A stretch of DNA of 64,000 nucleotides from a virus (taxonomy: Duplodnaviria > Heunggongvirae > Uroviricota > Caudoviricetes), in IMG/VR virus record IMGVR_UViG_3300036819_000070. One strand, 5' to 3'. The notes beneath the pieces are model-generated. The model did not search any database, was not told the origin of the DNA, and worked only from the letters and a program-made list of their open reading frames with translations. The translations under genes and the position numbers were made by a program. Positions 1 through 64,000 of the stretch are shown here, in pieces (positions within the stretch are counted from its first letter, which is position 1; each line of letters opens with the position of its first letter).

Positions 1-1
1 G

Positions 2-850
2 ACAACAGACCACATTGCGCTGATCGGTGCGGGTGGCCTAGGCAAGACGTACGTAGCGGAAGAGTTTGCCGCGCGGCTAGGTGTGCCGTTCCGTCGGACT
101 AACTCAGCGACAGTGAAGACCATACCGCTGATGAAAAAAGCGTTTCGCAAGCTGGAAGCTAATTGTGTCTGGCTGCTAGATGAGTTTCACCTGATCAACG
201 ATGTCACGCGGGAAGGTTTGTTGTATGACGTCATGTCGGGTGATGATTCGACGGACGGTGATGACGGTGCTGAGCCTATTAAGGTGCCGCCGTTCACGCT
301 GATAGCCGCCACAACGGAGGGTGGCTTTACTCCGTCTATGGCGGATCGTTTCGGCGTGAAGTGCGCGCTAGGGTATTACTCGGTTGCAGAGCTCACCACG
401 ATCATTACGGGCCGCGCGGAGCATGACCTATTTTTGATTGATCCGGATGCGGCGCATATGTTGGCTGTTCGGTCACAAGGGGTGCCACGGGTGGCAGGTA
501 ATCGCCTGGCACGCGCAACCGATCAGGCTGTTAAGGCACGGTCCCGAGAAAAGATCACGATGGCGCACGCGACCGCAGCAATGGACCTAGAAGAAATTGA
601 CGCGCTAGGTCTCGGCACGCGTGACCGGATTGTGCTTACCGTGATCGCTAGTGAAGCAGGCGAACCTATCGGCGTGAAATCGATCAAGGCTGTTTGTGGC
701 TTCAACAACGTTGATCAGGAAATGTCGATTTTGAAGCGGCTAGGTTTGATCGCTAAGGCGCCTGGCACTCGCGGTAGTTGGGCCACGCGCGCCGCGTATG
801 AGTTACTCGACTGGACGGTGCCCCCGACGTGTCCGGGTGGTAAGCCGTGA
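2..850 (+). CDS. RuvB-like AAA+ ATPase (Holliday-junction branch-migration helicase homolog); 5' end cut by window edge
   Basis: Walker A LIGAGGLGKTYVAEEF lies at nt 2-80 in frame with ORF 83..850; Walker B LLDEFH; PFTLIAATTEGG and RSQGVPRVAGNRL blocks resemble RuvB sensor/Arg-finger regions. Confidence 0.75.
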   Translation, partial: TTDHIALIGAGGLGKTYVAEEFAARLGVPFRRTNSATVKTIPLMKKAFRKLEANCVWLLDEFHLINDVTREGLLYDVMSGDDSTDGDDGAEPIKVPPFTLIAATTEGGFTPSMADRFGVKCALGYYSVAELTTIITGRAEHDLFLIDPDAAHMLAVRSQGVPRVAGNRLARATDQAVKARSREKITMAHATAAMDLEEIDALGLGTRDRIVLTVIASEAGEPIGVKSIKAVCGFNNVDQEMSILKRLGLIAKAPGTRGSWATRAAYELLDWTVPPTCPGGKP

Positions 851-1394
851 GCAAGCTACGGGATGCGGCTGGACGTCGTGACCGGCGTCGCGTGTGCGCA
901 GTGTGCAGGGCATCGTTACCGGCTAGTGCTAGGGAAGGTGTGACGTATTGCGCGCGTCCTGCGACGTGTCGCCAGGCAGCGTACCGGGCTCGTAAGCGGG
1001 TTAGGTGATTAGCGGTAAGCAATAGGCCGTCACTGTTTGTAGGTGGCGGCTTTTTTGCTGCCCACCACTACTAGGCTGTTCGGGTGAAAACCGGTCGCAA
1101 TATCGGACATATCGCCTGGTGACAGGGTCAAATCCGGTCACACGCGCGTAGGATTTGGTTTGTAGTCGAAGTACAAAAAAATGGTGAGGCCGAGGACGCT
1201 AGGAAGCGTGCGCGGGAAGTCACCGGGAGATAAGCCGTAAGGCGACTAGCTCGGAGACTCGGACCGCGTACGCGGGTACAGGGTGCGGCTGCCATAACAT
1301 AGATCAAATATTTACGGGAACCGCGTAAGCGGTAAGCCGTGCAGCGTTGCGATGTCGGATGGTCTTGCCCACATTGCCCAGCACGCGCCTACGG

Positions 1395-1454
1395 TTCCCG
1401 AGACGTCCTGAACAATGGCGTGAGGCTGTCGGATCGAATCCGGCCAGGACTACT
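1395..1454. promoter_or_regulatory. Conserved ~55-nt 5'-UTR element, copy 1 (TCCCGAG..ATGGCGTGAGGCT..CGGATCGAATCCGGCC.GGA..ACT)
   Basis: Near-identical copy at 3171-3219; contains 7-bp hairpin GTCGGATCGAATCCGGC; sits ~40 nt upstream of a gene start. Confidence 0.3.
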
Positions 1455-1493
1455 AAGGCAGGTACGACTTGATCAAGAGAGGTGGGGAGCGCT

Positions 1494-1730
1494 ATGCCAG
1501 GCGATGAACTGACAGACGCACAGTACGCGCTGTCTGATGTGATTGGTGACATCTTAGACGCGGAGCCTGCTGAAAGCTGGACGCCGTCAGAGATGGCACG
1601 TAAGGCGCACACCACTACTAGTGAAGCGCGCACCGTCCTGCGATGGCTAGTCGCGCACCATATGGCGCTAGCTAGCGGCAATGATGCTTGGACTAGATAC
1701 AGTCACCGGCCACCACACTCAGGGATTTGA
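1494..1730 (+). CDS. hypothetical protein
   Basis: ORF 1482..1730; ATG at 1494 has GGTGGGGAG RBS 6 nt upstream (1482 is a GTG alternative). Confidence 0.4.
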   Translation: MPGDELTDAQYALSDVIGDILDAEPAESWTPSEMARKAHTTTSEARTVLRWLVAHHMALASGNDAWTRYSHRPPHSGI

Positions 1731-1753
1731 TACCGGTCAGGAATGGAGTCACC

Positions 1754-1942
1754 ATGTTGGATATGATGCTAGATCCGGACGCTGTTTACAGTCGCGAGAC
1801 TGGCGATTTCATCGGTACCGCTGTTTACAGTGATGGCCGTGATCATTACCGCGTGACCCCGTATGGACGTCGGCCATGCACGCGCACGTATTTCACGGAG
1901 GCTGTTGATTACCTTAACGAACTGTACGACGCGACACACTAG
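1754..1942 (+). CDS. hypothetical protein
   Basis: ORF 1727..1942 (TTG start); ATG 1754 preceded by GGAATGGAG RBS. Confidence 0.4.
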   Translation: MLDMMLDPDAVYSRETGDFIGTAVYSDGRDHYRVTPYGRRPCTRTYFTEAVDYLNELYDATH

Positions 1943-1960
1943 GCTTAGGAAGGGGTCGCA

Positions 1961-2242
1961 ATGTGTGGTTACAACTATAAGACGTGCAAGCGCGCTAGCT
2001 CATTCTGGGTTCAGTCCACTGTGATCCCACAAAACATATGCGTTTGCGCTAACCACCTGACCGCAGCGGTTCGTGATATGTCCGCTATGGCTTACGACGC
2101 GGTAACCGAACCGATTACTGCCACAACGATATCGTCGGATCACTCGCGCGTTAAGTATCACCGCACGGACAATCACGCGCTAGTGACCGTGAAAGTAATC
2201 ATGCCTCACCCGACACTTTCGGGCACTCATATTTACCGCTAG
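1961..2242 (+). CDS. Cys-rich hypothetical protein
   Basis: ORF with GGAAGGGG RBS before ATG; multiple Cys (CGYNYKTC..CVC). Confidence 0.5.
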   Translation: MCGYNYKTCKRASSFWVQSTVIPQNICVCANHLTAAVRDMSAMAYDAVTEPITATTISSDHSRVKYHRTDNHALVTVKVIMPHPTLSGTHIYR

Positions 2243-2248
2243 CGCCTG

Positions 2249-2270
2249 GCACCACCCGAACCCTAGCTGA
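2249..2270 (+). promoter_or_regulatory. Start-associated conserved motif GCACCACCCGAACCCTAGCTGA (copy 1)
   Basis: Motif ends 11 nt before ATG 2282; 7 copies in the left arm, all 9-13 nt upstream of start codons. Confidence 0.55.
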
Positions 2271-2281
2271 TCGGATACACC

Positions 2282-2413
2282 ATGTTCCGTCTGTATATTT
2301 ACGGATTCGAGCATTATCTGCCCGTGCGTATCTTGCTTATTGTCCTGAGCGTTTGCGTTCTGTGCTTGCAAGTGCCGATCTGGTATCGCATGTTTTTTTC
2401 GCCAGGCCGTTAA
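2282..2413 (+). CDS. small hydrophobic ORF (43 aa), uncertain
   Basis: ATG 11 nt after start-associated motif; hydrophobic product; below ORF-track size cutoff. Confidence 0.2.
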   Translation: MFRLYIYGFEHYLPVRILLIVLSVCVLCLQVPIWYRMFFSPGR

Positions 2414-2429
2414 TTACTCGCGTCACCCT

Positions 2430-2451
2430 GCACCACCCGAACCCTAGCTGA
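2430..2451 (+). promoter_or_regulatory. Start-associated conserved motif (copy 2)
   Basis: GCACCACCCGAACCCTAGCTGA ending 11 nt before ATG 2463. Confidence 0.55.
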
Positions 2452-2462
2452 TTGGACCTGAC

Positions 2463-3161
2463 ATGACCCTCGCGACCGTAACCGAGTCCAGCGTGACCAC
2501 TACTACTACCGATGCCCCGACGTTTGCGACAGTTGACGCTAAGGCGTTCGCTGGCCTGCTCACTGATGTGGTGCTGTTCGCTAGCAAGATCGAAACACTA
2601 CCGGGATTGTGCGCTGTTCAGTTGCAACGGGGCACGGTGGACGGTAAAGCCGTTATCGTGGCGCGGTCAACGGACCGTTACGCGCTGGCTGAGGGTTGGG
2701 TCCATTGTGACGGTGCCACCGTGTGGCCTGAGGCCACCATCCTCATTCCGACTGACGGGGTAAAACAAATCCTAGGTGTGTTGAAAGGCACCCCTAGGGG
2801 CGGTATGGCGATTGTGACCGTGACTAAGGACGATAAGCGTGGCGTGCTGACGATTAACGTCGACAATTTCAGGGCGCAGGCCACCGTGATATGTTCCGAT
2901 GGTTGCTTCCCTAGCGGCGTCAAGAGTTTGTGGCCGTCCGGTAGTGATGTGGTGCCCGCTGTGCGCGCGTTTGGTCCTACCATCATGGCGCGTCCGGCGG
3001 CTGTTGCTAAGCGCCGTAGCGAACCGTTGCGTATCCACTGGGATGGTAAGCACGCTAACGGTGGTGTCCTGATGAGCACCGGGCAAGATTTCCGGGTGCT
3101 TATTATGACGTACCGGGATGACGCCGTCGGTTACGCGTTCGCTGAGCCGTCTTACAGCTAG
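2463..3161 (+). CDS. DNA polymerase III beta sliding-clamp-like protein
   Basis: Blocks STDRYALAEG...ATILIPTDGVKQILGVLKG resemble DnaN motif TDGHRLA...VIVPRKGV.EL.R.L; shorter than bacterial DnaN. Confidence 0.5.
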   Translation: MTLATVTESSVTTTTTDAPTFATVDAKAFAGLLTDVVLFASKIETLPGLCAVQLQRGTVDGKAVIVARSTDRYALAEGWVHCDGATVWPEATILIPTDGVKQILGVLKGTPRGGMAIVTVTKDDKRGVLTINVDNFRAQATVICSDGCFPSGVKSLWPSGSDVVPAVRAFGPTIMARPAAVAKRRSEPLRIHWDGKHANGGVLMSTGQDFRVLIMTYRDDAVGYAFAEPSYS

Positions 3162-3170
3162 GTCTTAATG

Positions 3171-3219
3171 GTCCCGAGGATGGCGTGAGGCTACCGGATC
3201 GAATCCGGCCGGGATCACT
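3171..3219. promoter_or_regulatory. Conserved 5'-UTR element, copy 2
   Basis: GTCCCGAGGATGGCGTGAGGCTACCGGATCGAATCCGGCCGGGATCACT; matches 1395-1454. Confidence 0.3.
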
Positions 3220-3229
3220 CTTGCATTGT

Positions 3230-3243
3230 CCGAACCCTAGCGA
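3230..3243 (+). promoter_or_regulatory. Start-associated motif (copy 3, 3' half only)
   Basis: CCGAACCCTAGCGA 12 nt upstream of ATG 3256. Confidence 0.4.
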
Positions 3244-3255
3244 TTGGAAATAACC

Positions 3256-3663
3256 ATGTCAGCTACCGATAGCCCTACCGACCGCGCGGTATTCCATATG
3301 ACGCGTAAGCCTGACAGTCTCCGTCGGGAAGGACGCGATGGGCGGACCATTGTTGCCCGTTGGACGTTGTGGGTCAACGATGACCTATCGCAAGAGGTCA
3401 CCGCGCTTTACGTGTCGCATTGGCCTGGTAAGTACCGCGCGTCATTGAACCGCACACAAATGGCGGCGCCCAGTGCAGGCATGTTCACTGTTGAGACGTC
3501 CTCGCCTATGGACGCTATCGAGGTTCTGACGGAACCGTCTAAGCGTTACAGCGCTAAGAATCACCGCGCGTTCGTTGATAAAGCGATTGCGCTGGTCAAC
3601 GATCCCGATAACGCTAGCCGTTTCGCCTATAAGTTTGATCCGACTACGGACCCTAAGGACTGA
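3256..3663 (+). CDS. hypothetical protein
   Basis: ORF 3244..3663 (TTG); ATG 3256 follows start-associated motif. Confidence 0.5.
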   Translation: MSATDSPTDRAVFHMTRKPDSLRREGRDGRTIVARWTLWVNDDLSQEVTALYVSHWPGKYRASLNRTQMAAPSAGMFTVETSSPMDAIEVLTEPSKRYSAKNHRAFVDKAIALVNDPDNASRFAYKFDPTTDPKD

Positions 3664-3670
3664 TCCGAAT

Positions 3671-3898
3671 ATGGATCCCAACGAAACGCTGCGGTTATTC
3701 CGTGAGCGATACGCTAACTATTCGGCATTGTCTGATCGGCGTGAGGCTACGGAAGAGGAAGGCGGACTAGGCGCACGGGAAGATCTCGACCTAGAGATAT
3801 TGGACGAACTAGAATATGCGGCTGGTCACGCTCACGACCTATTCGAGTGGTTAGCGACCGGTGGATATGCCCCGGATTGGACGGTCACTAATGTTTGA
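3671..3898 (+). CDS. acidic hypothetical protein
   Basis: Internal ATG of ORF 3575..3898 just after the upstream stop; acidic C-terminal half. Confidence 0.45.
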   Translation: MDPNETLRLFRERYANYSALSDRREATEEEGGLGAREDLDLEILDELEYAAGHAHDLFEWLATGGYAPDWTVTNV

Positions 3899-4184
3899 GC
3901 AGGTCGACAGTACATCAGAGCATGATGTGATCGTGTGGGAAGTGGTCACGGAGGAAGATCTGACCCTATTGGTGCGGACGAACGGTAACGCAGGATTCGG
4001 GCCGGTCAATATCTGGGATGGCGAACGGTGGCACGCGGTCAAGTACCGCAAACATGCCGCGTGCCGTCAATTCCTGATGTGCGAAAACACTGCGGTTACG
4101 GCATTGCCTCACCCGATATTCGGTGATGTGCCCTCTTGCCAGCGGTGCGCGGACAAATTGGAGGCTATCCGCAATGGCACGTAG
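3891..4184 (+). CDS. Cys-rich hypothetical protein
   Basis: ATG 3891 overlaps the upstream TGA (translational coupling); C..C..CQRC cluster. Confidence 0.45.
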   Translation: MFEQVDSTSEHDVIVWEVVTEEDLTLLVRTNGNAGFGPVNIWDGERWHAVKYRKHAACRQFLMCENTAVTALPHPIFGDVPSCQRCADKLEAIRNGT

Positions 4185-4410
4185 TCGTTTCAAACCTGCT
4201 GAACGCGCGGTTTTCGTAGTAGGTGCCAAGATCGAATGGCGCAACGGTGGACACTGGCACCCTGCCGAGATTATCGAGGGTATCGACGTTGACGGCATCG
4301 GTGTCCAACGCGTGATGATTCGGCACACTGGCCGGACCACTCGCACCGTGAGCACTGGCGAGACTTTCGGCGGCTATCCCGGAAAGATCCGCGTCCCTAC
4401 TACCGCGTGA
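4174..4410 (+). CDS. hypothetical protein (MARSR- N-terminus)
   Basis: ATG inside the 15-nt junction AATGGCACGTAGTCG overlapping the upstream stop; the same junction recurs at 6230. Confidence 0.45.
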   Translation: MARSRFKPAERAVFVVGAKIEWRNGGHWHPAEIIEGIDVDGIGVQRVMIRHTGRTTRTVSTGETFGGYPGKIRVPTTA

Positions 4411-4478
4411 CCCTGCCTGCCCCCGTGCGCCCGTCCAGCTCACTGCTGACGGCCACGGGGCACCGGTAGGCATGCGCT

Positions 4479-4513
4479 GCACCACCCGAACCGAGTAACT
4501 CGAACCCTAGCGA
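4479..4513 (+). promoter_or_regulatory. Start-associated motif (copy 4, internally duplicated)
   Basis: GCACCACCCGAACC-GAGTAACT-CGAACCCTAGCGA upstream of GTG/ATG 4523/4526. Confidence 0.5.
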
Positions 4514-4522
4514 AACGAGCCC

Positions 4523-5470
4523 GTGATGAGCACTGCGACCGCAGTACGTAGCAAGCGACACCGCACCACCCGACCGGCGGCCAGTACCGACCGGCCTAGG
4601 TTCGATCCGTATCAAGAGGTGACCGATCAGATCATCGCGCTGTTGGAGTCCGGTACTGCACCGTGGCACAAGCCGTGGGATGCGGCTAACGGTGGCATGC
4701 CTAGGTCATTGTCTACCGGTAAGCCGTACCGGGGTATTAACCCGTTCCTCTTGCAGATGGCGGCTATTGCGCACGGGTACGCGTCGCCATGGTGGGCGAC
4801 TTACGACAATATCGCGTCGCGTGGTGGGCAAGTACGCAAGGGTGAGAAGGGCACCATGGTTATTTTCTGGAAGCAGTACGTCCGGAAAGCTACAGAAGTC
4901 GGCGAGGACGATAGGCCAGCTTTCGTGGCGCGTGCGTTCAAAGTGTTCAATACCGATCAAGCGGATGGTTTGACGTTGCCACCCATTGCGGAGCGGCCCG
5001 TTGATTCGGTTGATCCTATCGCGGCTTGTGATGCGGCTATCGCGGGTTATCTCGCGACCGGCCCGACGGTGCACCATGGTGGTAATCGCGCCTGCTATTG
5101 GCCAGATGCGGACACTATCAACATGCCAGAGCGGGACACGTTCGACGGTTCCGAAGAGTATTACGGGACGTTGTTTCACGAAAGCGTGCACAGCACGGGG
5201 CACAAAAAGCGTTTAGCGCGGCCCGACTTGCTCAATATGCACGCGTTCGGGGACGTGAGCTATAGCAAGGAAGAATTGGTCGCTGAGTTGGGGTCAGCAT
5301 TCCTGTCCGGTCATACCGGTATCACCGTCGTTACCCTGCCAAACTCAGCGGCGTATCTGGCCTCTTGGATTAAGGTATTGCGCGGTGATCATAAACTGCT
5401 AATCCAAGCGGCAGGGCAAGCACAAAAGGCAGCGGACCTAATCCTCGGCATTACCTACGATACCGAATAG
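4523..5470 (+). CDS. ArdC-like antirestriction protein (ssDNA-binding N-domain + zincin metalloprotease)
   Basis: N-terminal PWHKPW...GINPFLL region resembles ArdC-N/DUF1738; C-terminal HESVHSTGH (HExxHxxGH) zincin motif. Confidence 0.7.
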   Translation: MMSTATAVRSKRHRTTRPAASTDRPRFDPYQEVTDQIIALLESGTAPWHKPWDAANGGMPRSLSTGKPYRGINPFLLQMAAIAHGYASPWWATYDNIASRGGQVRKGEKGTMVIFWKQYVRKATEVGEDDRPAFVARAFKVFNTDQADGLTLPPIAERPVDSVDPIAACDAAIAGYLATGPTVHHGGNRACYWPDADTINMPERDTFDGSEEYYGTLFHESVHSTGHKKRLARPDLLNMHAFGDVSYSKEELVAELGSAFLSGHTGITVVTLPNSAAYLASWIKVLRGDHKLLIQAAGQAQKAADLILGITYDTE

Positions 5471-5477
5471 GTGCATC

Positions 5478-6023
5478 ATGTTCTCACGCACTAACGAATA
5501 CGCATTCCTTGCGAACGTTCCGCATACTATCCACGGTCTGCGGATCTTGCAGGTTTCCAGATACGTGCCTGGTGGTAATGGATGGTATGCCAGTGCGACC
5601 ATTGTCGCGCTACGGACCGATGACGCGACTTATTCGACTCACACGCTTATCGCTCAGGATGATATGGGCGAGACAATCGTTTGGTCTATGGAGCGCGGAC
5701 ACTACGATATCCGAACATTGCAGGACGCCGAACGCGACGCGCTAACGCGAGCTGGACGGATTGGACCACGCATAGAGATAATCGTTTGGCGTGATCCCGA
5801 TTCGAGTAATGAGGTTGCCGTATTTGTGGACGGCGTCGCAATCGACAATGCGGAAATAATCAACATCGACCCCGGTGCAGGTTGTTCCCGCAGCGACTGG
5901 GAAGAAAACGCGGCGAGTGCGGTAGCGGCTGCTACCCCGAAAGCTGCGGTGCTGATTGCTGATTGGTTCGAGCAGGCAGGCGATAGCCCATACATCACCG
6001 ACGACGACGACGACGACGATTAA
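5478..6023 (+). CDS. hypothetical protein with poly-Asp C-terminus
   Basis: 181-aa ORF; (GAC)7 at 6001-6021 encodes DDDDDDD. Confidence 0.5.
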   Translation: MFSRTNEYAFLANVPHTIHGLRILQVSRYVPGGNGWYASATIVALRTDDATYSTHTLIAQDDMGETIVWSMERGHYDIRTLQDAERDALTRAGRIGPRIEIIVWRDPDSSNEVAVFVDGVAIDNAEIINIDPGAGCSRSDWEENAASAVAAATPKAAVLIADWFEQAGDSPYITDDDDDDD

Positions 6024-6029
6024 GGGCAG

Positions 6030-6242
6030 ATGATCATCATGGAACGCACTACGTTTAGCCTGACAATGAACCTCACCGGCGCGACGTTCGATTACGATAA
6101 GGAAGGCGAGACGGCGCGACTGTTGCAAGAGGTCGCTGCGAAAGTGAGGGACGGAGCGGTGTCCGGTCCAATACGTGACGGAAACGGCACCACAATCGGT
6201 AGCTACACATTCGGTACCGACGGTGATAACGATGGCACGTAG
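6030..6242 (+). CDS. hypothetical protein
   Basis: 70-aa ORF directly after upstream stop. Confidence 0.4.
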   Translation: MIIMERTTFSLTMNLTGATFDYDKEGETARLLQEVAAKVRDGAVSGPIRDGNGTTIGSYTFGTDGDNDGT

Positions 6243-6477
6243 TCGGTTGCTCACGGTGGAAGGCGCGCGTGGTGTCGCCAGTTATGACCGGCAAGGATTT
6301 GTCACGGTCACGGTTACGTCCGGCGGTAATTCTACGTCGAACGCGTGGCGCGGCGCCGGACGGTACTACCGTGCGGCGCGTATGGCGCAGGAATGCAAAC
6401 GTGACGCTGCCCGGTATGCGGAAGAGGGTCGATACTTTGAGCGCCTACGTGCCGCTGAAATGACGCTGGACGATTGA
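6232..6477 (+). CDS. hypothetical protein (MARSR- N-terminus)
   Basis: Internal ATG of ORF 6175..6477 within a second copy of AATGGCACGTAGTCG overlapping the upstream stop. Confidence 0.45.
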   Translation: MARSRLLTVEGARGVASYDRQGFVTVTVTSGGNSTSNAWRGAGRYYRAARMAQECKRDAARYAEEGRYFERLRAAEMTLDD

Positions 6478-6530
6478 TCTTTTTTCCCGTGATGCATCGG
6501 AACGCTAACGAGTCTCCAGCCGTTCACACG

Positions 6531-6580
6531 CTCCCCTAGGGGGCCGGACGGTTGGCTTGCCCGTTGGGGCACTGTGCACA
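6531..6580 (+). promoter_or_regulatory. Conserved promoter-like element CTAGGGGGCCGGACGGTTGGCTTGCCCGTTGGGGCAC (copy 1)
   Basis: Second copy at 7351-7403; TTGGCT/TTGGCC -35-like hexamer; each copy lies just upstream of a start-associated motif. Confidence 0.35.
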
Positions 6581-6601
6581 ACCAACCCGAACCCTAGCTG
6601 A
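6576..6601 (+). promoter_or_regulatory. Start-associated motif (copy 5)
   Basis: GCACAACCAACCCGAACCCTAGCTGA then GAGGAG RBS and GTG 6612. Confidence 0.5.
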
Positions 6602-6611
6602 GGAGATCACC

Positions 6612-7100
6612 GTGCTGTTTATGAACGAGTGGGAAATCGATAACGCTTACCGGCGCTACCGGGATCACCCGGTATTAGGGCCAGCGACGATAACGCTCTG
6701 TGCGTTACGGGATGCGACTAACGCTTGCTCGGATGGTTGGGCGTACTGGCCTAAGCCGTGCCGCGCTGCCCGGAAGCTACAGGAATTGATCACGGGCGAC
6801 CCTACGCGTTCATATCACGATGACGAACGGGCGGACGCTACGGCAGCGAAACTACGGGCAGCGTTGGCACCTATCAAGGCGTTGCGCACCCGTGAGAGTG
6901 CCCTGACTTTCGAGATCACGGAAACGTTACCGGTCATTGTTGAGGCCACGCCGGAAGTCGCGGACGCGTATTCGATCACCGTAGACAGTCACCGGGACTG
7001 GCACACGCTCACATCTATGCGGGCCGAATTGTCGGCACTGGCGAACGTACTGGACGCCTTGCCTCCCGGTGAGTCAGTCACGATTAAGCGTCATCGCTAA
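6612..7100 (+). CDS. hypothetical protein
   Basis: GTG 7 nt after GAGGAG RBS, in frame with ORF 6552..7100. Confidence 0.5.
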   Translation: MLFMNEWEIDNAYRRYRDHPVLGPATITLCALRDATNACSDGWAYWPKPCRAARKLQELITGDPTRSYHDDERADATAAKLRAALAPIKALRTRESALTFEITETLPVIVEATPEVADAYSITVDSHRDWHTLTSMRAELSALANVLDALPPGESVTIKRHR

Positions 7101-7124
7101 CGAGCCGAACGGAGAACGATCACA

Positions 7125-7319
7125 ATGGATAGGTCATTAAGCGATGACGCACGGGCGGTTATCGCGGGATTGATAGCAGACGGCAGTGAGCACGACATAA
7201 ACAAGGACGGCATTACGGCAAGCGACGCCGTGTGGTCAGAGATTCGGGAGGCATTCCCTATCGAACTATTTAGGGCCTGGTCGACCGATGACAATTACAA
7301 CCCGGATGCCGGGTACTAG
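7125..7319 (+). CDS. acidic hypothetical protein
   Basis: GGAGAACGATCACA-ATG RBS context. Confidence 0.45.
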   Translation: MDRSLSDDARAVIAGLIADGSEHDINKDGITASDAVWSEIREAFPIELFRAWSTDDNYNPDAGY

Positions 7320-7350
7320 ATCTGAGTGTGTTGTCCAGGCGCCCGACCAC

Positions 7351-7403
7351 CCGACTAGGGGGGGCCGGGCGTTTGGCCTGCCCGCTTAGGGCAACTACCG
7401 CAG
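7351..7403 (+). promoter_or_regulatory. Conserved promoter-like element (copy 2)
   Basis: CCGACTAGGGGGGGCCGGGCGTTTGGCCTGCCCGCTTAGGGCAACT; matches 6531-6580. Confidence 0.35.
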
Positions 7404-7421
7404 CACCGAACCCTAGCTAGG
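7400..7421 (+). promoter_or_regulatory. Start-associated motif (copy 6)
   Basis: GCAGCACCGAACCCTAGCTAGG then GGAAGG RBS and ATG 7435. Confidence 0.5.
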
Positions 7422-7434
7422 AAGGCTGGACACA

Positions 7435-7698
7435 ATGACCGGTAACGATGGCAATACTGACAACACCGAACGGGTGGAAGCTGCGCACGTCGCGCTTAGG
7501 GCGTTCGCTGGACACTGCGGGCCGGATGAATACGGCACCAATCTAGGCGACCCTGATGAGTTTCTCACCATTGCGGGTGACCTGATCGCTAACCTCTTGC
7601 ACGCTGCGGACGCGGTAGACGTTGACGCGGACACATTGCTAGGCCGCGCAATCCTGCACTACTCAGCGGAAAGCACGACGCCGTACGACTTGCCCTGA
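7435..7698 (+). CDS. acidic hypothetical protein
   Basis: 87-aa ORF with motif + GGAAGG RBS upstream. Confidence 0.5.
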   Translation: MTGNDGNTDNTERVEAAHVALRAFAGHCGPDEYGTNLGDPDEFLTIAGDLIANLLHAADAVDVDADTLLGRAILHYSAESTTPYDLP

Positions 7699-7700
7699 AC

Positions 7701-7720
7701 GCACCACCCGGACCCTAGGA
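7701..7720 (+). promoter_or_regulatory. Start-associated motif (copy 7)
   Basis: GCACCACCCGGACCCTAGGA then GGAAGG RBS and ATG 7733. Confidence 0.5.
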
Positions 7721-7732
7721 AGGCTGGACAGT

Positions 7733-8074
7733 ATGGACGCTATCGACTTCCGCGAGGCTGGCCGCCAGGCGTACCTGGCTGGCGAACCGTCCGCGCCGTG
7801 GCTTAGCGCTGCGGTACGCGACGCCGTAGGCGCGTTGCCTGTAGGTGGTGGCGCGGCTGGCATCATGCGCGCCTACTCAGATGGGTGGCACGCGGCGAAC
7901 GCTGCCGCGCCGGTCGTTGGGGTGTGCACCATAGACGGGGTGACCCCGTGCCCTATGCATGCCGGTGCAGTGCACGTGCCGAACGGCGCGACGCTGGCAC
8001 AGTGCCTAGAGATGAGCAAGGCAGCGGCGAGGCAACCGCGCGTGCCGACGTTCACCGGGTGTAACGATGTGTGA
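7733..8074 (+). CDS. hypothetical protein
   Basis: 113-aa ORF; RBS AGGAAGGCTGGACAGT-ATG. Confidence 0.5.
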   Translation: MDAIDFREAGRQAYLAGEPSAPWLSAAVRDAVGALPVGGGAAGIMRAYSDGWHAANAAAPVVGVCTIDGVTPCPMHAGAVHVPNGATLAQCLEMSKAAARQPRVPTFTGCNDV

Positions 8075-8089
8075 GCTTTCCGTGACCGT

Positions 8090-8130
8090 CCCGTTTGCCC
8101 GCGCTATGCGGGCAGCGGGGCGGTTTTTTT
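8090..8130 (+). terminator. Rho-independent terminator (7-bp stem TGCCCGC/GCGGGCA + T7 run)
   Basis: CCCGTTTGCCCGCGCTATGCGGGCAGCGGGGCGGTTTTTTTG directly after stop of 7733..8074. Confidence 0.5.
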
Positions 8131-8132
8131 GT

Positions 8133-8273
8133 CTGTGGGTACCGCCATATGGGTGCGGTATCGCAGGACTGTCGCCCAGCGTTTGGGTACCGCCATCCGG
8201 GTGGTGCTATGGGCTACCACCCGTTTGCTACGAGCTGGGCTGGCCGGCGTTTGGGTACCGCCGAATGGGTGGT
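8133..8273. repeat. Three ~24-28-bp direct repeats GCGTTTGGGTACCGCC(A/G)(T/A)NNGGGTGGTG (iteron-like)
   Basis: Copies at 8133-8154, 8178-8205, 8246-8273, spaced ~45-68 bp, between terminator and next RBS; overlapping ORFs 8067..8285/8095..8328 show repeat-derived peptide periodicity. Confidence 0.5.
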
Positions 8274-8337
8274 GATTATCAGTGATCGTTCGGTCGCTGT
8301 CAGCCACTGCCCGCAATGTCCGTTATAGGAGGTTCGC

Positions 8338-8805
8338 ATGAGCAAATCGGACACACCGGACAGAAGGGACGGACACCCCAGAGGGGACAGAAGGGACGGA
8401 CCGGACCAACGGGACGGAAGGGACGTACCGGGCAAAAGCGGCAAACGCCGCATTTCGCCCGAACCGCTCATTTCGCTCGATTCGTGGTGGCCGGGCGACG
8501 TGATCGGTTTGCCGGCCGAACCGCCGGCCGGGACGGAGCTGGAGGTGCGCGGCGGCGATCATAACGGGCGCCGGATCCAGCGCGGCGACGGCGGCTGGTC
8601 GGCGGGCGACGGTACGTGGTTTGGCGTTTTCCGCACGGTGGGGCCGGGGTCGGTGCCCGGTGTGACGTTCGTGGTGACTAAGGCGCCTACGCGGTGCGCT
8701 GGCTGCGACCGGTGGTTCGTTGGTCCTGCTCAGCAGCATTACCACGATGACAATTGTCGGCGCCGGTCGTCAAGAACACGCCATGGGCAACACCCGAAAA
8801 ACTAA
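8338..8805 (+). CDS. hypothetical protein with N-terminal RRDG-type repeats and Cys/His C-terminus
   Basis: GGAGG RBS before ATG; N-terminus encoded by tandem GGGACAGAAGGGACGGAC repeats (8352-8430); CAGCDRW...HYHDDNC. Confidence 0.5.
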   Translation: MSKSDTPDRRDGHPRGDRRDGPDQRDGRDVPGKSGKRRISPEPLISLDSWWPGDVIGLPAEPPAGTELEVRGGDHNGRRIQRGDGGWSAGDGTWFGVFRTVGPGSVPGVTFVVTKAPTRCAGCDRWFVGPAQQHYHDDNCRRRSSRTRHGQHPKN

Positions 8806-9044
8806 AGCATGCTTATTGTGCGCAGGAAAAGCATGCTTATTGGTACGCAGGAAAAAAAGCATGCTTTATGTTCGCGGTGGCTTGTGCTGGCAATCGCACC
8901 ATGTGTAGCCCCGGCAAAGGTCGTGGGTGTCGGATTCACACGCGTCGCAGACGAAGTTCAGGAAAAGCATGCTTTGTTTACTCCCCTGCCGAAAAGCATG
9001 CTTATTTGGCGCAGCAAAGCATGCTTATTTTGTTTTTTGGGGTG

Positions 9045-9116
9045 CGACTCTGACGGGATTCGAACCCGCGCCTTCCACCTTGACAAGGTGGCGCTCTCCC
9101 GTTGAGCTACAGAGCC
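9045..9116 (-). tRNA. tRNA-Asp (anticodon GTC)
   Basis: Minus-strand cloverleaf: acceptor GGCTCTG/CAGAGTC, D arm GCTC-AACGGGA-GAGC, anticodon stem CCACC/GGTGG loop TTGTCAA, T arm GCGGG-TTCGAAT-CCCGT, discriminator G, no encoded CCA. Confidence 0.75.
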
Positions 9117-9125
9117 AAAGCATGC

Positions 9126-9323
9126 TTATTCGGTGGCGTCTTCTGCTCGGCTGCCTTGCCACGCTGAAAAGTGCCCGGCGATGTTAGCCCACACGGACAT
9201 CAGCACGATCCACTTAATCGACTGGCTCCACCATAGCAGCGACGGAATCAGCAACAGCACCCACATGGTGGTGAGGGTCGCATGGACGTGACGCCACGTC
9301 CTGGCCTTCGGGACACTGAGCAT
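9126..9323 (-). CDS. small membrane protein, uncertain
   Basis: 65-aa ORF with hydrophobic core; its ATG is the centre of palindrome copy at 9319-9327. Confidence 0.25.
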   Translation of the reverse strand: MLSVPKARTWRHVHATLTTMWVLLLIPSLLWWSQSIKWIVLMSVWANIAGHFSAWQGSRAEDATE

Positions 9324-9406
9324 GCTTAGGCCTTTCGCTCAAAGCATGCTTTTGTTTGGCGGGGGAACCTACCGCGCTGGGCAGGTTCCCCCGGTTGCCC
9401 CGCGTC

Positions 9407-9598
9407 TTAGAGGATAGGGCCGGACAGGATGGGGCCGGGCCCGAGGTCGAGAACGGTCGCACAGTTAGCGATGTTCACCGAATGGGGCTGGGAGCAGCCA
9501 CCGTAGGTGTTGTTGTCGGCGAACGCTGCACCACTGCCGGCGAGGAGCAGGCCGGCGGCCAGTGCCGCAGTGCCGAATACCGCTGTGAGCTTGCGCAT
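9407..9598 (-). CDS. small secreted protein (signal peptide)
   Basis: Internal Met MRKLTAVFGTAALAAGLLLAGSGAAFA signal-like N-terminus; ORF 9407..9727. Confidence 0.45.
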   Translation of the reverse strand: MRKLTAVFGTAALAAGLLLAGSGAAFADNNTYGGCSQPHSVNIANCATVLDLGPGPILSGPIL

Positions 9599-9644
9599 CT
9601 GTTGTTCGTTTCCCTTCGTAGGTGGCCTCAGACTGCCGGGTGGG

Positions 9645-9791
9645 TTACTGCACCACCCACAGCACGAAGCCCAAGACCAGGAAGATAACGCCCAGTTCTG
9701 CCACCGCAGGATAGCGGGGCGAGGCAACGGGCATCATCGTGGTAACGGCGGTGAGGAAAACGCCGATGGTCAAACAGATCGTGGCGAGCAT
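9645..9791 (-). CDS. small hydrophobic peptide (48 aa), unlisted ORF
   Basis: MLATICLTIGVFLTAVTTMMP...; ATG 2 nt after stop of upstream small ORF. Confidence 0.3.
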   Translation of the reverse strand: MLATICLTIGVFLTAVTTMMPVASPRYPAVAELGVIFLVLGFVLWVVQ

Positions 9792-9793
9792 CC

Positions 9794-9904
9794 TTAGTGG
9801 ATGAACAGCAGGTAGGCGAGCCCTATGACAAGGTCAGCGGCGATCACGAACGTGAGTGCTGCCAGCGTTGCGATGCCTAACGCCAGGCCTGTGAGTCTCA
9901 CCAT
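9794..9904 (-). CDS. small hydrophobic peptide (36 aa), unlisted ORF
   Basis: MVRLTGLALGIATLAALTFVIAADLVIGLAYLLFIH; single TM helix. Confidence 0.3.
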   Translation of the reverse strand: MVRLTGLALGIATLAALTFVIAADLVIGLAYLLFIH

Positions 9905-9958
9905 GAAACGTAGAACGACCCGCCCCCGACGGTGGTGGTGGTCAGAAGGCGGGCCGTT

Positions 9959-10855
9959 TCACCCAAGGAGCCGGTGTCCAGTGGAGGGGACGGATACCGG
10001 CATCGACTCGGGCAAACTTTTCGGATCTTGCCGCACCGTATCCGGCGGATTCGGTTCCCGCAACTCCGTTACGGGCGCTTTGCTTTGGTGCTGGTAGCGG
10101 TTCCCCAACGCGGTGAGGACGTCACGGATCCGGTACAGGGGTGGGATGGTGTCGGGTACGGGCGCTAATCGGCCGCGCCGGACGTAGCCTCGGATCGTTT
10201 CGTAGGTGCATTTCATGCCGGTGGTTTGGAGGAATCCGGCGATCTCAACGGCGGTTCCGAGGTGGTCTTGGGCGATGTCGTGGAGCCACGCTTGACGCAC
10301 GGCGATGTCGTGTCGGGTACCGCATTGGGGGCAGGTCGCGTGGGTGTTCCACGGGACACCGTAGACCTCGTATCGGCAGTACAGGCCGGGGCTGAGTTCG
10401 GTGGCGCACGGGCCGAGGAACTGTCGGCGGTCGTCGGGCCGGTCGATGGCGTGGCGCGCGGCGTGGATGGCGATGGTGATCTCGTCAACGAGCTGGCCGG
10501 CGTCGGCGTGGACCCGGATCCGGGCGAGGTTGGCGACGAGCCAGCGGGCGACGTCGGCGGTGGGTACCGGCCGCGCGAAGTGGGCAGGGTTGAAGTCGTG
10601 GGCCCAGCTGGTGAGGGTGTGGTGGAGGATCCACGCGACTTCGGGGATGTGGGTTTTGAACGGCAGCGGGTTCTCACCGGAGCCGGGGCCGTTGCTGTAG
10701 GGCTTGCCTAGTTGGTCTTGCCGCGAGTAGGTGATTTCGAGGTTGCGTACCAGCGAGGGGACGTCAACGAGTTCGATGCGCAGGCCGATGGTGCAGTCGT
10801 TGCACAACACGACGATGCCACCGGCGGGCGCGCGGCACTTGACGCAGTACTTCAC
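9959..10855 (-). CDS. Zn-ribbon-containing hypothetical protein (possible DNA-binding)
   Basis: N-terminal CVKC...CNDC and C-terminal CPQC; basic GYVRRGRL segment. Confidence 0.55.
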   Translation of the reverse strand: MKYCVKCRAPAGGIVVLCNDCTIGLRIELVDVPSLVRNLEITYSRQDQLGKPYSNGPGSGENPLPFKTHIPEVAWILHHTLTSWAHDFNPAHFARPVPTADVARWLVANLARIRVHADAGQLVDEITIAIHAARHAIDRPDDRRQFLGPCATELSPGLYCRYEVYGVPWNTHATCPQCGTRHDIAVRQAWLHDIAQDHLGTAVEIAGFLQTTGMKCTYETIRGYVRRGRLAPVPDTIPPLYRIRDVLTALGNRYQHQSKAPVTELREPNPPDTVRQDPKSLPESMPVSVPSTGHRLLG

Positions 10856-11176
10856 GGCGCGTTGCCGCCCAGGTCGTCACCTGCGGGGCCGGCGCTGCGT
10901 TGCTGGTGCCAGCGGCGCAGGATCGCCCAGGCGGACTCAGCGGCGCGCTGGGCCTCAGCGTGGGGGGTTTGGGTGCCTTCGACGCAGAGCACGACGTGGC
11001 CGGGGGCTAGGCAGTGGGGTGGGGGGTCGGCGATGACGCACCAATCGGTGCCGGCTGTGGGGCCGCTCGCGACGTGGTAGGTGGGGGTGATTCCGGTGGT
11101 ACTGCCTGATCGGGGCATACCGGACATACGCCCCAGCGTAGGCCCCTTAGGGGGCGACGCTAAAAGGTGGCAACAA

Positions 11177-11221
11177 AAGCATGCTTTTTGGGCCGGGAAA
11201 GGGGACGGGAAAAGCATGCTT
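11177..11221. promoter_or_regulatory. Two more AAGCATGCTT palindromes (11177-11186, 11212-11221), 35 bp apart
   Basis: Exact 10-mers with AAAA/TTTT flanks in the intergenic gap between minus-strand genes. Confidence 0.5.
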
Positions 11222-11283
11222 GTTGGGTTGGCTACCCAACCGCTAAACCGGTCGGGGGTTGTCGCGGTTGGGTAGCCCGAGCG

Positions 11284-11748
11284 TTACTCTACCGGTTCGT
11301 CGGGTTCCGCACCTTGGAGATCTAGGGCGTGGTAGCGGATGGCCATAGCTGGGTATTCCTCACCGGAGCGGTGCTTCTGTCGGTCTTCTGCGGTGTCGGG
11401 GCACTGCACCAGGAATTGGACTTTGTGTCCGTTGCCGAGGGGTTCGTCGCACCCTAAACAGATCACGTTGTAGGCCGGGTGGTCGGGTTTCAACGGTGGT
11501 TCTACTGGGCCTTCGCGGGGCTGGCCGCGTGACCATAGGACGTAGCCGATGCTGGCCGGCGAGGCTGCGTCTCGGTGCTCTGCGTCCGGTTCGATGGTGA
11601 TCCGGAACCGTCCGGTCGCGAAGGCCGGTTGGACGGTCATCACGCTGGTGGTATTGCCGTGTTCCATTCGGGGGTCGAACCCGGCGGCTTTAAGTGCCGC
11701 CGCGACTTCCCGGGCAACGGTGTTGCTTTCATCGTCAACGTCAGTCAA
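11284..11748 (-). CDS. hypothetical protein
   Basis: 154-aa ORF without obvious antisense partner. Confidence 0.5.
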   Translation of the reverse strand: MTDVDDESNTVAREVAAALKAAGFDPRMEHGNTTSVMTVQPAFATGRFRITIEPDAEHRDAASPASIGYVLWSRGQPREGPVEPPLKPDHPAYNVICLGCDEPLGNGHKVQFLVQCPDTAEDRQKHRSGEEYPAMAIRYHALDLQGAEPDEPVE

Positions 11749-11801
11749 GTCGTACTACTCCCCGTTTCCTTCAATTCCAATATGGGCTGACTGAATCGAA
11801 T

Positions 11802-11892
11802 GGTGGAACGGGCCCATACACCCTGCTTCCACCGCACACGTTCGCCCGGTTTTAGGTCAGTGGAACGGGCCCATAACACCCTGCTTCCACCC
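11802..11892. repeat. Two direct copies of a ~33-bp stem-loop (GGTGGAAC-N17-GTTCCACC)
   Basis: GGTGGAACGGGCCCATACACCCTGCTTCCACC at 11802-11833 and GTGGAACGGGCCCATAACACCCTGCTTCCACCC at 11860-11892. Confidence 0.45.
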
Positions 11893-12055
11893 GCGTGTTT
11901 TCCGTTTTCAGTTGTCGTCCTGGGCGCTATACGTTTCACCTTCGTTCCGGTCGGCGTGGTGACTGCTCATACAGATCGCTAGACCGGTGGGCAGACCGAA
12001 CATGAATCCGAGTGCGAGTCCGGTCCACACGTTCCACATCATCAGCATCGGGCTA

Positions 12056-12295
12056 TTATCGCTCGCCCGAAGCCTCCCGCGCCGCCGCTTCTTCCGATTC
12101 TCTGATGGCGTCTCTGAGCATTTCGGCCAGCTCGCGACCGCTGATACTCATGGAAGCCACCTCAACGAGTCGTGGAGCGTGGACACCGCCAGTGAGTTTG
12201 ACGACTATCGCATCGAACGCTTCCAGTATTTGGCGGTAGTAGTCGTTCATTACCTCTTTCAGCTCGTGTTCCATCCGGGCCACGCGCTGTTCCAT
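12056..12295 (-). CDS. small coiled-coil hypothetical protein
   Basis: 79-aa helical, charged sequence; antisense ORF looks low-complexity. Confidence 0.45.
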   Translation of the reverse strand: MEQRVARMEHELKEVMNDYYRQILEAFDAIVVKLTGGVHAPRLVEVASMSISGRELAEMLRDAIRESEEAAAREASGER

Positions 12296-12462
12296 GGCGG
12301 CGGCGGCGGCCCGCTCAACGGCCTCGGGACCGGTGACTCCTTTGATTTCCCGCAGGACCCCCTAGTAGGTCACCTTGCACCCCTCGGGCTGTTGCGATGA
12401 GGTCCCGTAGTTCCGTTGTCGCTGCGGCGACCATCGCTGACTGGCCGGGTCGTGGTCCGGAT

Positions 12463-13029
12463 TTACCCATGCCCACCACCACCGATGGCGGCGAGCTGGT
12501 AGGCGACGATCGTGCACTGCTCTTGGACGTAATCCAAGGTCTGGTACACCGTGTCGTCGGATTGGACTGGCAGGTTCGCTATCAACCACTCAGGTGAACC
12601 CACTGACCGCAGCATCGCGGCCCGGCCTGGCGCGAAATCACCAGAGCCTTCGTTCCCGCAGTGAAACCCGCACCACCACACGACGTCATCCTCAGGCGCA
12701 GGCTCAGCCGCCACCGCTGCCAGCGCCAGCACGAAGGGCTGAGCGAAGACGCTCAGCCTGGTGAAGGTGATATCGCCATGGACGCGTAGGCGCGGGAAGT
12801 GCTCATCGTCGTGGGTGACCATGAACAGTGGGTGGCCTAGTCGCACACCGACGTAGCCGCACCAGAAACCCAGCTCGGTGTTGCGCAGGGCCAGGCACGG
12901 CAGTCGAGTGGCCACGTCGACCCACCGGATGGCGTCCGGTTCTTCGACCCATGGTCCAGCGCCCCACTCGACTGCCTTGACCTCTGCCGGTATGACTGTC
13001 CACGTTTGTGACGCTTCCAGTGTCATCAC
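12463..13029 (-). CDS. hypothetical protein
   Basis: 188-aa ORF. Confidence 0.5.
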   Translation of the reverse strand: MMTLEASQTWTVIPAEVKAVEWGAGPWVEEPDAIRWVDVATRLPCLALRNTELGFWCGYVGVRLGHPLFMVTHDDEHFPRLRVHGDITFTRLSVFAQPFVLALAAVAAEPAPEDDVVWWCGFHCGNEGSGDFAPGRAAMLRSVGSPEWLIANLPVQSDDTVYQTLDYVQEQCTIVAYQLAAIGGGGHG

Positions 13030-13065
13030 GTCTCGTCTCGTTCCCCGTTTCGCGCTACGTAGGGA

Positions 13066-13569
13066 TTAGACGGCGCTGAACGTTGGCACGTCTACGCGTA
13101 CCTCGCCGCCGTGGTGCTCGTGCTCGTGCTGCTCGTGCTGCGGGGGTTGGTTGGTGCTGCCGTCGGTGGACCCGTTCTGTGAGGCGGTGCTAGAGGTGCT
13201 GGAGCTGGTGGAGCTGGAGCTGCCCTCGTTAGCGTCCTTCCACGCGGCGAGGACGTTGACGGGGATCCGTCCACGGTCGGACACGGGGTAGCCATTTTCT
13301 CGAGCCCACTGCTTGATCCGGCGGTTCTGCTCCCGGTTGGCGGCGAGTTCCGCAGCGTCGGCCTTGCGCGCGGCGCTGCGGGTGGCGGGGGTGTCGATGG
13401 CCTTGCGGGCTGCCGAGACGTACTCGGCCAGCGCTTCATCGAGCTGGCGGGCGTTGTCGTCGGTCAAGTCGATCTCATAGGACACGCCGTCGAGCCCGAA
13501 CTTCTTGAGCTTCGCGCCGGAAGCGCCGCTGAGGTCATCGAGGGTGACGACGGTTTCTTTCCTAGCCAT
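13066..13569 (-). CDS. lsr2: Lsr2-like nucleoid-associated protein
   Basis: Internal Met with GGAGAG RBS; N-terminal dimerisation-like region; C-terminal IKQWARENGYPVSDRGRIPVNVLAAW matches Lsr2 DNA-binding RGR motif. Confidence 0.8.
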   Translation of the reverse strand: MARKETVVTLDDLSGASGAKLKKFGLDGVSYEIDLTDDNARQLDEALAEYVSAARKAIDTPATRSAARKADAAELAANREQNRRIKQWARENGYPVSDRGRIPVNVLAAWKDANEGSSSSTSSSTSSTASQNGSTDGSTNQPPQHEQHEHEHHGGEVRVDVPTFSAV

Positions 13570-13748
13570 GTTGTTGATCTCTCCAAATGTTCCGAGGGGT
13601 TGTATCGCGAATAGACGATCGCACGTTACAGCGCATGTGACAGGAGACAAGTCGGTGACCCAGTGCGTGGGTCACTCGACTTGATCTCGACTTCGCTGCG
13701 CAGTTGCTTATCACCGCTAAGGACGTAAGGGATCATCCTTTCAGGTGA

Positions 13749-14705
13749 TCAGCCCACTGCTCTCCAGTCTTCGGTGATCACCCGGCGGCGGGCGATCCAC
13801 GCACCGGGGATCGCCTCAGCGAGGCGTTCCGCGTCGGCCTGGTCAGGGGCGTCTGCCAGGTGCAATGGCTCTTTGTCGACCTCGCCGACCCGGAACACGG
13901 CCCACTCGAACCACCCGTCACCGACGATCGACGCGTCGACCACACTATTGGTGTCACACACGACGGTGTTACAACCCGGATCGTTATCCGAATTGGGCGC
14001 GTTCACCGGTTCCGCGTCCGCGTCCGGGGTCCACGGTTCGCCGTGGGTGCCCCGTAGGACGGTGACGCCGTCGACCCGAGCCAGGTCGGTGATCGCGTGC
14101 TCCGCTAGCTCGCAGCACGCGATGTCGGTTAAGTACTCGGGGCACGCTTCGATGATGATGTCGAGGAGGAGATCACCATCGATCTGCTGTTCGTTGCGGA
14201 CCGTCGTGGTGACCGACTCCTCGGCCAGCTCGTCACGTTGCTTGCGCGCTGCCCTGGCTGCGGTGAGCCAGTAGTCCCGCTGGGCGCGTAGGTCAGCGAG
14301 CGTCTCGTCCATCGCGCGGCGGGCTTCGATGCGCGCTTCGAACCCACCGGAGACCTTGCTGAGTTCGGTGTGTAGTTCGTCGCGTTGCCGGCGGGCTTCG
14401 GTGAGGTTGGTGCGGGCGGTGTCGAGCTGCCCGCGTAGCGCGGTGGCCACCCGGTGCAGGGCGTGCATACCGGCGTCGGTGTCGTCGCAGCTATCGATCG
14501 TCTGGATGAACGAGCTGAGCTTGTCGGCCAGGGCTTGCGGGTCGGTGTCGGCGGGCAACGTCAGGACGTGTCCGGCGGTGTGCCGGAACGTGACCAGATC
14601 GGACGGGTACGTGGTGGTGATCACTTCGAGCCTTTCCGTAGGCCGGTCAGGACGATCACGGTCAGGGCGACGATCCAGCCGGCTGGCCAGATCGCGAGCG
14701 CCCAC
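13749..14705 (-). CDS. coiled-coil hypothetical protein
   Basis: 318-aa ORF, long Arg/Glu-rich helical segment. Confidence 0.5.
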   Translation of the reverse strand: MGARDLASRLDRRPDRDRPDRPTERLEVITTTYPSDLVTFRHTAGHVLTLPADTDPQALADKLSSFIQTIDSCDDTDAGMHALHRVATALRGQLDTARTNLTEARRQRDELHTELSKVSGGFEARIEARRAMDETLADLRAQRDYWLTAARAARKQRDELAEESVTTTVRNEQQIDGDLLLDIIIEACPEYLTDIACCELAEHAITDLARVDGVTVLRGTHGEPWTPDADAEPVNAPNSDNDPGCNTVVCDTNSVVDASIVGDGWFEWAVFRVGEVDKEPLHLADAPDQADAERLAEAIPGAWIARRRVITEDWRAVG

Positions 14706-14847
14706 CGTTGGTTACCTGGCAGCGCGAGCCACACGACTAGCGCTGCCATCGGTGACGCACCGACCAGCAGGAACGCGACCGCCGATGCGAGTGCTATCGG
14801 TCTGGGTTGTTCCACCTCATCGGGTGGCCATTCCCGGCCGTTGACTC

Positions 14848-15087
14848 TCACTTGTTTTCCATGTTTTCCATGGAGAGCACGCTGAGCATCACGGCACGGT
14901 TTTTGGCATCCCACAGTTCGTTGAGCGCGGTGGTCAGTAGCTGGTCGTCGGGGAGCATCCCGATGAGTGTTTCGGCCAGCGCGGCGAACAGCGCGGACAC
15001 GTGCTGCAACTCCACGGGCAGGTGGTCGTAGCGGAACAAACGCATCGCGGCGATGGTGGCACGGTGACGCCCAGTCAAATCAATCAT
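14848..15087 (-). CDS. hypothetical protein
   Basis: 79-aa ORF in the minus-strand gene run. Confidence 0.35.
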   Translation of the reverse strand: MIDLTGRHRATIAAMRLFRYDHLPVELQHVSALFAALAETLIGMLPDDQLLTTALNELWDAKNRAVMLSVLSMENMENK

Positions 15088-15090
15088 TTG

Positions 15091-15561
15091 CTATTCCTGT
15101 TCGGTTGTGGTGTAGGGACGGCCTTCGAGGATCGCTCTGGCTGTGCCGGGTTTCCAACCGAGACCCAGCTCCATTCGGGAAAGGGTGCGGCTTTCATAAC
15201 GGGTCCGGTGAGCGTTTTCGATTCGCATCATGGTCTGGGTGGATGGCCCTCCCCTTTTCGCGATATCGTGTTGGGCGAGGCCGAGTTGGTTTCGGCGTTC
15301 GCGGACCGCTTCACCGAGGGCGAACCAGTCGGGGTCACCAACGGGATGCCCCTGCCGTGCCGGCGCAGCAGCGGACTGGGCGGTGTCGGGGTCTTCGAGG
15401 TAGCTGGCGAGCAAACGCAGAATGCCCCCCGCTATTCCCATGGTTGCGATGGTGTCACCACGATGGTAAAGCTCATTGGATTCAATTTTGATCGCGTCGT
15501 CTAACCAGTCCACGGCAGACCGGATCACCGACCTCATCTCACGCATACTGACGTTACTCAT
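15091..15561 (-). CDS. HTH (XRE-like) DNA-binding protein
   Basis: C-terminal LGLAQHDIAKRGGPSTQTMMRIEN helix-turn-helix. Confidence 0.5.
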   Translation of the reverse strand: MSNVSMREMRSVIRSAVDWLDDAIKIESNELYHRGDTIATMGIAGGILRLLASYLEDPDTAQSAAAPARQGHPVGDPDWFALGEAVRERRNQLGLAQHDIAKRGGPSTQTMMRIENAHRTRYESRTLSRMELGLGWKPGTARAILEGRPYTTTEQE

Positions 15562-15898
15562 TTTCGCGCGCAGCTCCCCGCAAAACGTTGTTGTAGGCCT
15601 CGGCTCGCATCAGAGCTCTACCTTCGGCTTCTATCCGTTCCATCAGGTTTTCCACGTTGACTTCCTCGACTTTGGGGTCGTGTCGGATTGTCTTTTCGTG
15701 GTCACCCCAGCGGGCCATGAGCCTGATACCGACTTCGGCGAGACCGGCGCCTTTAATGTCGGTGTAGGGCTCCCAGCGTGCGCGCGAGATCGCACGGATC
15801 TCGCGCGCACCCTGGATGCTCGTGGTCACCATCCACACGGTGAACGCGACAATCGCGATCAACGCCAGGCCGGTGAACGGATAGATAAGCCCTTTCAC
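15554..15898 (-). CDS. membrane-anchored hypothetical protein
   Basis: N-terminal TM segment LIAIVAFTVWMV; overlaps the downstream start. Confidence 0.5.
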   Translation of the reverse strand: MKGLIYPFTGLALIAIVAFTVWMVTTSIQGAREIRAISRARWEPYTDIKGAGLAEVGIRLMARWGDHEKTIRHDPKVEEVNVENLMERIEAEGRALMRAEAYNNVLRGAARENE

Positions 15899-16818
15899 TG
15901 CCCCGCTGGGACGCTCACGATCGACCCCTGCGGAACGGGGATGACCTTGACTTTGCCGTCGGCGATTGCTTGGGCGATAGCGGTTTGGATCTTGTACTGG
16001 GCGAGGCCGGCGAGACCACCGGGGAAGTTCAGTGCGGTGGCCTTATCGGTATTCGCGGTGATCGCGCGGAGGTTCGCTGCCTGGTTGTTCTCCAGTTCCG
16101 CTTTCAGGCCGCTGGGCAGGTCAGGCTTACCCAGCTGGACCTGGTTGATCACGAAGTGGCGGGCGCCGGCTTTCTGGTCGACCAGCGTTTGGAGTTGCGC
16201 CGCGACCTGGTTTTCCCAATCGATTTTCGCTGCCGCGTTGTTGTATAGATCTTCCCAGTTGAAGTTCAGCGCGGCGTTGTTCATCGCGATAGTCAACGGA
16301 CCGCCGACGTACAAAGCAACGTCATCATCCCAGCCTTGTGGTTGCGGTTCTCCACCATCGGTGGCGTACGCGTTAGTGTGCCTCCCAATGGTGTCGTGAA
16401 ATCGTTGAAGGAGACCACCGGGCCAGTTGTGAACCAGCACCGCCTTTTTGACGTTGGGATCAATCCGGTATTCCTTGTACGGAGTGCAGTCAGTGTCCAA
16501 CGTGAATGTGACGGAACCACTGACATACAGTTCTGTCTGGTTTTTCGTGGAAATCCGGATCGGTTTCGTTTGTGCGCCGTCGAGGTCGGAAAACGTCCAG
16601 GTCTGCTGACCGACCCGGTAGTAGTCGTGACTGTCGTTGGGGCTGTCCACTTCACGGACACCGGGGTCGATGCAATTCTCGAAGTCCTGTGAGCTGAACG
16701 GCCCACCGGAGTAGTGCAGCGCCTTCTGGCTCGGGTCAGGTGTCGCGACACTGCACGCGGTCACCATGGCGCAGGCCACCAACCCCGCCGCAGTGAGCAG
16801 GGTCCTACGGGTATTCAT
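15895..16818 (-). CDS. secreted lipoprotein
   Basis: Internal Met MNTRRTLLTAAGLVACAMVTACS with lipobox; GGGGGAAG RBS; ATGA overlap with upstream gene. Confidence 0.6.
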   Translation of the reverse strand: MNTRRTLLTAAGLVACAMVTACSVATPDPSQKALHYSGGPFSSQDFENCIDPGVREVDSPNDSHDYYRVGQQTWTFSDLDGAQTKPIRISTKNQTELYVSGSVTFTLDTDCTPYKEYRIDPNVKKAVLVHNWPGGLLQRFHDTIGRHTNAYATDGGEPQPQGWDDDVALYVGGPLTIAMNNAALNFNWEDLYNNAAAKIDWENQVAAQLQTLVDQKAGARHFVINQVQLGKPDLPSGLKAELENNQAANLRAITANTDKATALNFPGGLAGLAQYKIQTAIAQAIADGKVKVIPVPQGSIVSVPAGQ

Positions 16819-17105
16819 GTGCTTACTTCCCCCTCGGTTGCGCCGACTGCGTTTTCGCGTCGGTACTTGTTGGTGAAACGGGTGCGGTGCTTCTCGGCGA
16901 GTGGCCATAACCAGTGGCCTGGTTGCCACCTGTTCCATGTGCCCCCGCAATCAGGGCATGCCCAGAACAGGACACCGTCATAAACACCTTGGATTTCGAC
17001 ACCAATCAGCCGGGACCGCTGGGTTGCTCCCCCAGGCCGCTGGTACTCGGGTGCGATCGGTGCCCACAGGTCGGCACCGCAATGCGAACAGGGCTCAGGT
17101 TTCAT
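16815..17105 (-). CDS. Zn-ribbon hypothetical protein
   Basis: CSHC...CPDC cysteine pairs; stop overlaps lipoprotein start. Confidence 0.45.
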   Translation of the reverse strand: MKPEPCSHCGADLWAPIAPEYQRPGGATQRSRLIGVEIQGVYDGVLFWACPDCGGTWNRWQPGHWLWPLAEKHRTRFTNKYRRENAVGATEGEVST

Positions 17106-17602
17106 TCCTCCGGTGCCACCGGCACTTCCAGGCGCCCAATTGTGTTAGCCCAGGCACCTTCGGCTTCGGCCAACGCTTTGCCCCAACTCACATCCACTGG
17201 TGGGTGTGGTGCGGTACACAGGCCGCATTCGCACTCGTTGACTAATGGCAGCGCGCTATCCTGAACGATTTGCGCGGCGCGGAAAATCTCCACGGCCCGT
17301 TGGTGAATGACATACCGACCGTCGTGACGGAGTTTCCGTGCCAAACCGCACGCGGTGGCGTAGTTGAGGACGTCACCGGACATCGCTTCTAGTGGCACAC
17401 CCAAATGGTGCAGTGCGCACCCCACGATGCATTGTGGTTTCAGTTCACCGTCGATCTCCCAGACGTACACACACGACGTTTGTTTCGGTACCGGTGGTGT
17501 GTACACGTGGGCGGGGCCTTTTTCGGCGACCACGTGCCGCAACGCGTTGATCGCGTCGTCCCCGGTGACCGTCAGGAGCGCTTCGGTCGCGGTGGTCATC
17601 AC
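17102..17602 (-). CDS. hypothetical protein, paralog A
   Basis: Shares ALRHVVAEKGP.HVY.PPV..QTSCVYVWEIDGELKPQCIVGCALH.LGVPLE with 17599..18216. Confidence 0.55.
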   Translation of the reverse strand: MMTTATEALLTVTGDDAINALRHVVAEKGPAHVYTPPVPKQTSCVYVWEIDGELKPQCIVGCALHHLGVPLEAMSGDVLNYATACGLARKLRHDGRYVIHQRAVEIFRAAQIVQDSALPLVNECECGLCTAPHPPVDVSWGKALAEAEGAWANTIGRLEVPVAPEE

Positions 17603-18216
17603 TCACCGGCCGCGTCGGTCGCAGGGGCAGCGTCGGTCGCAGGGGCAGCGTCGGTCGCAGCGTCAGCGTCGGTCGCAGGGGCAGCTGAGTGCGCGGGGTC
17701 AGCTGGTGGTGCCGGCGGCTTGACGGGGTACATCGCGGCCCACTTCTCGGCAGCGAGTAGCGCGACGCCCCACGTGGCTTTGTCGTCACTCGCGTTCGCT
17801 GCGTCGGTGCAGATTGAGCAGGTGCACCCCGTTTTCAGCGCTGAGTCCTGCACGAGCTGAGCGGCCCGGAAGATGTCGACCGCGCGGTTTTCGATGACGT
17901 ACTGCGGTGAGATTTTCGATGCCAACGCCCACGCGTTGATCTCGTTGCAACCTGGCTGTGCCATCACTTCCAGTGGCACACCCAAGTAGTGCAGTGCGCA
18001 GCCCACAATGCACTGCGGCTTGAGTTCACCGTCGATCTCCCAGACGTACACACACGACGTCTGGCCTTTCACTGGCGGCCGGTAAACATGGTCGGGGCCT
18101 TTCTCCGCGACGACGTGACGCAGGGCCTTCAATGCGTCGGAATCGGTGATTGTGAGCACAGGTGTCATGACTTCCTCATTCATTGTCGGAGATACTTTTC
18201 CTTCAGTCCGTGACAA
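17599..18216 (-). CDS. hypothetical protein, paralog B with C-terminal ATDAAP repeats
   Basis: Paralog of 17102..17602; C-terminus encoded by 18-bp tandem repeat. Confidence 0.55.
   Translation of the reverse strand: MSRTEGKVSPTMNEEVMTPVLTITDSDALKALRHVVAEKGPDHVYRPPVKGQTSCVYVWEIDGELKPQCIVGCALHYLGVPLEVMAQPGCNEINAWALASKISPQYVIENRAVDIFRAAQLVQDSALKTGCTCSICTDAANASDDKATWGVALLAAEKWAAMYPVKPPAPPADPAHSAAPATDADAATDAAPATDAAPATDAAGE
17611..17692. repeat. ~4.5 copies of 18-bp tandem repeat GCGTCGGTCGCAGGGGCA
   Basis: Encodes ATDA(A/D)P repeats at the 3' end of gene 17599..18216. Confidence 0.6.
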
Positions 18217-18505
18217 TCAGGTAGTAGTCACGGGGGTCATTGATTCGCGAGCAGGGGGCGCGGTAATAACCCCACCCGACCCGCGCGGCCATGTGGTGCT
18301 CGTGCCGGTCGCCGCAATGGGGGCAGTCCACTACCGCCACCACCCAATGCAATGCGACTTTCGACGGGAATCGCCGATCGGTGATTTGCCCATTGGGATT
18401 AGCCCACCGATAAGGGTCGATTCGGCATTGGACAGTGGGGCAGTCGACGCCCATGTAAGGGTAGGGAATGGTCATGGGCGTAGGACACCCGCTAACGCCG
18501 GCCAT
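18203..18505 (-). CDS. Zn-finger hypothetical protein
   Basis: CPHCGDRHEHH motif; overlaps neighbours at both ends. Confidence 0.4.
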   Translation of the reverse strand: MAGVSGCPTPMTIPYPYMGVDCPTVQCRIDPYRWANPNGQITDRRFPSKVALHWVVAVVDCPHCGDRHEHHMAARVGWGYYRAPCSRINDPRDYYLIVTD

Positions 18506-19083
18506 TTCACGACGGCCATTGGTAGGCCGTGGTGCTTACGCATCGGGACTGGCCAACCCAGGCGCTGCGCGCACATGTGAGCCATCGCCAGGGCCTCGCA
18601 CTCGTGGTGGCGTAGCTCGCTGACGGTGCACCCGATGTTCGGCCACATTTCGTGCATTGCTGCAACGATGTGGCGCTTTTCGACAGGCTTTTTCGCCGAC
18701 CCACCATGGCCGGTGCACCATTTTTTCAGGGTGGTCGGGGCGACCTCCGCGACGGGCGTTTTCAGGCCCAGGATGATGTCAACGACCCACCACCACACAG
18801 CGGAACGATCATGGGAATTGCCGAACTCAGCGGCCAGCGCGGGGGCTTCGATCAGGGCGAGTTCAGCACGCTGCCGAATAATGTCGGCAGCGGATCTACG
18901 CACCAAATCGATGCGCTTATGGCGCTCTGTCAGGGAAACGTCAATGGGCGTGTTGGTGGCAATGACGAAAGTGCGCGCTCGGCAGCCGTCGCCGAGGCGT
19001 TCAATGATCGCGACACCAGTCCGGGAAAGCGCAGAATCCACGCCAATCACGAACGGTGCTAAACGCGATTCAATTGTAGTCAT
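18472..19083 (-). CDS. RuvC-like Holliday junction resolvase
   Basis: Internal Met MTTIESRLAPFVIGVDSALSRTGVAI (catalytic Asp block), KKWCTGHGGSAKKPVEK and HECEALAMA match RuvC motifs; ATGA overlap with upstream gene. Confidence 0.8.
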   Translation of the reverse strand: MTTIESRLAPFVIGVDSALSRTGVAIIERLGDGCRARTFVIATNTPIDVSLTERHKRIDLVRRSAADIIRQRAELALIEAPALAAEFGNSHDRSAVWWWVVDIILGLKTPVAEVAPTTLKKWCTGHGGSAKKPVEKRHIVAAMHEMWPNIGCTVSELRHHECEALAMAHMCAQRLGWPVPMRKHHGLPMAVVKWPALAGVLRP

Positions 19084-19340
19084 TGGGTCGGAACCCAACG
19101 CTGCACTGCCGAATACAAACCGCGACCACGCATCGCTGCACAGCCATGCAAACAATTGACCATCGCAAATGCGATGTCCACATCGGTTGCGTTCCCCGGA
19201 AGCGTAACAGACGCCGAACGGGTCGTTCCGTCGCCCTCGATCAACGACAGCCGAACCTCCATCACCGGAGCCGATTCGGTGTCGACGGCGGTCACCGCTA
19301 ATCCCGGCGGTTCGAGGCTGGTGATTACCGCACTCGTCAT
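19080..19340 (-). CDS. hypothetical protein
   Basis: 86-aa ORF coupled (ATGA) to the RuvC-like gene. Confidence 0.4.
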   Translation of the reverse strand: MTSAVITSLEPPGLAVTAVDTESAPVMEVRLSLIEGDGTTRSASVTLPGNATDVDIAFAMVNCLHGCAAMRGRGLYSAVQRWVPTQ

Positions 19341-19519
19341 TTGCTGACCCCTTCCAAGGTGACGTGCCGAAGCCGAGCGAAATGCGCCGGGACATGCTCT
19401 AGCAATTCCTTGGTCGCTTTGTTAACGCACCGTTCACCAGTCAGCGCGTGGCAATAACCGCACGGCTCAGGCAATGCCATCGCCTCGGCTCGTTGCCGCT
19501 CGAACTCCAGATCCTTCAT
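19337..19519 (-). CDS. small Cys-containing hypothetical protein
   Basis: 60-aa ORF, CGYCHALTGERC. Confidence 0.35.
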   Translation of the reverse strand: MKDLEFERQRAEAMALPEPCGYCHALTGERCVNKATKELLEHVPAHFARLRHVTLEGVSK

Positions 19520-19750
19520 TCCGTCAGTCCTTTTTTTTTGCGCGCGCGCGTTCAGTACTTACTGATTACTTGAGTTCCGAAAAAAACCACGGACTAAAAT
19601 TGATCAGCTCTTTCCGTAGGCAACCCCCTGAGCGCAGCGAAGGGGGGCGGCAGCGGTTTGGGTTGATCTTGAGCAGAACCGAGCGCAGCGAAGGTTCTGT
19701 TTGGGTTCGGGTCGGGGGGCCCGTGAGCCATGGTGCTACTTACGCGTGAG
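19520..19750. promoter_or_regulatory. AT-richer intergenic region with T9, (GC)5, A7 runs and direct repeats GAGCGCAGCGAAGG..GTTTGGGTT x2 (promoter/origin candidate)
   Basis: Directly downstream of the replisome-organizer-like gene; inverted repeat GCGTGA-G-TCACGC spans its stop; 13-bp palindrome GTCACGGCGTGAC at 19772-19784. Confidence 0.35.
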
Positions 19751-20170
19751 TCACGCATCAGTCACACCATTGTCACGGCGTGACGATCCATGTTGACGTG
19801 CGCGGCGCTGGCGGGATGCGGCTCCCGCTCGTTCAATTAGGACGCGTTCCGCAGTTGGATTGTAGGCACTGTAATCATGCATGACCCATCCCCCGTCGCC
19901 CGGTACCCAGAGCCCCGCGCGCTCCAGTCGAACGGCCAAAGATGGTGTTCCATAAAGCGCTGCCAAATCAGCTGGAACGAATCCGTCGGTGAGGTGTTGG
20001 GCGCAGTAGGAACCGCACCTGGTCCACAGTCCGATGGCCGCGTTGCCCGCTTGCAGGGTCTTAGGATGCGAGTGGAAACTGTCGTCGATCTTGAACCATG
20101 TCACCTCGCGATACCTTCCCCCTGAGCCGGCGTCACTGACTCGACATTCAATTGTTTCCATGATCCACAA
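19751..20170 (-). CDS. replisome-organizer N-terminal-domain-like protein
   Basis: TWFKIDDSFHSHPK...AIGLW...DGFVP pattern resembles phage replisome organizer N-domain (WFKl..df..hpK). Confidence 0.45.
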   Translation of the reverse strand: MWIMETIECRVSDAGSGGRYREVTWFKIDDSFHSHPKTLQAGNAAIGLWTRCGSYCAQHLTDGFVPADLAALYGTPSLAVRLERAGLWVPGDGGWVMHDYSAYNPTAERVLIERAGAASRQRRARQHGSSRRDNGVTDA

Positions 20171-20180
20171 CCGTGATCAT

Positions 20181-20423
20181 TTAGGCGTCCCCTTGGTCGT
20201 TCCACGCGAGCAACTGAGACGGGCTGACGTCATCCGGTACCAACCCGGCTAATGTCAACAACAACGCGGTCACCCAGTACGGATGATTACCAGCGGCTTC
20301 GCGAGCGCTCGCGATTGCTTCGGTAATCGCTTTCGAATCACCTTCCCGGACAGCGCCCACTAGCCTTAATGCACTCGGCAAAACGCAATCACCGAGGTCA
20401 TGTCCTGTGCTAGTGGGCGCCAT
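20181..20423 (-). CDS. hypothetical protein
   Basis: 80-aa ORF. Confidence 0.4.
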   Translation of the reverse strand: MAPTSTGHDLGDCVLPSALRLVGAVREGDSKAITEAIASAREAAGNHPYWVTALLLTLAGLVPDDVSPSQLLAWNDQGDA

Positions 20424-20441
20424 ACCGGGCCTTTTCCTAGG

Positions 20442-20861
20442 TCACGCAGCGGCTTCGCGGACCATTTCGGTGAACTCCTCGAACCGCTCGTACCGACGTT
20501 TGAACGCCAACCACTCGCGCCTCATGGCGTTGAGCAGCATCCGTCGTTTGAACGGGTCCTCAGCAATGACGTGAGCCGGTTCGTACACCCAACCGCGTGG
20601 GTTTGGTAGCGCATGGAACGCAGCGACGGACCGCTCATCGCTGTCCTCGTCGGCCTCCTTATAGGAGACTCGCGCGGTGCGGATCAGCTGCCCTGCCTGC
20701 TCTAGTCGCCACGATTGACCAGCAGTGCGGTCATCCCAGTCGAATCGGTGGTGCAATGGGTGGGATTCATCCTGCGCGATCTCGACTACCAGCTTGCGAG
20801 TCAGGATCCCATTGTCATCGTAGATTCCCTGCAAGATTTCGCGGACGTTGTCCGTGTTCAC
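20442..20861 (-). CDS. hypothetical protein
   Basis: 139-aa ORF. Confidence 0.5.
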   Translation of the reverse strand: MNTDNVREILQGIYDDNGILTRKLVVEIAQDESHPLHHRFDWDDRTAGQSWRLEQAGQLIRTARVSYKEADEDSDERSVAAFHALPNPRGWVYEPAHVIAEDPFKRRMLLNAMRREWLAFKRRYERFEEFTEMVREAAA

Positions 20862-20982
20862 GTTTTCCCTCCTTCACCTGTTGTGCCTGCCGCGCCGCAC
20901 CCAACCGGAATCTGCCGGGCCCAGCCCTTCCGTGCCATGACTGCCTTGCCCAGTCGCGCCTACTGCCGCGCACTCAATTGAC

Positions 20983-21596
20983 TTATTTCACGAATTGGAC
21001 GTCGCGGGTCGTATCGATTTGATACGTGCCGAATGCGCCGTCCTTTTCGGGCCGCCATTCACCGACACCGACACCCATTCCGCCGGCCTCGACCAGAGAC
21101 AAAACGGAGTCGCTGGTCAACGCGCTCGTGACGTAGCGGATGGTCAGAGTGGTCGACCATTCCGGGAACTCGGGCCGGTACCGGAGGTCAGCGCCACCGC
21201 GCCCCACGCGCACCACGTCTTCCCGCATCCGTGGCTCGCCTTCGATGCGGGAATAGGCCTGCTCGTCACCGTCGCCGGGCTCACCATGGAAAAACATGTA
21301 TTGCTTGCAAGCGGTCATGGTCAAGCCGGAGTAGAATCGCACACCGCCGACGGTGGCGGCTTTGAATGCGATAGCTGGCATGCCGTAACCCTCACCGCCC
21401 TTGAGGCGGTAGATCGCAGCTCGGTACTCAGCCTCAGGGTCCTTGTTTTCCTTCTGAGATTTCCGGCCCTGCATGTTGTCGAGCATCATCCGCTTCGCTT
21501 TCTCAGAGAAGCGGTTCATGATGAGCGGCGCGGTGCCGATGATGGGTACCATCATCAGCTGGGTACCGATCTTTTCAATGTGGATCTGGTCGCTCA
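20983..21596 (-). CDS. hypothetical protein (204 aa)
   Basis: Real start judged at MSDQIHIEKIG; the upstream 295 codons of ORF 20983..22482 are the pentanucleotide array, open in all six frames. Confidence 0.55.
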
Positions 21597-21664
21597 TTGT
21601 GTGTCCCCTCGTATGTGTGCCTGTTGTCGGAGTTGTGGTGCGCCGGCAAAAATCGCCGGTACAT

Positions 21665-22926
21665 TTGCCGTGCCTGCCTCGCCTTGCCCCGCCATGCCTG
21701 GCGTCGCCGGGCCTGCCGTGCCGTGCAGTGCGATGCCCGGCGTTGCCGTGCCGGGCCTGCCGTGCCGTGCCAGTGCCCTGCCGCGCCGTCATGCCGCTCG
21801 GCGCCTGCCTTGACCTGCCACGCCCTGCCACGCCCCGCCGAGCCACGCCTAGCCGCGACCAGCCCTGCGATGCCTGCCCAGCCGTGCCCGGCCGTGCTGT
21901 GCGTGCCGTGCCTGCCTTGCCGTGCCATGCCCCACCGACCTGAGCCGCGCCGTGGCTGCCAAGCCGTGCCGAGCCGTTCCACGCGTTGCCGAGCTGCGCC
22001 TGCCTTGCCGTGCCGTGCCACGACCAGCCTTTTCGTGCCACGTGTTGCCGCGCCTGCCCCGCCGAGCCGCACCCAGCTGCGACAAACCGCACCCAGCCGC
22101 GCCTGCCACGCCTAGCCGTGCCGAACCCCGCCCCGCCCAGCGGTGCCTGCCCTGCCGGGCCCGGCCGTGCCTTGCCGGGACGCGACGAACCACGCCCGGC
22201 CTGCCGTGCCACACCGAGCCCTGCCGTCCGCGCCATGCCGAACCACGCCTGCCCTGCCGTGCCTAGCCGGGCCCCAGCCCTGCGATGCCCCGCCCAACCT
22301 CGCCGTGCCTGCCTTGCCGAGCCCCGCCCAGCCGCGCCACACCGGGCGCTACCTGGCCGTGCCCTGCCTGCCATGCCGTGCGTTGCCCCACCAGGCCCAG
22401 CCGCGCCGCGCCTGCCACGCCCAGCCGCGCCGCGCCTAGCCACTCGCAACCAGGCCGGTGCCGTGCCTGCCGTGCCATGCATTGCCCAGCCCTGCGACGC
22501 CTGCCAGCCGTGCCACGCCTAGCCGGACCACGCCTGGCCACGGCCACGCCTGCCACGCCACGCCCTGCCGTACGCGCCCAGCTGCGCCTAGCCGCGCCTG
22601 CCCTGCCGAGCCGAACCGTCGAAACCAAGCCGTGCCCTGCCACACCTGCCGGGCCACGCCCTGCCGGGCCATGCCCTCCCATGGCTGGCCTGCCCTGCCG
22701 AGCCGAGCGGGGCCACACCCGGCCGTGCGATGCCTGCCGCGCCGCGTCTCGCCACCGGTGCCATGCCCGTGCCGGACCTGCCGCGCCATGCCGCGCGTTG
22801 CCCTGCCGTGCGATGCCCGGCCGCGCCTGCCGTGCCCCGCCACGCCAAACCCCGCCTCGCCAAACCGCGCCCTGCCGTTCCTGGCCGTGCCTGCCACGCC
22901 ACGCCGTGCCTGGCCACACCTGCCGA
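21665..22926. repeat. 1.26-kb degenerate pentanucleotide array (GCCNN)n on + strand / (GGCAN)n on - strand, ~250 units
   Basis: GCC or TGCC recurs every 5 nt with occasional 1-nt phase slips; all six frames open (ORFs 20983..22482, 22263..22919, 21597..22115 etc. show 5-aa periodic nonsense peptides). Confidence 0.85.
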
Positions 22927-22929
22927 GAA

Positions 22930-23247
22930 TCAGTCGTCGGTTTCGTCGTTTACTGAAAACAAATTGGGGGCGCCTTCGGGCTTAAAAGGACCACCCTGTG
23001 CCGCCACATCTATAACGGTCATTGTTGCGGTGCGTCGCAACTCACCATCTTTCATTCGCTGGACACCGCGGCCTGTGCAAATTGCTTCGACAATGAATGA
23101 CTGACGGTCGTCAATGTTCGGCGGTGCGGTTACCTCATCGAGTGACATCCCAGTGAACTTGATTCGCGCGGCTTCCAAGCCCGCGAGCGGTTCCTGCTGC
23201 TCCATAATCTCAGCGGCGGTATTCATGGGTGATTCTCCTTTGGTCAT
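22930..23247 (-). CDS. hypothetical protein
   Basis: 105-aa ORF immediately right of the array. Confidence 0.5.
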   Translation of the reverse strand: MTKGESPMNTAAEIMEQQEPLAGLEAARIKFTGMSLDEVTAPPNIDDRQSFIVEAICTGRGVQRMKDGELRRTATMTVIDVAAQGGPFKPEGAPNLFSVNDETDD

Positions 23248-23516
23248 TTGGTGGTCGCATTCTCAGAGATCGTGGAAGCGTCGGCGGGGGCTTTCACGGG
23301 GGCGGGGATAGCGTCAGCGAATACCTTCATCAGTTCCCTGACAGCCCCGTCCGAGAAAGACAGTGTGATCAACGCGATGAGCGCTTCGCTGTCCTGTTCG
23401 GTTCGTAACGCCATTGCGGCCTTGACCGCTTCCGCTGCTAGACCTTCCAGTCCTTTGGCGTAGCGTTCACGTTCCCGCGCATTGAGGTCGGTGGTGATGA
23501 GGTGTGGCTTAGCCAT
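23244..23516 (-). CDS. hypothetical protein
   Basis: Internal Met MAKPHLITTDLN; upstream part of ORF 23244..23759 is Arg-rich. Confidence 0.45.
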   Translation of the reverse strand: MAKPHLITTDLNARERERYAKGLEGLAAEAVKAAMALRTEQDSEALIALITLSFSDGAVRELMKVFADAIPAPVKAPADASTISENATTK

Positions 23517-23551
23517 GGCGGTTCCTTCTCTTTCGCGCTGGATGAGGGTGT

Positions 23552-24199
23552 TCATTTGGTCGCGTCGGCGCGCTGCTGGTCGGTGAATACGGCTTCCTGG
23601 CCGGATGCGGCTACGGCGACGTAGGAACTCAGTGAGCTGGTCGCTGAGCGGGTACCGGAATCGGTGGCGGCGTAGGTCATTGTTTGGCCCGACCTGACCC
23701 CTAGGGACGCGCCGACCGCGATGGCGTCTTGGTTGGCGCCGAGGTACACAACCTGCCAACCGAACTCGCGTTCGTGGCGTTGCACCATCGCTTTGATCTC
23801 AGGAAAGGTGTGCTCGTGTGACGCATTTTCTTTCCCGTCCGTCATGATCGCAAGGATCACCGTGCCGGGGCGCTGGTGTTCGGGAAGCGCCGCGAGTTCC
23901 GCACCGAACTCGGCAATGGAACGGCCCATCGCGTCGAGTAGCGCGGTGCTACCGCGTGGGCTCAGCTGAAACGGTGGGATGCTCGCCGGGTCGGTGGACT
24001 CGCACACCGTCTGGTAGCCGTCGTAGTGCGGGTAGGAGTCACTATCGAACTGGGCTATCCGGATGGTGCGCCGGCCGTCGGCGTTCACCTGGTCCTTGAT
24101 GAATCCGTTGATGCCCTCCTCAGCGGCTTCACGGATCAAGTCCATGGAACCGCTACGGTCGATTAACAGCATGATCGCCGCGTAATTCGGGTCTGTCAT
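23552..24199 (-). CDS. von Willebrand factor A (vWA) domain protein
   Basis: MLLIDRSGSMD MIDAS-type motif; GGAGGGAAACAA RBS; ATGA overlap with RecT stop. Confidence 0.65.
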   Translation of the reverse strand: MTDPNYAAIMLLIDRSGSMDLIREAAEEGINGFIKDQVNADGRRTIRIAQFDSDSYPHYDGYQTVCESTDPASIPPFQLSPRGSTALLDAMGRSIAEFGAELAALPEHQRPGTVILAIMTDGKENASHEHTFPEIKAMVQRHEREFGWQVVYLGANQDAIAVGASLGVRSGQTMTYAATDSGTRSATSSLSSYVAVAASGQEAVFTDQQRADATK

Positions 24200-25329
24200 T
24201 TGTTTCCCTCCGTGGAAGCGAGGTCGGCCAGGGTGTGCGTCAAAGTGCCACCGTCTTTGCACCGTTGTAGGAAGTCGTTGATCGTGTCGACGTCGCTCGC
24301 GGTGAGCTGGTCGAATGACGTCACTGGCTCAGCGGGTGGCCGGTTAAGAATCCGGCCGGCTATGCGCAATCGCACCTCACGGTCGGATCCGTTGACTCCA
24401 CCGTCGCGCAGCAATGCGAATAAGCGGTTTGTCTGCGACTTCTCAGGGGCGGCAGGTTCGGCACCGCCGCTCTCATCGACCACGCACGCATTGACCTTGA
24501 CCTGTTCAGCTGAGGCTTTCTCGGTTGCGGCTTTGACGCGTGCGCCAGCCGAGGCGATGCGATCGAGTAGGGGCACGTCGTTGGGCCGCAGGCCCCGCGC
24601 GAGATCCCAAATCTTTTTCAGCTCGGGACGGTCGTTGCGTCCTTCGGCGTCTTTGATCAGCGCATCCCAGTCGGGTTCAGCGGGTCGTTCCCGTTCGGAT
24701 TCGATGATCGTGGGTTGTGGGTTGTTCAGGTGTTCCATTTCGTCGTCTGTGTAAATGTTGGACAGGTCTTGCGGGAACAGCCGGCGGCGAGCGAGGGCCT
24801 CAGCGCATTTCGCGAGCTGCCCGGCGGCTTTCGTCTTCCACATTTTCGTGGGTTCGCCGTCGTATTTGGTTTGGACGTATTCGCGGTAGTGCGCGATGGC
24901 ACGGACGGGGTAGGTGTGGTCTTTGCGTTTGACGGTGAATCGGGCGGCGACGGGTGGGTTGTCGTCATCGGCCCACATTTCTTTCCACACGCCGTCGGGG
25001 CCGCACCATTCAGCGGCGGGGTCGCCTTCCCCGTCGTAGCGCTTATCCCTTTCGCAGAACAGTCTGAATCCGTCGATGCCAGTCTGGATCGTCCATTTTT
25101 TTCCGGTGGGTGAGTCCCGGTCGTTGCGGGCGATGAGGTAAATCTGTCGGGCGAAGGGATCCAAACCGACGCGTTGCGCGACGTGCAAAAAGACTTGCTG
25201 GTCGCCGGGGGGTGCGTCAGCGATTCCGATCTGGTCGAGCGCGGCGCGCTGCGCTGGTGTCCAGTCGATTTGGTCACCGCGCAGCGCCAGGGTGCCGCTG
25301 GAGGTGGTGGCCAGTTCTGTTCCGGTCAC
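24196..25329 (-). CDS. recT: RecT-family ssDNA-annealing protein
   Basis: LHVAQRVGLDPFARQIYLI and following blocks resemble the RecT family; adjacent YqaJ-like exonuclease. Confidence 0.75.
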   Translation of the reverse strand: MTGTELATTSSGTLALRGDQIDWTPAQRAALDQIGIADAPPGDQQVFLHVAQRVGLDPFARQIYLIARNDRDSPTGKKWTIQTGIDGFRLFCERDKRYDGEGDPAAEWCGPDGVWKEMWADDDNPPVAARFTVKRKDHTYPVRAIAHYREYVQTKYDGEPTKMWKTKAAGQLAKCAEALARRRLFPQDLSNIYTDDEMEHLNNPQPTIIESERERPAEPDWDALIKDAEGRNDRPELKKIWDLARGLRPNDVPLLDRIASAGARVKAATEKASAEQVKVNACVVDESGGAEPAAPEKSQTNRLFALLRDGGVNGSDREVRLRIAGRILNRPPAEPVTSFDQLTASDVDTINDFLQRCKDGGTLTHTLADLASTEGNK

Positions 25330-25619
25330 GCGACACGCTCATATGACTGTGCGTGCATGTCGGCGGTCACGGGGTAGGGGTCACCGTCGGCGTCTAACGC
25401 GATGTATCCGTGCCATCCTTCGGGCACTTTGTATTCGCCTTCTTTGGTGGCCACGGTGAACGGGCCACTGACAGGCGCCATGCGGGTGGTGCCGACCTTG
25501 CGGTATTCGGCCCAGCCAACGGGGGGCAGGTTGTCTTTGTCGTAGTCGCTCACGCCTGTTCCCAACCTTTCACGATATGAATCCGGCGTGAGCTGCTGCG
25601 CCGAATGTAGGCATCCCAA
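25326..25619 (-). CDS. hypothetical protein
   Basis: 97-aa ORF between exonuclease and RecT; 5' end overlaps exonuclease 3' end by ~70 nt. Confidence 0.35.
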   Translation of the reverse strand: MGCLHSAQQLTPDSYRERLGTGVSDYDKDNLPPVGWAEYRKVGTTRMAPVSGPFTVATKEGEYKVPEGWHGYIALDADGDPYPVTADMHAQSYERVA

Positions 25620-26563
25620 ATGTCCGGGTGGTCGAACTCCAATGCTTTGTCGACTGCCGGGTTGTTGAGTTGGCTTTTGAACGTGACTACCGGGCGGGGG
25701 CCCAGTAGCAGTGCTTCGTGCTCGCCGGCCATGACCCGGAGGGCTTTGTCGATTTCAGCGGCGCGGTCCTTAGCGGCCTTCTCAGCGGCTTTCAGTTCGG
25801 CGCGTTCGATCAGCATTTGCCGTAGGTACGCGGGCCATTCCGCTTCGACGGCGGTGCCGGGTTGCGCGGTCGGCCACCGCAACGAGATCTCCTCATCGGT
25901 GATGGTGTCCAAATCCACCGGCGGTGGTGTGTCGGTGTCGATGTAGGAGTCCCACCACACGTGGGCGCGTTTCCGCATCCGGTCGATCAATGCGTCGTCG
26001 CGTTCCACCGGTCCACGGATTTGTGGTTCCTGGTCAATGGTGTAGGCCGCGAACCACACGTGGGTGCGGCCAGTGACCATGAGCTGCCATTGACCTTGGA
26101 CGTAGGCGTGGCGGGCGATGCCGCCGTGGCGCCATTCCGCGCCGACTTTCGCCCACGACCCGATGGTTTTCACCTCAAGGCAGCCCCCGTCAGCGGTCAA
26201 TCTGTCGGGGGTGGCCCGGAGGATCGGTGTTTCTTTGTGTTCGACCAGGCCGCAGCGCCGGACCACGAGCTTTGTTTGCTCGGAAAAGAACTCGACTACG
26301 TGCGGTTCCAACCAGTTGCCGCGCCGCATCGCTTCGGTTTGTTCCTGGTGTTCCGCGCGCCCCGTTTTGTCAAGCCATAGCTCGTATTCGCTGCCGTATT
26401 CCGATACCCCCATCAGGAGCGCGACGTCGGACGATCCGATTCCTTTGCGGCGTTCGTCAAGCCACTGATCGCGGGGTGCGTCAGCGCCCAGTACCAGTTG
26501 CCCGGTGGGCATTGACCACGGGTTGACTGGTTTGATTTCCGACCATGGACGGTGACCGGTCAT
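25550..26563 (-). CDS. YqaJ/lambda-Exo-like (PD-(D/E)XK) recombination exonuclease
   Basis: GIGSSDVALLMGVSEYGSEYELWLDKTG...EHKETPILRATPDRL...LEVKT typical of YqaJ viral recombinase exonucleases. Confidence 0.7.
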   Translation of the reverse strand: MTGHRPWSEIKPVNPWSMPTGQLVLGADAPRDQWLDERRKGIGSSDVALLMGVSEYGSEYELWLDKTGRAEHQEQTEAMRRGNWLEPHVVEFFSEQTKLVVRRCGLVEHKETPILRATPDRLTADGGCLEVKTIGSWAKVGAEWRHGGIARHAYVQGQWQLMVTGRTHVWFAAYTIDQEPQIRGPVERDDALIDRMRKRAHVWWDSYIDTDTPPPVDLDTITDEEISLRWPTAQPGTAVEAEWPAYLRQMLIERAELKAAEKAAKDRAAEIDKALRVMAGEHEALLLGPRPVVTFKSQLNNPAVDKALEFDHPDIWDAYIRRSSSRRIHIVKGWEQA

Positions 26564-27012
26564 AGCGCCGGCTCACCTTTGATCATGTTCAGGGTGGTCG
26601 CGACGACTTCCAACATCGCGCACACGCAGTTGGTGAACTCCTCATCGCTGGCGATGGAGTTGACCAGTGCGGAGCATGCGTCTTCGTCGTCGGCGGCGCG
26701 GGCCGCGATGAACCGTCCAGCCCACCGGATCTCGGGCCGGACGTCATCGACGTCGGCGATGTTGCCGACGGCGTCTAACCACAGTGGAACTACGACGGCA
26801 TCGGTGACGCCGGGTGGTGGGCCGCCTTGGTGGATGAGCATCGTGTCGGCCAGGCCGATCAACAGGACTTGGATGCCGGGGCCTTCGAAGCGCCCGGCTA
26901 GTTCCTGCACTTGCGAACCGGCTGCTGGCCAGTTGTCGGCGCGGGCGAAGATCAGTGCCCGCGACGACATTGCAATCGCGTCGATGCGTTCGAGGTCGTT
27001 GAGCGCGTTCAT
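26560..27012 (-). CDS. hypothetical protein
   Basis: 150-aa ORF coupled to neighbours. Confidence 0.45.
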   Translation of the reverse strand: MNALNDLERIDAIAMSSRALIFARADNWPAAGSQVQELAGRFEGPGIQVLLIGLADTMLIHQGGPPPGVTDAVVVPLWLDAVGNIADVDDVRPEIRWAGRFIAARAADDEDACSALVNSIASDEEFTNCVCAMLEVVATTLNMIKGEPAL

Positions 27013-27413
27013 CGGCGTCCACCGCCGAACAGGTCCCGGCCGCCAGCTGGGGTCGCACCAGCGGAGGGGTGTCGGTGTTTGGCCGCTTGCCGGCAGCTCG
27101 CGAAGTGGCTCTTATATAGGAGTTGCCCTGGTTTCGCGGCGACCCTCCCCACCGATTGCGCGGTGGGGAGCAGCTCGTCGGTGAGCAGCAAGTTCCCGTC
27201 GGGTACCGGGTCGACATCGACGGGCATCCGCTTGCCGGTGCTGGTGCGACACCAGATGATCCGGGCGGCGCACGTCGAACACGTCGACACCACGTGCTGG
27301 TGGGGCTGGGTCATCGGTAGAGCACCGCCATCCACCACATGCGGGCCCAGGCCCACACTCGTTTGGCCGCGCGGATGAGAGCGCGTTCCTGGTTGTGCCG
27401 GCCGCGCCGCCAA
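27009..27413 (-). CDS. Cys-containing hypothetical protein
   Basis: 134-aa ORF; CSTCAARIIWC. Confidence 0.45.
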   Translation of the reverse strand: MAARPAQPGTRSHPRGQTSVGLGPHVVDGGALPMTQPHQHVVSTCSTCAARIIWCRTSTGKRMPVDVDPVPDGNLLLTDELLPTAQSVGRVAAKPGQLLYKSHFASCRQAAKHRHPSAGATPAGGRDLFGGGRR

Positions 27414-27477
27414 CCCCGTTTCAGCGGCCCTTTCCGTTCCCGCATGAGGTATTCCTCAACGGGAATGCCATTGACTC

Positions 27478-28344
27478 TCACGCTGATCCGCCCCATTCGG
27501 GAAGCCGGTTCGTGATCCGGCGCTTGTTATGCAAATTGACTAAAATCTCGGCCATTGCGTCTGAGATCCGGCCACCGCGAATGTCACGCAGTTGCTTTGC
27601 CTTGCCGATCAGACCCAGCGGGCCGCCTTCGTGTTTGCCCAGTTCGGTGACGACTTTCGCGACGTCGAGGCGCGGGTATTGACGCAGGAGCACACCTAAA
27701 CCGGAGACGATTTCGGCGCGCAACGCATTACTGTCGTGGCCCCACGCGGCGGTCGCGAGCTTGACCAACGCGTCGCAGGTCGCGAGGTCACGTCCCTCTT
27801 TCGGCGCCCGGTACACCCGCTCTAATGCGCTGACAGCGAAAAACGATCCTTTCGCTTGGGCTTTGCGGATGGTCCAGCCGTGGGATTCGAGCATCGCGGC
27901 CAGTTCGCAGGCAACGGGATCGCCTTCCACAATCCGGACCCGGAATCTATCGAGTATCTGTACTTGGCGGGTGTTGTTCAAACGGCGGAACATCGCCGCT
28001 TCCTCAGCGCGTGTCAGGCCAGTCCACAGGACACAGGCCACGGGAATGTCCCCTCGGCCGATGACGTGAACAGCGGAAATGCGGTGCTGGCCGTCGATGA
28101 TGTGGTGCGTTCCGTCGGGTCGTTCGGAAACGTGGATCACGCCCAACGCCTCACGCTCAAAGTCGGCGGCGATACCAGCGACCCGAACCGAATCGAGGGG
28201 CCGTTGCACGCTTTGGTCGACGGTGAGCAGCGCCGGCTCAATCTGGGTGATGGTGAACGTCGCCCTACTTGACGGTGGTTTCACACCTTCGAGATCGTGG
28301 GTCCGCACCGGCGGCGGGGTTTTAGTGGGGGTTGCGGTAGTCAT
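27478..28344 (-). CDS. ParB-like nuclease-domain protein 1
   Basis: HHIIDGQHRISAV ParB/Srx N-domain motif; 288 aa. Confidence 0.7.
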   Translation of the reverse strand: MTTATPTKTPPPVRTHDLEGVKPPSSRATFTITQIEPALLTVDQSVQRPLDSVRVAGIAADFEREALGVIHVSERPDGTHHIIDGQHRISAVHVIGRGDIPVACVLWTGLTRAEEAAMFRRLNNTRQVQILDRFRVRIVEGDPVACELAAMLESHGWTIRKAQAKGSFFAVSALERVYRAPKEGRDLATCDALVKLATAAWGHDSNALRAEIVSGLGVLLRQYPRLDVAKVVTELGKHEGGPLGLIGKAKQLRDIRGGRISDAMAEILVNLHNKRRITNRLPEWGGSA

Positions 28345-29198
28345 CAGCTAAGCTCCTTGCGTTCCTTCAAGAGGGCCATGAGTTGTCGGAGACTCTTTGC
28401 TCGCCGGGATAGGTCCGCCCTCCACTGGGCGGCCTGTTCTGGTGTTATGGCGGGGTCGAGCCCATCCGCTGAGGCCAGGACCATTGCCAGGCCATCGAGG
28501 CTGTTCCCTAGCAGCCGTAATGCGGGTTCTTGGACGAACCGGTATCGGGCTTCGCGCTTACTAATTGACGCGTCTGGCGCTGGCGGTGAATCGTCACCGC
28601 GCCATCCGGGGCGCGCTATTTGCCGTGGTACACCACCGGCTCTGATTCGTTCGACAAACTTGTCTTGCTGCTCGGTGGACAATCCGGCGACGCGGGCAGC
28701 GGTGGTCAGGGGCACGTCACCGGCGGCGGTGATCGCTCTTAGTCCTGCGGTACCGGTCCGGACAACCCGCTTCGCGCGGCCCATTGAGCCGATGGAGATT
28801 TCGAACGCTCTTTGGATTTGTCGTGCCGTTGGTGGTTTCAGCGCGGGGGGTTGCTCGGCCATCCGGGCGGCGACCATTGACCGCGCGTTGTTGGTGGCCA
28901 ACTTCCAGCCGTGCGCGGTGATCGCGAATAGCCACGGGTCGGCGCTGTAGGCCGCGAATCGGGGTTTCACACCGGCCTCATGGCACGCCCGGTATCGGGT
29001 GCGACCGTCGAGGATCGCGCCGAACGGGGTGCGCACGATGGGCCGTTGCAAACCGTTGGTTTTGATGTCCGCTACCAGCGCCGCGTACTTCGCGCTGGTG
29101 GGCCGCATCAGGGGGAACAGGTCAGCGGCGGGATGCACGCGGTGAGCAATGTCGTCGCCCGACGACGCCGGCACCGGTAGCGCGGTCAGGAGGGTCAT
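28344..29198 (-). CDS. ParB-like nuclease-domain protein 2
   Basis: Internal Met MTLLTAL; GAILDGRTRYRACHEAG ParB-like motif; N-terminal 150 codons of ORF 28344..29648 are Arg-rich and lie over downstream genes; ATGA coupling. Confidence 0.6.
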   Translation of the reverse strand: MTLLTALPVPASSGDDIAHRVHPAADLFPLMRPTSAKYAALVADIKTNGLQRPIVRTPFGAILDGRTRYRACHEAGVKPRFAAYSADPWLFAITAHGWKLATNNARSMVAARMAEQPPALKPPTARQIQRAFEISIGSMGRAKRVVRTGTAGLRAITAAGDVPLTTAARVAGLSTEQQDKFVERIRAGGVPRQIARPGWRGDDSPPAPDASISKREARYRFVQEPALRLLGNSLDGLAMVLASADGLDPAITPEQAAQWRADLSRRAKSLRQLMALLKERKELS

Positions 29199-29479
29199 AT
29201 CGCCCGCACCACCAGGTAGGTAAGTGCGGCCAACGCGACGATCGCGCCGCCACCGATCAGCAGCATCGCCAGGACCACGGTGACGGCACCGATGACTAGG
29301 GCCAGCGCCATGCCCAGGGCGGCGCCCATTCCGACGGTCGCGGCGAGCAACGCGAGCGCGGCGGCGATAGCGGAACCGGGTTCGGTGACCGGCTCGGGTG
29401 GCATCTCTTCCAGCGGACCGATGGTCTTGATCCACTGCTCGAAACGCGGGTCGTCGTCGGGTGCTAGTTGCTTTCCCAT
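29195..29479 (-). CDS. membrane protein
   Basis: Internal Met MGKQLAPDDD; C-terminal half is two hydrophobic helices. Confidence 0.45.
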   Translation of the reverse strand: MGKQLAPDDDPRFEQWIKTIGPLEEMPPEPVTEPGSAIAAALALLAATVGMGAALGMALALVIGAVTVVLAMLLIGGGAIVALAALTYLVVRAI

Positions 29480-29904
29480 CACGCACCCACCCGCGCCAGC
29501 TCGGCGATGGTGCGGAGGTACGCGGCGGTGGTGGTCCACGCGCGTTCCTCGGGAACCGGCGGCGTGCCCAGCGAGGCGAGTAGCGCGGTGCGGGCGGTGT
29601 CGTAACAGCTGCCCTCAACGATGATCTCCAGCGGCGGTGCCGTCGCAAACGCGGTGGCGGTCCCGGACACCGTCAAAAACGTGATCCGCTTGTCTTGGTC
29701 GGGATCAGTGACGTCGATCGTCGCGTCGGTCAGCGCGTCGGCGACGTCAGCTGCGGCGGTCAACGCATCGAATAAGCCGGCTGGGGAACACAACTCAGCG
29801 GAGGAGTCGTCCGCGTAGTGCACGTAGGCGATGGGCAGGTTCGGGTGGCACGTCAGCCAGTTGAGGAGTCGCGCGAGTCCGCTGCGAAAAGTTGTGTCGG
29901 GCAT
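29479..29904 (-). CDS. hypothetical protein
   Basis: 141-aa ORF; stop shares a nucleotide with the downstream ATG. Confidence 0.45.
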   Translation of the reverse strand: MPDTTFRSGLARLLNWLTCHPNLPIAYVHYADDSSAELCSPAGLFDALTAAADVADALTDATIDVTDPDQDKRITFLTVSGTATAFATAPPLEIIVEGSCYDTARTALLASLGTPPVPEERAWTTTAAYLRTIAELARVGA

Positions 29905-29959
29905 CGGAAAGTTGGCCTTGCCTTCTGCTGGTGAATTGGTCGACGGCGGTGCGCGCGGG

Positions 29960-30274
29960 TTAGGCGTCGGTCGACGGGGGGCCGCTGATCACGGCGGCGG
30001 CTAGCCGGCGCGCGTCGTCTTCGCTGAGGTCCGCGATGGGCGGCAGCGGTGGGCGGGGTTGGGCGGCGATGGCTTCGGCGGTGAGCCACGTGTCGCGGTC
30101 GACGTAGATTTCGAAGGTCGACGTGCCGTCGTCGTGCACGCCGTGCGCGGCGGCCACTACGCGCTCCAGCGCTTCGGCGCGTTGGAACAGGTCGATGAAC
30201 GTGTTGCGGACCCAATCCATGTGCGCCTGTAACACGCCGTGTGACATCTCGGGCACGCCAAAGGGGGCGTTCAT
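29960..30274 (-). CDS. hypothetical protein
   Basis: Internal Met MNAPFGVPEMSHG; upstream ORF portion is Arg/Pro-rich. Confidence 0.4.
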   Translation of the reverse strand: MNAPFGVPEMSHGVLQAHMDWVRNTFIDLFQRAEALERVVAAAHGVHDDGTSTFEIYVDRDTWLTAEAIAAQPRPPLPPIADLSEDDARRLAAAVISGPPSTDA

Positions 30275-30513
30275 GACGCGCGGCCCTCCGGTGGGGCGGC
30301 GATCCGGTCTTTCATCCACTGGGCCAGGCCGGCGCGGGAGTACCGGCGGGTGGCGGGTGCGATCTGCAAAAGGGGTGGTCCGGTGCCCTGCCTGGCCCAC
30401 CGCCGCAAGGTTTCGTTGTCCACTTTCAGCATGTCCGCGACCTCCCTGGCGGTGAGCCACTCGTCGTGGAGGAGGTCGGGTTCGTCGTCGTTGTGTAACA
30501 CGTCGTGTGACAT
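30271..30513 (-). CDS. HTH_17 (MerR/excisionase-type) DNA-binding protein; Cro-like candidate
   Basis: WLTAREVADMLKVDNETLRRWARQG; first gene of the long minus-strand run; divergent from 30712 gene. Confidence 0.5.
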   Translation of the reverse strand: MSHDVLHNDDEPDLLHDEWLTAREVADMLKVDNETLRRWARQGTGPPLLQIAPATRRYSRAGLAQWMKDRIAAPPEGRAS

Positions 30514-30711
30514 GACGGAGAGTTCTACACTCGTCACGCTCCGTGTGTCAAGTAAGCTGTGCTGTTCCACGCGATGTAACGGAACGCATGGCGTGGTTGA
30601 TAGACGGGTGGTAGAACTCACGCGCCACGGGCACGGCAGTCGGCCCACCGGTTCCTACGACGCGACTGTCCCGACAGCACCACTACCGCAGGGGGAGGCG
30701 GGCCCGACAAA

Positions 30712-31272
30712 GTGATGAGGATCAGCGACGTGGCACCACCTGATGACGAACTAGACGCTCAGAAGCCAACAGCCTCAGGGACCGGACATCTACGGGCGCT
30801 GCTACGTGACGCCGGGGTCGGCTCCAAATGGAGCACTCGGGAACTCGCCCAAGGTGGGCTAGGGCACATGACGTGGTACCGGCTAATCAAAGACGGGAAG
30901 CTCTACCTGCCCGATTGGGATACCCTCCCAGTCATCGCGCAGACCTTACGCGACCATGGCGCGGTTATCGATGGCACCGCTATCACATTACAGCAGATTC
31001 GGCAAGCCTATCTGCTCGATAAGGGTAAATCTCGCTCAACTGGGTACGACACGTTAAAGTCCGGCGCGGCGCAAGCCGATGTAATGGTTGGTGTGATAGC
31101 GAACCTGCCGCCAGCGAGCCAACTCCAGCTCATGGAAGACCTGGCGCCGTTCCTTCCCCAACCGCTCCAGCTCAAGTTGTTGCACACCCTCGCCGCCCTG
31201 GTGGCGGGGGAGACAGTTGAAAAGCGCGAAGGGAAACGGGATGACGACGACGGACCTGATCTACGTCCGTAA
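30712..31272 (+). CDS. immunity-repressor candidate (HTH)
   Basis: 186 aa; WSTRELAQGGLGHMTWYRLIKDGK HTH-like; divergent from the Cro-like gene across ~200-bp region containing inverted AGTTCTAC/GTAGAACT. Confidence 0.4.
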   Translation: MMRISDVAPPDDELDAQKPTASGTGHLRALLRDAGVGSKWSTRELAQGGLGHMTWYRLIKDGKLYLPDWDTLPVIAQTLRDHGAVIDGTAITLQQIRQAYLLDKGKSRSTGYDTLKSGAAQADVMVGVIANLPPASQLQLMEDLAPFLPQPLQLKLLHTLAALVAGETVEKREGKRDDDDGPDLRP

Positions 31273-31540
31273 GTTGAAGGTCGACGCTCAGGCCATCCGA
31301 ATCGGTGGCGTCACGGTCGTCCACGTACACGAGGGTCTCACTAGGGATGTACGCAACACAGCGGCCCGGCAACTGCTGCGGGTAGTGCACAGCGTCGGCC
31401 AGGAATGCGCGTCAGCTCACCTGCCCGCCGGGGCCGCCATTGAGCTACCAACACAGCGGGGAGCGTGGGTGGTTAAGCGGTCAGCGGGTCGGTCATCAGA
31501 ACCGCGATACGCGCCAGCACCGCAGGATCCTTCACCGTAG
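31241..31540 (+). CDS. hypothetical protein
   Basis: Internal ATG with GAAGGGA RBS overlapping the repressor-candidate 3' end. Confidence 0.3.
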   Translation: MTTTDLIYVRKLKVDAQAIRIGGVTVVHVHEGLTRDVRNTAARQLLRVVHSVGQECASAHLPAGAAIELPTQRGAWVVKRSAGRSSEPRYAPAPQDPSP

Positions 31541-31735
31541 GCGGCAATCCCTGTGCGACTCGGCTGGCGTGCACCCACGCGGTGAAGTCGCATCCGTCGG
31601 CGCACCCCTCGGCCGTGCAGTACTGGCACCACTCCATCTAGCGTCGCCGCTTGAGGTTATCGAAGAACTGCTGGAGTGACGCGGCGCAGAGCGCGATGTA
31701 GATGGCGATGCCGATCAGCCACAGCGTTTTCTCCA

Positions 31736-31990
31736 TCAGCCGGTCCACAGTGCTTTGATCAGCGTCTCGTGTTCGGCCATCACGGCGCCGCGCGTGGCGT
31801 TCTCCGCATTGACCGCCGCGATCTCCGCTCTCACGATCGCGAACACGTCGAACACATCCGGTTCGTCATCGGTCATGCGGGCGCCACCAGTCGGACCCCG
31901 TGTTCTTTTGTCATGTGCTGCCCTATCGACCGCAGCGTCGCGGCTTCGCCTGGGAACGCGGTCGCGTACTCGCACAACCGGCAACTCCAC
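31736..31990 (-). CDS. small acidic hypothetical protein
   Basis: Likely start MTDDEPDVFD; followed by an unlisted 32-aa TM ORF (31639..31737) via ATGA overlap. Confidence 0.35.
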   Translation of the reverse strand: MELPVVRVRDRVPRRSRDAAVDRAAHDKRTRGPTGGARMTDDEPDVFDVFAIVRAEIAAVNAENATRGAVMAEHETLIKALWTG

Positions 31991-32196
31991 AACACGAACC
32001 GTGGGTCTAGGTGGCCGTAGATCACCACCAGTTTCATCACGTCGATCGTGACAAGCATCGTGTCCACCATGGCCCGTTCGATCAGCGGAACATCACCGGT
32101 CACTGGTCGCGTACCTCGTAACCGGTGGCTTCCAAGATGCCAGTGGTTCGACCAGCACGAAACGCTATGACCGACACGGCAACCATCACCGCCCAC
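31873..32196 (-). CDS. Cys-containing hypothetical protein
   Basis: CRLCEY motif; likely internal start MVDTMLV. Confidence 0.35.
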   Translation of the reverse strand: MGGDGCRVGHSVSCWSNHWHLGSHRLRGTRPVTGDVPLIERAMVDTMLVTIDVMKLVVIYGHLDPRFVLWSCRLCEYATAFPGEAATLRSIGQHMTKEHGVRLVAPA

Positions 32197-32342
32197 AGTA
32201 CGGATAGCTCAACTACCGCGTACCCGTTCCCGTCGATCGCCTGAAACGCCACGAACAGCGCCGCCATCAGGGTTTCGCCACCGACCGCGATACGAACGAC
32301 CTCGTTGCCGAACGCCGACACGCACCACTCCTCCAGCATCAC
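32100..32342 (-). CDS. small membrane protein (2 TM)
   Basis: Two hydrophobic helices in 80 aa. Confidence 0.45.
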   Translation of the reverse strand: MMLEEWCVSAFGNEVVRIAVGGETLMAALFVAFQAIDGNGYAVVELSVLWAVMVAVSVIAFRAGRTTGILEATGYEVRDQ

Positions 32343-32662
32343 TCGGGCCGCCGCCTTTCAGTTCCCCGTAGGTCGTTCGTTTCGCGGACGAACCGATCTG
32401 CGGCAGCTTCCGCAGCCGACCCACGTTGCGCTAGGCGCGCTGCCTGAGCGGGGTGTATGCCTACAGGGGCTGTGCCAACCTTACGATCGGCGCAGTCAGC
32501 ACAGATCGCGACGACCTCACGGCGCAGGACGGCCCCGAGCATTGTTCCTGACATCCATATGCCCTGGTCACATATGGGGCAATTTGATTCCGTAGGCACC
32601 GCTGGTGGTGGTTGGTCAAGGGTCCGGCACATCAGGACGTAAATAGGTGGTTCGGTGGTCAT
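32339..32662 (-). CDS. Zn-ribbon hypothetical protein
   Basis: CPICDQG...CADCADRK. Confidence 0.45.
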   Translation of the reverse strand: MTTEPPIYVLMCRTLDQPPPAVPTESNCPICDQGIWMSGTMLGAVLRREVVAICADCADRKVGTAPVGIHPAQAARLAQRGSAAEAAADRFVRETNDLRGTERRRPE

Positions 32663-32916
32663 GCGGGCGCTCCCGTCAAACCGGCCGCTACACGCCCAGC
32701 GGGGAGGATGCTCACTGACTCAATCACCCGCTGCGGAATGCCAGTGCGCGGACGGGTAACGCCGTACTGGCACATCACGTAAGCGCGTCGCTCCAGCGCG
32801 ACCAGAGTGATTACCCGCAGGTACAGGTCATCCGGGACGCTGACACGGCCCTCCTCTTCGTTCCGCGCTATCTCAAGTAGTGCGCGCCTTTGCGGTCCAC
32901 TGAGCGGGGTGGTCAT
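32659..32916 (-). CDS. hypothetical protein
   Basis: Internal Met MTTPLSGPQRRALLEIARNEE. Confidence 0.45.
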   Translation of the reverse strand: MTTPLSGPQRRALLEIARNEEEGRVSVPDDLYLRVITLVALERRAYVMCQYGVTRPRTGIPQRVIESVSILPAGRVAAGLTGAPA

Positions 32917-33143
32917 GCGGGAACCTCCTCCTCTTGACCGTCGACCCTCACACGGTGAATCTCCATAGCCGTCATCCCCCAAGGAAGACCAGTGTCTATC
33001 GCCCGACGAACCCGGTTCCCTGCCTCAACGGCTGCGTCGCCCATATCCGGTGCCATAATGTCGTCGTAGCGGAACTCGATCTGAGCTACGACGCGTGCCG
33101 TGAACCTGTCGTTAACCATTTTCGCCCTCATTCGGGATATCAA
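32913..33143 (-). CDS. hypothetical protein
   Basis: 76-aa ORF, ATGA-coupled. Confidence 0.45.
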   Translation of the reverse strand: MISRMRAKMVNDRFTARVVAQIEFRYDDIMAPDMGDAAVEAGNRVRRAIDTGLPWGMTAMEIHRVRVDGQEEEVPA

Positions 33144-33648
33144 GGGCCTCGATCGGGGTGGCCACCTCGGCAGGTCGGTTCAGCAAATAGAAGTGGTACG
33201 CCGTCTCGACTAGCGCCAGAATCGCGTACACGCTGGTGTCCTCGGGCAGGTGAAGTGCCCGGCACAACAGACGCCGGAACTCATCGCTGAGGAACTTATC
33301 GCTGAGGCCGAGGTCGATGAGTTTGCGGATCGCTGCGTCGTGGGTGATGCCCTCAGCGATAGCAAATCGGGTCACGTCAGGTACCTGGTCGGGACGCAGC
33401 CGAACGACGTCGGGGTCCTCAGAGGTGGTAGCCGGCTCAGGTGCGTTGCCGAACTTTTTGAAACACGTGTCGATGGTCGGCGCCAGGCTGAGGCGATCCA
33501 GTCTCGTGACCTTGCTGCGGGAGTAGCTACCGACCGCGCAGAGCAGGTCCATTCCATCGTTGTATCCGTGGGCTATGGCCATCGCGTCCAGCGCTCGTGC
33601 TTGCCGCTCGGTGACCCCGCCGGTGTACGTACTCCAGTGCCTCGCCAT
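33112..33648 (-). CDS. hypothetical protein
   Basis: Internal Met MARHWSTYTGG; first gene downstream of array B. Confidence 0.5.
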   Translation of the reverse strand: MARHWSTYTGGVTERQARALDAMAIAHGYNDGMDLLCAVGSYSRSKVTRLDRLSLAPTIDTCFKKFGNAPEPATTSEDPDVVRLRPDQVPDVTRFAIAEGITHDAAIRKLIDLGLSDKFLSDEFRRLLCRALHLPEDTSVYAILALVETAYHFYLLNRPAEVATPIEALDIPNEGENG

Positions 33649-33726
33649 TCCGCGCTCCTTCCGGTGTGCACACATCCTACGGTCACCTCACAGTAGTTGT
33701 GACACGTCCGGTATGGTGCGCTCTGC

Positions 33727-33984
33727 ATGGCAGGCAGGGCGTGTTCCGGCGGGGCGAGGCGCGGCTAGGTTGGGCATGGCAGGCACGGTTCGGCACGGGC
33801 ATGGCAGGGCATGGCTCGGCAGGGCAGGCACGGTACGGCGCAGCGCGGAATGGCTAGGTCTGGCCGGGCATGGCGGGGCATGGCAGGTTCGGCGTGGCAC
33901 AGCTGGGTTCGGCTGGGCTCGGCTTGGCAGGGCAGGCCACGCACGGTATCGCTGGGCGGGGCGCGGCTCGGCTAGGCAGGCACC
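33727..33984. repeat. 0.26-kb pentanucleotide array (GGCNN)n, inverted copy of array 21665-22926
   Basis: GGCAG GGCGT...GGCAT GGCAG GGCAT... 5-nt periodic on + strand; lies between integrase terminator and start of gene 33648. Confidence 0.8.
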
Positions 33985-33985
33985 G

Positions 33986-34024
33986 AAAAGGGGCGGCTTT
34001 CGGATAACCGAAGCCGCCCCTTTT
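33986..34024. terminator. Strong bidirectional terminator hairpin (18-bp stem) with flanking A/T runs
   Basis: AAAAGGGGCGGCTTTCGG-ATAA-CCGAAGCCGCCCCTTTT, 12 nt downstream of integrase stop. Confidence 0.7.
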
Positions 34025-34036
34025 GCGCGCTGCTGG

Positions 34037-35239
34037 TCATGCAGTCCGCTTCTTTTTTTGGACACCTCTCTTAGCTGCCGCGAGAGCCACAACATTGTTG
34101 GCGGTGGCGATGGCGGACAACCCGTCAGCGATGGCCTGATCCTGTTGCTGTGCCTTGTGCTGGTAGCGCAGCGCGGCAGCGAACGTGGTGTGCCCGAGCC
34201 GGTTCATCAGATCCTTAAGCGGTGCGCCCATGGACGCGGCCAGCGTGGCGCTGGTGTGCCGTAGATCGTGGAACCGTAGGTCAGGGCGACCGGCCGCCTC
34301 GCGGGCCCGCCACCAGTGCACACGCAGCGACGACTCGCACATGTGCTTGACACCGTCGGCGCCGGGGAACAACAGGCCCTCATCACCGGGGGCGGCGTGC
34401 TCATCGATGTGCGCCACGATCGCGGGAACAACGTGCGGTGGGATCGACACGACCCGGCGGCTGCCGGCCGTTTTCGGTTCCTTGATGACCCGGCCGTCGG
34501 CGCTGCACCACACCACGCTGCGACGGATCCGCAACCAACCGCCCCGGTTGTCTTCGTCAAGCTCGCGTAGGTCAACGTCCTTACGGCGTAGCTCAGCGAG
34601 TTCACCGAACCGGGGTCCGCACCACGCGGCCAGCAACACCGCTAGCTGGTACTTACTGGGCATGGCCTCGACCATGGTCACCAGCTCGTCCACCGTGGCG
34701 GGCTCGGTGTCGATGGCGCGTTTCGCTTGACCAGCACCATGGATCCGGCACGGGTTCACTGCGATCAACTCGTCATCGACGGCAGTGTTGAGGACGGTTC
34801 TCAACAGCGCGTAGGCGTGCGCTTTGGCCGTCTTCCCCGTCTTGAGCCGGGCGTGCCAGGTGCGGACCTTCGCGGCGGTCAACTCGGGCAGCGGGGTGTC
34901 ATCGAAGCTCGGGTAAATGTGGTTGCGCAACAGCGCGGCGTACAGCTCACGGGTCAAGATCCCGAGGTCCCGTTCAGCTAGCCATGCGTCGGCGAACTCG
35001 CGCACCGTCAACGGGGTCGCCGCGTTGGGCTTCCACTTTTCCCGTGTGATCTCTGAGTGCCGCAGCGACAACCACACGTCGCCATCGGTGCGCGTCTCGA
35101 AAGTCAGGGACCGACCGGCGTTGTCCTGAGCTGAGTAGGTGCGCCCGTCAGGGCCGGTGTATCTGGCTTGGAAACGACCGGACGGCAACTTACGGACGTT
35201 GCCGAATGTCCGCTTCTCTTTGGTCGGTTTCCTGGCCAT
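34037..35239 (-). CDS. int: tyrosine integrase (site-specific recombinase)
   Basis: C-terminal HDLRHTSATLAASMGAPLKDLMNRLGHTTFAAALRYQH (R..H..R..Y box); likely start MARKPTKEKRTFGNVRKL; first 93 codons of ORF 34037..35518 are Pro/Thr-rich and overlap gene 35280..35750. Confidence 0.9.
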   Translation of the reverse strand: MARKPTKEKRTFGNVRKLPSGRFQARYTGPDGRTYSAQDNAGRSLTFETRTDGDVWLSLRHSEITREKWKPNAATPLTVREFADAWLAERDLGILTRELYAALLRNHIYPSFDDTPLPELTAAKVRTWHARLKTGKTAKAHAYALLRTVLNTAVDDELIAVNPCRIHGAGQAKRAIDTEPATVDELVTMVEAMPSKYQLAVLLAAWCGPRFGELAELRRKDVDLRELDEDNRGGWLRIRRSVVWCSADGRVIKEPKTAGSRRVVSIPPHVVPAIVAHIDEHAAPGDEGLLFPGADGVKHMCESSLRVHWWRAREAAGRPDLRFHDLRHTSATLAASMGAPLKDLMNRLGHTTFAAALRYQHKAQQQDQAIADGLSAIATANNVVALAAAKRGVQKKKRTA

Positions 35240-35279
35240 CAGCTTGTCGCCTTTCGTTCGGTCACGACGGTCGGGTAGG

Positions 35280-35750
35280 TCACGGGAGCATGCGGTCTGG
35301 GCCTTGGTAGGCCAGTGCCACGGGGTAGGTGATGGTGCGACGGTTGACGGGGTTAAGCCGCCCCGAGTCGATGATGGTGTACCCAGCGGCCCGTAGTTCG
35401 CGGTGCATGTTCGCGTCGGCGGTTGCCGGGTCGTCGTCGGCCGGGTAGCCGATGATCTCGACTTCACCGTCAATTTCCATGGTGCGGATCCGGATGCGGG
35501 CGGTGCCGTGGTCGTCAAGATCCTCAGGGTCGACTTCGGCGTAGAAAGCCGGCGCAGGATGAGTCAGGTCCCCGCTGTGATCCCGGCCGTCGTGCTGGCC
35601 GGCGATGTCCAGCGCGCTGGGCTTACCGGCGGTCTGTTCGTCGGCGCTGCGGGCCGCCACGAACTTTTCGAAGTCGCCGCAGCGGCACTCAAGGTAGAAG
35701 CCCGACGGGTGCGGGAAGACGGTCACCCGGTGCTCGATCGACTCGGTCAT
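35280..35750 (-). CDS. hypothetical protein
   Basis: 156-aa ORF immediately upstream of int in the same operon. Confidence 0.45.
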   Translation of the reverse strand: MTESIEHRVTVFPHPSGFYLECRCGDFEKFVAARSADEQTAGKPSALDIAGQHDGRDHSGDLTHPAPAFYAEVDPEDLDDHGTARIRIRTMEIDGEVEIIGYPADDDPATADANMHRELRAAGYTIIDSGRLNPVNRRTITYPVALAYQGPDRMLP

Positions 35751-36040
35751 GCCCCGTAACCGTCGCCGTCATCGATGAAATCCGGTGACATCTTCTCGTC
35801 AAGTCCTTCGCCGCGCCGGAAGGCGAGGTGCTCTAGGTATTCGTCTATGTCCCTGCCCTGCCCCGCAGCCTGGTCGTAGGCAAGTTCCCGGTAGGTGTAG
35901 GGCCGGTCCGGGCCGTAGCCGGCGTAGTCCGGGCCACTGGTATCGGTCGGCACTGGATCATCCCAACCGTGCTCGATCCCGGTGTGCGGGTCGATGTAGG
36001 TAGGTGGCCAGTCGACACCATCAGATAGCTCTTCGAGCAT
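35747..36040 (-). CDS. acidic hypothetical protein
   Basis: 97-aa ORF, ATGA-coupled to downstream gene. Confidence 0.4.
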   Translation of the reverse strand: MLEELSDGVDWPPTYIDPHTGIEHGWDDPVPTDTSGPDYAGYGPDRPYTYRELAYDQAAGQGRDIDEYLEHLAFRRGEGLDEKMSPDFIDDGDGYGA

Positions 36041-36069
36041 GTCGTAAATCCCGTCACAGTTCGTGTGTT

Positions 36070-36340
36070 AGATCATGATTTCGTGCCAGTTGCGTGCCAG
36101 ACGCGTGCCAGATCAGGCTTACATCCGTGTCTTGGTACGTCAACTTGTGTCAGACCCCCGACGGTCAATCGTCGCACGTCAGCCCCTACGCGCAACGGAT
36201 CTTCGCTGATCAGCACCATGATCATATCACCCCACTACGGCAGTTTCGAATCCTGCCGGGGGCACAAGAGTTACCGCAGGTCAGAGGTGGTATTGTCGCC
36301 GGAAATCGGACGGCCGTGCCAGTATCGTGCCAGACAGCAC
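36070..36340. other. attP-like region: 5 direct CGTGCCAG arm-type repeats flanking a tRNA-3'-end-like core
   Basis: TCGTGCCAG/TGCGTGCCAG/ACGCGTGCCAG at 36081-36111 and CCGTGCCAG, TCGTGCCAGA at 36314-36335; core GGCAGTTTCGAATCCTGCCGGGGGCAC at 36238-36265; ATCATGAT/ATGATCAT palindromes. Confidence 0.35.
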
Positions 36341-36436
36341 CTTGACGGCCCGTAGCCGCTGGTAGAGACCTACATCGCCGCGTCGGTGGACACACGCACC
36401 AGGAAAGGTCTACCCGTTCGGCTCAATGGCCCGCGC

Positions 36437-36730
36437 TCAGCGGCGCCGGGCAGCGCGGGCCTGTGAGGACCGCAGTGCCAGCCGTTGCATGTGGGCCTTG
36501 CGGGCGGCCTCGGCTCGGCGTGCTCGCTCGGCCGGTTCGAGGGTGCCGTCAGGATCAACCTCACGCTGGAAACGGGCCAGCAGCCCAGCTTGACCTCGCG
36601 CGGCGGTCGGTGCGGGATCTTCGCGACTCCAGCGCGTGTTCGCCGCGATTTGAGCACGGAGCTTGCGCTGGGCGCGAGTCAAGGCCACTACTGATACCTC
36701 ATCGCGGCCGGTACCGGTCCGCGCGGGCAT
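36437..36730 (-). CDS. Arg-rich hypothetical protein
   Basis: 97-aa ORF; weak. Confidence 0.3.
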   Translation of the reverse strand: MPARTGTGRDEVSVVALTRAQRKLRAQIAANTRWSREDPAPTAARGQAGLLARFQREVDPDGTLEPAERARRAEAARKAHMQRLALRSSQARAARRR

Positions 36731-37136
36731 CGAAGTCCCCGGCCCATCCGCACAACTCCAGCCCAGCGAGGTACAGGGCTGTGCCGAGGCCCATCGCGAC
36801 CCGGCCTGCCGCGTTCCACAGCTGATACCTCACGGCGTGGTCCTCCTGGCTCAAAGGGATGCGGCGGGGCCATCGGGATCGGCCCCGCCGCATCCGAGCA
36901 ACCTCTCGGCTGAAGAGGGCTAAGCGTACCGCCAGCACACAGTCGTGTGCATCTAGTGGCATACCGTGACACGCGGCTGGTATCGTCGCTCGCGGGGAAG
37001 CGCCGCCAGGCCCTGTAAAACACACGCCGCGCTTGCGTGGTCCGCTTCCCCACCAATCAACCCGTGGCGCCGTGCTCTGACCACCACGGACATCTGAGGG
37101 CGAAGCTCTGCCCTCATGAGTCCGTGAGGATCCACG

Positions 37137-37343
37137 ATGGCCACCGCCACTACCCGCACCGCCACTAGCGCCTACGTCAGCCTCGTTGAGGCTGGTGACG
37201 TCCTCGGTGTGCATTCCCGCACCATCCGCCGGTACATCAGCGAAGGCCGGCTGACCGGCTACCGCATCGGGCCCCGGCTGGTGAAAGTCAAACTGGCCGA
37301 CCTCGACGGGTTGATGCACCGGATTCCGGCGGTGGGGCAGTGA
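37137..37343 (+). CDS. excisionase-like HTH_17 DNA-binding protein
   Basis: VSLVEAGDVLGVHSRTIRRYISEGRLTGYRIGPRLVKVKLADLDGL is a typical Xis/MerR-type winged HTH. Confidence 0.6.
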   Translation: MATATTRTATSAYVSLVEAGDVLGVHSRTIRRYISEGRLTGYRIGPRLVKVKLADLDGLMHRIPAVGQ

Positions 37344-37729
37344 GCCCGCCGAAGGTGGCCACGCGATACCGGCCCAGGCCCATCGGTGACCTCGAAGCGA
37401 TCCACCTAGCGGGCTGCACGCGCTGTGGCCAACCGATCGAAGCGGCATGCGTGTACGTAGCACTGCCCTACGTCAAACTCACCAGCGTCAGCCCAACCAT
37501 CCGCGACCGAGCGGCCAGAGTGGGCCAGAAAAACCCACGCGTACATTTCGAACGACGACGCGACGCGGCCCGCGTATTGCAAGAAGCATGGCAAGATAAA
37601 TCTGCCAAACGGAGATCGCAGGCGGTCACCGATAGCGGGCCAACGCTGGCCGCAATGGCGGAATGGGACCTGCGGGAGTTCCGCGCGCTTCGCAGCTGGT
37701 TGTGTGAACACTGGCGCGTCCTGCTGTGA
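37340..37729 (+). CDS. hypothetical protein
   Basis: 129-aa ORF overlapping the xis-like stop; CTRCGQP. Confidence 0.4.
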   Translation: MSPPKVATRYRPRPIGDLEAIHLAGCTRCGQPIEAACVYVALPYVKLTSVSPTIRDRAARVGQKNPRVHFERRRDAARVLQEAWQDKSAKRRSQAVTDSGPTLAAMAEWDLREFRALRSWLCEHWRVLL

Positions 37730-38130
37730 CGATGAGGCGGCTGTTAGCGCGGTGGCGCTGCCATCGGGACTTGTGGTGTTGCCAGTACGTGGACCGGCCG
37801 ATGTGCAACGGCTGGGATGATCCGCATCGTCTCGCGCGCTGGCGGTACCGGAGACAGCAGCGGCGGTTGCGCTTCGACGCGGACTCGACGTACGTCTTCG
37901 AAGCCACGATCGTCTACGACGCCAGGCGCCGGTGAAGCGCAAGCCCAGCGCGCCGCTGCCGGCCCCGCAGCCGGTGCTGGTGCTGTTCTATCCACTGGAG
38001 CCGTGTACGTCGTGTGCGGCCAGCTGCTGTACCGCGTGCCCTGTCTGTCGAGGCCCGTACTGCCTGGGGCATATCTACGATCACCACCGTGGGCACGAGT
38101 CGTGAATGAGCACACGGCGCGCGATACGGT

Positions 38131-38355
38131 GTGTCGGTGTGGACGCTGGCGTGGATCCGTCGGGTGTGGTCCTCTGAGGAGTACACCGAACCGGAGATGT
38201 TCGCCCGTGCGGCGCTGATCGACCTACCCCTGCTGCTCCTACTGCTGGTGTGGGATTGGCCGCAGTGGTGGCGAGCTGTGATCAGCTGGCTGGTCGCGTC
38301 CTACATCACTTACCGATACAGCCACTGGGTACGCGACGATGAGGACGACGCCTGA
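38131..38355 (+). CDS. small membrane protein
   Basis: LIDLPLLLLLLVWDWPQWWRAVISWLVASYI hydrophobic. Confidence 0.35.
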   Translation: MSVWTLAWIRRVWSSEEYTEPEMFARAALIDLPLLLLLLVWDWPQWWRAVISWLVASYITYRYSHWVRDDEDDA

Positions 38356-38885
38356 TGACTACAGCAGCCGACGATGCGCGGCCTTCCGATCCGTGGTTGT
38401 TCCGGGCCGCGCATTACCAGGTGCCAGTCCTGATCGCATTGGTCGCCGTGCTGGTGGTGGATCATTACGTCCGGTCGGCGCCCACGCTGCTCGCTGTCCT
38501 CGCGTTTTACGCGGCCTACGGGGTTACCGTTCTCGGTACCATCCGGCACCGGCGCGGGATTTGCCTGGCTTGCGGCGATGCTTTCCCGCTGGACGCACCA
38601 GGGCTCGCACAAGGGCAGCGGCGGCGAGCGTTGCGCACGTTCCATCTAGCCAACGATCACCCCGGCCGCCAGCTCGCGCTGATCGCCGCCGTAGTGATCC
38701 TTAACGTGTGGGTGTGGTGGCTCAGCGCCGCGATGTGGGCGTGTTTCGCCGTCAACAGCTGGGCCGCTTACTGGCATCGGTTGCTGGAGCCTTACTGCCC
38801 GTTCTGTCGTCGGGGTGGTCGTGGCAACCCCCAGGAGTTGGTTCCTGTGCCGACGCCGGATCCGGTGGCAGTGGTCCAGCGATAG
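38355..38885 (+). CDS. membrane protein (4 TM)
   Basis: Four hydrophobic segments; ATGA overlap with previous gene. Confidence 0.5.
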   Translation: MTTAADDARPSDPWLFRAAHYQVPVLIALVAVLVVDHYVRSAPTLLAVLAFYAAYGVTVLGTIRHRRGICLACGDAFPLDAPGLAQGQRRRALRTFHLANDHPGRQLALIAAVVILNVWVWWLSAAMWACFAVNSWAAYWHRLLEPYCPFCRRGGRGNPQELVPVPTPDPVAVVQR

Positions 38886-39153
38886 GGTTGGACTCACGGT
38901 GCCTGCGGGTGCTGTCGGCCGGTCCCTTCATGCTCACACCTCGGGGAGCGTGGGCATGAGGGTCCGTGCCTATCGACTTAGCGGTTCCACCGGTAATACC
39001 AGTGACGCTCATCCCAGTCGTAATCCCAGCTTCCGCCGTGGTGACGGTCCTGGTTGTCTCGGTCGTGGTCCCGGCCGTGGCCGTCCCGATCGGTGCTCAC
39101 CATGCTGGTGAAGATGTCTGATACCCGCATGCGTATGGCCCCCTGAGGTTTCG

Positions 39154-39735
39154 ATGATCTTTTTCGTCGGTCATGGTCGCATGGTGGTCACGGGGTGGAC
39201 CCTGGGAAGATTCTGGGAACTCGGCACCGTAGGGCCGCGACACGCAGCCCGTGTGCTATGGCGTGCGGTAGCACAGTGTTACGGTGCGCGCGTGATCAGC
39301 CACCGGGCCAAGACGGTGGTCGTCACCGTCCACGTGATCACGTCGGTGGCCATGCTGGTGGTGACCGCCGCGCTGGTCGCGATCCAACTCCAAGGCTCCA
39401 AACCAGATCAGATTTGGAACCTCGCTACGCGGGTGTTGACACCCACTGCGGGGGTCGCGTTCGCCAGCGGGCTTGTGTTGGCAGTGGGGGGGCCGTGGGG
39501 TTTGTTCCGCTTCCGGTGGGTGATCGCGAAGCTAGAGATCTCGGCGTTGCTGGCCGGCGTTGGGCTGGTCAACCTCGCGGTGCGGTTGGATCCGTTGACG
39601 GTGCTGGTCGCGCGGTCCTGTGCGCTGGTCGCGCTGGTCGCCCTGGTGGCAGTGTCGGTGGCTAAGCCTTGGGGGCGCACTCCCCGGCATCGCATTCATT
39701 GGACACGTCGTAGGGCCGTTAGCTCAATTCGGTAG
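39154..39735 (+). CDS. membrane protein
   Basis: 193 aa with 4-5 hydrophobic helices; 3' end overlaps the tRNA-Lys 5' end. Confidence 0.5.
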   Translation: MIFFVGHGRMVVTGWTLGRFWELGTVGPRHAARVLWRAVAQCYGARVISHRAKTVVVTVHVITSVAMLVVTAALVAIQLQGSKPDQIWNLATRVLTPTAGVAFASGLVLAVGGPWGLFRFRWVIAKLEISALLAGVGLVNLAVRLDPLTVLVARSCALVALVALVAVSVAKPWGRTPRHRIHWTRRRAVSSIR

Positions 39736-39788
39736 AGCAGCAGACTTTTAATCTGCGGGTTCTGGGTTCGATTCCCAGGCGGCCCACC
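39713..39788 (+). tRNA. tRNA-Lys (anticodon TTT)
   Basis: GGGCCGT-TA-GCTC-AATTCGGTA-GAGC-A-GCAGA-CTTTTAA-TCTGC-GGGTT-CTGGG-TTCGATT-CCCAG-GCGGCCC-A-CC. Confidence 0.8.
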
Positions 39789-40174
39789 GTCCAGGTATGC
39801 CCCTAAGAAGTCGGTGCGCTTCGTCGGCGTCGGCGCGAGCTAGGGCGCTGTCAGCGCGAGCTATAACGAGATCCGTTCGTGCGCGACGGAGTTGCGTGCG
39901 GAGTTCACTGATGCCCGTTTCAAGCTCGGCGAGCCGGTTCAGTGTGTTCTCGTCAGTAGTCACCGACGCCACCGCATATTCCGGTGCGTGCGAGGACGGA
40001 GCCGCTCGACGTCGTAGCCGGCCTGGGCCTCCTCGGCTAACTGGTCTATGAGTGGTTCCGTCAGTTCCACGCCGCCCGAGGTGGGGCGCCGGCGAAAGCG
40101 AAGGAGGGCGACTGCCAGCCCCGTGCCCACGAAGAGGCCCGCGACGACCACCACCACCGACGCAAGAATTATCA

Positions 40175-41605
40175 TCACCATGAGGTCAGCTCCTCGAAAT
40201 TGATACGGAATGGCCGGGTGTCCTCGATCGGCCGCCAGTGGCCTTTCCCGCATGGTTCGTACCGCTGTTTCCAGTACGCCGGCCCGCGTTGCACGATTTC
40301 GCGTAGCGCCCAGTCGAGGTCTATGAGTTTCTTGGGGGTCACGTCGAGTCCGAATGAGAGGCGTACCCCGCCGGCTAAGTCACCACCGTCGTGCGCCTGA
40401 CCGATTTGTTTGGCCTGTTGGGGGCTGTAATCCAGCAAATGGGCCACGAGAATGTGGGCGCAGAAACATCCGCCTCGGTTTGCGGTGGCGAAGTGGCCGG
40501 CGAGGACTGCGGATACCAGGCCCCAGTCGAAGCCCTCAATGTTGAAGGTGATCACGCCGACTTTGGGATGGTTCCGATCCCACATGTGGTAAATCTTGAT
40601 GCCGGGAATGTTGTCGATGAGGTTGTAGGCCAGGTCCAGTAAAAGGGATTCCCTGGCAGCGATCCGGTGGGTGTCAGCGCGCCGCAGGGCGGCCATAGCT
40701 ACGGCAGTGGCTAGTGCACCGACCACGTTGGGGCTGCCGGGTTCGTTGAGGGCTTCAACGTCGGTGGTCCATACGATTTCGCGGTCTGCGTAGATGAAGT
40801 CAACGATGCCGCCACCGGTGATCAGCGGCCGGATACCTTCGAGGAATTTGCGGGGGCAGGCGAGGACACCGCAGCTGTATTGGGCGCCGAACTTGTGGCC
40901 CGACGCGACGCCGAACTTGGTGCGGAGCTTGCGCATGCTCACCGGGTGGTGCGCGGCGAGTTGCGCGAAGTCGCCCAGCAGGGGCGTGCCGTGTTTGTCT
41001 TCGGTGATCGCCGCGATGGCCGCGAGGTCGGGCATCTCACCTGTGACGTTGCTGGCGCCGGTGACACCGACCAGATCAGCGGGACACCGGGTGAGTTCCG
41101 CGTCGATCATCGCGAGCAACTCATCGTGGGTTTCGGGTACCGGCAAGATCGTGAGATCGATGTACTCGGCGACCTCGAACGGCACGATCATCGCGTTGTG
41201 TTCCATACCAGTGATCAGGACCCGCGCACGCCGCTTAGCCGCTTTCGCCCGCTCGTTGAGCACGTGGGCGATGATGTTCAGGCCACCGGTGCTGTTGTTG
41301 GTGAACACGATCGCGGTGTCGTCGTCGGCGTCGAGGAACCGGCGGGCAACTCGCCGGGCGTGTGCGTAGTGGGCGGTCGCTTCCCGTGAGTTGGCACCGG
41401 GACCGCGTTTGATAGCACACGCGGTGCGGTTGAAATCGCGGACGAAGTTTTCGACCACCACCAGTGCGGAAGCACTCGCGGCGTGATCGCAGTTGTTTTC
41501 GATCCGCCAACGGCCATCGACGGTGGGTACGACTACGTCTTGACTGGCCAGCTCTAATCCGGGGTTCATGGCGTGACGTGGTGTCCGCTCGGCGGTGGTA
41601 GTCAA
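40175..41605 (-). CDS. class V aminotransferase (cysteine-desulfurase-like PLP enzyme)
   Basis: 476 aa; ASGHKFGAQYSCGVL resembles the SGHK(x)GP.G.G PLP-lysine motif of the IscS/SufS/CsdA family. Confidence 0.75.
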   Translation of the reverse strand: MTTTAERTPRHAMNPGLELASQDVVVPTVDGRWRIENNCDHAASASALVVVENFVRDFNRTACAIKRGPGANSREATAHYAHARRVARRFLDADDDTAIVFTNNSTGGLNIIAHVLNERAKAAKRRARVLITGMEHNAMIVPFEVAEYIDLTILPVPETHDELLAMIDAELTRCPADLVGVTGASNVTGEMPDLAAIAAITEDKHGTPLLGDFAQLAAHHPVSMRKLRTKFGVASGHKFGAQYSCGVLACPRKFLEGIRPLITGGGIVDFIYADREIVWTTDVEALNEPGSPNVVGALATAVAMAALRRADTHRIAARESLLLDLAYNLIDNIPGIKIYHMWDRNHPKVGVITFNIEGFDWGLVSAVLAGHFATANRGGCFCAHILVAHLLDYSPQQAKQIGQAHDGGDLAGGVRLSFGLDVTPKKLIDLDWALREIVQRGPAYWKQRYEPCGKGHWRPIEDTRPFRINFEELTSW

Positions 41606-41747
41606 CGGGTACCCCTCCCGACGGCGATGTCAGCGGATGGCACACCGTAGTGGATCGTGTGCATCTGCGTGACATCGGGTGTGCTAACACGTGTGCTACT
41701 ACAGTGCGGCGGCCGGGCCGGGTGGTCTAAGGTGGCCCAGCACCCGA

Positions 41748-41821
41748 AGCGGGGTGGAGCAGCTCGGTAGCTCGTGAGCCTCATAAGCTCAAGGTCGCGG
41801 GTTCGAATCCCGTCCCCGCCA
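41748..41821 (+). tRNA. tRNA-Met (anticodon CAT) with initiator-like features
   Basis: AGCGGGG-TG-GAGC-AGCTCGGTA-GCTC-G-TGAGC-CTCATAA-GCTCA-AGGTC-GCGGG-TTCGAAT-CCCGT-CCCCGCC-A; A1xC72 mismatch and A11:T24 pair; no CCA. Confidence 0.7.
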
Positions 41822-42310
41822 CGTGACCGCGCGAACGTGGGCTTGGATCGCACGGATCGCGTGGATAGCCGTAGGCATCTACACGATCCACGTCCTATGG
41901 ATCCTCTGGTCTCTCTGGGCGTAGCTGCGGTACGGTGTCCTCGGTGGTGGTCCGCGTCGCGGCATGGTGACGCTGCTCTTCCTTGCTAGGGTTCGGCAGT
42001 CGATCAGCCCACCGGACCACCACCGCCAAATGATCTCTCTGAGATACTCCCGCCATGATCGCCGTTGACTGTTGCGATGCGGGGTATAACTCCACTGACG
42101 TTGTTGACCTATACGTGTGGCATGAGGACGACTGCCCACGCCTGAACGAGCTACTCGGTGATTTCGCAGGAGAGTGGATTCCGGCAGTCAACGATGAACA
42201 ACCGTGAGCTGAGTCGGGGATTCTGGCGGGCCATGCTCGCTGGGTGCGTCGCTGACTTCACCGCCGGTATGGTCGCCGCTCACATCCTCGGGTTGCGGGC
42301 AGCGCTGGTG

Positions 42311-42895
42311 CTACTGGTGGGCATCCTCGCTGGGGCCGTCGCCATGCTGGTCGCCGCGTGGATCTACGACCGGTGCGTGCCCCGCTGGCCACGTAGCTAG
42401 GGCACGCCAGTCCGTTGCCCATTGGAAGGCGATGCCGGCGGCGCGAGCGCACTTCTCGTCTTCGGGTCGGTCACCGACCATCAGGGCCAGCTCGGTCGGG
42501 TAGGTCTCATCGGGAAACCGCAGGGCGAGATCTTCGGTGCCGTTGACAACCAATCCGGGTAGTGGTTTGCGGCACAGGCAGTGCCGCATCGCGGGGTTGG
42601 GTGCGTTGGGGTGATGGGGGCAGACCCGGATGTCATCGAACAGGGCCCAGCTCAGGCCGTTGGTGCGCCGCATCGCGGCGGTGCACGTGCCGGCGTCGAG
42701 GTGCCCGAGCGCGATACCGCCCTGGTTGGACACGCCGATGATCCGGCCCCCGTCAGTTTTCCAGCGACGCATCAGCTGGACCGCTTCGGGGAAGATCACG
42801 ACGTCGTTTGGGCCGTTGACGAAATGTCCGAGTTCGTTTCTGCCGTGGCGTACGGTGCCGTCGATGTCGAGGTAAAGAACGGGAACCATCATCAT
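42311..42895 (-). CDS. HAD-IIIA phosphatase, GmhB/histidinol-phosphatase-like (possible polynucleotide 3'-phosphatase)
   Basis: Start MMMVPVLYLDIDGTV (DxDGT), GVSNQ, and Zn-loop CPHHPNAPNPAMRHCLCRKPLPG; upstream 66 codons of ORF 42311..43093 are basic and low-complexity. Confidence 0.65.
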   Translation of the reverse strand: MMMVPVLYLDIDGTVRHGRNELGHFVNGPNDVVIFPEAVQLMRRWKTDGGRIIGVSNQGGIALGHLDAGTCTAAMRRTNGLSWALFDDIRVCPHHPNAPNPAMRHCLCRKPLPGLVVNGTEDLALRFPDETYPTELALMVGDRPEDEKCARAAGIAFQWATDWRALATWPAGHAPVVDPRGDQHGDGPSEDAHQ

Positions 42896-43440
42896 CGCTG
42901 CGTGATGTTGGCGATGTAGTCGATACCGAGGTAGTAGCCGAAGACCAGCGCGGTGATGAGTGTTAGGGCCAGCGCGATCCCGAGTGTCCAACGCAAGGGT
43001 CAGTCCTTCCGGGGTTTGTAGTTGGGGCATTCGGTGTTGTCGAGTCGGGCGAGGATCTTGCCGCAGCTGGTGCAGTACCGTTCGTGCCGGCAAAGGTATC
43101 GCCAGTCACCGAAGACGCGCCAGGACCAGTCGAGCCATCCGCATACCGGCCGCCAGGGCGGCACTGATGAGCGTGCGCCGGGCTGGTGGCGGGGGTACCG
43201 CTGGAGGCTTTCGACGTAGCTATTGAGCCGGATGGCCGGTTGGTGTTCGACACCGGTTTTGCCTCGGCACCACTTCTTGGTTGACCGTCGGCGGTGGTGG
43301 CGTACGGGTTGTTCGTCGTCGGGCCGGGGGGCGCGTAATTCGCTGACGCGTGGTTCGTCATCCCATCCCCAACTCACGGCCTTATGGTAGCTAATTCGGT
43401 GCCGACCGTTCCGTCTATAGGATTACACACCTAGCGTGCA

Positions 43441-44247
43441 TTGGTGTGGATTCATATGTGCGGATTCAGTCGGCTACAAGGCCCTAATTACTCTCCCGAC
43501 CTTGTGACCCTCCTATGTCAAATCATCGCCGTTGAGCCGACCGTCAAGAGCACTACCTACAGTGCCGTCACGAAGTTGCACCACGACACTCAACGAGCCC
43601 AGAAGGACGGGCCTTTCGCCGGCCTCAGCCGCGTCTACACGCCGTTGGACAACGAAGGTGAGCAGCTCCCCGGTGAGTCAACCCGAGTGCAGTGGCGCAC
43701 CGATGACATCCTGCGGCAGATCGCTAACGCATCCACTCGGTTGTTCGACCTGGTTGCCACGAAAGACCACGCCAACTGCGATGCCAAAGCCGATGTGAAG
43801 GTCGGCGAGCTGGTGCTGTTGAAAAACGTACCGGTGACGTACCTGCTTTTTCTCGAGAAACAACTCAAGGATCTGCGGACCATCATTTCGAAGTTGCCGA
43901 CGTTGGACTTGGCCGAAGAGTGGCATTACGACGCGGCGCGCGGATGCTGGGCCACTGCGCCGGTGGAAACGACGCGCACGAAAAAGAACCCCAAGAACCA
44001 CGTACTAGCACCAGCCACCGACAAACACCCCGCGCAAGTCCACATGTACACCGTGGATGAGGTCGTTGGTACGTGGAAGACGATCAAGTTCTCGGGTGCG
44101 CTGCCGGCGGATCGGGTGGCCGTGCTGCTGGAGCGAGTAGAGACTTTGCAGCGGGCCGTGGCGTTCGCTCGCGAGCAAGCCAACACCCGCAAGGTGGAAG
44201 ACCAACACGTCGGCGATGCCCTGTTCGGGTACCTGCTGGCCGTGTAA
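43441..44247 (+). CDS. hypothetical protein
   Basis: 268-aa ORF, no recognisable motif. Confidence 0.45.
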   Translation: MVWIHMCGFSRLQGPNYSPDLVTLLCQIIAVEPTVKSTTYSAVTKLHHDTQRAQKDGPFAGLSRVYTPLDNEGEQLPGESTRVQWRTDDILRQIANASTRLFDLVATKDHANCDAKADVKVGELVLLKNVPVTYLLFLEKQLKDLRTIISKLPTLDLAEEWHYDAARGCWATAPVETTRTKKNPKNHVLAPATDKHPAQVHMYTVDEVVGTWKTIKFSGALPADRVAVLLERVETLQRAVAFAREQANTRKVEDQHVGDALFGYLLAV

Positions 44248-44253
44248 AAGGAT

Positions 44254-44392
44254 TGCGTCGTAGTCCAGCGGTCTAAGACACCGTGTAGCGAGGGGATCGA
44301 GGCCCCATCTCACCGTTAGCGCTAGCCAAGGTGAGACCCGCAAGGGAATGGCACCCGCCACGGTAACCCCGGTTCGAATCCGGGCGACGCAG
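44254..44392 (+). ncRNA. Aberrant 139-nt tRNA-like element (type-II D arm, intact T arm and acceptor, ~70-nt insert in anticodon arm)
   Basis: Acceptor TGCGTCG/CGACGCA (7/7), TA, D arm GTC-CAGCGGTCTAA-GAC, stem CCGTG...CACGG enclosing insert with GGGG-ATCGAGG-CCCC and CCC-GCAA-GGG hairpins, T arm CCCGG-TTCGAAT-CCGGG, discriminator G. Confidence 0.35.
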
Positions 44393-44694
44393 CGTGCTGA
44401 CCACAACTGACTATCTTCGGGCGATCGAGCTGTGCCGCGCGGCAGTGGACGCGCATTACTCAGACGATGGTGGTGCGACTGTCGCGGGGAGTTTCCTAGG
44501 CCAGCTTCGCGCGCTGCTCACGGAGCCGGGGGGTAGCGGTCCGGAGGGCACTGCCCTGGCCCCCCGGACCTAAATCGACCTGTATGAGATTCACAGTCTC
44601 AGGGTCTAATCCACCCAATTGCGGGTGCCAACGACGTTTAAGGACGCAGTCAGTGTGAAGTGGCTGTGTCTTGCCGCTAGACCACGGGCGCACG

Positions 44695-44722
44695 CGGAGC
44701 GCCCGGCGGGATTCGAACCCGC
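44695..44722 (-). other. Isolated tRNA 3'-half-like element (T arm + acceptor 3' strand), minus strand
   Basis: CGCGGG-TTCGAAT-CCCGC-CGGGCGC-T; no matching 5' acceptor GCGCCCG within 100 nt. Confidence 0.3.
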
Positions 44723-45092
44723 GTTCCCAACCGTTCTTCGCCGCTATCCATTTGATTTGGCACCGGATGGCAATACTCAAACTGGAGCGAGAGTCTCAAG
44801 CGTGATGCGTGTGGGACCGTTGCCTCTACCGGTTGGGCTACTCGGGCTCGTGTGCCCGAGGGAGGGGTCGAACCTCCACTGATGGTCCTACTACTTGAAT
44901 CTGATTCGTCAGTTTCAGTTTGCGCTCCTGCGTTAGCCACCGTACCCGACAGGGCGACACGGTCCACGGGCTGTGGTCATCCCGTGCGGCGAGTGGGGCA
45001 ACCGCAAGCCCCCAAAGCGTGAAGGTGCACAGGAAACATGAATTGACGGGGTACGGTGTTGGGCGGTCCGACGCCTAGGAAGGTCAAACACC

Positions 45093-45494
45093 TTGATCGA
45101 TACCATGCGCAAGATCGAACATCTGGTTACCCCCGACGACCTGACCACTTTCCGGTTCAAAGGCAAAACCACTCACGTCCTGTCCACCGCAGCCCTCGCC
45201 GCGTGGATCGAAGATCTAGCCATGAACACCATCGCTGAAAACAGTGACCTTGATCCACTCGGCGCCCGGCTGATCCTCGACATCAGGCACCGTCGTGCCG
45301 CCGTGCTCGGCGCCACCGTAGAGATCACCGTGACGTGCACCGACGCGGACGGTCTGCGGACCGAGTGGGAAGTTCTAGCCCAAGACGACTTCGGCGATGT
45401 CCTCGTGACGGGCGTCGTACTGTTCGTGGAAGTCGATCCCGAGGACTACTACCACCGATACGTGCTCCCCAAGCTGATCAACCGCTCGCCTTAG
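45093..45494 (+). CDS. hotdog-fold thioesterase-like protein
   Basis: 133 aa; pattern resembles FlK/4HBT-type thioesterases. Confidence 0.45.
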   Translation: MIDTMRKIEHLVTPDDLTTFRFKGKTTHVLSTAALAAWIEDLAMNTIAENSDLDPLGARLILDIRHRRAAVLGATVEITVTCTDADGLRTEWEVLAQDDFGDVLVTGVVLFVEVDPEDYYHRYVLPKLINRSP

Positions 45495-45772
45495 CACGGT
45501 TCGGGAATCACCTCGAATCCGCCCACGGCCTCAACGAGCCGGATCGCGAGGACATCGCGGCGGTGCACGTCGTAGTAGCCACGGCACACCGCCGGCCCCA
45601 CCTCGGGATGCTCACCGTGGGGCAGCGTTTTGTGGCAGGTCAGCGCGGCATCAGCGGCCAGGTTCGCCGCAATCAGATCCTCGAACCGGCCAGGGCGTAG
45701 GTGCATGAGGTTGCCGGGCCGGAACACGCACGTGGTGCATTTCACGGCCAGCAGCTGAGGTCGACGGGTCAT
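45491..45772 (-). CDS. Cys/His-rich hypothetical protein
   Basis: CTTCVF...CHKTLPHGEH...CRGYYDVH. Confidence 0.35.
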   Translation of the reverse strand: MTRRPQLLAVKCTTCVFRPGNLMHLRPGRFEDLIAANLAADAALTCHKTLPHGEHPEVGPAVCRGYYDVHRRDVLAIRLVEAVGGFEVIPEPC

Positions 45773-46482
45773 GGCCGCTCAGGGGGGGAAAGGGTATACA
45801 TTTCTTGACGCCCTCCGAGCATGCGTTGCACTTGGCGGATACCTCGCTGAGTCTCGGTGGTCTTAGATAATTGCGCCGCTTCCACGTCGGTAGGTTCGCG
45901 GAGAATCACGTCACCTGGCATCGGGCCGCTGGCGAACATCGACGGCTTGGAGCAGTTGGTGCAAATCGACACGCTTCTCCCGGAAACCTGCGGCAGCCGG
46001 GTTTTGTCGTCACCGACCGGTGTGTGGGACGCTCCCGAGAAGCCGCAGTAAGGGCAGCGCGGCCTATTCTCCTCTTTAGCGGGGGTGATGAGTTCCGCTA
46101 GACTTGGCTTTCTGTCGGATTCCTTGCTGACGATAAGTTCCTCTAGGCTCGGCTTTCCGTCGTCTTCTTTGCCGAGGAAAAGGGCCTCTAGTCGGGCGAA
46201 CTCAGCGGAGACCTTTTCGACGCTGGCGTTCATAGCCGCTTGGGTGGCTACCTCCATGATCTTTAGCTGCCGGGTGACTTCGGCGGGGACGACCTCAGCG
46301 ACGTGAGCCAGGGTGAACTGCTGCGCTTCGGTGATCAGGGCCCTGAGTTCTGTCCTCATCTCAGCGAGGGCCTGTATCGCTTCGTGGGCTTCCCGCGTCG
46401 CAGCTCGGCACTCCTCGGCAGCTTTCAGCGTCCGGGCGGCCGGGTCGGCGGCCTGCTGCTGTCCTTTACGTCCGGCCATCAC
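45769..46482 (-). CDS. coiled-coil protein with ClpX-type C4 zinc finger
   Basis: RCPYCGFSGASH...SVSICTNC resembles the ClpX N-terminal zinc-binding domain; internal EDDGKPSLEEL/SDRKPSLAEL repeats. Confidence 0.5.
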   Translation of the reverse strand: MMAGRKGQQQAADPAARTLKAAEECRAATREAHEAIQALAEMRTELRALITEAQQFTLAHVAEVVPAEVTRQLKIMEVATQAAMNASVEKVSAEFARLEALFLGKEDDGKPSLEELIVSKESDRKPSLAELITPAKEENRPRCPYCGFSGASHTPVGDDKTRLPQVSGRSVSICTNCSKPSMFASGPMPGDVILREPTDVEAAQLSKTTETQRGIRQVQRMLGGRQEMYTLSPPERP

Positions 46483-46715
46483 TCGCCCCCCGACCTAATC
46501 ACTCGGACCGCCTACCCGAGGGGTCCAGCTGTTCACCCCACCGCATCTAGGGCATGGGCGGCGAATAGCTCGGCCCGTGATCCGGGTTGTGGCGGCGAAA
46601 CCGCCTGAACCGTGGCACCGCTTACATCCCTTTTTTGGCCATCGCATGGCCCGCACTCCCTGCGACACCACCGCCGCGATGATCAGCAAGTCGATGATTG
46701 ACCAGTCGAACACAC

Positions 46716-47852
46716 TCATCGCGGTGAGGGCGACGGTCGCCGGGTGGCGCGGCAATCCCTGCCGGTGGCTATCGACTCGTGAAGGTCCATCGTTTCGGTG
46801 GTCGCTTCCTCCGATTGGCGTGACCATCCGCAGGGTGAGGTGACGACCCATAGGCCGCAGTCGGCTACTTCCTCGACGGTGTCGAACGCCGTCCGGTGTC
46901 GAGCGAGGGATTCATCCCAGGGCCCTACCCCAGCTCGGACGAGCCCGGCCATGGGGCGCACACCGGTCGGGAGTTCGAGGTCTTGCGTCGGCAGGTAGAA
47001 CTTGCGACTAGTCGGTACCGGATTGAGCCGGTCACCGAACGGGAACGTGAACCCGTCGAGGATCTGATCCTTCGGGAAGTGTTCGCTTGCGGCATTGGCC
47101 CCGTGTACCAGCGGGCCGGCGTCACTGAGGCTGACAACGGGTGTGTCATGTTTGTTCCCGCAGCAGAAGTGGATGATCCACCGGCTGCCTTTCGGTGCCT
47201 GTGCGATGAACGCGCATGCCCGACTCATCACCTTGTCCGCGATGCGCGCTTGGAGCCAGCGCGGTGCTTCGGCTATCGCAATGGTTTGCAGTGGCCCTTC
47301 CCAGTGGAAGGTGACATTGCCGCCGGTGAGTTCGTAGATGCGTTCGATCTCAGCGAGCATGGCTTTCGCTTCGAGGTCGTAGGCGCTCCACGGGCGCCAC
47401 GACGAAAACCACGCCATGTTGTCCGGGTCCGGGATGCTTTGCTGGAGTGTGAGGTCGTCCCGTACGTCGATGCTGGGATCGCTGGTGATCTCAGAGAAAA
47501 CTTTCCACGCTTTCGCCGCTTCGTCCGCGTAAGGGAGTTGTAGCATCGCGGGGGTCAGGGTGACACCGGGTGCGGCCCGGTACCGTCCTGGCTCCCACAC
47601 CGGCCACCACAGCCGGGGTAACTGTTTGCCGGCTTTGTCGTTGCGACTCATTCGGGATTTGCGGCTGACGGTGAAGTACGGGTTATTCTCGCGGGCCTCA
47701 AGCGTTTCGATGACCCAGTTCGGGAAGGGGATTTCGCACGTGGGGAGGGTGCGGATCCTGCGCTTGAAACGCCGGGCGAGCCGGTTCATGCCTTGCCTTG
47801 TGTTTTCCGCCCGGACGGTGCCGATGACGTGAATATCTCGTGAGCCTTGCAC
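46716..47852 (-). CDS. hypothetical protein (378 aa)
   Basis: Long ORF, no assignable family; HFCCGNKHD segment. Confidence 0.5.
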   Translation of the reverse strand: MQGSRDIHVIGTVRAENTRQGMNRLARRFKRRIRTLPTCEIPFPNWVIETLEARENNPYFTVSRKSRMSRNDKAGKQLPRLWWPVWEPGRYRAAPGVTLTPAMLQLPYADEAAKAWKVFSEITSDPSIDVRDDLTLQQSIPDPDNMAWFSSWRPWSAYDLEAKAMLAEIERIYELTGGNVTFHWEGPLQTIAIAEAPRWLQARIADKVMSRACAFIAQAPKGSRWIIHFCCGNKHDTPVVSLSDAGPLVHGANAASEHFPKDQILDGFTFPFGDRLNPVPTSRKFYLPTQDLELPTGVRPMAGLVRAGVGPWDESLARHRTAFDTVEEVADCGLWVVTSPCGWSRQSEEATTETMDLHESIATGRDCRATRRPSPSPR

Positions 47853-48178
47853 GGTCGTCTTCTTTCGATTGTGGGCGGATAAAGGCGAGGGAGGGGCCGA
47901 CGCGGTGTGGGGGGAATCGGCCCCTCCCCCTATTTCCGCCGCCCAGTCGATCGGGGACGACCCTGGGCGCGGAAATCTAGGAGGCTTTCGCGAGCCGGCG
48001 CCTTTCGCGACGGCGGGCGTTCCGTGCGGTCATATCGGCTCTGTGGTCTTTCCCGGCCTGTTCGGCCTCTGTGAATGAGTAGAAGACGCGGATCGCGACC
48101 CACCCGCACATTTCGCTCGGGGCGAGGCACCTCACACCGAAAGTCGGTGGTGTGCTGTAAGCGGGAATCACTTCACAG

Positions 48179-48931
48179 TCATGGGGGCCCGTGTAGAACG
48201 GTTTCGGTTCTTGGTCCGCCGCCGACGGTAAGTCGAATGGCGGCGCTTCGTTGCCTCGTCTCATGGACCTTACTTTCTCCGTTCTCGTTGTCCAGTCCAA
48301 TGCCCCAAACGCGCATGTGGTTCAGCGATTGATCGCGGGCTCGGGAAACTAGCCAGTGGGCGCGGATCCATTCATGCCTCTTGCCCATGATCCGCTTGTT
48401 CGCGTGGGGCCCGTCGTTGCCGATGTGAATGTATTCGGCCTGGCTGATGATCGCGGTTTCGTCTACCCCCGCGACGGAGCCTTCCTCGTCTCCTGGTTGC
48501 CACAGCTGCGTGACCCAGGCCCCTATGACGACATCCGGCTGGAAGTGCTTCACCGCTCGGTTGGCGCCGTACTCTTGCACGTCAGGTGGGGGCGTGGTCG
48601 GTTCCTGCCCTAACGACCGGTAGTAGGCAGCCATCTTCGGCTTAGCGAGCATGTAAGAGTCAGTTCTCGGGATCCCAAGTGCCCTGCCGATCGCGCCGTT
48701 ACCAGCGCAAATCTCTATGGCCTTCCGTCCCGCTATTTGCTCGGACAGCCAACCCAGTAGTTCTTCGGTGGGGAACTGATAGACCCCCCTTTTCACGCAC
48801 CATATCTGCAACGTGGCCAACGGCAGCTCTTCGAGCTTCCAGGTAGGTACCACGTTGAGTAGTCCGTCGGGGCCGAGCATTAACTTGTCCACCGGCAAGA
48901 TATCGGCGTCAGGCAGCGTCCACGCTCGCAT
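48179..48931 (-). CDS. SAM-dependent methyltransferase-like protein
   Basis: Rossmann motif IEICAGNGAIGRALG (E.G.G.G); no NPPY/DPPY, so substrate unclear. Confidence 0.45.
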   Translation of the reverse strand: MRAWTLPDADILPVDKLMLGPDGLLNVVPTWKLEELPLATLQIWCVKRGVYQFPTEELLGWLSEQIAGRKAIEICAGNGAIGRALGIPRTDSYMLAKPKMAAYYRSLGQEPTTPPPDVQEYGANRAVKHFQPDVVIGAWVTQLWQPGDEEGSVAGVDETAIISQAEYIHIGNDGPHANKRIMGKRHEWIRAHWLVSRARDQSLNHMRVWGIGLDNENGESKVHETRQRSAAIRLTVGGGPRTETVLHGPP

Positions 48932-48941
48932 GGTCTTCCCC

Positions 48942-49472
48942 TCACTCCGGGCTCATGCCGCCGACAACGGCTCTCGTGAACCGTCGCCATCGGGCGGGAA
49001 CCTCAACGGCAGCGTGGGCGGCGGCCCGCGTGTCGGGTTCCGCGAGCCAGGCACGCATTTCACCTATCAATTCCCACGCCAGCTTGGCGTGCCCAGCAGC
49101 CTCGATCTCAGCCCACTGAACCGGGTGGAACATCACTTGTCGGCCACCGGCGCGGCGGAAACAAACCCAGTCGGCCACCCGGAAACCCTCTATCACGAAA
49201 GCGCCTTTGACGTAGCAGGCGGTACCACACAACTCGCAGGGACGAGCCCATTCCGGTGCATCCGCGTCAGGGTCCGGCCCGTAACCGTCCTCAGCGTCGC
49301 GAGCGTCCTCAGTGCGGTTACACACCACCCACTCAGGTAGGGCCCGCTTGCCGTCTCGTTGCTGTTCGAGCCACTCCGTGAAGTCGAGCGACGCTCGCGG
49401 GACTCGCGTCGGTAACCGCTCAGCGGTGCCGTTCATCAGCCCACAGTCCAATGGAACTGGTCGGGTTTCCAA
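48942..49472 (-). CDS. Cys-containing hypothetical protein
   Basis: 176 aa; CELCGTACY. Confidence 0.4.
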   Translation of the reverse strand: METRPVPLDCGLMNGTAERLPTRVPRASLDFTEWLEQQRDGKRALPEWVVCNRTEDARDAEDGYGPDPDADAPEWARPCELCGTACYVKGAFVIEGFRVADWVCFRRAGGRQVMFHPVQWAEIEAAGHAKLAWELIGEMRAWLAEPDTRAAAHAAVEVPARWRRFTRAVVGGMSPE

Positions 49473-49685
49473 CGCCAGGGGTAGTCAGCGAAAACGTAAT
49501 GGTGTATGACATCCACCATCTTTTCGAAGCCGTTCGAGCATTGCGGTTCGACGGGTTCCGGATCCTCCAAGTGACCGTGACGGCCGTTCATATCCGCCAC
49601 GGTCAATCGAGTTACCTCGGTGATCTTCTTGCCGTCCATGGTTGCCGTCCCTTTCAGTTGGTGCCCTGCCGGGCACGCTGGCCGG

Positions 49686-50057
49686 TCATAGGGGGCCTTT
49701 CCCTTCCGACGCGCGATCGGTGTTGATCGCTTCGAGGGTGGCCAGCGCCTCAGCCCGCAACGACCGAGGCTGCGGCGCGTAGCAGTCACACTGCTCATAG
49801 ACGTGACTCCAGAGGGGCCGAACAGAGCACTCCAAATGGATCGGTCGCCACGTCGCGGTAGCCCGCTGGGTACCGACGTCGAGATCAGTGAAGTGATCAA
49901 CAACGAGCACCACCAGTCCACGGTCAGCGGGTTCGATTGGTTCGTTGCAATCCAAACACAATTCCCCAACCGGGATAGGGACCTCGACGGCCAGTTCGGC
50001 ATCCGGTGAGTTCCATCGGGTGCCGAAGAACCTGCGGGGGACGTCGAGTTCGATCAC
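49686..50057 (-). CDS. hypothetical protein
   Basis: 123 aa; CLDCNEP; overlaps alternative ORF 49436..50002. Confidence 0.35.
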   Translation of the reverse strand: MIELDVPRRFFGTRWNSPDAELAVEVPIPVGELCLDCNEPIEPADRGLVVLVVDHFTDLDVGTQRATATWRPIHLECSVRPLWSHVYEQCDCYAPQPRSLRAEALATLEAINTDRASEGKGPL

Positions 50058-50299
50058 AAGACCTGCCCGTCTTCTGAGCAGATGCGCCGGCCAGCGGTCC
50101 CGTTGATCTCAGCAACGAGCGCCCAATCTGATTCGCCGGCCATGAGGAGCACGACCACGTTGGGCAACCTCGGGTCGATTCTCGCCAGGTCCACTCGGGC
50201 GGGGACGCCTTCATGGAGTAGCTCCGTTTCCCGGCGCGGCATTGCCAGTACCACCATCGGGGCACCGTCGTCCATCGTTTTCACGAACGCCTTGATCAC
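50054..50299 (-). CDS. hypothetical protein
   Basis: 81-aa ORF, first gene of a minus-strand run. Confidence 0.4.
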   Translation of the reverse strand: MIKAFVKTMDDGAPMVVLAMPRRETELLHEGVPARVDLARIDPRLPNVVVLLMAGESDWALVAEINGTAGRRICSEDGQVL

Positions 50300-51088
50300 G
50301 CGTCCGCCTTCCCCCGTCGTTGCTGCACCCGCCGCCTCCCCCGCGTTGTCACACGACCTGTGTTACGACACGCGTTTCTACGTTACGCCATGCTGTGCTG
50401 TCAATTCCAGACGCGCGATTAGGCCCGGCCGGGTCGTGGGGCCACACCTCCGTGTCGGGGGCAGGAGGTGGCTCAACCCACGACCCGAACCGGGGTCAGG
50501 GGGCGATTAACGCCTCGATCGCTGGGCCGGGACGGTGGAAACGGACGCGGATTTGCAACCCCAGCAGGAGCGTTCCCCCGGCTCAACCATGGGCGCGGGG
50601 AGGATGATCGCGCCGCACAGCGCCACGTAATCGGCTGCCGGCGAGAGCCCAGCGGCGTGCGCGTCGGGCGTCAAAAGGTGGATCAGCCTGTCCCGTGCGT
50701 CTACCAGGTCGATGGTGTGCACCCGCCGCCGTCGGCCAGTGGCGGGCGGATCCAGCCGGTGTCTCGCCATATAGGGACCACTCTGCCTTCGGTTTGGACC
50801 GACCGGCCGCCGGTGGAAACGGGTCAAGCGTCCGGCGGCCGGTCGGAGCTAAGCGCCGTCCGGCCCCGGCCCCCAGGGCGGCAGGGCCGGACGACTCGAC
50901 GTCAACCCTGTGTCGACGCCATGCGGCACGTGACTAGAGTCACCCGCCTCGCGCCCAAAGTAGGTTGGGCACGTGTCCTACGTCAAGTGCCGACGCCCAA
51001 GCAGGTGACTGGTCTTGGAGGGCTAGCTGGTGCAAACTGGACGCTAATGGAGGCTCCCGTGGTAGAGGACAACAGTCCGACGGTGCGA

Positions 51089-51928
51089 ATGCGCCAGCTC
51101 GGCATGGAGCTACGCCGCTACCGCGAAGCCGCCAGCAAGAGCCAACGGGACGCCGCCGATTGGCTCGGGTACAGCAGCGGTGGCCACACCCAGATCAGCA
51201 AGATCGAACGCGGCCAGCGACCCGTCAGGGTGGACACCGTCAAAGCGCTCTGCCAGCTGTACGGCGTTACCGATCCAGTCACGACCGAATACCTCGAAGG
51301 GCTCGCCCGTGACTCCCGTCAACACGGCTGGTGGGTGGAATACGGCGACACCGTGCCAGAGTGGTTCGGCAAGCTCCTAGGCATCGAAACTAGCGCCACC
51401 GAAGTGTGGACCTATGAGTCTGAGTACGTCCCCGGCCTACTCCAAGCCGAGGGGTACGTCAGGGCCATCGCTGCCGCAGCCACCCGCAGCGACGCCGACC
51501 GATTCAGTGCCCTGCGAGCGGACCGGCAAAAGCGGCTCACCGACAGCAACCCGCTGATCCTCCGAGCGGTACTCAACGAGGCCGTACTGTGCCGACGGGT
51601 AGGCCTTCCCGACGTGATGCACCAGCAGGTCCGGCACATCATCGACATCGCTGCCCTGCCGAACGTCACCGTTCAGGTGCTGCCGTTCTCAGTCGGAGCC
51701 CATCCAGCGATGAGCGGTCCTTTCTCGGCGTTGCGGTTTCCTGGCACACCGACGATGGACACGGTGTATCTGGAGTTCAAAGGCGGCGCCATCTACAAGG
51801 AAAAACCGGCAGACGTCGAACGCTACACAACGAGCTTCGAGCGCTTGACCGATCTCGCGCTCGATGAAGAGGAAACACTGACTTATCTCGAAAACATGGA
51901 GAGGAGGTATACAGAATGGTATTCATGA
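51089..51928 (+). CDS. XRE-family HTH regulator with DUF5753-type C-terminal domain
   Basis: MRQLGMELRRYREAASKSQRDAADWLGYSSGGHTQISKIERGQR HTH; rest of protein and pairing with DUF397 gene typical of actinomycete loci; alternative ATG 51047. Confidence 0.7.
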   Translation: MRQLGMELRRYREAASKSQRDAADWLGYSSGGHTQISKIERGQRPVRVDTVKALCQLYGVTDPVTTEYLEGLARDSRQHGWWVEYGDTVPEWFGKLLGIETSATEVWTYESEYVPGLLQAEGYVRAIAAAATRSDADRFSALRADRQKRLTDSNPLILRAVLNEAVLCRRVGLPDVMHQQVRHIIDIAALPNVTVQVLPFSVGAHPAMSGPFSALRFPGTPTMDTVYLEFKGGAIYKEKPADVERYTTSFERLTDLALDEEETLTYLENMERRYTEWYS

Positions 51929-52116
51929 TTGGTGGCCTGGCGTTCAGGACGAGCGAATACAGCGGTGATGAGGGGAACTGCGTTGCAGTCGCCGAACCCG
52001 GCAATGGTGACCGTGTCGTGCTGGACTCAAAGGACCTCACGGGACCACAGCTGACGGTCACCGGGCCGGCTTGGGCTGCGTTCACCAGCGGTATCCGTGA
52101 CGGCGAGTTTGACTAG
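51916..52116 (+). CDS. DUF397 domain protein
   Basis: FRTSEYSGDEGNCVAVAE...VLDSKDLTGPQLTVTGPAWAAF matches the DUF397 signature; GAGGAGG RBS; overlaps XRE stop. Confidence 0.7.
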   Translation: MVFMIGGLAFRTSEYSGDEGNCVAVAEPGNGDRVVLDSKDLTGPQLTVTGPAWAAFTSGIRDGEFD

Positions 52117-52370
52117 GACAGCTATGGCGGATGGCTTATACACCTCGGCATTCGAATTGCTAGAAGCCTTCACGAGAAAAGATCCGAAACCGTCAGATCT
52201 GGAGGTGAGACATTTCGCAGCAACCCTGAAACTCGCTTTACCTGCCCCGCGTTGGCCGGCGGACTACGCAGACCTCGCGGAAGCGCGAAGGAGATCGGTG
52301 ATCGCTCAACTGGAAGGGACGTTTTTGCCCTTCGAGCAACCATGTGACGCTCAATGAAGGAGTAGAGCAA

Positions 52371-52532
52371 TGCCGCATATGTCAACTAAGGCCCCGGCCC
52401 CACGCAACAGCATCGACGGTGGGTCCACGCAGGGCGAGGACAGAGTGTCCAAGTTGGTCTACTACCAGATCGAGGACGGGGAGGCCCTACCCGTAGCGGG
52501 TACCCGGCAGCTGGTCACCGCCGCGTCCTAAC
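52371..52532 (+). CDS. small ORF (53 aa), uncertain
   Basis: Strong GAAGGAG RBS; followed by a 15-bp-stem hairpin. Confidence 0.25.
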
Positions 52533-52544
52533 GCGTAACAGCTG

Positions 52545-52581
52545 CGGGGAGTAGCGCTTCGGTAGAGCGCTACTCCCCGCA
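52545..52581 (+). terminator. Perfect 15-bp-stem hairpin (terminator-like, no T run)
   Basis: GCGGGGAGTAGCGCT-TCGGTAG-AGCGCTACTCCCCGC followed by G8 run. Confidence 0.35.
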
Positions 52582-52601
52582 AGTTTGGGGGGGGAGTACC
52601 A

Positions 52602-52868
52602 ATGGTTAACCATCACTGGCGGGACTGTCGCCCTATCCTGCTCGACGTTTCATGCGGGGGTGCTCATGCGGCGCCCCCGTCGCCGGCCGCTGAACGTAAC
52701 GTACGTAGGCGTCAAATGTTGCAGACGCTATGGACTTCCCTGGCTGATAGTGACCGTGAAGCGTTCCACCGTTTTTATTGTCTTAGATCTCGTGATTCCG
52801 CTGATCTCGTTGCCGTTTCACGGCTGTCACAGATTTTGCGGTTGGAGTTAGAGTTGCTGGAGGATTAG
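52602..52868 (+). CDS. hypothetical protein
   Basis: 88-aa ORF with GGGGGGAG RBS. Confidence 0.35.
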   Translation: MVNHHWRDCRPILLDVSCGGAHAAPPSPAAERNVRRRQMLQTLWTSLADSDREAFHRFYCLRSRDSADLVAVSRLSQILRLELELLED

Positions 52869-53151
52869 CGCGGGGTCGACTGTGGAGGCAGTTCCGGCAC
52901 ACCATGCAGGGGCCGTCGGGTTGCCAGCCTTCCAGCCAGTGATGGCAGCCGATCCGACACCAGGTCGCGGCGCCGAGTTTCGGTTTCCATTTGAAATCCC
53001 ACGCGAGGTTTAGGTGGTTTCGCCAGCCGCCTGGTAGCGACCGGCAATAGGCGTTACCGAGCAAGTGATCCAGCGGATGAAAGATCGAGAAGTCTAGTTG
53101 CCTGATTACGGGCGGTCCGTCGTCGCTCACGAGCAGTAATTTTATGGGTGT

Positions 53152-53170
53152 TGTCACACGTCGTGTGACA
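53152..53170. promoter_or_regulatory. 19-bp perfect palindrome TGTCACACGTCGTGTGACA (operator candidate)
   Basis: ~40 bp upstream of HTH gene 53209; second imperfect IR TGTACACACC..GGGTGTACG at 53189-53215; half-site TGTGACACGT recurs at 33700-33709. Confidence 0.5.
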
Positions 53171-53208
53171 CTGCCTCCCGTTCCGGCTGTACACACCCAA
53201 CACACCGG

Positions 53209-53445
53209 GTGTACGGTCTCAACATGACCCCCGCCACCCGCGACAAACTGGCCTCGCTAGGCCAGCAACGGCAACGCGCGCTGGAGACGGTGACCGCCAC
53301 CACAACCGAGCTGAAACCCGTGGTAGCCCAAGCCGCTGAGGAAGGAGCCTCCGAAGCCGCGATCCGCCACCTCACCGGGCTTAATCGTTCGACCATTCGT
53401 GAATGGACCGGTAAGCCCCGCAAACCACGCCAACGCACCACCTGA
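53209..53445 (+). CDS. HTH DNA-binding protein
   Basis: AIRHLTGLNRSTIREWTGK helix-turn-helix; preceded by the 19-bp palindrome. Confidence 0.5.
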   Translation: MYGLNMTPATRDKLASLGQQRQRALETVTATTTELKPVVAQAAEEGASEAAIRHLTGLNRSTIREWTGKPRKPRQRTT

Positions 53446-53510
53446 GCACACCACCGGCCCGGCCAAGTGGATGCCACCAACTAACCGAGCCTAACGAAAG
53501 GAACCCAAAT

Positions 53511-53687
53511 ATGAGGATCGAGATCGAGTTCGACACCGATAGCGAACCGTTTTTCGAGGCGCCATACGGCGAACCGGCGCGCCTAGTGAGTGCGATAGCC
53601 ATTCTAATCAACGTCGGCGAGGCCGCCGGTCGCCTGTCCGACGCGAACGGCAAAGACGTGGGCACGTGGGCGGTGACCGAGCAATGA
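53511..53687 (+). CDS. small hypothetical protein (58 aa), unlisted ORF
   Basis: AAAGGAACCCAAAT-ATG RBS; stop overlaps ligase ATG (ATGA). Confidence 0.4.
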   Translation: MRIEIEFDTDSEPFFEAPYGEPARLVSAIAILINVGEAAGRLSDANGKDVGTWAVTEQ

Positions 53688-54727
53688 ATAAGGCGCACCT
53701 GGCCGAAGGATGCCACCTCGGCCAGGTGCTTGACGGAAGATCCAAAAGGAACCCGAAAGGACCACCGCCCGTGGGCACCGTAGACCACACCCCCAAACCG
53801 ATGCTGGCACAGGCCGGCGACCCGCCCACCGGACCCGGTTGGGCGTTCGAGTTCAAATGGGATGGACGTCGGGTGATCGTGCGGGCCGTACGCGGCGTGG
53901 TGACCCTGTTCAGTCGCCTCGGCAACGACATCACCACCAGCCACCCTGAGGTGGTATCCGCGCTCGCCGCGCTGCTGGGTGAGCGGTCGGTGGTACTCGA
54001 CGGTGAGATCGTGGCATTCAACGCTGACGGCCAACCCGATATCGGGCTGCTCCAGCAACGCATGCACGTCCAGCGGCCGAACCGGTACCTGGTAGCGAAG
54101 GTGCCGACGTACCTTTACCTGTTCGACGTCCTCAGCTTTGAGGGTGGCCCGGTGGTTAAGAGCGCGTACCGACGGCGCCGCCAGCTCCTCGATGAGATGG
54201 CCCTGGGTGGCGTCTCACCGCACGTGGTGGTGCCCCCGAACTTCATTGGTGTTGACGGGGCCACGATCCTCGACGTGGCCCGTGAGCGCGGTGTAGAGGG
54301 CATCGTGGCCAAGCGGTTGGCCTCGACGTACACGGCGGGCCGTTCAGGGCAGTGGGTCAAAACGGTCCTCAGGACCACTCAGGAAGTCGTCATCGGTGGG
54401 TGGCGACGCGGGGCGCACCGGAAACTGGGGGCGCTGATGATGGGCGCCTACGACGACACCGGGCGTTTGGTTTACCTCGGTGACGTGGGCAGCGGTTTCA
54501 CCAGCGCGATGCTGGCCCACCTGCTGGAGTTGCTGACCGCCATGGAAGTGCCGGTGTGCCCGTTCGATCAGCCGGTGTCCACGCACGCCGCGCACTGGGT
54601 GCGTCCGGTGCTGGTCGGTGAAGTGGAGTACCGCACACGGAGCGAGCAAGGCCGGTTGCTTTACCCGACGTGGCGCGGACTACGTGACGACAAAACCCCA
54701 AAGGAAGTGGTGATAGGTAATGGTTGA
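53684..54727 (+). CDS. ATP-dependent DNA ligase
   Basis: Motif I EFKWDGRR (KxDG), LDGEIV, GIVAK and GGWRRG blocks of the ligase nucleotidyltransferase + OB domains; likely start MNKAHLAEG. Confidence 0.8.
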   Translation: MNKAHLAEGCHLGQVLDGRSKRNPKGPPPVGTVDHTPKPMLAQAGDPPTGPGWAFEFKWDGRRVIVRAVRGVVTLFSRLGNDITTSHPEVVSALAALLGERSVVLDGEIVAFNADGQPDIGLLQQRMHVQRPNRYLVAKVPTYLYLFDVLSFEGGPVVKSAYRRRRQLLDEMALGGVSPHVVVPPNFIGVDGATILDVARERGVEGIVAKRLASTYTAGRSGQWVKTVLRTTQEVVIGGWRRGAHRKLGALMMGAYDDTGRLVYLGDVGSGFTSAMLAHLLELLTAMEVPVCPFDQPVSTHAAHWVRPVLVGEVEYRTRSEQGRLLYPTWRGLRDDKTPKEVVIGNG

Positions 54728-54941
54728 ACTTATTGTCCCTGACAAGGCGAAAAACATGGTCACCTACATAATGCCTCCCGCTCGCGAGATGATGGAGGCC
54801 GCAGCGGCGGTGATCCTCCTAGCTGAATTGCAGGAATTGGTGAGGAAATCGGCCACGGTCCCGTATACGCAGCAATCGGATGAATTGGCCATACTCGTAG
54901 CCGAGCGCATCCACAAGTTGGAAAGCGAGATACCGGCATAA
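54720..54941 (+). CDS. hypothetical protein
   Basis: 73-aa ORF overlapping ligase stop. Confidence 0.4.
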   Translation: MVELIVPDKAKNMVTYIMPPAREMMEAAAAVILLAELQELVRKSATVPYTQQSDELAILVAERIHKLESEIPA

Positions 54942-55177
54942 TGGCTGAGCACATCATGGCGTTCGGACCATGCTTCGGCTGCGAAAAACCATTCTGGTTT
55001 GATCCCGACACCGTCCCCAGCGTGCTGGTCGACCGGACCGGTAGGGCACCCGACATGGGCGGGGATCCGCTCACCGCCGTCCGTAAACCCATTTGCGTGC
55101 CCTGCCGGCGACATGCAAACCCGATTCGGGTTGCGGCTGGACTGGAGCCGTGGCCGTTCCCTGAGGAGACGGAATGA
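54941..55177 (+). CDS. Zn-ribbon hypothetical protein
   Basis: CFGC...CVPC. Confidence 0.45.
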   Translation: MAEHIMAFGPCFGCEKPFWFDPDTVPSVLVDRTGRAPDMGGDPLTAVRKPICVPCRRHANPIRVAAGLEPWPFPEETE

Positions 55178-55626
55178 CAACGGGAGAGTTCGTTCGCCGT
55201 CTATGCAAGGCCCTCGGCTTAGAGCACACAGAAGATTGGCAGTTCATTCTGGCGCAAGCCGAGGTCGCCGGTAACGCGCACCTCTTTAATCAACTATCAG
55301 CCCAGGCCGGCGCCGTACTACGAAAGGGGCGAAACGATCTCATCGATGAGGCGCGGGAATGCTGGCTCGCCGGTGGCCTTCCGCTCGATGACAGCAATCC
55401 GAATCTTTCCGACGAACTCACCGAGGGTTTACACCACGCGTTTCCGTTCCTTGACACCTTGCACACGCGGGTAATGGCGAGCTACCGGGTCGACATCGAC
55501 GCCCACCCGGAACTAGATCCACTAGACGTCCACGCATCACCGGAAACCGTGCTGGCGAGCGATGCTTACGTGGCCGCCATGCGCGCCGTCATCCACGGAC
55601 ACAAGCTCGGAAAGGACATCCAATGA
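55174..55626 (+). CDS. hypothetical protein
   Basis: 150-aa ORF, ATGA-coupled. Confidence 0.45.
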   Translation: MTTGEFVRRLCKALGLEHTEDWQFILAQAEVAGNAHLFNQLSAQAGAVLRKGRNDLIDEARECWLAGGLPLDDSNPNLSDELTEGLHHAFPFLDTLHTRVMASYRVDIDAHPELDPLDVHASPETVLASDAYVAAMRAVIHGHKLGKDIQ

Positions 55627-56561
55627 CAACCAGCAGCGGCAGTGAAACGGTCCTCCTCGCGGAGGAGTTACCGGACGGGACGCGGCGGGAATGGTTAATG
55701 GCGAGCCGACGGTTCACGGAGGAACCGGCGCAGCGAGCGGAGATCGTTACCGCGATCGAAGAGATGCACTGGCAGCGGCCCAATCAAGACATGCCAATGT
55801 CGCCGGCCCTGCTGCTCCAAAACCTGATTGCGCAGATGGACCTGAAACGCGTCGGCCAGGTCGGGTACTCGATTCACGAGATCCGGTACCAGGACTGCAA
55901 TTGTAAACACCGCGACGAGAACTGCCACCCGGATCACTGGGCGAGCTATTCAGTGGTGGGTATCAAGGTCCGGCAGGATAGTTGGTGGACCTTGTACTTC
56001 CTCGACATCGGCGTGGGTGCGGTGTGGTTGATCAGCGATATCACTGACGCTCCTATACCTGCGAATGTGAGCGTGAGGTGCGCTCTGGAATGGCACGATG
56101 AATGCCCAGGGACGTTCCCAACGGCTAGTGGTCGGGCGACGTGCGAATGCGCGCATCCGGCTCACGAGCACAGTCATCCCAACGGGGACCGTACGGAGTT
56201 TTTGTCGGACGTGTTATCCACGGCTTTAGAGGGCGGTGTGAATTACTGGTCGGTCGCTTGCGACATTGAAAGGGAGGGCGACTACCCGAAAGGCGATTGG
56301 TACTACACCGGTGTGACGTTGTTCGAAGACGCGGACGGTGACAAGCATTGTTCTCAAAAGGATGAGGAATGCCAGGGTCACCGGGTCGACTTAGATGGCG
56401 TCGCGCGTGCCGTCGCAGCTCTGTCGCATGACCCTAAATGGCGGCATCACAAGTTGCTAGCGGAAGCTAGCCGAGAGAAGGACGCCGGCAACGTCGACTC
56501 TGATGTTGCGGATGATGTTGTGCAATTCGCGGCGCTCGGCGGATCCATCGTGTACGGCTGA
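55623..56561 (+). CDS. Cys/His-rich hypothetical protein (312 aa)
   Basis: CNCKHRDENCHPDHW, CALEWHDECPG, CECAHPAHEHSHP clusters suggest metal binding. Confidence 0.5.
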   Translation: MTTSSGSETVLLAEELPDGTRREWLMASRRFTEEPAQRAEIVTAIEEMHWQRPNQDMPMSPALLLQNLIAQMDLKRVGQVGYSIHEIRYQDCNCKHRDENCHPDHWASYSVVGIKVRQDSWWTLYFLDIGVGAVWLISDITDAPIPANVSVRCALEWHDECPGTFPTASGRATCECAHPAHEHSHPNGDRTEFLSDVLSTALEGGVNYWSVACDIEREGDYPKGDWYYTGVTLFEDADGDKHCSQKDEECQGHRVDLDGVARAVAALSHDPKWRHHKLLAEASREKDAGNVDSDVADDVVQFAALGGSIVYG

Positions 56562-56573
56562 GGGGAGGAGACT

Positions 56574-56828
56574 ATGAAGTTCCCGAAGTTCGCAACGAGG
56601 GTCGATGCTTGGGCAGCTGGGTGGCGAGAGGTGAACCCCGCTGCCGACGAGCCCATATACGACCTGCACGACCATACGGCGCCGACGCTCTCACATTGGG
56701 TGAACCCCGACGGCTACAACACTGAGCCCGTGTTCATCGAAAACGAGCGAAACACAATGGATAGGAAAGGCGCCTACGTGGAGATGTACCCACCCAAAGG
56801 AGGAGAAAACGATGGACATGATTCTTGA
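56574..56828 (+). CDS. hypothetical protein
   Basis: 84-aa ORF with GGGGAGGAG RBS. Confidence 0.45.
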   Translation: MKFPKFATRVDAWAAGWREVNPAADEPIYDLHDHTAPTLSHWVNPDGYNTEPVFIENERNTMDRKGAYVEMYPPKGGENDGHDS

Positions 56829-57492
56829 TCCTGAGCATTTCGGTAAGGTACCGAATGGCACCGAAGTGTTCGTGCGCGGTGCACCGGAACGGTACCGGCA
56901 CATAGCTGATGAGTTCTACGGCACCCACCGTCAGTGCCCCGTTGAAACGCCACCCAATTGTCAGACGGTCTGGATCACCGTGACCAGTGACAAAGACCGC
57001 GAGTTCTTATCGCACCTACACACCAACGGTTTCGCACTCAGCGTCGATGACGGGACCGGAGTCACCTACATGGTCAGCGACTTGTTAACCATGGAAGAAG
57101 GGGACGCGCAGGCGTGTCTCATCGGGTTAGGGCCGCTCCATATCAATCGAGTCTTCGAACTCGTAACCAGCCGGCTCAATACATCGTCCGTCTCGGAGCC
57201 AGTCCGCGCGAGGCTCAGGAAACTTCTCGATTTGATTGTGATCGCAGAGGTTGACCTGGCACTGTCGAATGAGGGGCCCTGCGAGCTGAGCGACAATACG
57301 GGTGAGCGGTCCGAGGTGGATGACTTACTCCAACAGGTACGGGACGCGACCCAAGCCGTCCTCAATGCAATAGACCAGGAGCAGCTACCGACGGTGGTAC
57401 GAGGAGAGGCGAAACGCGCGGCAGTCGCTTTCTTAGGACTCGACTCGCGGATGTCGGCCGGTGAGTGGCCAGTCCCTCAGGCGTGGCAATGA
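56812..57492 (+). CDS. hypothetical protein
   Basis: 226-aa ORF overlapping previous stop. Confidence 0.5.
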   Translation: MDMILDPEHFGKVPNGTEVFVRGAPERYRHIADEFYGTHRQCPVETPPNCQTVWITVTSDKDREFLSHLHTNGFALSVDDGTGVTYMVSDLLTMEEGDAQACLIGLGPLHINRVFELVTSRLNTSSVSEPVRARLRKLLDLIVIAEVDLALSNEGPCELSDNTGERSEVDDLLQQVRDATQAVLNAIDQEQLPTVVRGEAKRAAVAFLGLDSRMSAGEWPVPQAWQ

Positions 57493-57755
57493 GCTACGGG
57501 ATGAACGTGGCGCTGGTCGCGTGCGCCATCGGGGTGTCGTTACTTACCCTCGCGCTGCTAGTCGTTTTCGCCCTTCGCGGTCTCCGCAAGAGTGCCCCGA
57601 ACAGGCGCGCTGTGGACCTCGACATTCTCAGGGCGATGGGGCAGCCGGCGCCAGGGGAACACATCGCCGCCGAGGAACGGAAGCCGCCCCCGGCCGCCGC
57701 CACCGACACCACCACCAGTGAGTCACTGTTCACGCCGAAACCGCAAGAGGAGTAA
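57465..57755 (+). CDS. membrane protein
   Basis: N-terminal TM helix NVALVACAIGVSLLTLALLVVFAL. Confidence 0.45.
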   Translation: MASPSGVAMSYGMNVALVACAIGVSLLTLALLVVFALRGLRKSAPNRRAVDLDILRAMGQPAPGEHIAAEERKPPPAAATDTTTSESLFTPKPQEE

Positions 57756-57768
57756 CCCGCGCACGAAA

Positions 57769-57815
57769 GAAACGCCCCGTTCCAACCCATTGCTGCTGGG
57801 TTGGAACGGGGCGTT
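57769..57815. terminator. Bidirectional terminator hairpin (18-bp perfect stem)
   Basis: AACGCCCCGTTCCAACCC-ATTGCTGCT-GGGTTGGAACGGGGCGTT flanked by A/T runs; separates + ligase operon from - lysis module. Confidence 0.75.
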
Positions 57816-57926
57816 TCGTTTGCTCGTTGCCGGTGTTCGAGCGATAGCGGGGGCTGCTCCCCCGCCCGGCCGTTGTAGCTCAATCAAACAGCTCCGTATG
57901 CGCAGGCGGGCGATAGTATCAGCGGT

Positions 57927-58208
57927 GTGAACGGCTACGTCGAGGGTGTTCCGTTGGAGGACCAATGCTGGTACCACGGGCCGGAACCGAGACCCGCTGA
58001 TGGGTACTACATTCTGTGCGTTGAGTGCGGGCATTGTTACGTCACCGCCGAAGACCTCGAAGCTGCGCATCGGGAAGCCGACGCACGGGCCATGGCCGCG
58101 CCGTGGCACGAGAGTTGGGTAGCCGCCGGGCTTGCCTACGCCGGACCGTGGCCGGAACTCAAAGCTAGCGAGATTTTCGCTTGCCCGTTGTGTGCCCACG
58201 ACTTCTGA
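57927..58208 (+). CDS. Zn-ribbon hypothetical protein
   Basis: CVECGHC...CPLCAH. Confidence 0.4.
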   Translation: MNGYVEGVPLEDQCWYHGPEPRPADGYYILCVECGHCYVTAEDLEAAHREADARAMAAPWHESWVAAGLAYAGPWPELKASEIFACPLCAHDF

Positions 58209-58348
58209 TGCCGTGTGATTACTGCGGTCGCGACTTCGACCCGATCGCGTCACGCTGGTTATGCCCGTGGTGTCACCGAAAAAGTAGCTGCTGTGAGGGT
58301 GCGCCGTTGCCGGCGTGCGACGAACGGTCGGTCGTGTTCTCGAGAAAA

Positions 58349-58507
58349 TTAATCCGGGTGGGTCCGCGAGTAGCGGATAGCGCTGAGCACAGCGGTCACG
58401 ACGAACAGCACCAGGCCGGCGACCGCGAGCCACAGCAACGCTTTGACCACGAACCCGACGACCACGAGCACGATGCACAGGATCAGTAATCCGATCAGAA
58501 GACCCAT
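58349..58507 (-). CDS. small membrane protein (holin-like), 52 aa
   Basis: Internal Met with GGAGG RBS; MGLLIGLLILCIVLVVVGFVVKALLWLAVAGLVLFVVTAVL; last gene before terminator. Confidence 0.45.
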   Translation of the reverse strand: MGLLIGLLILCIVLVVVGFVVKALLWLAVAGLVLFVVTAVLSAIRYSRTHPD

Positions 58508-58523
58508 CGCGTGACCTCCGTTG

Positions 58524-58898
58524 TTACCCGAGCGGACCGAATGTGATGCTGCCACCACTGCTAGTGGTGGTGATCGGCGGGATGGTCATCGGTGCCGGGT
58601 TGAAAACCTGCTGGCCGTCCGGGACGAGCCGCTTGCCGGCGTTGTCCTGCGGGGCCGCCAGGGGGGTCACCAGCGGCGTGGCCGCGTTCACGACGTGGCG
58701 CGCGCCGAGGATCGCGGCGAGCAACGCCAACACACCCGGTAGGAGCCCATACAGGCCGGTGATCAGGTTGCCGGTGTTGAGGCTGATCAACCCACCGGAC
58801 ACCAGGAACGTGCACGCACCCATCACGAAACCCTCAGTGGTCCGGACCTCGACTGCCGCGTCCTGCAACGGCTGGGGCCTGTCGTTGGTGGAGGTCAT
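58524..58898 (-). CDS. membrane protein (holin-like) downstream of endolysin
   Basis: Internal Met overlapping endolysin stop (ATGA); two hydrophobic segments. Confidence 0.45.
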   Translation of the reverse strand: MTSTNDRPQPLQDAAVEVRTTEGFVMGACTFLVSGGLISLNTGNLITGLYGLLPGVLALLAAILGARHVVNAATPLVTPLAAPQDNAGKRLVPDGQQVFNPAPMTIPPITTTSSGGSITFGPLG

Positions 58899-59806
58899 CG
58901 CGACTGGAGCTCTAGACACCAGCCCACGGATCCGGGGCTTTCGGTGTGCACCGTCATCTGGTCGGTCCCGTCTGGCAGTTCCATGAACCATCGCTTGTCT
59001 TTGGATAAGTGCACGGCGCAATCGGAGATACCCCCATTCGTTCCTTGGAGCCACACGTGGCAATTGGGTGCGTCTTCTGAGCTGGCCAATGATAGCCAAC
59101 CTTTCGCGACCAGCGAGCTGACACTCGGCCCAATGGGCATCACCAGTTTGGTGGTCTGCGAACCGGACGCGATAACTCCTGCGGGCATGTCAAAGTCTCC
59201 TAGCGGAGATGAGTAAGGGTGCTGACCGAAGTCGGGTTGGATCCGGGCTTCGTTGACGTCGCATTCGACTCCACCGACGACCGCTGTGCCGATGTGTTGG
59301 TAGATGTGGGCGCGCGGTTCGATTTGGCCCCCGGACCACGCGGCGGCTTGCCACGCCCAGTGCGCTGTCCCGTTGTCCAAACAGCGTTTGACGACGTAAA
59401 ACGAGCCGTACACACCGACCCGTGGTGCGCCGATCACTGATGCCGCGCCGATGAGGTACGCGTCGATGGCGGTCTGTTCGGCAACGGACGCATCCCAGTC
59501 AGCGGAGAAGTAGATGGGGCGGTCAGCGGGGACACCTAGGGCGCTGGTTGTGGCGTGCGCTGTTTGGGCGTCGGCTACTCCAGCGCCGTAGCCGGCTTTC
59601 ATGCGGTCTGAGGCGGTTTCGAAGTTGACGACTACGGCGATACCAGCGGCTTGGAGCGCGGTGAACTCACCGAGGGTCAGTAGCTTTCCCGGTAGCCCGG
59701 CGCCACCGGGGGTGAGGTAACGGCACACGAAGCCGTAGCCGGCGCTGGTGATGGCCGTTGGGTGAGGGACACCGCCTGCGTAGTCGAGCCCTAACAAGGT
59801 GGCCAA
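58895..59806 (-). CDS. endolysin, DUF1906/Rv2525c-like glycoside-hydrolase-fold domain
   Basis: N-terminal GLDYAGGVPHPTAITSAGYGFVCRYL... resembles DUF1906 lysin domains; TTG start; position next to TM proteins. Confidence 0.5.
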   Translation of the reverse strand: MATLLGLDYAGGVPHPTAITSAGYGFVCRYLTPGGAGLPGKLLTLGEFTALQAAGIAVVVNFETASDRMKAGYGAGVADAQTAHATTSALGVPADRPIYFSADWDASVAEQTAIDAYLIGAASVIGAPRVGVYGSFYVVKRCLDNGTAHWAWQAAAWSGGQIEPRAHIYQHIGTAVVGGVECDVNEARIQPDFGQHPYSSPLGDFDMPAGVIASGSQTTKLVMPIGPSVSSLVAKGWLSLASSEDAPNCHVWLQGTNGGISDCAVHLSKDKRWFMELPDGTDQMTVHTESPGSVGWCLELQSR

Positions 59807-59883
59807 AGGTCCCCCTTAAATAGAACAAGGCCGGTGCCCCCGTGGTTGGGGGCACCGGCCTTGTTATGTGCCGGGAACGGGTG

Positions 59884-60063
59884 TCAGGTGCGGGATGCGT
59901 TACCAGAAGCGCTGGCACCTGATCCGGAACCGGTGGAATCGCCCGGCGGTCCGGTGGAACTGGTGCCGGAACTGGAAGGGCTACTGGGCCCGCCGGAAGT
60001 AGTGGACGACTGCTGCCCAGTGTGTTGTTGCTGGTCAGCTGGCGCGGCCTTCGTATCGGCCAT
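59884..60063 (-). CDS. small Ser/Gly/Thr-rich low-complexity protein
   Basis: Internal Met with GGGAGGAACA RBS. Confidence 0.35.
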   Translation of the reverse strand: MADTKAAPADQQQHTGQQSSTTSGGPSSPSSSGTSSTGPPGDSTGSGSGASASGNASRT

Positions 60064-60194
60064 TGTTCCTCCCTTAGGAGCGGGGGGCGTCAAGCCCCGT
60101 TTTTGTTGCCCCAAGAGGATAGACCGCGAAAAGGCGCGAGGCCAGTGTCCCCGGCGCGAAATCGGGAACACTGGCCTTCGCGTTTGTGACGTTA

Positions 60195-60515
60195 TCAGGC
60201 GGTGGGTGCCGCCGTAGAAGTGCCATCAGCCGGGGCCGAAGTGGAACCATCAGTCGGGGCCGAAGTAGAACCATCGCCGGTGGTGGGAGTAGAACCATCG
60301 CCGGTCGGTGCGGTGGTCGGTGCCGGGGGGTTATCCACGGCCGACACAGCGGCGAGAACCGCATCATGCTCGGCATTGAGGGTGCCGATCACAGTGCGAA
60401 CATCCGCACCGGACAGGGAACCAGCGTCAGCCTTACTTGCCAAGTCGTTAAGGGCGACGGTGATCGCGTCCTTGAGGCTTGCGACTGCGGTGTTGACGTC
60501 ATCGATGGCTGCCAT
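60195..60515 (-). CDS. hypothetical protein with C-terminal TGDGSTS repeats
   Basis: Internal Met with GAAGGAGA RBS. Confidence 0.4.
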   Translation of the reverse strand: MAAIDDVNTAVASLKDAITVALNDLASKADAGSLSGADVRTVIGTLNAEHDAVLAAVSAVDNPPAPTTAPTGDGSTPTTGDGSTSAPTDGSTSAPADGTSTAAPTA

Positions 60516-60630
60516 TTGGTCTCCTTCATTGTTGCGGATTTCTTCGAGGATTCGTTCGGATAGTTGCGTGAGGTACACGGCCCACGCGGGGGGTCTTTCG
60601 CCCCACCTGAACCGGGATGGTCTTCCTTGG

Positions 60631-60978
60631 TTAGCCGAGTTTTCGATCGGGCGCCCCTTTCTCGGCTGTGTTGTTGATTCGGGCGGCGGCATCTTGGTTG
60701 GTCCGCAATTCAGCGATCATCGAGTAAGCGACGTTGAGCTGATTGGTGTAGTTGATGCGTTCAGTAGCGAGGTTGCTTTCCAACATCGCTACCTTTTTGG
60801 TGAGGAACTCAACTTGGCCTTGCAAGGTGGTGGCCAGTTCCGTAGCGGAGGTGACCATCGCGGCATCGGTACTGACTTTCAGCTGCCGCAGTTGGGGGCC
60901 CCTAGACAGTAGGTAAACGACCAGCGGGACAACCGCACCACAGAACACCAGAACTAATGTCTGGAGATCGATAGTCAT
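60631..60978 (-). CDS. membrane-anchored coiled-coil protein
   Basis: N-terminal TM helix then helical region. Confidence 0.45.
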   Translation of the reverse strand: MTIDLQTLVLVFCGAVVPLVVYLLSRGPQLRQLKVSTDAAMVTSATELATTLQGQVEFLTKKVAMLESNLATERINYTNQLNVAYSMIAELRTNQDAAARINNTAEKGAPDRKLG

Positions 60979-61409
60979 TCGACACTGACACCTACTATTC
61001 GCAGCTGCTGGTCTTTCCGCGTCGCTTGGATGAGGAAAAAGATGCGGCCCAGCAGTGTGAGGGTTATTCCTGTGTATCCGATACCCGAAACGAGTCCTTG
61101 AGCGTGGAGCCCGAGGATTACGCCGCCACCGTAAATCGCGGCACCCAGCGCGGCCAACGCGAGCCCGAGGACTTCCCGGGCGAAATTGTTTTTCAGGATA
61201 CTGGAAATGATCAGGACACCCCCGACAATCATGAACCCACCCATTAACCTGATGAGGCCACCACCGCCGAGGTTGTCGAACGCCTTCGACGCTCCATCAC
61301 CGAGAACAAGAGAGACGATGCCGACACAAATGAGGGATATGGGCAAGATGACGGGTGTTTGGGTTTTCTGCCACGCCGAGTAAAGGCGCAGGATCCAGCT
61401 TTTCAGCAC
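60975..61409 (-). CDS. integral membrane protein (4 TM)
   Basis: Four hydrophobic helices in 144 aa. Confidence 0.5.
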   Translation of the reverse strand: MLKSWILRLYSAWQKTQTPVILPISLICVGIVSLVLGDGASKAFDNLGGGGLIRLMGGFMIVGGVLIISSILKNNFAREVLGLALAALGAAIYGGGVILGLHAQGLVSGIGYTGITLTLLGRIFFLIQATRKDQQLRIVGVSVE

Positions 61410-61435
61410 GCGAGTTCGACCCCCTTCACGGCCCC

Positions 61436-61963
61436 TCAGTGGCCTTTCGCGGTGATATAGGCCGCTATGACCGTGGCAATGACTAAGAAAATGGGCATCA
61501 GATAACCCCAGCCAGCGGTCAGGCCGGAACCTCTACCTTCCGCACGAGTGACCCGCTCGCCCAGTTCCGAGAGGCGGGTATTCAGCCCATCGAATGCGGT
61601 GATCACTTCTTGTTTAGTTGCGGTGGTATGAAACCGGGCCCCCAACTCTTGGATTCGTTCTGCGTTCCGGCCTATTGCGTTCTCCACCTCGGCGCGCGGA
61701 ACGAAACGCGCTTGCTGATCAGCTAGTGTCGCCCGGAACTCGTTAACGGACTGAAAACGGACTTCCACGGATGCTTCCGCTTTCGTTGTCGCTAAATGTT
61801 GCGCGGCGAGCGCTGCATCGATAGCGGCCCGCTGGGCCATCATTGCGCCTTCGAGGGCTTTCTCCTGCGCCTGAAACCGTTGCTCGACCTGTAACTGGAG
61901 ATCAACGTGGCGGTCTTTCCAATACTCCAACAAAGTGGCGACTGTCCACGGCGATCTTCTCAC
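61436..61963 (-). CDS. coiled-coil protein with C-terminal TM anchor
   Basis: Helical repeats then PIFLVIATVIAAYI. Confidence 0.45.
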   Translation of the reverse strand: MRRSPWTVATLLEYWKDRHVDLQLQVEQRFQAQEKALEGAMMAQRAAIDAALAAQHLATTKAEASVEVRFQSVNEFRATLADQQARFVPRAEVENAIGRNAERIQELGARFHTTATKQEVITAFDGLNTRLSELGERVTRAEGRGSGLTAGWGYLMPIFLVIATVIAAYITAKGH

Positions 61964-62499
61964 TGTTGGGCGATCCGGTCGTACAGGTCAGCGGGACTAA
62001 CGAGGTTGATATCAACACCGGGGTCAATAATGATTCCAGCTTGGGCGTAGCAGTCCGCGACTAACGCGGAACACACCCGCCACTGATCCTGCTTGAAAGT
62101 GGCGTCGAGTTGCGCACCCGTACGGATCTTGAGGATTTCCAGGGCGAACCCCACGTACGCGGGCCAGTCGTAATGCATCCCGACCAGAGCGTGAGCGCGG
62201 GCGGTAATCGTCAACCGCTGATCGCTGGTGAGGGTCTCCCGCGAGTTCCACACCGCATCCGGGTGGCTATCCGCCTGGGAAACGCGCGCCACCGGGGGCG
62301 CCCCTTCCACAATGAGACCGTTGCCGATGTACACGAAAGCGTGCCCAGCCCATGATGCGGTGGCGTGGCGGATAAGTTCACCAGCCAGCCCACTGCCGTG
62401 GCTGACACCGTAATTGCCGGCGTAAATGATGTCACCGTTGCGGGCTTTATACGGGGCCAATTCCGGTAACGAAACTGCTGCGGGCGCGGCGGTAGTCAC
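61960..62499 (-). CDS. Cys/His peptidase-like protein (NlpC/P60- or CHAP-like; lysin/tail-associated hydrolase candidate)
   Basis: Conserved Cys (RVCSALVADCY) and His (AGHAFVYIG) in papain-like hydrolase spacing; weak. Confidence 0.35.
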   Translation of the reverse strand: MTTAAPAAVSLPELAPYKARNGDIIYAGNYGVSHGSGLAGELIRHATASWAGHAFVYIGNGLIVEGAPPVARVSQADSHPDAVWNSRETLTSDQRLTITARAHALVGMHYDWPAYVGFALEILKIRTGAQLDATFKQDQWRVCSALVADCYAQAGIIIDPGVDINLVSPADLYDRIAQQ

Positions 62500-62514
62500 T
62501 GGGAACCCTTTCGA

Positions 62515-64000
62515 TTACGTGATGTCGACGGTCGCTTTCGCGCCGTCAGTGAGTGACGCCGATCCGATCGTGTTGCGGGTTAGCGACGTCGATCCCGTGG
62601 CCCCAACGGTGACCAGCGCCTGCCCTTGGGTGGCGATGGTGACCACCACCACCGCTTCGGCCACACCAGTGACCACGACGAACCCGGCTTCGGGGAGCCA
62701 GCTCAGGACGTCGCCATGGGTACCGGCCAAAGCCAGCACGCACAGGCCGCCGACACCTGTTCGTTTGCCTGGTGAGGCCGCGCCGGTCAGGGCGACGTAG
62801 CTGCTGCCGGTCAGCCGGGCGAGCCGGTGGCCGGTGCCGGCGCTGAACAACCCGAGGGTGCACACGGCGGTGGCCGCCGCGTGTTTGCGCATCAGCCCGC
62901 TGGAAACCAGGCCCACACACGCCGTGCCGGTGCCGCCCGCGAGTTTCGTGACGCTGCCCGCGCCGCCCAACCCGAGGTAGATGGCCGCGACGGGCAGCGC
63001 CCTCTTAGTGGCGGCGCCGGTGGCGGCCACGCCGAGGGCCTGGCGGCCGGTGGTGATGGCGAGCCGAACGTCAATGCCGGTGGCGGTGAACCCAACGGGG
63101 CAGCTGCCCGTGGTCCCGGTGACCTTGCGGCCGGTACCGGTGGTGGTCAGCCCAACCGGGCAGCTGCCCGCCGACCCGACCACCTTGCGTGCGACCACGC
63201 CCGATGTGAGCCCCACGCTGGCCGTGGCGTGCTGGCCCGCGATGACCTTCCCAGCGGTGCTGGTGGCGGTGAACCCGAGCTGGCCGATACCGACCTGGCC
63301 GGCGATGACTTTGCCGCCGGTGCTGGCCGTCGACAAACCCAGCGAGCAAGACCCCGCAACAGCGGCGATCTTCGAGCTGCTGGCCGTGGCGGTGAGACCA
63401 ATGAACGCGGCAGGCGCTGGAGTGGGCTCTTTCTCGACGGCGGCCAGGCCCAGCGCGGCGATACCACCAGCGGGCGCGACCTTGCTCCCGGTGCCGGCGG
63501 TGGCCAGCCCGAGCGCGGTCGTGCCGTCCTGGGGGGCGGCCTTGCTGGCGGTGCTGGCGCCGGCGAGTCCCGCCGCGCTCGTGCCCGTTTCGACCGCGAC
63601 CTTGCGCGCGACCGAAGTGCCGGCGATACCAACGGGCCCGACACCTGTGTTCGGTGCGGCCTTACGCCCGGTGCCGGTGCTGGTGAGCCCGAGCGCGGCC
63701 CGGCCAGTGTCGGGTGCGGTCTTGCCTTGCGTGCCCGAGCTGGCCAACCCGAGCGCCGCCGAGCCACCTTGTGCGGCGGTGCGGTGTTGCGAACCGGTCG
63801 ACGTGACACCGATCGCGCTGGTGCCCTTATGCGCTGCGGTCCGGTGCTCAACACCGGTACCGGTAAGCCCAGCTGGGCTGGTGCCGCGCTGCGGTGCTGC
63901 CTTGCGGCCCACAACCGTGCTGGTGGCGCCCACAGCGCCCGTACCGGCCTGCGGGGTGAGCTTGTGCCCGATGCCCGTGCTGCTGAGCCCGGTGGCGCTG
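62515..64000 (-). CDS. Gly-rich repeat protein (minor tail/tail-fibre-like), 5' end beyond window
   Basis: ~19-aa periodic repeats G.ta.GL...GTg.k.Ap; frame stays open upstream of the GTG at 63933 to the window edge. Confidence 0.5.
   Translation of the reverse strand, partial: SATGLSSTGIGHKLTPQAGTGAVGATSTVVGRKAAPQRGTSPAGLTGTGVEHRTAAHKGTSAIGVTSTGSQHRTAAQGGSAALGLASSGTQGKTAPDTGRAALGLTSTGTGRKAAPNTGVGPVGIAGTSVARKVAVETGTSAAGLAGASTASKAAPQDGTTALGLATAGTGSKVAPAGGIAALGLAAVEKEPTPAPAAFIGLTATASSSKIAAVAGSCSLGLSTASTGGKVIAGQVGIGQLGFTATSTAGKVIAGQHATASVGLTSGVVARKVVGSAGSCPVGLTTTGTGRKVTGTTGSCPVGFTATGIDVRLAITTGRQALGVAATGAATKRALPVAAIYLGLGGAGSVTKLAGGTGTACVGLVSSGLMRKHAAATAVCTLGLFSAGTGHRLARLTGSSYVALTGAASPGKRTGVGGLCVLALAGTHGDVLSWLPEAGFVVVTGVAEAVVVVTIATQGQALVTVGATGSTSLTRNTIGSASLTDGAKATVDIT

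Follow-up and report, generated by a model that had tools for sequence, protein, structure and literature searches.

Organization of the operon

We analysed a window of DNA (the whole stretch, 64,000 nucleotides) whose source is an uncultivated temperate actinobacteriophage or prophage. At about 1.15-8.1 kb it carries a non-structural operon. The phage has no nucleotide match among deposited phages, and its proteins gave only weak matches, to Arthrobacter and Microbacterium phages. The putative ends of the operon and its first gene are as follows.

1149..1154, plus strand: TAGGAT, the probable -10 hexamer of a conserved SigA-type operon promoter (from alignment and sequence reading)
1494..1730, plus strand: first gene of the operon (g1494), encoding a 78-aa winged-helix protein, a candidate trans-acting factor
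8086..8130, plus strand: likely operon terminator, a hairpin followed by seven T, read from the sequence and absent from the list of a simple scan

The counterparts of the -10 hexamer read TAGTGT in the relative L059 and TAGACT in L014. An AAA+ ATPase and a clamp-like protein are encoded near the copies of a short repeat, which is the subject of this analysis.

A 12-mer recurs in the long gaps of the operon

The conserved unit is an asymmetric 12-mer, CCGAACCCTAGC, which alternates between C and T at its first position, A and G at its fourth and C and G at its last. Seven plus-strand copies lie between 2256 and 7719. This number agrees with the initial annotation and is far above chance: a search with the 13-mer core and at most two mismatches gave 11 matches against 2.06 expected, and none of 100 shuffles reached 11. 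The repeat had been described as a 22-mer, of which the core alone is conserved; exact matches to the full form GCACCACCCGAACCCTAGCTGA occur at 2249 and 2430 alone, with no further site within three mismatches. Information content was 1.5-2.0 bits at all 12 positions, dropping to at most 0.7 bits on the 5' side and at most 1.2 bits on the 3' side. Edges of conservation this sharp at 12 nt argue for selection on a recognition site rather than for a recent duplication, and we conclude that the 12-mer is a real, selected signal. The copies in the operon are listed below.

2249..2270 (core 2256-2267), plus strand: copy 1, an exact 22-mer taking up most of a 39-nt gap, before ATG 2282
2430..2451 (core 2437-2448), plus strand: copy 2, an exact 22-mer in a 49-nt gap, before ATG 2463
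3230..3241, plus strand: copy 3, core only, with a tRNA-like structure 12 nt before it and ATG 3256 14 nt after it
4479..4492, plus strand: half copy, GCACCACCCGAACC, consisting of the 5' module and the start of the core
4500..4511, plus strand: copy 4, TCGAACCCTAGC, with ATG 4526 14 nt after it
6587..6598, plus strand: copy 5, core then tGAGGAG, with GTG 6612 13 nt after it and a two-hairpin module upstream
7406..7417, plus strand: copy 6, core then tAGGAAGG, with ATG 7435 17 nt after it and a two-hairpin module upstream
7701..7719 (core 7708-7719, CCGGACCCTAGG), plus strand: copy 7, variant GCACCACCCGGACCCTAGG, in a 34-nt gap, with ATG 7733 13 nt after it

The genes that follow include a 43-aa membrane ORF (2282), a clamp-like protein of 232 aa (2463) and an ArdC-like protein (4526). 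The copy previously placed at 4479 proved to be the half copy, the real core lying 21 nt further on.

All seven operon copies are strand-specific, intergenic and tied to start codons on the coding strand. From the end of the core to the start codon we counted 14, 14, 14, 14, 13, 17 and 13 nt for copies 1-7, so that the 5' edge of the core stands 25-29 nt ahead of the start; measured from the frame of the 22-mer the distance is 10-14 nt, close to the 9-13 nt given before. The repeat had also been said to lie directly 5' of the ribosome-binding site (RBS). This holds clearly for six of the seven copies, in which a Shine-Dalgarno sequence (GGA, GAGGAG or AGGAAGG) follows 0-5 nt past the core; copy 4 has only a weak GAG. 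Every operon gap of 34-134 nt carries the 12-mer (7/7), and it is missing from all nine junctions that measure 24 nt or less. Where the gap is long, the 12-mer is anchored on the Shine-Dalgarno side, with a non-conserved spacer of 11-24 nt to the upstream hairpins. If placement in the seven gaps were uniform, the probability that all distances fall at 13-17 nt would be about 3e-8, a post hoc figure for which copies 1-3 and 6-7 are not independent. Intergenic elements are packed tightly in a compact phage genome, and this accounts in part for the constant spacing.

Strong hairpins or other stable structures, one of them tRNA-like, precede four copies, and we found no structure upstream of copies 1, 2 and 7. 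Copies 6 and 7 have 32 nt in common, extending into the coding region, and the 43-aa gene at 2282 lies between 27-nt direct repeats that are 96% identical.

Further, inverted and degenerate copies

Several related sites lie outside this series.

1071..1086, minus strand: inverted variant, CACCCGAAC-AG-CCTAG, with a 2-nt insertion, in the interval from the upstream terminator to the operon promoter
3647-3657, plus strand: degenerate form, CGGACCCTAAG, before ATG 3671
7109..7116, plus strand: short form, AGCCGAAC, abutting a GGAG Shine-Dalgarno, before ATG 7125
41985..41996, minus strand: copy 8, an exact 12-mer beyond the operon, with a tRNA-Met 162 nt away

The inverted variant occupies 62-77 nt upstream of the -10 hexamer, its nearest end at 62 nt. 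Its place is conserved in three lineages, the reverse complement reading ACCCGTTTGGCCTAGCC in L059 and ACCCATTTAGCCTAGCG in L014. Copy 8 is followed by AAGGAAG and by an ATG at +19, yet this ATG opens only a 28-codon ORF rich in R and P, not a convincing gene. The short form AGCCGAAC was found at several genes of L014, L059 and L075. Past the operon terminator, both here and in L071, stand three iteron-like repeats that contain GGGTGGTGC, the 5' module in reverse complement. The strong copies of this phage are confined to one operon within the 35 kb visible in the window, where its genome is incomplete. Among the minus-strand genes at 9.9-35 kb no strong copy was found, and the sole weak match was CCCGAACCCAAAC at 19711-19699.

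Comparison with relatives

A search of relatives found the core kept in L073/L074 and L008. In L073/L074 three cores are unchanged inside a block of 91.9% identity, around which the gene before copy 1, the sequence flanking copy 2 on its 5' side and the gene after copy 3 have been replaced; in L073 the core of copy 3 is kept before the replacement gene, with the new start 15 nt past the core. Copy 4 is conserved in L008, where the half copy reads CCCGAACCTAGC. The gap of copy 6 and the gene after it are 95.9% identical overall to L059/L071, core 6 with its flanks being identical, and for copy 7 the homology to L071 stops inside the core, at 7714. At the orthologous genes of L014, L059/L071 and L075, which are syntenic and more distant, the 12-mer has been lost and other intergenic repeats are present instead. 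Since syntenic relatives are without it, the 12-mer is not a requirement of the host ribosome and co-varies with the phage lineage. Judged by these alignments, it is a lineage-specific selected site and not a host-wide signal.

RNA-level features and a candidate reader

We found no RNA structure of the 12-mer and no consistent pairing partner for it. The mean unpaired probability of the core was 0.55, compared with 0.58 at the same position in genes without the motif. Rfam covariance models run over positions 1-10000 with E up to 1 returned only a tRNA-Asp and one sub-threshold sRNA match. As a sigma-70/SigA promoter the 12-mer was rejected: none of the six sites predicted by a scan coincides with a copy, and the scan count was not above that of shuffles.

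A possible trans-acting factor is encoded by g1494. The predicted structure of its product (pLDDT 83.5) resembles Z-alpha, ArsR/MarR and AspA folds. Among the compared parts of the relatives the protein occurs only in the motif-bearing lineage, a co-occurrence that rests on one lineage. We infer from the predicted fold and this distribution that the protein is a candidate reader of the 12-mer. The usual target of winged-helix proteins is double-stranded DNA.

Comparison with known systems

Actinophages are known to carry oriented repeats between genes, among them the start-associated sequences (SAS), the Cluster EC motif and stoperators, and the 12-mer joins this class. Of the described repeats it most resembles the asymmetric Cluster EC/EI motif found in Microbacterium phages, which is placed ahead of the RBS at 21-30 bp from the start, with no function assigned; in Cluster EC it is the 18-bp TAGaCTATaGGTgTaAgC, with about a dozen copies in small intergenic gaps (PMC7302621). 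Both are asymmetric short words found in small gaps, in one orientation and mostly among non-structural genes, and the 5' edge of the 12-mer is likewise 25-29 nt before the start with the Shine-Dalgarno in between. The sequence of the 12-mer is, however, unrelated to TAGaCTATaGGTgTaAgC, as are host genus and phage, its distance to the start is tighter, and it is confined to one operon in the visible part of the genome.

The initial annotation had compared the repeat with the SAS of Cluster K mycobacteriophages while noting a different sequence. SAS and ESAS occur in Cluster K mycobacteriophages and Cluster EF Microbacterium phages, and their mechanism was unverified as of 2025 (PMC3203893, PMC7302621, PMC12699233). 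The Cluster K SAS has the 13-bp consensus GGGATAGGAGCCC with at most two deviations, contains AGGAG and lies at the RBS, 3-7 bp from the start (PMC3203893). The analogy is good at the level of the broad class. Like the SAS, the 12-mer is short, asymmetric, in one orientation and start-linked among non-structural genes, is kept before different genes (in L073 copy 3 has a new downstream gene and copy 1 a new upstream gene) and is often accompanied by additional upstream elements. In more distant relatives, however, the 12-mer is lost. It differs in showing no resemblance to GGGATAGGAGCCC and in its position 5' of the RBS, ending 13-17 nt before the start with a separate Shine-Dalgarno after it and no AGGAG core of its own. 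Its upstream partners are hairpins and a tRNA-like structure, whereas those of the SAS are 17-bp imperfect inverted repeats.

In its possible mode of action the 12-mer also recalls the translational operators beside the RBS on which the phage proteins T4 RegA and Mu Com act. Those operators are short single-stranded mRNA sites, overlapping or immediately preceding the RBSs of several genes, through which a small phage protein sets initiation, and the 12-mer with its candidate reader might work alike. The candidate here has a winged-helix fold and no relation to RegA or Com, and RNA binding is for the 12-mer only a possibility.

Possible functions of the 12-mer

Translation initiation, mRNA processing and binding of an RNA-binding protein were the functions proposed by the initial annotation, and they are possible ones. 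The interpretation we tentatively favor is that the 12-mer acts in cis as a strand-specific signal for expression, linked to the initiation of translation and recognized by a factor specific to the phage, perhaps the g1494 protein. Strand bias, the sharp 12-nt edge, the spacing of 13-17 nt, the gap rule and persistence amid gene exchange count for it, together with the absence of the 12-mer from syntenic relatives and the lineage-restricted winged-helix gene. The conserved SigA-type promoter at about 1150 would drive the operon. A gene that overlaps its predecessor, or almost abuts it, would need no separate signal, and each cistron at least 34 nt from its predecessor would bear the 12-mer directly 5' of its Shine-Dalgarno. 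There a lineage-specific factor, for which the 78-aa winged-helix protein is the candidate, would read the word, most likely at the mRNA level. A protein at -15 to -26 would lie inside the mRNA stretch generally taken as covered by the 30S subunit and could set the rate of independent ribosome initiation at those cistrons, as a translational operator or activator. On this interpretation the 12-mer would act on translation and be read as RNA. Against this interpretation count the unremarkable accessibility, the lack of a pairing partner and the double-stranded DNA habit of winged-helix proteins, as do the inverted variant without a following start codon and copy 8 without a convincing gene.

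The inverted variant by the promoter, the gene-less copy 8 and the lineage-specific winged-helix protein keep a reading at the DNA level alive. The main rival, which we regard as rather unlikely, is a stoperator-like operator: a phage regulator, for example the g1494 protein, would bind double-stranded sites in the operon and near its promoter and block or damp transcription, like the L5 repressor. Stoperators of Cluster A mycobacteriophages lie in both genome arms at no fixed distance from starts, and binding of the repressor to them is established. They are the sites of the L5 repressor gp71 (PMC3203893, PMC4351075). The 12-mer resembles them (theirs is about 13 bp) as an asymmetric site of about 12-13 bp that recurs many times in short gaps between genes and points in the direction of transcription. 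Another likeness, one of position, is a related site near the early promoter, here the variant copy with its place conserved in three lineages; a further one is the lineage-specific consensus, as expected with a co-evolving DNA-binding protein. The recurrence of GGGTGGTGC in the iteron-like repeats and the DNA-binding fold of the candidate also fit. On the other hand, the sequence is unrelated to the stoperator GGTGGMTGTCAAG, the reader is only a candidate, and the promoter-proximal copy is inverted and carries the 2-nt insertion. A roadblock needs no fixed start distance, yet the site is always at the Shine-Dalgarno side of long gaps; nor do strong copies extend from the one operon to the minus-strand genes in the 35 kb, although stoperators occupy both arms.

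It is unlikely that the 12-mer has no regulatory role of its own and is instead boundary or linker DNA, which recombination has spread and homogenised and which offers short homology for module exchange. Three of the six mapped mosaic junctions do fall at or inside copies, at 2244 (left edge), 3243 (right edge, 2 nt past core 3) and 7714 (inside core 7), and the direct repeats around the 43-aa gene and the stretch common to copies 6 and 7 would suit such a history. But junctions are expected at gene boundaries anyway, and the gaps here are largely motif. Moreover, conservation stops abruptly at 12 nt and the cores are unchanged where their flanks have diverged, which points to selection on the word itself, and a pure linker needs neither a single orientation nor a fixed start distance.

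Still less probable are internal promoters for a modified or phage-directed RNA polymerase, with transcripts starting a few bases downstream and a minimal leader beginning at the Shine-Dalgarno. Conserved oriented words of 12-22 bp before genes are typical for phage-specific polymerases or sigma factors, and the hairpins before four copies are possible terminators. T4 late promoters contain no element besides the -10 and are switched on by a sliding clamp, to which the nearby clamp-like protein and AAA+ ATPase offer a loose parallel. However, the result of the promoter scan speaks against such promoters, and the 12-mer has no TANNNT hexamer on the coding strand (by our reading of the sequence), unlike the real operon promoter. 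Half of the copies have no conservation upstream of the 12-mer, leaders would be only about 5-10 nt, and a fixed distance to start codons is not normal for promoters; a scan of roughly 45 proteins, in a region where many ORFs are unannotated, turned up neither an RNA polymerase nor a sigma factor.

Cleavage by an endoribonuclease, which would yield monocistronic mRNAs with short leaders while upstream hairpins or the tRNA-like structure protect the preceding 3' end, is very improbable: AC|CCU in the core fits the RN|CNU preference reported for mycobacterial RNase E and four copies follow stable structures, one tRNA-like, but a five-base preference with three specified bases occurs by chance in an estimated quarter of 12-mers, a host RNase would not require as many as 12 conserved bases and its site should be present in relatives too, and copies 1, 2 and 7 have no upstream structure.

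It is conceivable, though we would not expect it, that the 12-mer and the g1494 protein form a self-contained regulon, in which this one protein reads the word, as RNA or as DNA, beside the RBS of each cistron that has its own initiation. The 12-mer might possibly double as homology for swaps of gene modules between phages. If true, the regulon would offer a first way into the mechanism of the SAS-like repeats of actinobacteriophages, a whole class so far unexplained.

A 12-nt word before seven start codons

With up to two mismatches allowed, the 13-mer core matched seven plus-strand sites between 2255 and 7719 and four minus-strand sites elsewhere, giving 11 matches against 2.06 expected; none of 100 shuffles reached 11. 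The seven repeats claimed in the initial annotation therefore hold for the core, but not for the full 22-mer, which occurs exactly at 2249 and 2430 only and has no further site within three mismatches. The alignment of the eight best copies showed a sharp-edged block of 12 positions, (C/T)CG(A/G)ACCCTAG(C/G), with an information content of 1.5-2.0 bits at each position, compared with at most 0.7 bits in the 5' flank and at most 1.2 bits in the 3' flank. Copies 1, 2 and 7 come with a 5' module, GCACCACCCGA, which makes up a half copy at 4479 as well and stands alone within the ardC coding region at 4563.

Plus-strand copies of the word and their distance to the following start codon
2256-2267, plus strand, core of copy 1, 14 nt before the start
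2437-2448, plus strand, core of copy 2, 14 nt before the start
3230-3241, plus strand, core of copy 3, 14 nt before the start
4500-4511, plus strand, core of copy 4, 14 nt before the start
6587-6598, plus strand, core of copy 5, 13 nt before the start
7406-7417, plus strand, core of copy 6, 17 nt before the start
7708-7719, plus strand, core of copy 7, 13 nt before the start

The fixed distance to start codons that had been proposed was largely borne out, with a gap of 13-17 nt across the seven copies. The proposed position just 5' of the ribosome-binding site applied to six of the seven, in which a Shine-Dalgarno-like GGA, GAGGAG or AGGAAGG follows the core within 0-5 nt, but less well to copy 4, which has a weak GAG only. 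Four of the seven start codons were backed by homologues that start at the corresponding residue.

Placement of the word in the operon

The plus-strand genes from 1494 to 8074 form a single operon, delimited by the following features.

Boundaries of the operon
1024-1052, terminator upstream of the operon
1149-1154, plus strand, -10 hexamer TAGGAT (TANNNT) in a conserved promoter-like region; TAGTGT in the relative contig L059 and TAGACT in the relative contig L014
8086-8130, plus strand, operon end, a hairpin and seven T

A leader of about 330 nt separates the promoter from the first gene, and a RuvB-like AAA+ ATPase gene lies just upstream of the operon. The operon products include a sliding-clamp-like protein, an ArdC-type anti-restriction protein and many small proteins matching PHROG families of unknown function. 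The order of terminator, SigA-like promoter and long leader (330-760 nt) is conserved between the window (1024-1493), L059 (6440-7203) and L014 (4080-4552); the leader of the relative L073 carries a 106-nt insertion. At 4174-4209 and 6232-6267, two small genes open with a shared ATGGCACGTAGTCG, and both overlap their upstream neighbour's end in an identical manner.

The word was found in all seven operon gaps of 34-134 nt, while none of the nine junctions that overlap or are at most 24 nt long contained it in full. Degenerate forms appeared at two short junctions: CGGACCCTAAGGA precedes the start at 3671, and AGCCGAACGGAG the one at 7125. The cistrons with the word are precisely the ones for which translational coupling is not possible. 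Within the four long gaps the word is anchored at the Shine-Dalgarno side, and 11-24 nt of non-conserved spacer separate it from the upstream hairpins or tRNA-like structure.

The phage genome and its host

The operon faces an arm of convergent minus-strand genes, which runs from 9.9 to about 30 kb and encodes RecE/RecT, a RuvC-like resolvase and a ParB-like protein (27478-28344) among others; an SPFH gene lies in the same arm. A tyrosine integrase follows at 34-35.5 kb. The same gene order around the facing arms was observed in four independent contigs (L071, L075, L026 and L014), which identifies the window from 1 to about 35.5 kb (35518) as one temperate phage or prophage genome. A tRNA-Asp gene (9044-9116) lies inside it. 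A nucleotide search of deposited phages returned no match to the window. Lsr2 encoded by L075, together with weak protein matches to Arthrobacter and Microbacterium phages, suggests an actinobacterial host. A host-like class-V aminotransferase (40175-41605, minus strand) has close homologues in metagenomes only, at 70-93% identity. Its nearest named organisms (Dormibacteria, Actinokineospora and Amycolatopsis) reach only about 35%, which makes the host lineage an uncultivated one.

Several local features accompany this layout. The palindrome AAGCATGCTT occurs ten times against 0.04 expected (8805-9351 and 11177-11221), with eight copies packed into 550 bp that flank the tRNA-Asp gene on either side, where the two arms converge; this array could be a centromere-like or origin-like site. 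The first 4 kb (1-4000) contain 35 occurrences of CTAG, four to five times denser than the rest of the window, and have a lower GC content (56-58% versus 62-65%). [quoted passage not shown]

Persistence and replacement of the word among relatives

In L008, a contig whose ArdC is 99% identical, copy 4 is unchanged and the half copy reads CCCGAACCTAGC, producing a tandem pair. In L073 and L074 (clamp-like protein 88%), cores 1, 2 and 3 show no change, in a block that is 91.9% identical overall. Another gene has taken the place of the one upstream of copy 1 there, the 5' flank of copy 2 shows at least six differences in 24 nt, and the gene downstream of copy 3 has also been replaced, with the new start 15 nt after the core. 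L059 and L071 share with the window only the module 7325-7714, at 95.9% identity and with copy 6 included; the homology stops inside copy 7.

More distant syntenic relatives carry orthologous genes without the word, and each has a dominant upstream word of its own. In L059 this is GGGATGCCCGCTAGGGCA, a hairpin (5-bp stem, 4-nt loop) with a second hairpin before it, at seven of 13 genes. L075 has long Shine-Dalgarno sequences of the GGTGATCACG type and GCTAGGGCA, and in L014 AGCCGAA directly adjoins the Shine-Dalgarno sequence. Because L075 reads CCGAACTAGGGAG upstream of ardC, the shorter CCGAAC...TAG form may predate the 12-mer. Many genes of this phage group, in L014, L075 and L059 and at 7109-7124 of the window, are preceded by Shine-Dalgarno regions of unusual length, of the type (AGCC)GAAGGGTGATCA; these can pair with a longer stretch of the 16S 3' end than GGAGG, the usual form, does.

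Judged from these comparisons, the word is selected within its own lineage and dispensable for the same genes elsewhere, which makes a feature of the host ribosome unlikely. Syntenic relatives have swapped one repeat for another, a pattern that speaks for readers specific to each phage and against the host ribosome.

Wider searches yielded mostly chance matches. The one GTDB match to the 19-mer lay within a coding region, and the 15-mer matches in IMG/VR were single; both were set aside. The pattern of core, N(2-5) and GGA gave 44 matches in IMG/VR, with L059 as the sole true relative. Contigs L029, L048/L058, L051 and L041 combine motif, Shine-Dalgarno sequence and start without shared genes and were judged to be chance as well.

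Possible functions of the word

We tentatively rank first an initiation-linked signal read by a phage-specific factor, on account of the near-fixed anchoring at the Shine-Dalgarno side, although the gaps differ greatly in length, and the presence at exactly the non-couplable cistrons. A candidate reader is g1494 (1494-1730), the 78-aa product of the first gene of the operon. It has 112 small homologues. Its predicted structure comprises three helices and a beta hairpin (mean pLDDT 83.5), with the winged-helix nucleic-acid binders Z-alpha, ArsR/MarR and AspA as the best structural matches; profile hits in the same direction were weak. The family profile matched in the window, L073 and L074 only and found nothing in the searched parts of L014, L059/L071 and L075. 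The co-occurrence of g1494 and the word was observed in a single lineage.

Cluster A phages carry stoperators, and a DNA site of that kind would be the second-ranked, less likely alternative. Three observations fit it. The stretch from the terminator to the promoter contains an inverted variant, CACCCGAAC-AG-CCTAG, and L059 and L014 have a conserved ACCC-N5-GCCTAGC at the corresponding position. The reverse complement of the 5' module is contained in three iteron-like repeats, GGGTACCGCC-N4-GGGTGGTG, just past the operon terminator (8128-8274), conserved in L071 (~10640-10740). Copy 8 on the minus strand (41996-41985) also has no convincing gene after it. Nevertheless, a transcriptional roadblock requires neither the near-fixed anchoring nor the restriction to non-couplable cistrons.

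The same objection applies to a pure recombination linker, which we consider unlikely even though three of the six mosaic junctions that were mapped touch a copy or lie within one and the 43-aa membrane ORF at 2282 sits between 27-nt repeats. The junctions with L073 and L071 at 2244, 3243 and 7714 are at the edges of copies or inside them. An internal promoter is improbable: it too would require neither property, no sigma-70-like site coincides with any copy, the coding strand of the word lacks a TANNNT hexamer, and in half of the copies there is no conservation upstream of the 12-mer. An RNA processing site seems very improbable.

At the RNA level, folding of each gap placed the G-poor word in no recurrent structure, the word itself being unpaired or weakly paired. 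Hairpins were found upstream of copies 3-6, while copies 1, 2 and 7 folded worse than shuffles. The accessibility of the core equalled that at the same position of motif-less genes, no consistent upstream pairing partner emerged (z from -1.15 to +2.07), and an Rfam search matched the word to no family. A trans-acting antisense RNA was rejected: complements of at least 9 nt elsewhere on the plus strand of the operon region were limited to GTTCGGGTG at 1078, part of the inverted variant upstream of the promoter, and the GGGTGGTGC iterons. Read-through or a uORF was also rejected, the TAG of the word being in frame with the upstream gene at copy 1 only and not at copies 2 and 7. The word also resembles a tRNA T-arm read as its reverse complement (TCGAACCC), but over 7-8 nt only, and this was treated as chance. 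Integron attC-like cassette sites were discarded, there being no R''/R' core sites. A rough comparison with a mycobacterial 16S rRNA sequence likewise offered no convincing pairing.

Other conserved intergenic structures

The most notable of the side observations is a tRNA-like three-way junction of about 46 nt, which lies at 1405-1450 and 3169-3217 (plus strand) of the window, at 1890-1932 and 7895-7939 of L014, and in contigs L016-L026. It is always intergenic, just past a stop codon and on the gene strand. Its helices are an outer stem (6-8 bp), a small hairpin whose loop is GUGAG, and a hairpin resembling a T-arm, CCGGAUCGA(A/C)UCCGG. Ten distinct sequences from several contigs each fold alone into this one shape, with compensatory changes in all three helices; Rfam and ARAGORN did not detect it. 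Possible roles are those of an RNase P/Z-type processing signal and of a 3' stabiliser.

A conserved two-hairpin module ends in TGCCCG(N3-4)GGGCA, 27-41 nt before starts.

Occurrences of the two-hairpin module
6558-6571 and 7379-7393, window
7689-7702 (L059 coordinates), one example of seven copies in L059
Upstream of ardC, L014
Three copies, L075

In L059 the module begins at the stop codon with CTAGCGCGTTTCCTG. The stems are invariant in sequence, which favours a palindromic binding site for a protein over a simple RNA hairpin.

Comparison with known phage repeats

The 13-bp SAS/ESAS of Clusters K and EF include AGGAG and coincide with the ribosome-binding site, 3-7 bp ahead of the start (PMC3203893, PMC7302621). 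Cluster EC has an 18-bp asymmetric motif, with a similar one in EI; it precedes the ribosome-binding site, at 21-30 bp from the start, and the authors call its role 'unclear' (PMC7302621). Clusters O and EG have inverted repeats (PMC4351075, PMC7302621). According to a 2025 survey, the role of SAS/ESAS is still unverified (PMC12699233). The word differs from SAS in both sequence and position and agrees with the EC-type motif in position. The analogy to the Cluster K SAS drawn in the initial annotation consequently survives as membership of the same repeat class, but not as a likeness in placement; a difference in sequence had already been stated there. The word is best filed as a newly found member of the actinophage repeat class, a class already known.

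Being a further representative of a class already described, from a phage that is uncultivated, the word is only modestly surprising. Since 2011, many actinobacteriophage clusters have been shown to carry short, oriented repeats linked to starts, none with an established function. The word is a reasonable test case for them, with its sharp 12-nt edge, its near-fixed start distance, its persistence despite the exchange of flanking genes, and one candidate reader protein, the product of the first gene in its own operon.

Follow-up and report, generated by a model that had tools for sequence, protein, structure and literature searches.

An array of identical palindromes at gene boundaries of a phage genome: candidate operators or transcriptional roadblocks of a dimeric DNA-binding protein

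Introduction

The KorB operators (OB) of the RK2 plasmid, the parS sites of ParB and the centromere repeats of the N15 prophage are palindromic sequences of 13-16 bp with AT-rich arms, which are present in about ten dispersed intergenic copies and whose occupation by protein affects transcription. A different kind of repeated boundary element is found in the RNase III sites of the T7 early mRNA and in the stems at which rRNA is processed; these are imperfect hairpins of 20 bp or more, each of individual sequence. In Cluster A mycobacteriophages, stoperators are distributed genome-wide as 13-bp asymmetric sites, which are bound by a monomeric two-domain repressor such as L5 gp71 or the repressors of Bxb1 and TipsytheTRex (PMC6550527, PMC9283540), and most of them have one orientation relative to transcription (PMC6550527). 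T4-type phages carry PeSLs, elements of approximately 50-60 bp which combine a strong sigma-70 promoter with a terminator hairpin (PMC2839356, PMC4122927).

In this study, we followed up a cluster of identical palindromes in the genome of an uncultivated actinobacterial phage. The window, by which we mean the whole stretch of DNA analysed, comprises 64 kb of a 94-kb contig. Megablast searches of phage and plasmid collections returned no match that would point to a close cultured relative or an annotation, and the literature searched yielded nothing relevant on a phage operator with the 10-mer or its core.

Results

The 10-base palindrome AAGCATGCTT occurs in ten exact copies in the window (Table 1), compared with an expectation of 0.04 +/- 0.20, and ten copies were reached in none of 100 shuffles. 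A scan of the window for copies with one mismatch added a single site, GAGCATGCTT at 9318. All copies are confined to 8805-11221 (2.4 kb), and the other ~61 kb of the window are free of them. It had been reported in an earlier note that nine copies lie within 550 bp; this cluster is real and consists of eight exact copies and one near-exact copy, but the exact pair at 11177 and 11212 had been overlooked. The same note had named compositional or SphI-site bias as an explanation that would refute its proposal. No such bias was found, as the SphI core GCATGC is present 24 times window-wide with 29 expected, and 13 times outside the arrays with 15.3 expected from a Markov estimate. Since GCATGC is not enriched, a bias of this kind fails to explain the cluster, and together with the shuffles these counts rule out chance or composition as its origin.

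Table 1. Coordinates of the palindrome copies and neighbouring features in the window
Feature	Coordinates	Strand	Remarks
Gene adjoining the array	8338-8805	+	TAA overlapped by copy 8805-8814
Triplet B, three exact copies	8805-8814, 8829-8838, 8857-8866		Sequence scan
34-codon Cys-rich micro-ORF MLFLNFVCDACESDTHDLCRGYTWCDCQHKPPRT	8866-8970	-	TAA overlapped by copy 8857-8866
Triplet A, three exact copies	8965-8974, 8994-9003, 9017-9026		Between tRNA-Asp and micro-ORF
tRNA-Asp (GTC)	9044-9116	-	ARAGORN; Rfam 69.9 bits
Single exact copy	9118-9127		Between 65-aa ORF stop (TAA overlaps copy) and tRNA-Asp 5' end
65-aa membrane-protein ORF	9126-9323	-	phrog_24082, E 2e-9; homologues in L139 and L123
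Degenerate copy GAGCATGCTT	9318-9327		Contains 65-aa ORF start codon
Exact copy	9342-9351		18 nt upstream of 65-aa ORF start; just downstream of GC-rich hairpin
GC-rich hairpin GGGGGAACCT...AGGTTCCCCC	9358-9394		After 106-aa secreted-protein gene 9407-9727; hairpin alignment
Exact pair, 35 bp apart	11177-11186, 11212-11221		Gap between gene 11284-11748 and pair 10852-11130 / 9959-10855

Six of the copies (3+3) fill the junction at which two gene blocks converge. Between the two triplets lies the micro-ORF, which forms a cassette with palindromes on both sides; copy 8965-8974 has the ATG of this ORF at its centre, and an SD-like GGGGAG precedes the ORF. A small RNA was considered for the conserved 98-nt segment at this place and rejected, as the segment is really the 34-codon ORF with its SD, has no Rfam match and folds in an unremarkable manner. 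The tRNA-Asp is bracketed by the copies 9017-9026 and 9118-9127, and the distances of 2 and 19 nt given earlier have to be corrected: one nucleotide (base 9117) separates its 5' end from the nearest copy and 17 nt (9027-9043) separate its 3' end. The observation that the ATG of a small membrane protein lies inside a copy was confirmed, the start of the 65-aa ORF being the centre of 9318-9327, and the long ORFs that cross the array are artefacts, as had been claimed. The hairpin at 9358-9394 is probably a terminator-type stem.

When the context of 40 copies from the window and four relatives was read, 39 were found to be intergenic or to touch only a stop or start codon, the lone exception being the copy at 12522 in L121, near the 3' end of a gene; the placement is therefore essentially non-coding. 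At least nine of the 40 provide the TAA of the upstream gene, and the downstream start codon follows at 17-23 nt with an SD sequence in between, which leaves no room for a promoter and a leader, so that the copies lie inside polycistronic units. The consensus of these 40 sites along the gene strand, A-A-(T/A)-AAGCATGCTT-T-(G/T/A), is asymmetric, and all 40 have the same orientation relative to transcription (AAW 5', T 3'), which is a property of the flanks only as the core is symmetric. This asymmetry could stem from stop codons and SD sequences instead of binding. The AAAA/TTTT flanks proposed previously hold only in part for the window lineage. At 241 sites in the arrays of other phage lineages with variable spacers, the extended site (a/g)AAAAGCATGCTTTTt is a symmetric dyad of 14-16 bp, the form that would be expected for a dimer. 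A tally of the inter-copy spacings over the window and its relatives gave no clear mod-3 bias, and the idea of a translation-frame relation with an ATG in one copy and a TAA in the next was rejected.

A promoter scan found no sigma-70-like promoter overlapping the array in the window, the arrays of the window, L094 and L057 showed no sigma-70 enrichment that would indicate a promoter role, and no terminator-like site was scored in 8000-12000. A single unit gives at most a 5-bp AU-rich stem, and paired units give stems of 10-12 bp with loops of 8-19 nt, unlike the GC-rich stem, 3-8-nt loop and U tract of an intrinsic terminator; these data agree with the previous judgement that one such short unit without a loop does not make a terminator by itself. 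In an Rfam search over the inter-copy segments, only the tRNA-Asp passed, and the remaining matches had E values above 1.

The palindrome is kept in four syntenic metagenomic relatives, L121 (10 copies), L125 (9), L123 (5) and L139 (6), in which the 10-mer is invariant while spacers and flanks diverge and the neighbouring proteins are mostly ~40-70% identical. A lack of conservation among relatives, against which the earlier note had weighed its proposal, is contradicted by this perfect conservation. In L121 and L125 the copies extend over 5-9 kb, compared with 2.4 kb in the window, and isolated copies are found kilobases from the next one at L121 7691 and L125 3197. In L121, an HNH gene is also bracketed by copies. 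The close relative L139, whose 298-aa protein is 97.6% identical, has three copies instead of six after the tRNA, lacks the micro-ORF cassette and retains one copy of the 11177/11212 pair. The micro-ORF is absent from L123 and L140 as well; its nucleotide conservation with L121 and L125 is ~90%, and at the amino-acid level it is 100% identical between the window and L121 while the neighbouring genes are 40-60% identical, which indicates a recent transfer of the cassette. Two further lineages have lost the palindrome. Syntenic L140 has no exact copy and contains only AGGCATGCTT and AGGCATTCTT as remnants, with other repeats at the junction, and L143/L276, with the same gene order, have zero copies and instead two GC hairpins at the convergent junction. 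Such a loss of the copies as a set would be the all-or-none pattern expected of a site that needs a trans-acting partner.

Arrays of the same palindrome were also present in 21 IMG/VR and 108 metagenome contigs, while control palindromes formed arrays in 1, 0 and 3 viral contigs. Approximately 35-40% of the metagenome matches and most GTDB matches are tandem repeats of whole units that contain the 10-mer, and these were left out of the logo. The array-bearing contigs come from unrelated phages and range from 30 to 66% GC. Spacing in the arrays of other lineages is 23-33 bp, and the arrays are located beside or inside primase/helicase genes (AAA_25, DUF3987/NrS-1-like, PrimPol-VapE, DEAD helicase) or near HNH-terminase modules (L129, L095, L130/L151); mobile HNH endonuclease genes adjoin arrays in at least six lineages, L121 included. 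In some lineages copies are found inside coding sequence (L070, L047/L085). The array locus of L094 has no distant DNA match, and the L070 helicase has weak protein matches only. An operator-type placement was found in L001, where two cAAGCATGCTTg sites, 23 bp apart, lie between divergent cro-like and cI-like genes. Among 120 pair-bearing viral loci, a cro of the L001 type is encoded in 75 and a cI of this type in 72; the contigs in which the pair is found between cro and cI, ~75 in number, are Pseudomonas-like. The 10-mer of these contigs hence occupies the position at which HTH repressor dimers bind in classical switches.

No binder was found among the window proteins and candidate families tested, and homologues spread over many array-bearing lineages were seen for none of the window ORFs. 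There is no support for the 298-aa Zn-ribbon/HTH-like protein (9959-10855), as its putative recognition helix is identical in the motif-plus L121 and the motif-minus L140 and homologues are encoded in five motif-less loci. The family of the array-adjoining gene 8338-8805 is also present in the motif-less L143/L276, and Lsr2 is also found in motif-less relatives. The HTH candidates named in the earlier note, encoded at 30712-31272, 14848-15087 (near 15091) and 53154-53480 (near 53209), had no DNA-binding Pfam match; a match to phrog_1761 was obtained, whose function is unknown in the PHROG annotation. Neither the window nor the array lineages encode the YdaS/Cro and cI family of the Pseudomonas-type contigs, GcrA-like proteins are present in nine array loci and missing from the window, and HNH endonucleases are adjacent in L121, L130, L132, L133, L135 and L101 and absent from the window, L139, L123 and L125. 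In presence/absence profiling, the sole tracker of the motif across nine relatives was an acidic 64-aa protein (7125-7319), which is implausible as a DNA binder.

Discussion

The explanation that we favour, tentatively and at somewhat less than even chances, is that a dimeric DNA-binding protein uses the palindromes as operators or roadblocks, in the manner of stoperators, and that the palindromes in addition form boundaries at which small cassettes recombine. According to this model, the sites would be bound by a sequence-specific, probably dimeric protein, which may be encoded by the phage or, less likely, be a host factor. The sites lie at gene borders in the leftward (minus-strand) operon, distal to its promoter, and 3+3 copies are stacked where this operon meets the converging plus-strand block. 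In the bound state they could damp or insulate transcription across the tRNA-Asp, the 65-aa ORF and the 34-codon ORF, and halt transcription that converges on a junction lacking its own hairpin terminator. A by-product may be that the identical repeats serve as break-and-join points through which small cassettes are gained, lost and exchanged among related phages.

The earlier note had also proposed sites for a dimeric protein, and in this respect it is supported by the conservation of the 10-mer among varying spacers and by the cro/cI pair in ~75 viral contigs. What it specifically proposed finds no support, however; the sites occupy gene ends and a convergent junction and not a divergent promoter or immunity region. 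The location at the distal end of the operon, away from a recognisable promoter or immunity region, also speaks against the model favoured here. Because the search for a binder was unsuccessful, we infer an operator cluster here and do not demonstrate one, and this applies to the binding of a protein as well as to the block of transcription by it.

A broader proposal is that AAAAGCATGCTTTT is recognised either by one widely spread putative DNA-binding module or by a conserved host factor and functions as a cross-lineage "boundary code" for unrelated phages across phyla (30-66% GC). In that case AAAAGCATGCTTTT would mark the borders of early, replication and accessory cassettes, stop transcription at their junctions and provide a universal joint for swapping tRNAs, HNH genes, tiny ORFs and other micro-cassettes. 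We regard this as possible though rather unlikely.

It could also be argued that the repeats are primarily recombination boundaries, comparable to PeSLs or to the boundary sequences of lambdoid phages and used by homologous or microhomology exchange or by a putative site-specific enzyme, and that regulation is secondary. Copies bracket the tRNA, the 65-aa ORF, the 34-codon ORF and, in L121, the HNH gene; the smaller array of L139 without the cassette, the identity of the micro-ORF between the window and L121 and the HNH genes beside arrays would all fit with this, the phage encodes RecT and RecE at 24196-26563, and PeSLs are known to show such behaviour (PMC2839356). However, a repeat of 10-16 bp is very short for efficient homologous exchange, recombination alone leaves unexplained why the palindrome is perfect, why the 10-mer is so strictly conserved and why it is lost in an all-or-none manner in L140/L143, and the promoter and terminator stem of a PeSL were not found at the arrays. 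We therefore consider this explanation unlikely as a primary function; recombination at the repeats would rather follow from their presence, and it is compatible with the operator model.

Distinctly unlikely, in our view, is an RNA element, in which copies would pair in the transcript and act as RNase III processing stems around the tRNA and micro-ORF or as attenuating or terminating hairpins at the junction. Each unit is its own reverse complement and therefore any two copies in one transcript can form a helix of 10-12 bp. RNAfold nests the 3+3 copies around the 34-codon ORF, and adjacent copies pair within each array; the close flanking of the tRNA-Asp (within 1 and 17 nt), the position of copies exactly at cistron borders with start codons within two of them, the tracking of transcription direction by the flanks and the RNA-type GC hairpins at the L143 junction are also in line with such a function. 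Complementarity alone, however, requires neither an identical palindrome throughout one genome, where pairing would be promiscuous, nor the same one across phages of 30-66% GC, and the isolated copies in L121 and L125 have no partner nearby. Furthermore, the stems are AU-rich, their loops are long and their U tracts weak, nothing terminator-like was scored, and the folding energies are ordinary (z -1.5 and -1.0). Copies within the coding regions of other lineages are likewise hard to square with a role in RNA processing.

The earlier note had alternatively suggested parS-like sites for ParB-like proteins, that is, centromere-like or nucleoprotein sites of the ParB/KorB/SopB type with secondary effects on transcription. 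A palindrome of 14-16 bp with AT-rich arms and a GC-containing core, present in dispersed copies and clusters, has the form of ParB-family sites, and the phage encodes a protein (28344-29648) with a ParB-like N-terminal region and an HTH, a homologue of which is encoded 1.5 kb from the arrays of the unrelated contig L094. In this protein, however, Pfam found no ParB domain, and the homologue and the palindrome are found together only in L094/L131; five homologue loci on other viral contigs (L156, L159-L162) have no copy within 10 kb, and the protein is not supported as the binder. No ParA, ParM or TubZ-type family was detected among the Pfam matches of 80 window ORFs, and the element encodes an integrase and thus does not require a partition system. 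Together, these findings make a centromere quite improbable.

Iterons of a replication origin or terminase (cos/pac) recognition repeats are very improbable, as the copies extend over 2.4-9 kb at many gene borders in the window and relatives and not over a single locus, there are no genes for a replication initiator, primase or terminase in their vicinity, and unrelated initiator families are not expected to share one sequence, even though spacings of 23-33 bp resemble iterons and arrays of other lineages are located beside or inside primase/helicase genes or near HNH-terminase modules.

If a protein binds, these sites would represent a second and mechanistically different (palindromic, dimer-type) case of operon-internal repressor sites in actinobacteriophages, and a compact, portable roadblock or insulator module. 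As the borders of several micro-cassettes (tRNA, 34-codon ORF, 65-aa ORF and HNH gene) coincide with one repeat, accessory-gene mosaicism becomes directly testable. It was unexpected that the same palindrome is arrayed in more than 100 unrelated uncultivated viral contigs, with control palindromes near-absent. This recurrence hints at an undescribed and widely shared protein-DNA recognition pair.

Among known systems, an iteron origin, with its repeat cluster at one locus, initiator gene and AT-rich unwinding region, does not describe the window copies. The T7 and rRNA processing sites are also repeated at cistron borders, and complementary segments flanking a stable RNA, here tRNA-Asp, can enclose it; however, those stems are individual in sequence, whereas the window element is one identical 10-bp palindrome common to unrelated phages. 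The KorB, parS and N15 sites are palindromic like the window array, which differs in that a ParA partner was looked for and not found, the motif and the ParB-like candidate do not go together elsewhere, and the element integrates. Lambda OR resembles the L001-type contigs, in which two dyads spaced by 23 bp separate a cro-like gene from a divergent cI-like gene, but not the window, which has 11 copies instead of 2-3, located at gene ends and a convergent junction, and in which neither a cro/cI homologue nor an overlapping sigma-70 promoter was found. PeSLs share with the palindromes the arrangement of short conserved motifs around small, variable and mostly ORFan genes and the indels between motif copies in close relatives, in keeping with a shuffling of modules, although the window unit is much shorter (10-16 bp) and no promoter or hairpin was detected in it. 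A monomer binds the asymmetric 13-bp stoperators, whereas the perfect 10-bp palindrome of the window core suggests a dimer; stoperators are spread genome-wide with a cognate repressor, whereas in the 64 kb covered here, out of 94 kb, the copies are limited to 2.4 kb and no repressor was found, and megablast gave no match to Cluster A phages. In both cases, however, many copies of a short site are present in an actinobacteriophage, in short gaps or over stop and start codons within operons, and one orientation predominates, which for the palindrome rests on the flanks only. As with stoperators, the proposal for the palindromes is that elongation, and not initiation only, would be blocked.

Results

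Copy number and setting of the palindrome

Ten exact copies of the 10-bp palindrome AAGCATGCTT are present in the 64-kb window, all of them at the positions tabulated below, and a single-mismatch copy, GAGCATGCTT, lies at 9318. Dinucleotide-preserving shuffles (n=100) gave an expectation of 0.04 copies and none of the 100 reached ten. The earlier note had counted nine copies within 8804-9351; nine sites do lie there, eight of them exact and one near-exact, and the pair at 11177 and 11212 has to be added. SphI-site or compositional bias, which that note had named as grounds for refutation, does not account for the cluster, since the SphI core GCATGC is not enriched, either across the window (24 observed against 29 expected) or outside the arrays (13 against 15.3, Markov estimate). 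The non-random cluster is thus real, and it is conserved in relatives. Several GC-rich 6-bp palindromes are strongly depleted over positions 1-64000 (observed against Markov estimate: CCGCGG 1 and 49.5, CCCGGG 2 and 22.6, GAGCTC 3 and 16.1, CTCGAG 3 and 13.5, CTGCAG 0 and 4.8), a pattern that resembles restriction-site avoidance and might point to restriction-modification systems of the host.

The window is part of a 94-kb metagenomic contig and belongs to a temperate actinobacteriophage-like element, for which no close relative was found among the cultured phages or plasmids of the collections searched. The plus strand carries the genes between 0.1 and 8.8 kb and the minus strand those between 9.0 and about 33.6 kb, so that the interval 8805-9043 is a convergent junction. 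As had been noticed before, a small membrane ORF (65 aa) has its ATG within a copy, the degenerate one at 9318-9327, and its TAA falls within copy 9118-9127. Copy 8965-8974 is centred on the ATG of a 34-codon Cys-rich ORF, whose TAA is overlapped by copy 8857-8866, and the plus-strand gene 8338-8805, which converges on the array, ends in a TAA overlapped by the copy at 8805. Copies flank tRNA-Asp as described, at distances of 1 nt (5' end) and 17 nt (3' end) rather than 2 and 19 nt, and the long ORFs through the array are indeed artefacts.

Features of the window, with those around the junction in minus-strand order
Feature	Position	Strand	Remarks
ArdC	4523-5470		
Lsr2	13066-13650		
RecT and RecE	24196-26563		
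Tyrosine integrase	34037-35518		
Palindrome pair	11177, 11212		gap upstream of 10852-11130 / 9959-10855 genes
106-aa secreted-protein gene	9727-9407	minus	first in order
GC-rich hairpin	9394-9358		downstream of 9407-9727 gene
Palindrome copy	9342		between hairpin and SD of 65-aa ORF
65-aa membrane ORF	9323-9126	minus	phrog_24082; preceded by SD
Palindrome copy	9118		
tRNA-Asp	9116-9044	minus	1 nt past copy 9118-9127
Three palindrome copies	9017, 8994, 8965		between tRNA-Asp and 34-codon ORF
34-codon Cys-rich ORF	8970-8866	minus	
Palindrome copy	8857		
Two palindrome copies	8829, 8805		last in order

The hairpin, GGGG(G)AACCT...AGGTTCCCC(C), occurs once in the window (9358-9394), after gene 9407-9727, and twice in the related contig L143 (4340-4450), at its convergent junction, and is probably a conserved terminator module. 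Elsewhere in the window, a 486-aa HTH_31 and DUF5753 protein with an N-terminal extension of about 200 aa (50468-52116) and a DUF397 protein among the ORFs matched in Pfam form a WhiJ/Scr1-like regulator pair of the kind usual in actinobacteria; the palindrome has no copies near 50468-52116.

Relatives with and without the palindrome

Relatives were found via the 298-aa Zn-ribbon/HTH-like protein encoded by 9959-10855, and their contigs were then retrieved. Exact copies of the 10-mer persist in four syntenic relatives (10 in L121, 9 in L125, 5 in L123 and 6 in L139), which removes the concern that the palindrome might not be conserved in related phages. Most proteins encoded nearby in these relatives share about 40-70% identity with their counterparts in the window, and in alignments the motif columns are invariant and the spacers and flanks vary. 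Judged by reading sequence contexts and called genes, 39 of the 40 copies in the window and these relatives lie between genes or reach no further into a gene than its stop or start codon, and at least nine contribute the TAA that ends the gene before them. The start codon of a following gene, where there is one, stands 17-23 nt from the copy, with an SD between; such gaps are too small for a promoter and leader, and the copies therefore lie inside polycistronic units. The flanks are not symmetric: read on the strand of the genes, A-A-(T/A) precedes the motif and T comes next to its other end, in an orientation that is uniform across all copies, junction stacks included.

L140, which has the same gene order, contains no exact copy and two decayed ones, AGGCATGCTT and AGGCATTCTT, upstream of an HNH gene, and its convergent junction bears a different repeat system, CAAGATCG... 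At this junction (13898-14619) a duplicated segment of about 226 bp is packed with CAAGATCG(A/T) / CGATCTTG repeats, perhaps another set of sites that fills the same role. L143/L276, whose gene order is again the same, have no copy and bear two GC-rich hairpins at the junction. The junction arrays stand where relatives have terminator-type hairpins. The motif is also absent from L138, L141 and L142, likewise with this gene order. The more distant relatives L138 and L142 each have 4-8 occurrences of (AA)GACACGGAGGCA in a locus of 16-21 kb; given the GGAGG within it, this sequence may include an SD and be associated with starts. The motif is thus present as a set or not at all, decaying where it is lost, as is expected of sites that need a trans-acting partner.

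The same palindrome in other lineages

An IMG/VR scan for two copies 10-30 bp apart gave at least 120 loci; among the matches listed, 75 of 120 loci have a cro-like gene, of YdaS type with recognition helix ...TYEAVRQW..., and 72 of 120 a cI-like gene. In the Pseudomonas-phage-like contig L001 the interval that separates the divergent cro-like and cI-like genes contains two cAAGCATGCTTg sites 23 bp apart, the classical OR arrangement, which places the sequence where HTH dimers bind. The pair, at exactly this spacing, is found in L001 (5822-5913) and about 75 similar loci of Pseudomonas-phage-like contigs among the IMG/VR matches listed, whose cro-like (59 aa) and cI-like proteins share the helix ...(T/S)YEAVRQW..., and it probably represents an uncharacterised OR operator set with the same palindrome.

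Arrays of three copies 10-30 bp apart were found in 21 IMG/VR viral contigs, 108 metagenome contigs and nine contigs of GTDB genomes; the control palindromes AAGCTAGCTT, AACGTACGTT and TTGCATGCAA gave 1, 0 and 3 IMG/VR viral contigs. About one-third of the metagenome matches and most genome matches are whole-unit tandem repeats merely containing the 10-mer, such as a 29-bp satellite with 27 copies in a Rubritalea MAG (L148, 260-1810) and 19-24-bp units in Sorangium, Azoarcus and Chloroflexota contigs (L146, L152, L154); such repeats are distinct in kind from the variable-spacer arrays. The remaining arrays are on contigs of 30-66% GC, and in them the palindrome alone is conserved and the spacers are variable; their logo (241 sites) is a symmetric dyad, (a/g)AAAAGCATGCTTTTt, and the spacing peaks at 24-25 bp. 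The settings of these arrays include convergent junctions (L094, L095, L101), the vicinity of HNH endonuclease genes, directly beside them (L130/L151, L132, L133, L135, L101), and positions upstream of, beside or within primase/helicase genes, which represent no fewer than four unrelated types; some copies are within coding sequence (L070, L047/L085). In L265 (1170-1260) a Prim-Pol-like gene is directly preceded by three copies at 27-bp spacing, every spacer containing the extended -10-like sequence TGGTATGAA; other genes of this contig share the upstream motif TTGACAGC...GGAGGGCAA, and a phrog_1761 protein, homologous to that of window 14848-15087, is encoded just upstream.

Candidate binding proteins

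No protein family accompanying the motif was found among the candidates considered here and below. The putative recognition helix of the 298-aa protein is the same in motif-plus L121 and motif-minus L140, and that of the window differs from both; the 8338-8805 family also occurs in the motif-less L143/L276. The window and the array lineages lack the cro/cI family seen in Pseudomonas-type contigs, GcrA-like proteins recur in one large array-phage group and not in the window, and none of the window ORFs has homologues that are widespread among the array lineages. Neither the HTH ORFs named in the earlier note as candidate binders nor an operator cluster of an immunity switch is supported.

Discussion

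A dimeric DNA-binding site, as proposed from the sequence alone, is the best-supported reading of the palindrome. A DNA-level site is favoured because every copy is identical, the dyad is perfect and the motif is conserved against diverging spacers, and also because the motif is lost as a set, has a probable cI/cro operator counterpart elsewhere and lies within coding regions in other lineages. We rate this reading, in which the protein sites would work much as stoperators do, somewhat short of an even chance.

The repeats could instead serve primarily as recombination boundaries, in keeping with the cassette differences between relatives. L139, whose 298-aa protein is 97.6% identical to that of the window, has three copies after the tRNA against six in the window and lacks the 34-codon ORF, and in L121 an HNH endonuclease cassette sits between copies. 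The window and L121 versions of the 34-codon ORF (pattern CxxC...C...CxC) share 100% protein identity and about 90-95% DNA identity, against only 40-60% for neighbouring genes; the ORF is absent from L139, L123 and L140, has no PHROG family, and appears to be a recently exchanged micro-cassette. The repeats hence coincide with borders of units gained, lost and exchanged, much as PeSL motifs of T4-type phages do (PMC2839356), but a PeSL-type promoter or hairpin was not found with the palindromes. The boundary role is more readily understood as something that follows from the repeats, and as a primary function it is unlikely. An 87-aa protein (7435-7698, plus strand, phrog_3963) is 96.5% identical to its L121 homologue amid genes of about 40-60% identity, which indicates a second recent mosaic exchange; no palindrome flanks its gene.

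RNA-level pairing between copies is physically possible, as RNAfold nests three plus three copies around the 34-codon ORF and pairs adjacent copies, but it leaves unexplained both the isolated copies and the sharing of one sequence within and between genomes, and no terminator-like site was scored at the palindromes. We consider it improbable. Centromere-like sites would have a fitting form, and the protein encoded by 28344-29648, which combines an HTH with an N-terminal region resembling ParB, has a homologue 1.5 kb from arrays in the unrelated L094. Five other homologue loci, however, have no copy within 10 kb, and no ParA-type family is among the Pfam matches of 80 window ORFs, so that the parS sites suggested previously are not supported; dispersed placement and gene content of the window do not fit either, and we regard this reading as quite improbable. 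Origin or packaging sites, whose form would also fit, meet the same objections of placement and gene content and are very unlikely.

By analogy, the palindrome element would best be described as a variant of operon-internal operator or roadblock repeats. Its added interest lies in the puzzling recurrence of precisely this palindrome, as arrays, in many uncultivated phages that are unrelated to one another. Like the stoperators of Cluster A mycobacteriophages, the copies are located inside operons, at cistron borders and in one orientation (PMC6550527, PMC9283540), and they are stacked at a junction lacking hairpins. Cluster A stoperators, however, are asymmetric sites bound by a monomer (PMC6550527, PMC9283540), in contrast to the perfect palindromic dyad described here, and the palindromes would therefore work like a stoperator system rather than belong to one.

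Follow-up and report, generated by a model that had tools for sequence, protein, structure and literature searches.

Introduction

What role could a 1.26-kb tract of five-base repeats play when it is lodged between two genes of a phage-like operon? The question is raised by positions 21665-22926 of a 64,000-nucleotide stretch of viral DNA (Caudoviricetes; IMG/VR record IMGVR_UViG_3300036819_000070), referred to below in its whole length as the window. The original prediction, made from the letters alone, offered four functions for the tract (a protein-binding lattice, a structured RNA, a G-rich repeat or a recombinogenic spacer) and stated that no described phage element resembled it. The latter statement does not hold, given that GGY/NN pentanucleotide vrRNAs have been described in preprints of April-June 2026 as part of VIPR (Viral Interference Programmable Repeat; 10.64898/2026.04.26.720920), a newly reported form of RNA-guided DNA recognition and a proposed ancestor of CRISPR effector proteins. 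On the sequence comparisons presented here, the tract is very probably an array of VIPR guide RNAs on an integrated phage-like element of actinobacteria. Among the four functions offered, the lattice comes nearest, with the difference that it would be laid out on RNA and not on half-turns of duplex DNA.

A non-coding repeat with a five-base period

Read on the minus strand, the tract (array 1, 21665-22926) consists of about 258 degenerate GGCNN units, with 193 GGC and 220 GGY trinucleotides; its G+C content is 77%, as compared to 62% over the window, and its plus strand is markedly skewed, with 601 C against 371 G. The five-base periodicity that had been predicted is confirmed on formal analysis: base autocorrelation reaches 0.55 at lag 5 and 0.52 at lag 10, other lags lying at about 0.25-0.30, and the top Fourier peak falls at a period of 4.89 nt with a power of 41 against a median of 0.44. 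The pattern (GCCNN)4GCC occurs 15 times in array 1, five times in a second array described below (array 2) and in none of 100 dinucleotide-preserving shuffles of the window, so that the repeat is indeed where it was said to be, and far beyond chance. Array 1 is non-coding, as had also been proposed, its period-3 power being at background (0.5-0.95, as against 8-13 in the flanking genes). The accompanying claim that all six frames are open across it fails, however, each frame holding two or three stop codons where composition predicts 3.6, with a longest open run of 284 of 420 codons.

The tract does lie inside a minus-strand operon. Its upstream neighbour is the predicted one, a 105-aa ORF (22930-23247), whereas the downstream gene starts at 21597 and not at 21596. 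RecE, RecT, RuvC-like and replication-initiator-like genes surround the array, the RecE/RecT pair standing directly upstream of it both here and in a syntenic relative (L128). A promoter and terminator scan of 20000-24500 returned no terminator and only weak promoter-like sites, so that nothing obvious marks array 1 as a transcription unit by itself. Between array 1 and the downstream gene the sequence folds no better than its shuffles (z -0.85); Rfam at gathering thresholds picked out three tRNAs and nothing further, neither a hammerhead nor any other family turning up within the arrays or close to them; and megablast against known phages gave no nucleotide match, RecT alone matching, weakly.

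A Vipr homolog and a candidate accessory gene

Two features escaped the original prediction, a second array near 33.8 kb and the partner gene that follows array 1 directly. The latter, the putative vipr gene (20983-21597, minus strand), encodes a 204-aa RAMP-fold protein of phrog_4652 with the G-loop GGMGVGVGEWRP, in keeping with the small protein of about 20 kDa (RRM core, glycine-rich loop, thumb hairpin) that characterizes VIPR. Its family comprises 5249 detected homologs, and a BFVD fold search returned only three significant viral RAMP-like matches. Comparison with the characterized protein was made through SUSP1 gp039, which we identify as Vipr because, of the ten residues that the cryo-EM preprint singles out, nine (H17, K33, E71, M72, R138, C173, D177, W178 and R179) sit at exactly the published positions; position 175 is V and not T as given there. 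The family profile of the 204-aa protein matches SUSP1 gp039 with an hhalign probability of 95.9% (E 5e-9) in an alignment that covers residues 128-195 only, that is, the C-terminal third, leaving out H17 and K33; it pairs the invariant R141 with R138, and E180-W181-R182 with D177-W178-R179. The family HMM scores 28.8 bits on gp039. A homolog in LESphi2 reaches 66.9 bits over its full length, and upstream of it lie three canonical vrRNAs, each with about 12 GGYNN units and a tail.

A candidate vap accessory gene of 139 aa (phrog_15946; 20442-20861, minus strand) adjoins vipr, an arrangement conserved in 28 loci; its product has a weak, winged-helix-like fold assignment and no similarity to SUSP1 vap1. 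Searches of Pfam, NCBIfam and PADLOC gave no matches for the 204-aa and 139-aa proteins, and the same collections, the Cas models of PADLOC included, detected no cas families among the neighbours. The locus thus has the minimal VIPR composition of a (candidate) vap gene with neither CRISPR array nor cas genes. Direct reading of the spacer between vipr and vap reveals a degenerate mini-array of one or two guide-length blocks (20883-20967, minus strand) ending in GGCAGGCAC; the relative L128 also has an array in this spacer.

Block structure of the array

Phase tracking resolves array 1 into 32-33 in-phase segments, of which some 15 form clean blocks, 39-69 nt long and made up of 7-13 full units and a terminal GGCA. 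At most block ends the boundary is a four-base unit running directly into the next GGC (GGCA/GGC, the stroke marking the junction), and lengths are mostly 5n+4 nt, corresponding for the most part to 8-14 units, with a modal length of 44 nt. The original prediction had spoken of occasional phase slips, an account that understates their order: 27 of 31 are -1 slips (a 4-nt unit), nearly always GGCA followed by GGC, they drift the phase in one direction, and they come at a rate of one per approximately 44 nt. The same regularity extends to 24 arrays of other loci, where -1 slips account for 156 of 179, GGCA/GGC is the reading at 132 of 155 such slips, and block lengths peak at 39, 44, 49, 54, 59, 64 and 69 nt. 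The slips of array 1 are conserved block boundaries and not random events. No conserved tail was found between its blocks. About one third of the array consists of short (10-27 nt) or irregular segments, some with off-type slips, which may be decayed guides. By our inference, array 1 accounts for roughly 25 guides, the vipr-vap spacer for one or two and array 2 for about six.

Elements from two other samples have an identical Vipr protein and arrays that differ from array 1 by indels at or near block size, namely one of 103 nt (equal to two guides of 44 and 59 nt), a 43-nt deletion and a 25-nt insertion. To judge by this comparison, arrays appear to evolve as blocks the size of a guide are gained or lost. 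Substitutions between the near-identical arrays amount to 3.4% at NN and 1.7% at GGC, a difference that is not significant (p = 0.10).

The irregular third of the segments could also be taken to mean that the array is a microsatellite generated by slippage beside vipr, largely non-functional and with few of its blocks, if any, still serving as guides. The over-representation of GGCAC and GGCGC units and the lack of targets for any guide searched (see below) would sit well with such an origin, which we nevertheless judge improbable: unrelated loci keep both the punctuation motif and the 5n+4 lengths, Vipr homologs repeatedly have arrays of 0.5-1.6 kb beside them, the 103-nt indel between near-identical elements amounts to exactly two guides where slippage would act on single units, and the NN dinucleotides, all 16 of which are present in array 1, are diverse, no single unit being dominant.

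Arrays in other phages

When IMG/VR was searched by the DNA pattern (GCCNN)7GCC alone, at least 120 loci or contigs were recovered. Among the matches listed, period-5 arrays are present in 98 loci, a number that takes in the window and three GenBank phages, and 60 of these 98 also hold a Vipr homolog (E<1e-3), the median gap to the array being 20 nt and 53 of the 60 lying within 500 nt. The GGC strand is the homolog's coding strand in 60 of 60 of the loci listed, in line with the earlier proposal that the array would be transcribed as G-rich GGCNN RNA. Cultured phages display the same pair of array and same-strand homolog, in Gordonia phages ODay and Pipp and in Mycobacterium phage Donkeykong, with tail genes on either side in ODay and within the immunity region in Donkeykong and Pipp.

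These contexts bear on whether the repeat might act as DNA, independently of Vipr, be it as a lattice for a DNA-binding protein, as a replication origin, as a centromere or as a hot spot for R-loops or recombination in an operon for RecET, RuvC and a replication initiator. The genes around array 1, the recurrence of RecE-RecT upstream in the syntenic relative and the strong strand asymmetry in base composition can all be cited for a DNA-level role. Yet the pair occurs in unrelated surroundings, and among the loci listed only the RAMP gene is a constant neighbour, with the same strand in every case, a strand dependence that is not expected for a duplex-DNA site. As the repeats of the homologous system have moreover been demonstrated by experiment to work as RNA (10.64898/2026.04.26.720927), we regard a purely DNA-level role as very improbable. 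Next to no probability attaches to a real repeat protein of five-residue period, for instance as an N-terminal extension of the 204-aa gene (499-aa ORF, 20983-22482), in spite of long ORFs in all six frames, one of them fused to the downstream gene, and of GenBank CDS calls on such arrays in Donkeykong (gp48) and Pipp (gp43), given the missing period-3 signal, stops in the number that composition predicts, frequent -1 slips that would scramble a peptide repeat, 204-aa homologs of 201-225 aa that share the same start Met, and arrays that lie upstream of the vipr homolog in some loci and downstream in others.

RecT-type annealases bind approximately 5 nt per subunit, and a RecT loading lattice was among the ideas considered for the repeat, together with Chi-like decoys and a TRAP-like RNA ligand; all three were dropped because the RAMP neighbour is the only constant partner.

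An orphan array beside an integrase gene

Pattern matches, direct reading and phase parsing point to an orphan staggered vrRNA array 12 kb from array 1 (array 2, 33729-33982, plus strand), with some six blocks of 49, 16, 29, 59, 49 and about 46 nt. Its GGCNN units lie on the plus strand, antisense to the neighbouring genes. A possible -10 element, TATGGT (33712-33717, plus strand), can be read about 12 nt before it, and a G+C-rich hairpin, AAAAGGGGCGGCTTTCGGATAACCGAAGCCGCCCCTTTTG, stands between an A run and a T run at 33984-34025, where its sequence makes it look like a bidirectional terminator for array 2 on the plus strand and for an integrase gene on the minus strand. Array 2, beside the integrase gene, would appear to be transcribed separately.

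Comparison with known systems

Reading the locus as a VIPR guide array raises the question of which kind of VIPR it resembles. As described in the first preprint (10.64898/2026.04.26.720920), staggered VIPR loci combine a small RAMP-fold Vipr gene and a vap gene with GGY/NN pentanucleotide arrays on the coding strand, are carried by phages or prophages and have neither cas genes nor CRISPR repeats, all of which applies here, the tandem repeats lying on the vipr coding strand with GGY conserved and NN variable. In fig. S18 of the same source, neighbouring vrRNAs of staggered arrays overlap by 1 nt, so that where one stops its successor begins; the counterpart here is the 4-nt GGCA/GGC unit, at which adjacent guides would likewise share one nucleotide. 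Judged by its sequence against that figure, the locus has the staggered, 1-nt-overlapping architecture. Guide length agrees as well, with about 8-14 units (blocks of 39-69 nt) as compared to the 9-16 repeats per vrRNA given in the preprint's text, which names hammerhead-interspersed and single-vrRNA arrangements as confirmed by sRNA-seq and does not name the staggered one. With 1.26 kb and about 25 blocks, to which the mini-array and the orphan array are added, the present locus has an unusually large repertoire.

The type II systems of SUSP1 and a P. fulva prophage (10.64898/2026.04.26.720927) share with this locus a two-gene operon, a homologous Vipr (hhalign 95.9%), and the conserved residues that contact G1, G2 and Y3, namely an Arg of the thumb and the [D/E]-W-R of the G-loop. 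The vrRNAs of SUSP1, however, are discrete transcripts of about 100 nt built on GGT units, each with an invariable 3' tail/pseudoknot, whereas the present locus uses GGC units, lacks a tail and has its guides end to end in one long array inside an operon; the accessory protein is unrelated to vap1, and the C-terminal third of Vipr alone aligns. Type II is defined by a structured 3' tail or pseudoknot together with vap1, and we do not file the locus there because it has no conserved tail and its accessory protein is unrelated to that of SUSP1.

From class 1 CRISPR-Cas, among the nearest known systems and one in which a Cas7/Csm3/Cmr4 filament assembles on the crRNA, the locus differs in several ways: it has neither repeat-spacer arrays nor cas1, cas2 or any other cas gene, its period is 5 nt (three bases buried and two read, by homology) instead of 6 nt with one flipped, and its guide information would be non-contiguous. 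CRISPR-Cas as such, with direct repeats of 24-40 nt, unique spacers and a cas1/cas2/effector operon, was rejected as an identity for the locus, which has only the periodicity of about 5 nt and no cas families. TRAP, each subunit of which takes one of the (G/U)AG repeats spaced 2-3 nt apart in the Bacillus trp leader, is alike in that an oligomeric protein reads a conserved triplet roughly every 5 nt of RNA; it differs in its 11-mer ring, its unrelated fold and its function in attenuation control, as well as in spacer bases that carry no information and in the lack of DNA pairing.

A proposed mechanism

In the characterized system one Vipr protomer is bound per vrRNA pentanucleotide (10.64898/2026.04.26.720927). 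From its homology with VIPR in SUSP1 and P. fulva one would expect array 1 to be carried as G-rich RNA in the operon transcript, on which Vipr protomers would polymerize, one per pentanucleotide, burying each GGC (through the G-loop E180-W181-R182 and the thumb R141) and leaving the NN dinucleotides exposed. Each block would constitute one guide, which would pair with double-stranded DNA in the pattern NNxNNx..., every third base being skipped (typically the codon wobble); an R-loop triplex would form, and transcription of competing phages or other mobile elements would be blocked, the accessory protein assisting. We further infer that the -1 frame break would end one Vipr filament and start the next, and would therefore set guide length with or without RNA cleavage.

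It seems unlikely to us, on the other hand, that the guide bank is actively updated and that VIPR arrays gain new guides. The idea draws on the block-sized array differences beside identical Vipr proteins and on the RecE/RecT pair upstream of the array here and in L128. New guides would in that event be acquired by, for example, RecET-type annealing or template switching at the GGCA/GGC junction, which would serve as a built-in recombination and register site. In a more modest form of this speculation, the frame break alone would delimit the filaments, the 1.26-kb transcript then being read as some 25 guides without a processing nuclease.

The search for targets

No guide matched the 64-kb window above permutation controls, and an absence of self-targets is also reported for VIPR in 10.64898/2026.04.26.720920. 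Against 1.16 Mb of related loci the guides gave no excess over permuted guides. Viral, genome and metagenome contig collections were scanned with exact 1-nt-skip xNN patterns of nine guides or cores, the published criterion for targets being a match of at least 80% of NN by nhmmer; these exact-pattern scans returned no credible natural target. Several matches were set aside as chance: four in metagenomes, within low-GC periplasmic-binding-protein-like or FabF-like genes and with unmatched flanking units; one in a low-GC viral sequence with stop codons in both NNx frames; and nine viral ones confined to two unrelated genes, where NN falls on codon positions 2-3.

The composition of the NN dinucleotides fits codon positions 1-2, sense and antisense, with mixture weights of 0.36 and 0.39, while off-frame and wrong-polarity decoys receive a weight of 0. 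Permuting units between guides leaves nearly the same weights, which means that the codon-likeness is a pooled compositional signal; NN composition is, weakly, compatible with codon positions 1-2.

Implications

VIPR is a known kind of system, and what the present locus adds to it is an unusually large staggered example. The DNA pattern suffices to detect pentanucleotide arrays of this type, which are widespread and occur in at least 120 IMG/VR contigs as well as in cultured phages of Mycobacterium and Gordonia; in the output of gene callers and in GenBank records they become fictitious "hypothetical proteins". About 25 abutting guides with a conserved GGCA/GGC junction make the locus a good substrate for the study of how guide boundaries arise, and the block-sized differences between arrays bear on any guide turnover in VIPR. 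If guide gain, unlikely as we hold it, did take place, VIPR would possess a heritable and renewable memory without Cas1-Cas2.

A probable VIPR locus in an integrated phage-like element

Array 1 (21665-22926, minus strand), a degenerate GGCNN repeat, is in all likelihood the staggered guide array of a VIPR (Viral Interference Programmable Repeat) locus that would also comprise the vipr and vap genes; it is explained by a system already published in 2026. As described in the preprint on that system, Vipr is a protein of ~20 kDa that is related, as an early branch of the RAMP proteins, to Cas5, Cas6 and Cas7, and its guide RNA, the vrRNA, consists of 9-16 YNNGG repeats in which GGY is conserved and NN is hypervariable, the NN dinucleotides pairing with double-stranded DNA while every third target base is skipped (10.64898/2026.04.26.720920). 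The same source distinguishes seven VIPR types with differing vap accessory genes, names competing phages, satellites and prophages as most of the natural targets and, in the legend of fig. S18, depicts one architecture as "staggered arrays with overlapping vrRNAs" whose neighbours share 1 nt (10.64898/2026.04.26.720920), just as the blocks of the window do. A companion cryo-EM study assigns one Vipr protomer to each repeat, in which H17 and D177 read G1, R138 and W178 read G2, and R179 together with a narrow pocket reads Y3, and reports that target binding yields an R-loop triplex (10.64898/2026.04.26.720927).

The original prediction placed the array inside a minus-strand operon, and every gene of this stretch indeed lies on that strand: a RecE-like exonuclease (25550-26563), RecT (24196-25329), a VWA-like protein (23552-24262), a 105-aa ORF (22930-23247), then, beyond the array, the 204-aa vipr ORF (20983-21597; phrog_4652), the 139-aa candidate vap ORF (20442-20861; phrog_15946), a replication-initiator-like ORF (19751-20170) and a RuvC-like resolvase inside the ORF at 18472-19395. 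Since a promoter and terminator scan of 20000-24500 returned no terminator and no convincing promoter, array 1 looks co-transcribed with the operon and would appear as GGCNN RNA. A small hairpin, CCGGCGAUUUUUGCCGG (21640-21664, minus strand), stands between the final guide and the ribosome-binding site of vipr; L145, a near-identical element from another sample, retains it, but the surrounding 93 nt fold no better than shuffles (z -0.85).

The element as a whole is integrated and phage-like, in a high-GC actinobacterium. Genes of the sort that integrated mobile elements carry include those for a tyrosine integrase (34037-35518) and an excisionase-like HTH protein (30271-30648), and there are tRNA genes for Asp, Lys and Met (9044-9116, 39713-39788 and 41748-41822). 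That the window spans an integration junction follows from the host-like genes beyond the integrase (36000-64000), which encode a class V aminotransferase, an ATP-dependent DNA ligase and an HTH_31/DUF5753 regulator. Three further genes of the mobile-element sort are candidates for host manipulation or counter-defence: two between tRNA-Asp and the integrase, for an Lsr2-like nucleoid protein (13066-13650, minus) and a ParB-like protein (DUF6551; 27478-28344, minus) that also has a weak DndB-like match, and one farther out, for an ArdC-type anti-restriction/metallopeptidase protein (4523-5470, plus).

A real, non-coding repeat of overlapping blocks

The first description of the array was largely right. 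Its G+C content is 77%, against 62% for the whole window, with a strong strand asymmetry (601 C and 371 G on the plus strand), and the roughly 250 degenerate 5-nt units that had been proposed were counted as ~258. The expected periodicity was borne out by base autocorrelation, which reaches 0.55 and 0.52 at lags 5 and 10 (~0.25-0.30 elsewhere), and by a single Fourier peak that dominates the spectrum (4.89 nt; power 41 against a median of 0.44). The window has 20 occurrences of (GCCNN)4GCC, and 100 dinucleotide-preserving shuffles gave none. Period-3 power in the array stays at background (0.5-0.95, versus 8-13 in the flanking genes), and the repeat is therefore both real and non-coding. The assertion that all six frames are open across it does not hold: the frames are long, but each contains 2-3 stops, where composition predicts 3.6. 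Gene calling over the array produces pseudo-genes, among them a 499-aa ORF (20983-22482) and, in each of the six frames, pseudo-proteins with a 5-aa period.

The single-nucleotide phase slips that had been noted are present; they are not, however, occasional. Autocorrelation at lags 4, 9, 14 and so on to 39 climbs with distance, the phase of GCC always shifts the same way, and the 4-nt unit almost always reads GCCT on the plus strand, which puts GGCA directly before GGC on the minus strand, with 23 copies spaced by 4+5n nt. Viterbi phase tracking along the minus strand parses array 1 into 32-33 in-phase segments, most of them ended by GGCA, with a modal length of 44 nt, made up of 8 complete GGCNN units and a GGCA; clean blocks measure 39, 44, 49, 54, 59, 64 or 69 nt, and about one segment in three is shorter or irregular. 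The same lengths form the clusters found across 24 arrays from different loci, in which -1 slips account for 156 of the 179 seen and 132 of 155 -1 slips show the short unit GGCA followed by GGC, clear evidence that the GGCA/GGC junction is conserved and its punctuation a family trait. A 1-nt overlap between successive pentanucleotide-phased guides accounts at once for the -1 slips, the GGCA/GGC junctions and the 4.89-nt peak. Exceptional arrays adjoin distant Vipr homologs: one (L007, 6301-7005) has ~140 consecutive GGCNN units with no slip, another (L039) an unbroken in-phase stretch of 877 nt, and in a third (L097, 469-958) the breaks are +1 (6-nt) rather than -1.

The neighbouring protein and its relatives

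For the 204-aa protein, 5249 homologs of ~200-225 aa were detected and no Pfam domain, and its AlphaFold2 model reaches a pLDDT of 83.6 from a 27-sequence alignment. For reference we took the Vipr of Escherichia phage SUSP1, recognized as gp039 by its residues at the published positions: H17, K33, E71, M72, R138, C173, D177, W178 and R179 match exactly, and position 175 is V where the preprint names T175. The 204-aa family profile scores gp039 at 28.8 bits (E 9e-11, two-sequence search), and hhalign relates the two with a probability of 95.9% (E 5e-9), pairing invariant R141 with the thumb residue R138 and invariant E180-W181-R182 with D177-W178-R179 of the G-loop. A homolog in Pseudomonas phage LESphi2 is a closer intermediate (66.9 bits, full length), and upstream of it lie three textbook vrRNAs, each of ~12 GGYNN units and a conserved tail. 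This evidence says that the neighbour is a Vipr, as judged by sequence comparison.

The pairing recurs elsewhere. Scanning IMG/VR with (GCCNN)7GCC returned at least 120 contigs, and at least 98 loci, counting the window and three GenBank phages, carry period-5 arrays of 80-1570 nt; among the matches listed, these 98 have spectral periods of 4.9-5.0 and host G+C of 0.39-0.76, and 60 encode a Vipr homolog (narrow family HMM, E<1e-3). In these 60, again among the matches listed, the median distance from homolog to nearest array is 20 nt (at most 500 nt in 53), the array lies upstream of the gene in 20 and downstream in 40, and the coding strand of the gene is in every case the one that reads GGC. 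Cultured phages share this arrangement: in Gordonia phage ODay the array directly follows gene 19. GenBank labels two such arrays as "hypothetical protein" CDS: in Gordonia phage Pipp (L123, 4126-4395) the array carries the annotation gp43, and in Mycobacterium phage Donkeykong (L122, 2980-3366 and 3333-3500) a 350-nt array is annotated as gp48 and the N-terminus of gp49. A relative whose Vipr is 68% identical, found on an ENA contig of 122 kb, has an ~850-nt array downstream of vap (L125, 5030-5885) that runs up to a terminator-like hairpin, with radical-SAM and methyltransferase genes nearby.

Guides and targets

Matches of the guides to their own 64-kb window do not exceed those of unit-permuted controls, in agreement with the preprint, which reports no self-targets for its systems (10.64898/2026.04.26.720920). 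In a mixture model of the NN strings of 146 blocks, codon positions 1-2 received weights of 0.36 (sense) and 0.39 (antisense) and a uniform component 0.24; off-frame models and wrong-polarity decoys received 0, and positive and negative controls behaved as expected. As this codon signal largely persists after units are permuted between guides, it lends weak support to a guide function. Nine guides or cores, searched as exact 1-nt-skip patterns in viral, genome and metagenome collections, gave no credible target; since the published search tolerates 20% NN mismatches and exact patterns tolerate none, this negative result is not decisive. The locus differs from type II VIPR in that it lacks the 3' tail and vap1, and it is on this account filed under VIPR and not as a characterised type II.

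Apparent turnover of blocks and further candidate VIPR parts

L144, a Logan assembly, is identical to the window over 2901 nt, the whole of array 1 included, and the two may share one sample of origin. L145 and L146, from other samples, encode a Vipr protein identical to that of the window, and their arrays show ~92% identity to array 1 with many gaps. In the detailed alignment of L145 the differences include indels of 103 nt, exactly two adjacent guides of 44 and 59 nt, and of 43 nt, besides an insertion of 25 nt and a rearranged stretch, while its vipr DNA differs by only 2.4%; point differences affect 1.7% of GGC and 3.4% of NN positions (p = 0.10). Indels such as that of two guides suggest that the arrays evolve for the most part as guide-sized blocks are gained or lost, and not through slippage of single units.

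The 121-nt vipr-vap spacer holds a degenerate mini-array (20883-20967, minus strand) that closes with GGCAGGCAC, and a syntenic relative has an array in the same spacer (L128, 4330-4470). A DNA-pattern scan also revealed an orphan GGCNN array of ~6 blocks (array 2; 33729-33982, plus strand), opposite in orientation to array 1, antisense to its neighbours and 12 kb from vipr. A TATGGT hexamer (33712-33717), a possible -10 element, precedes its start by ~12 nt, and the array leads directly into a strong hairpin (33984-34025), a predicted bidirectional terminator that it would share with the integrase gene. Array 2 thus looks like an independent transcription unit, and we speculate that, as a neighbour of the integrase, it would be well placed for expression from the prophage.

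The locus is notable for its size, with ~25 guides predicted for array 1 and some 30 or more altogether. It also offers an orphan array that is apparently transcribed separately, together with evidence for conservation of the GGCA/GGC junction and for turnover by guide-sized blocks.
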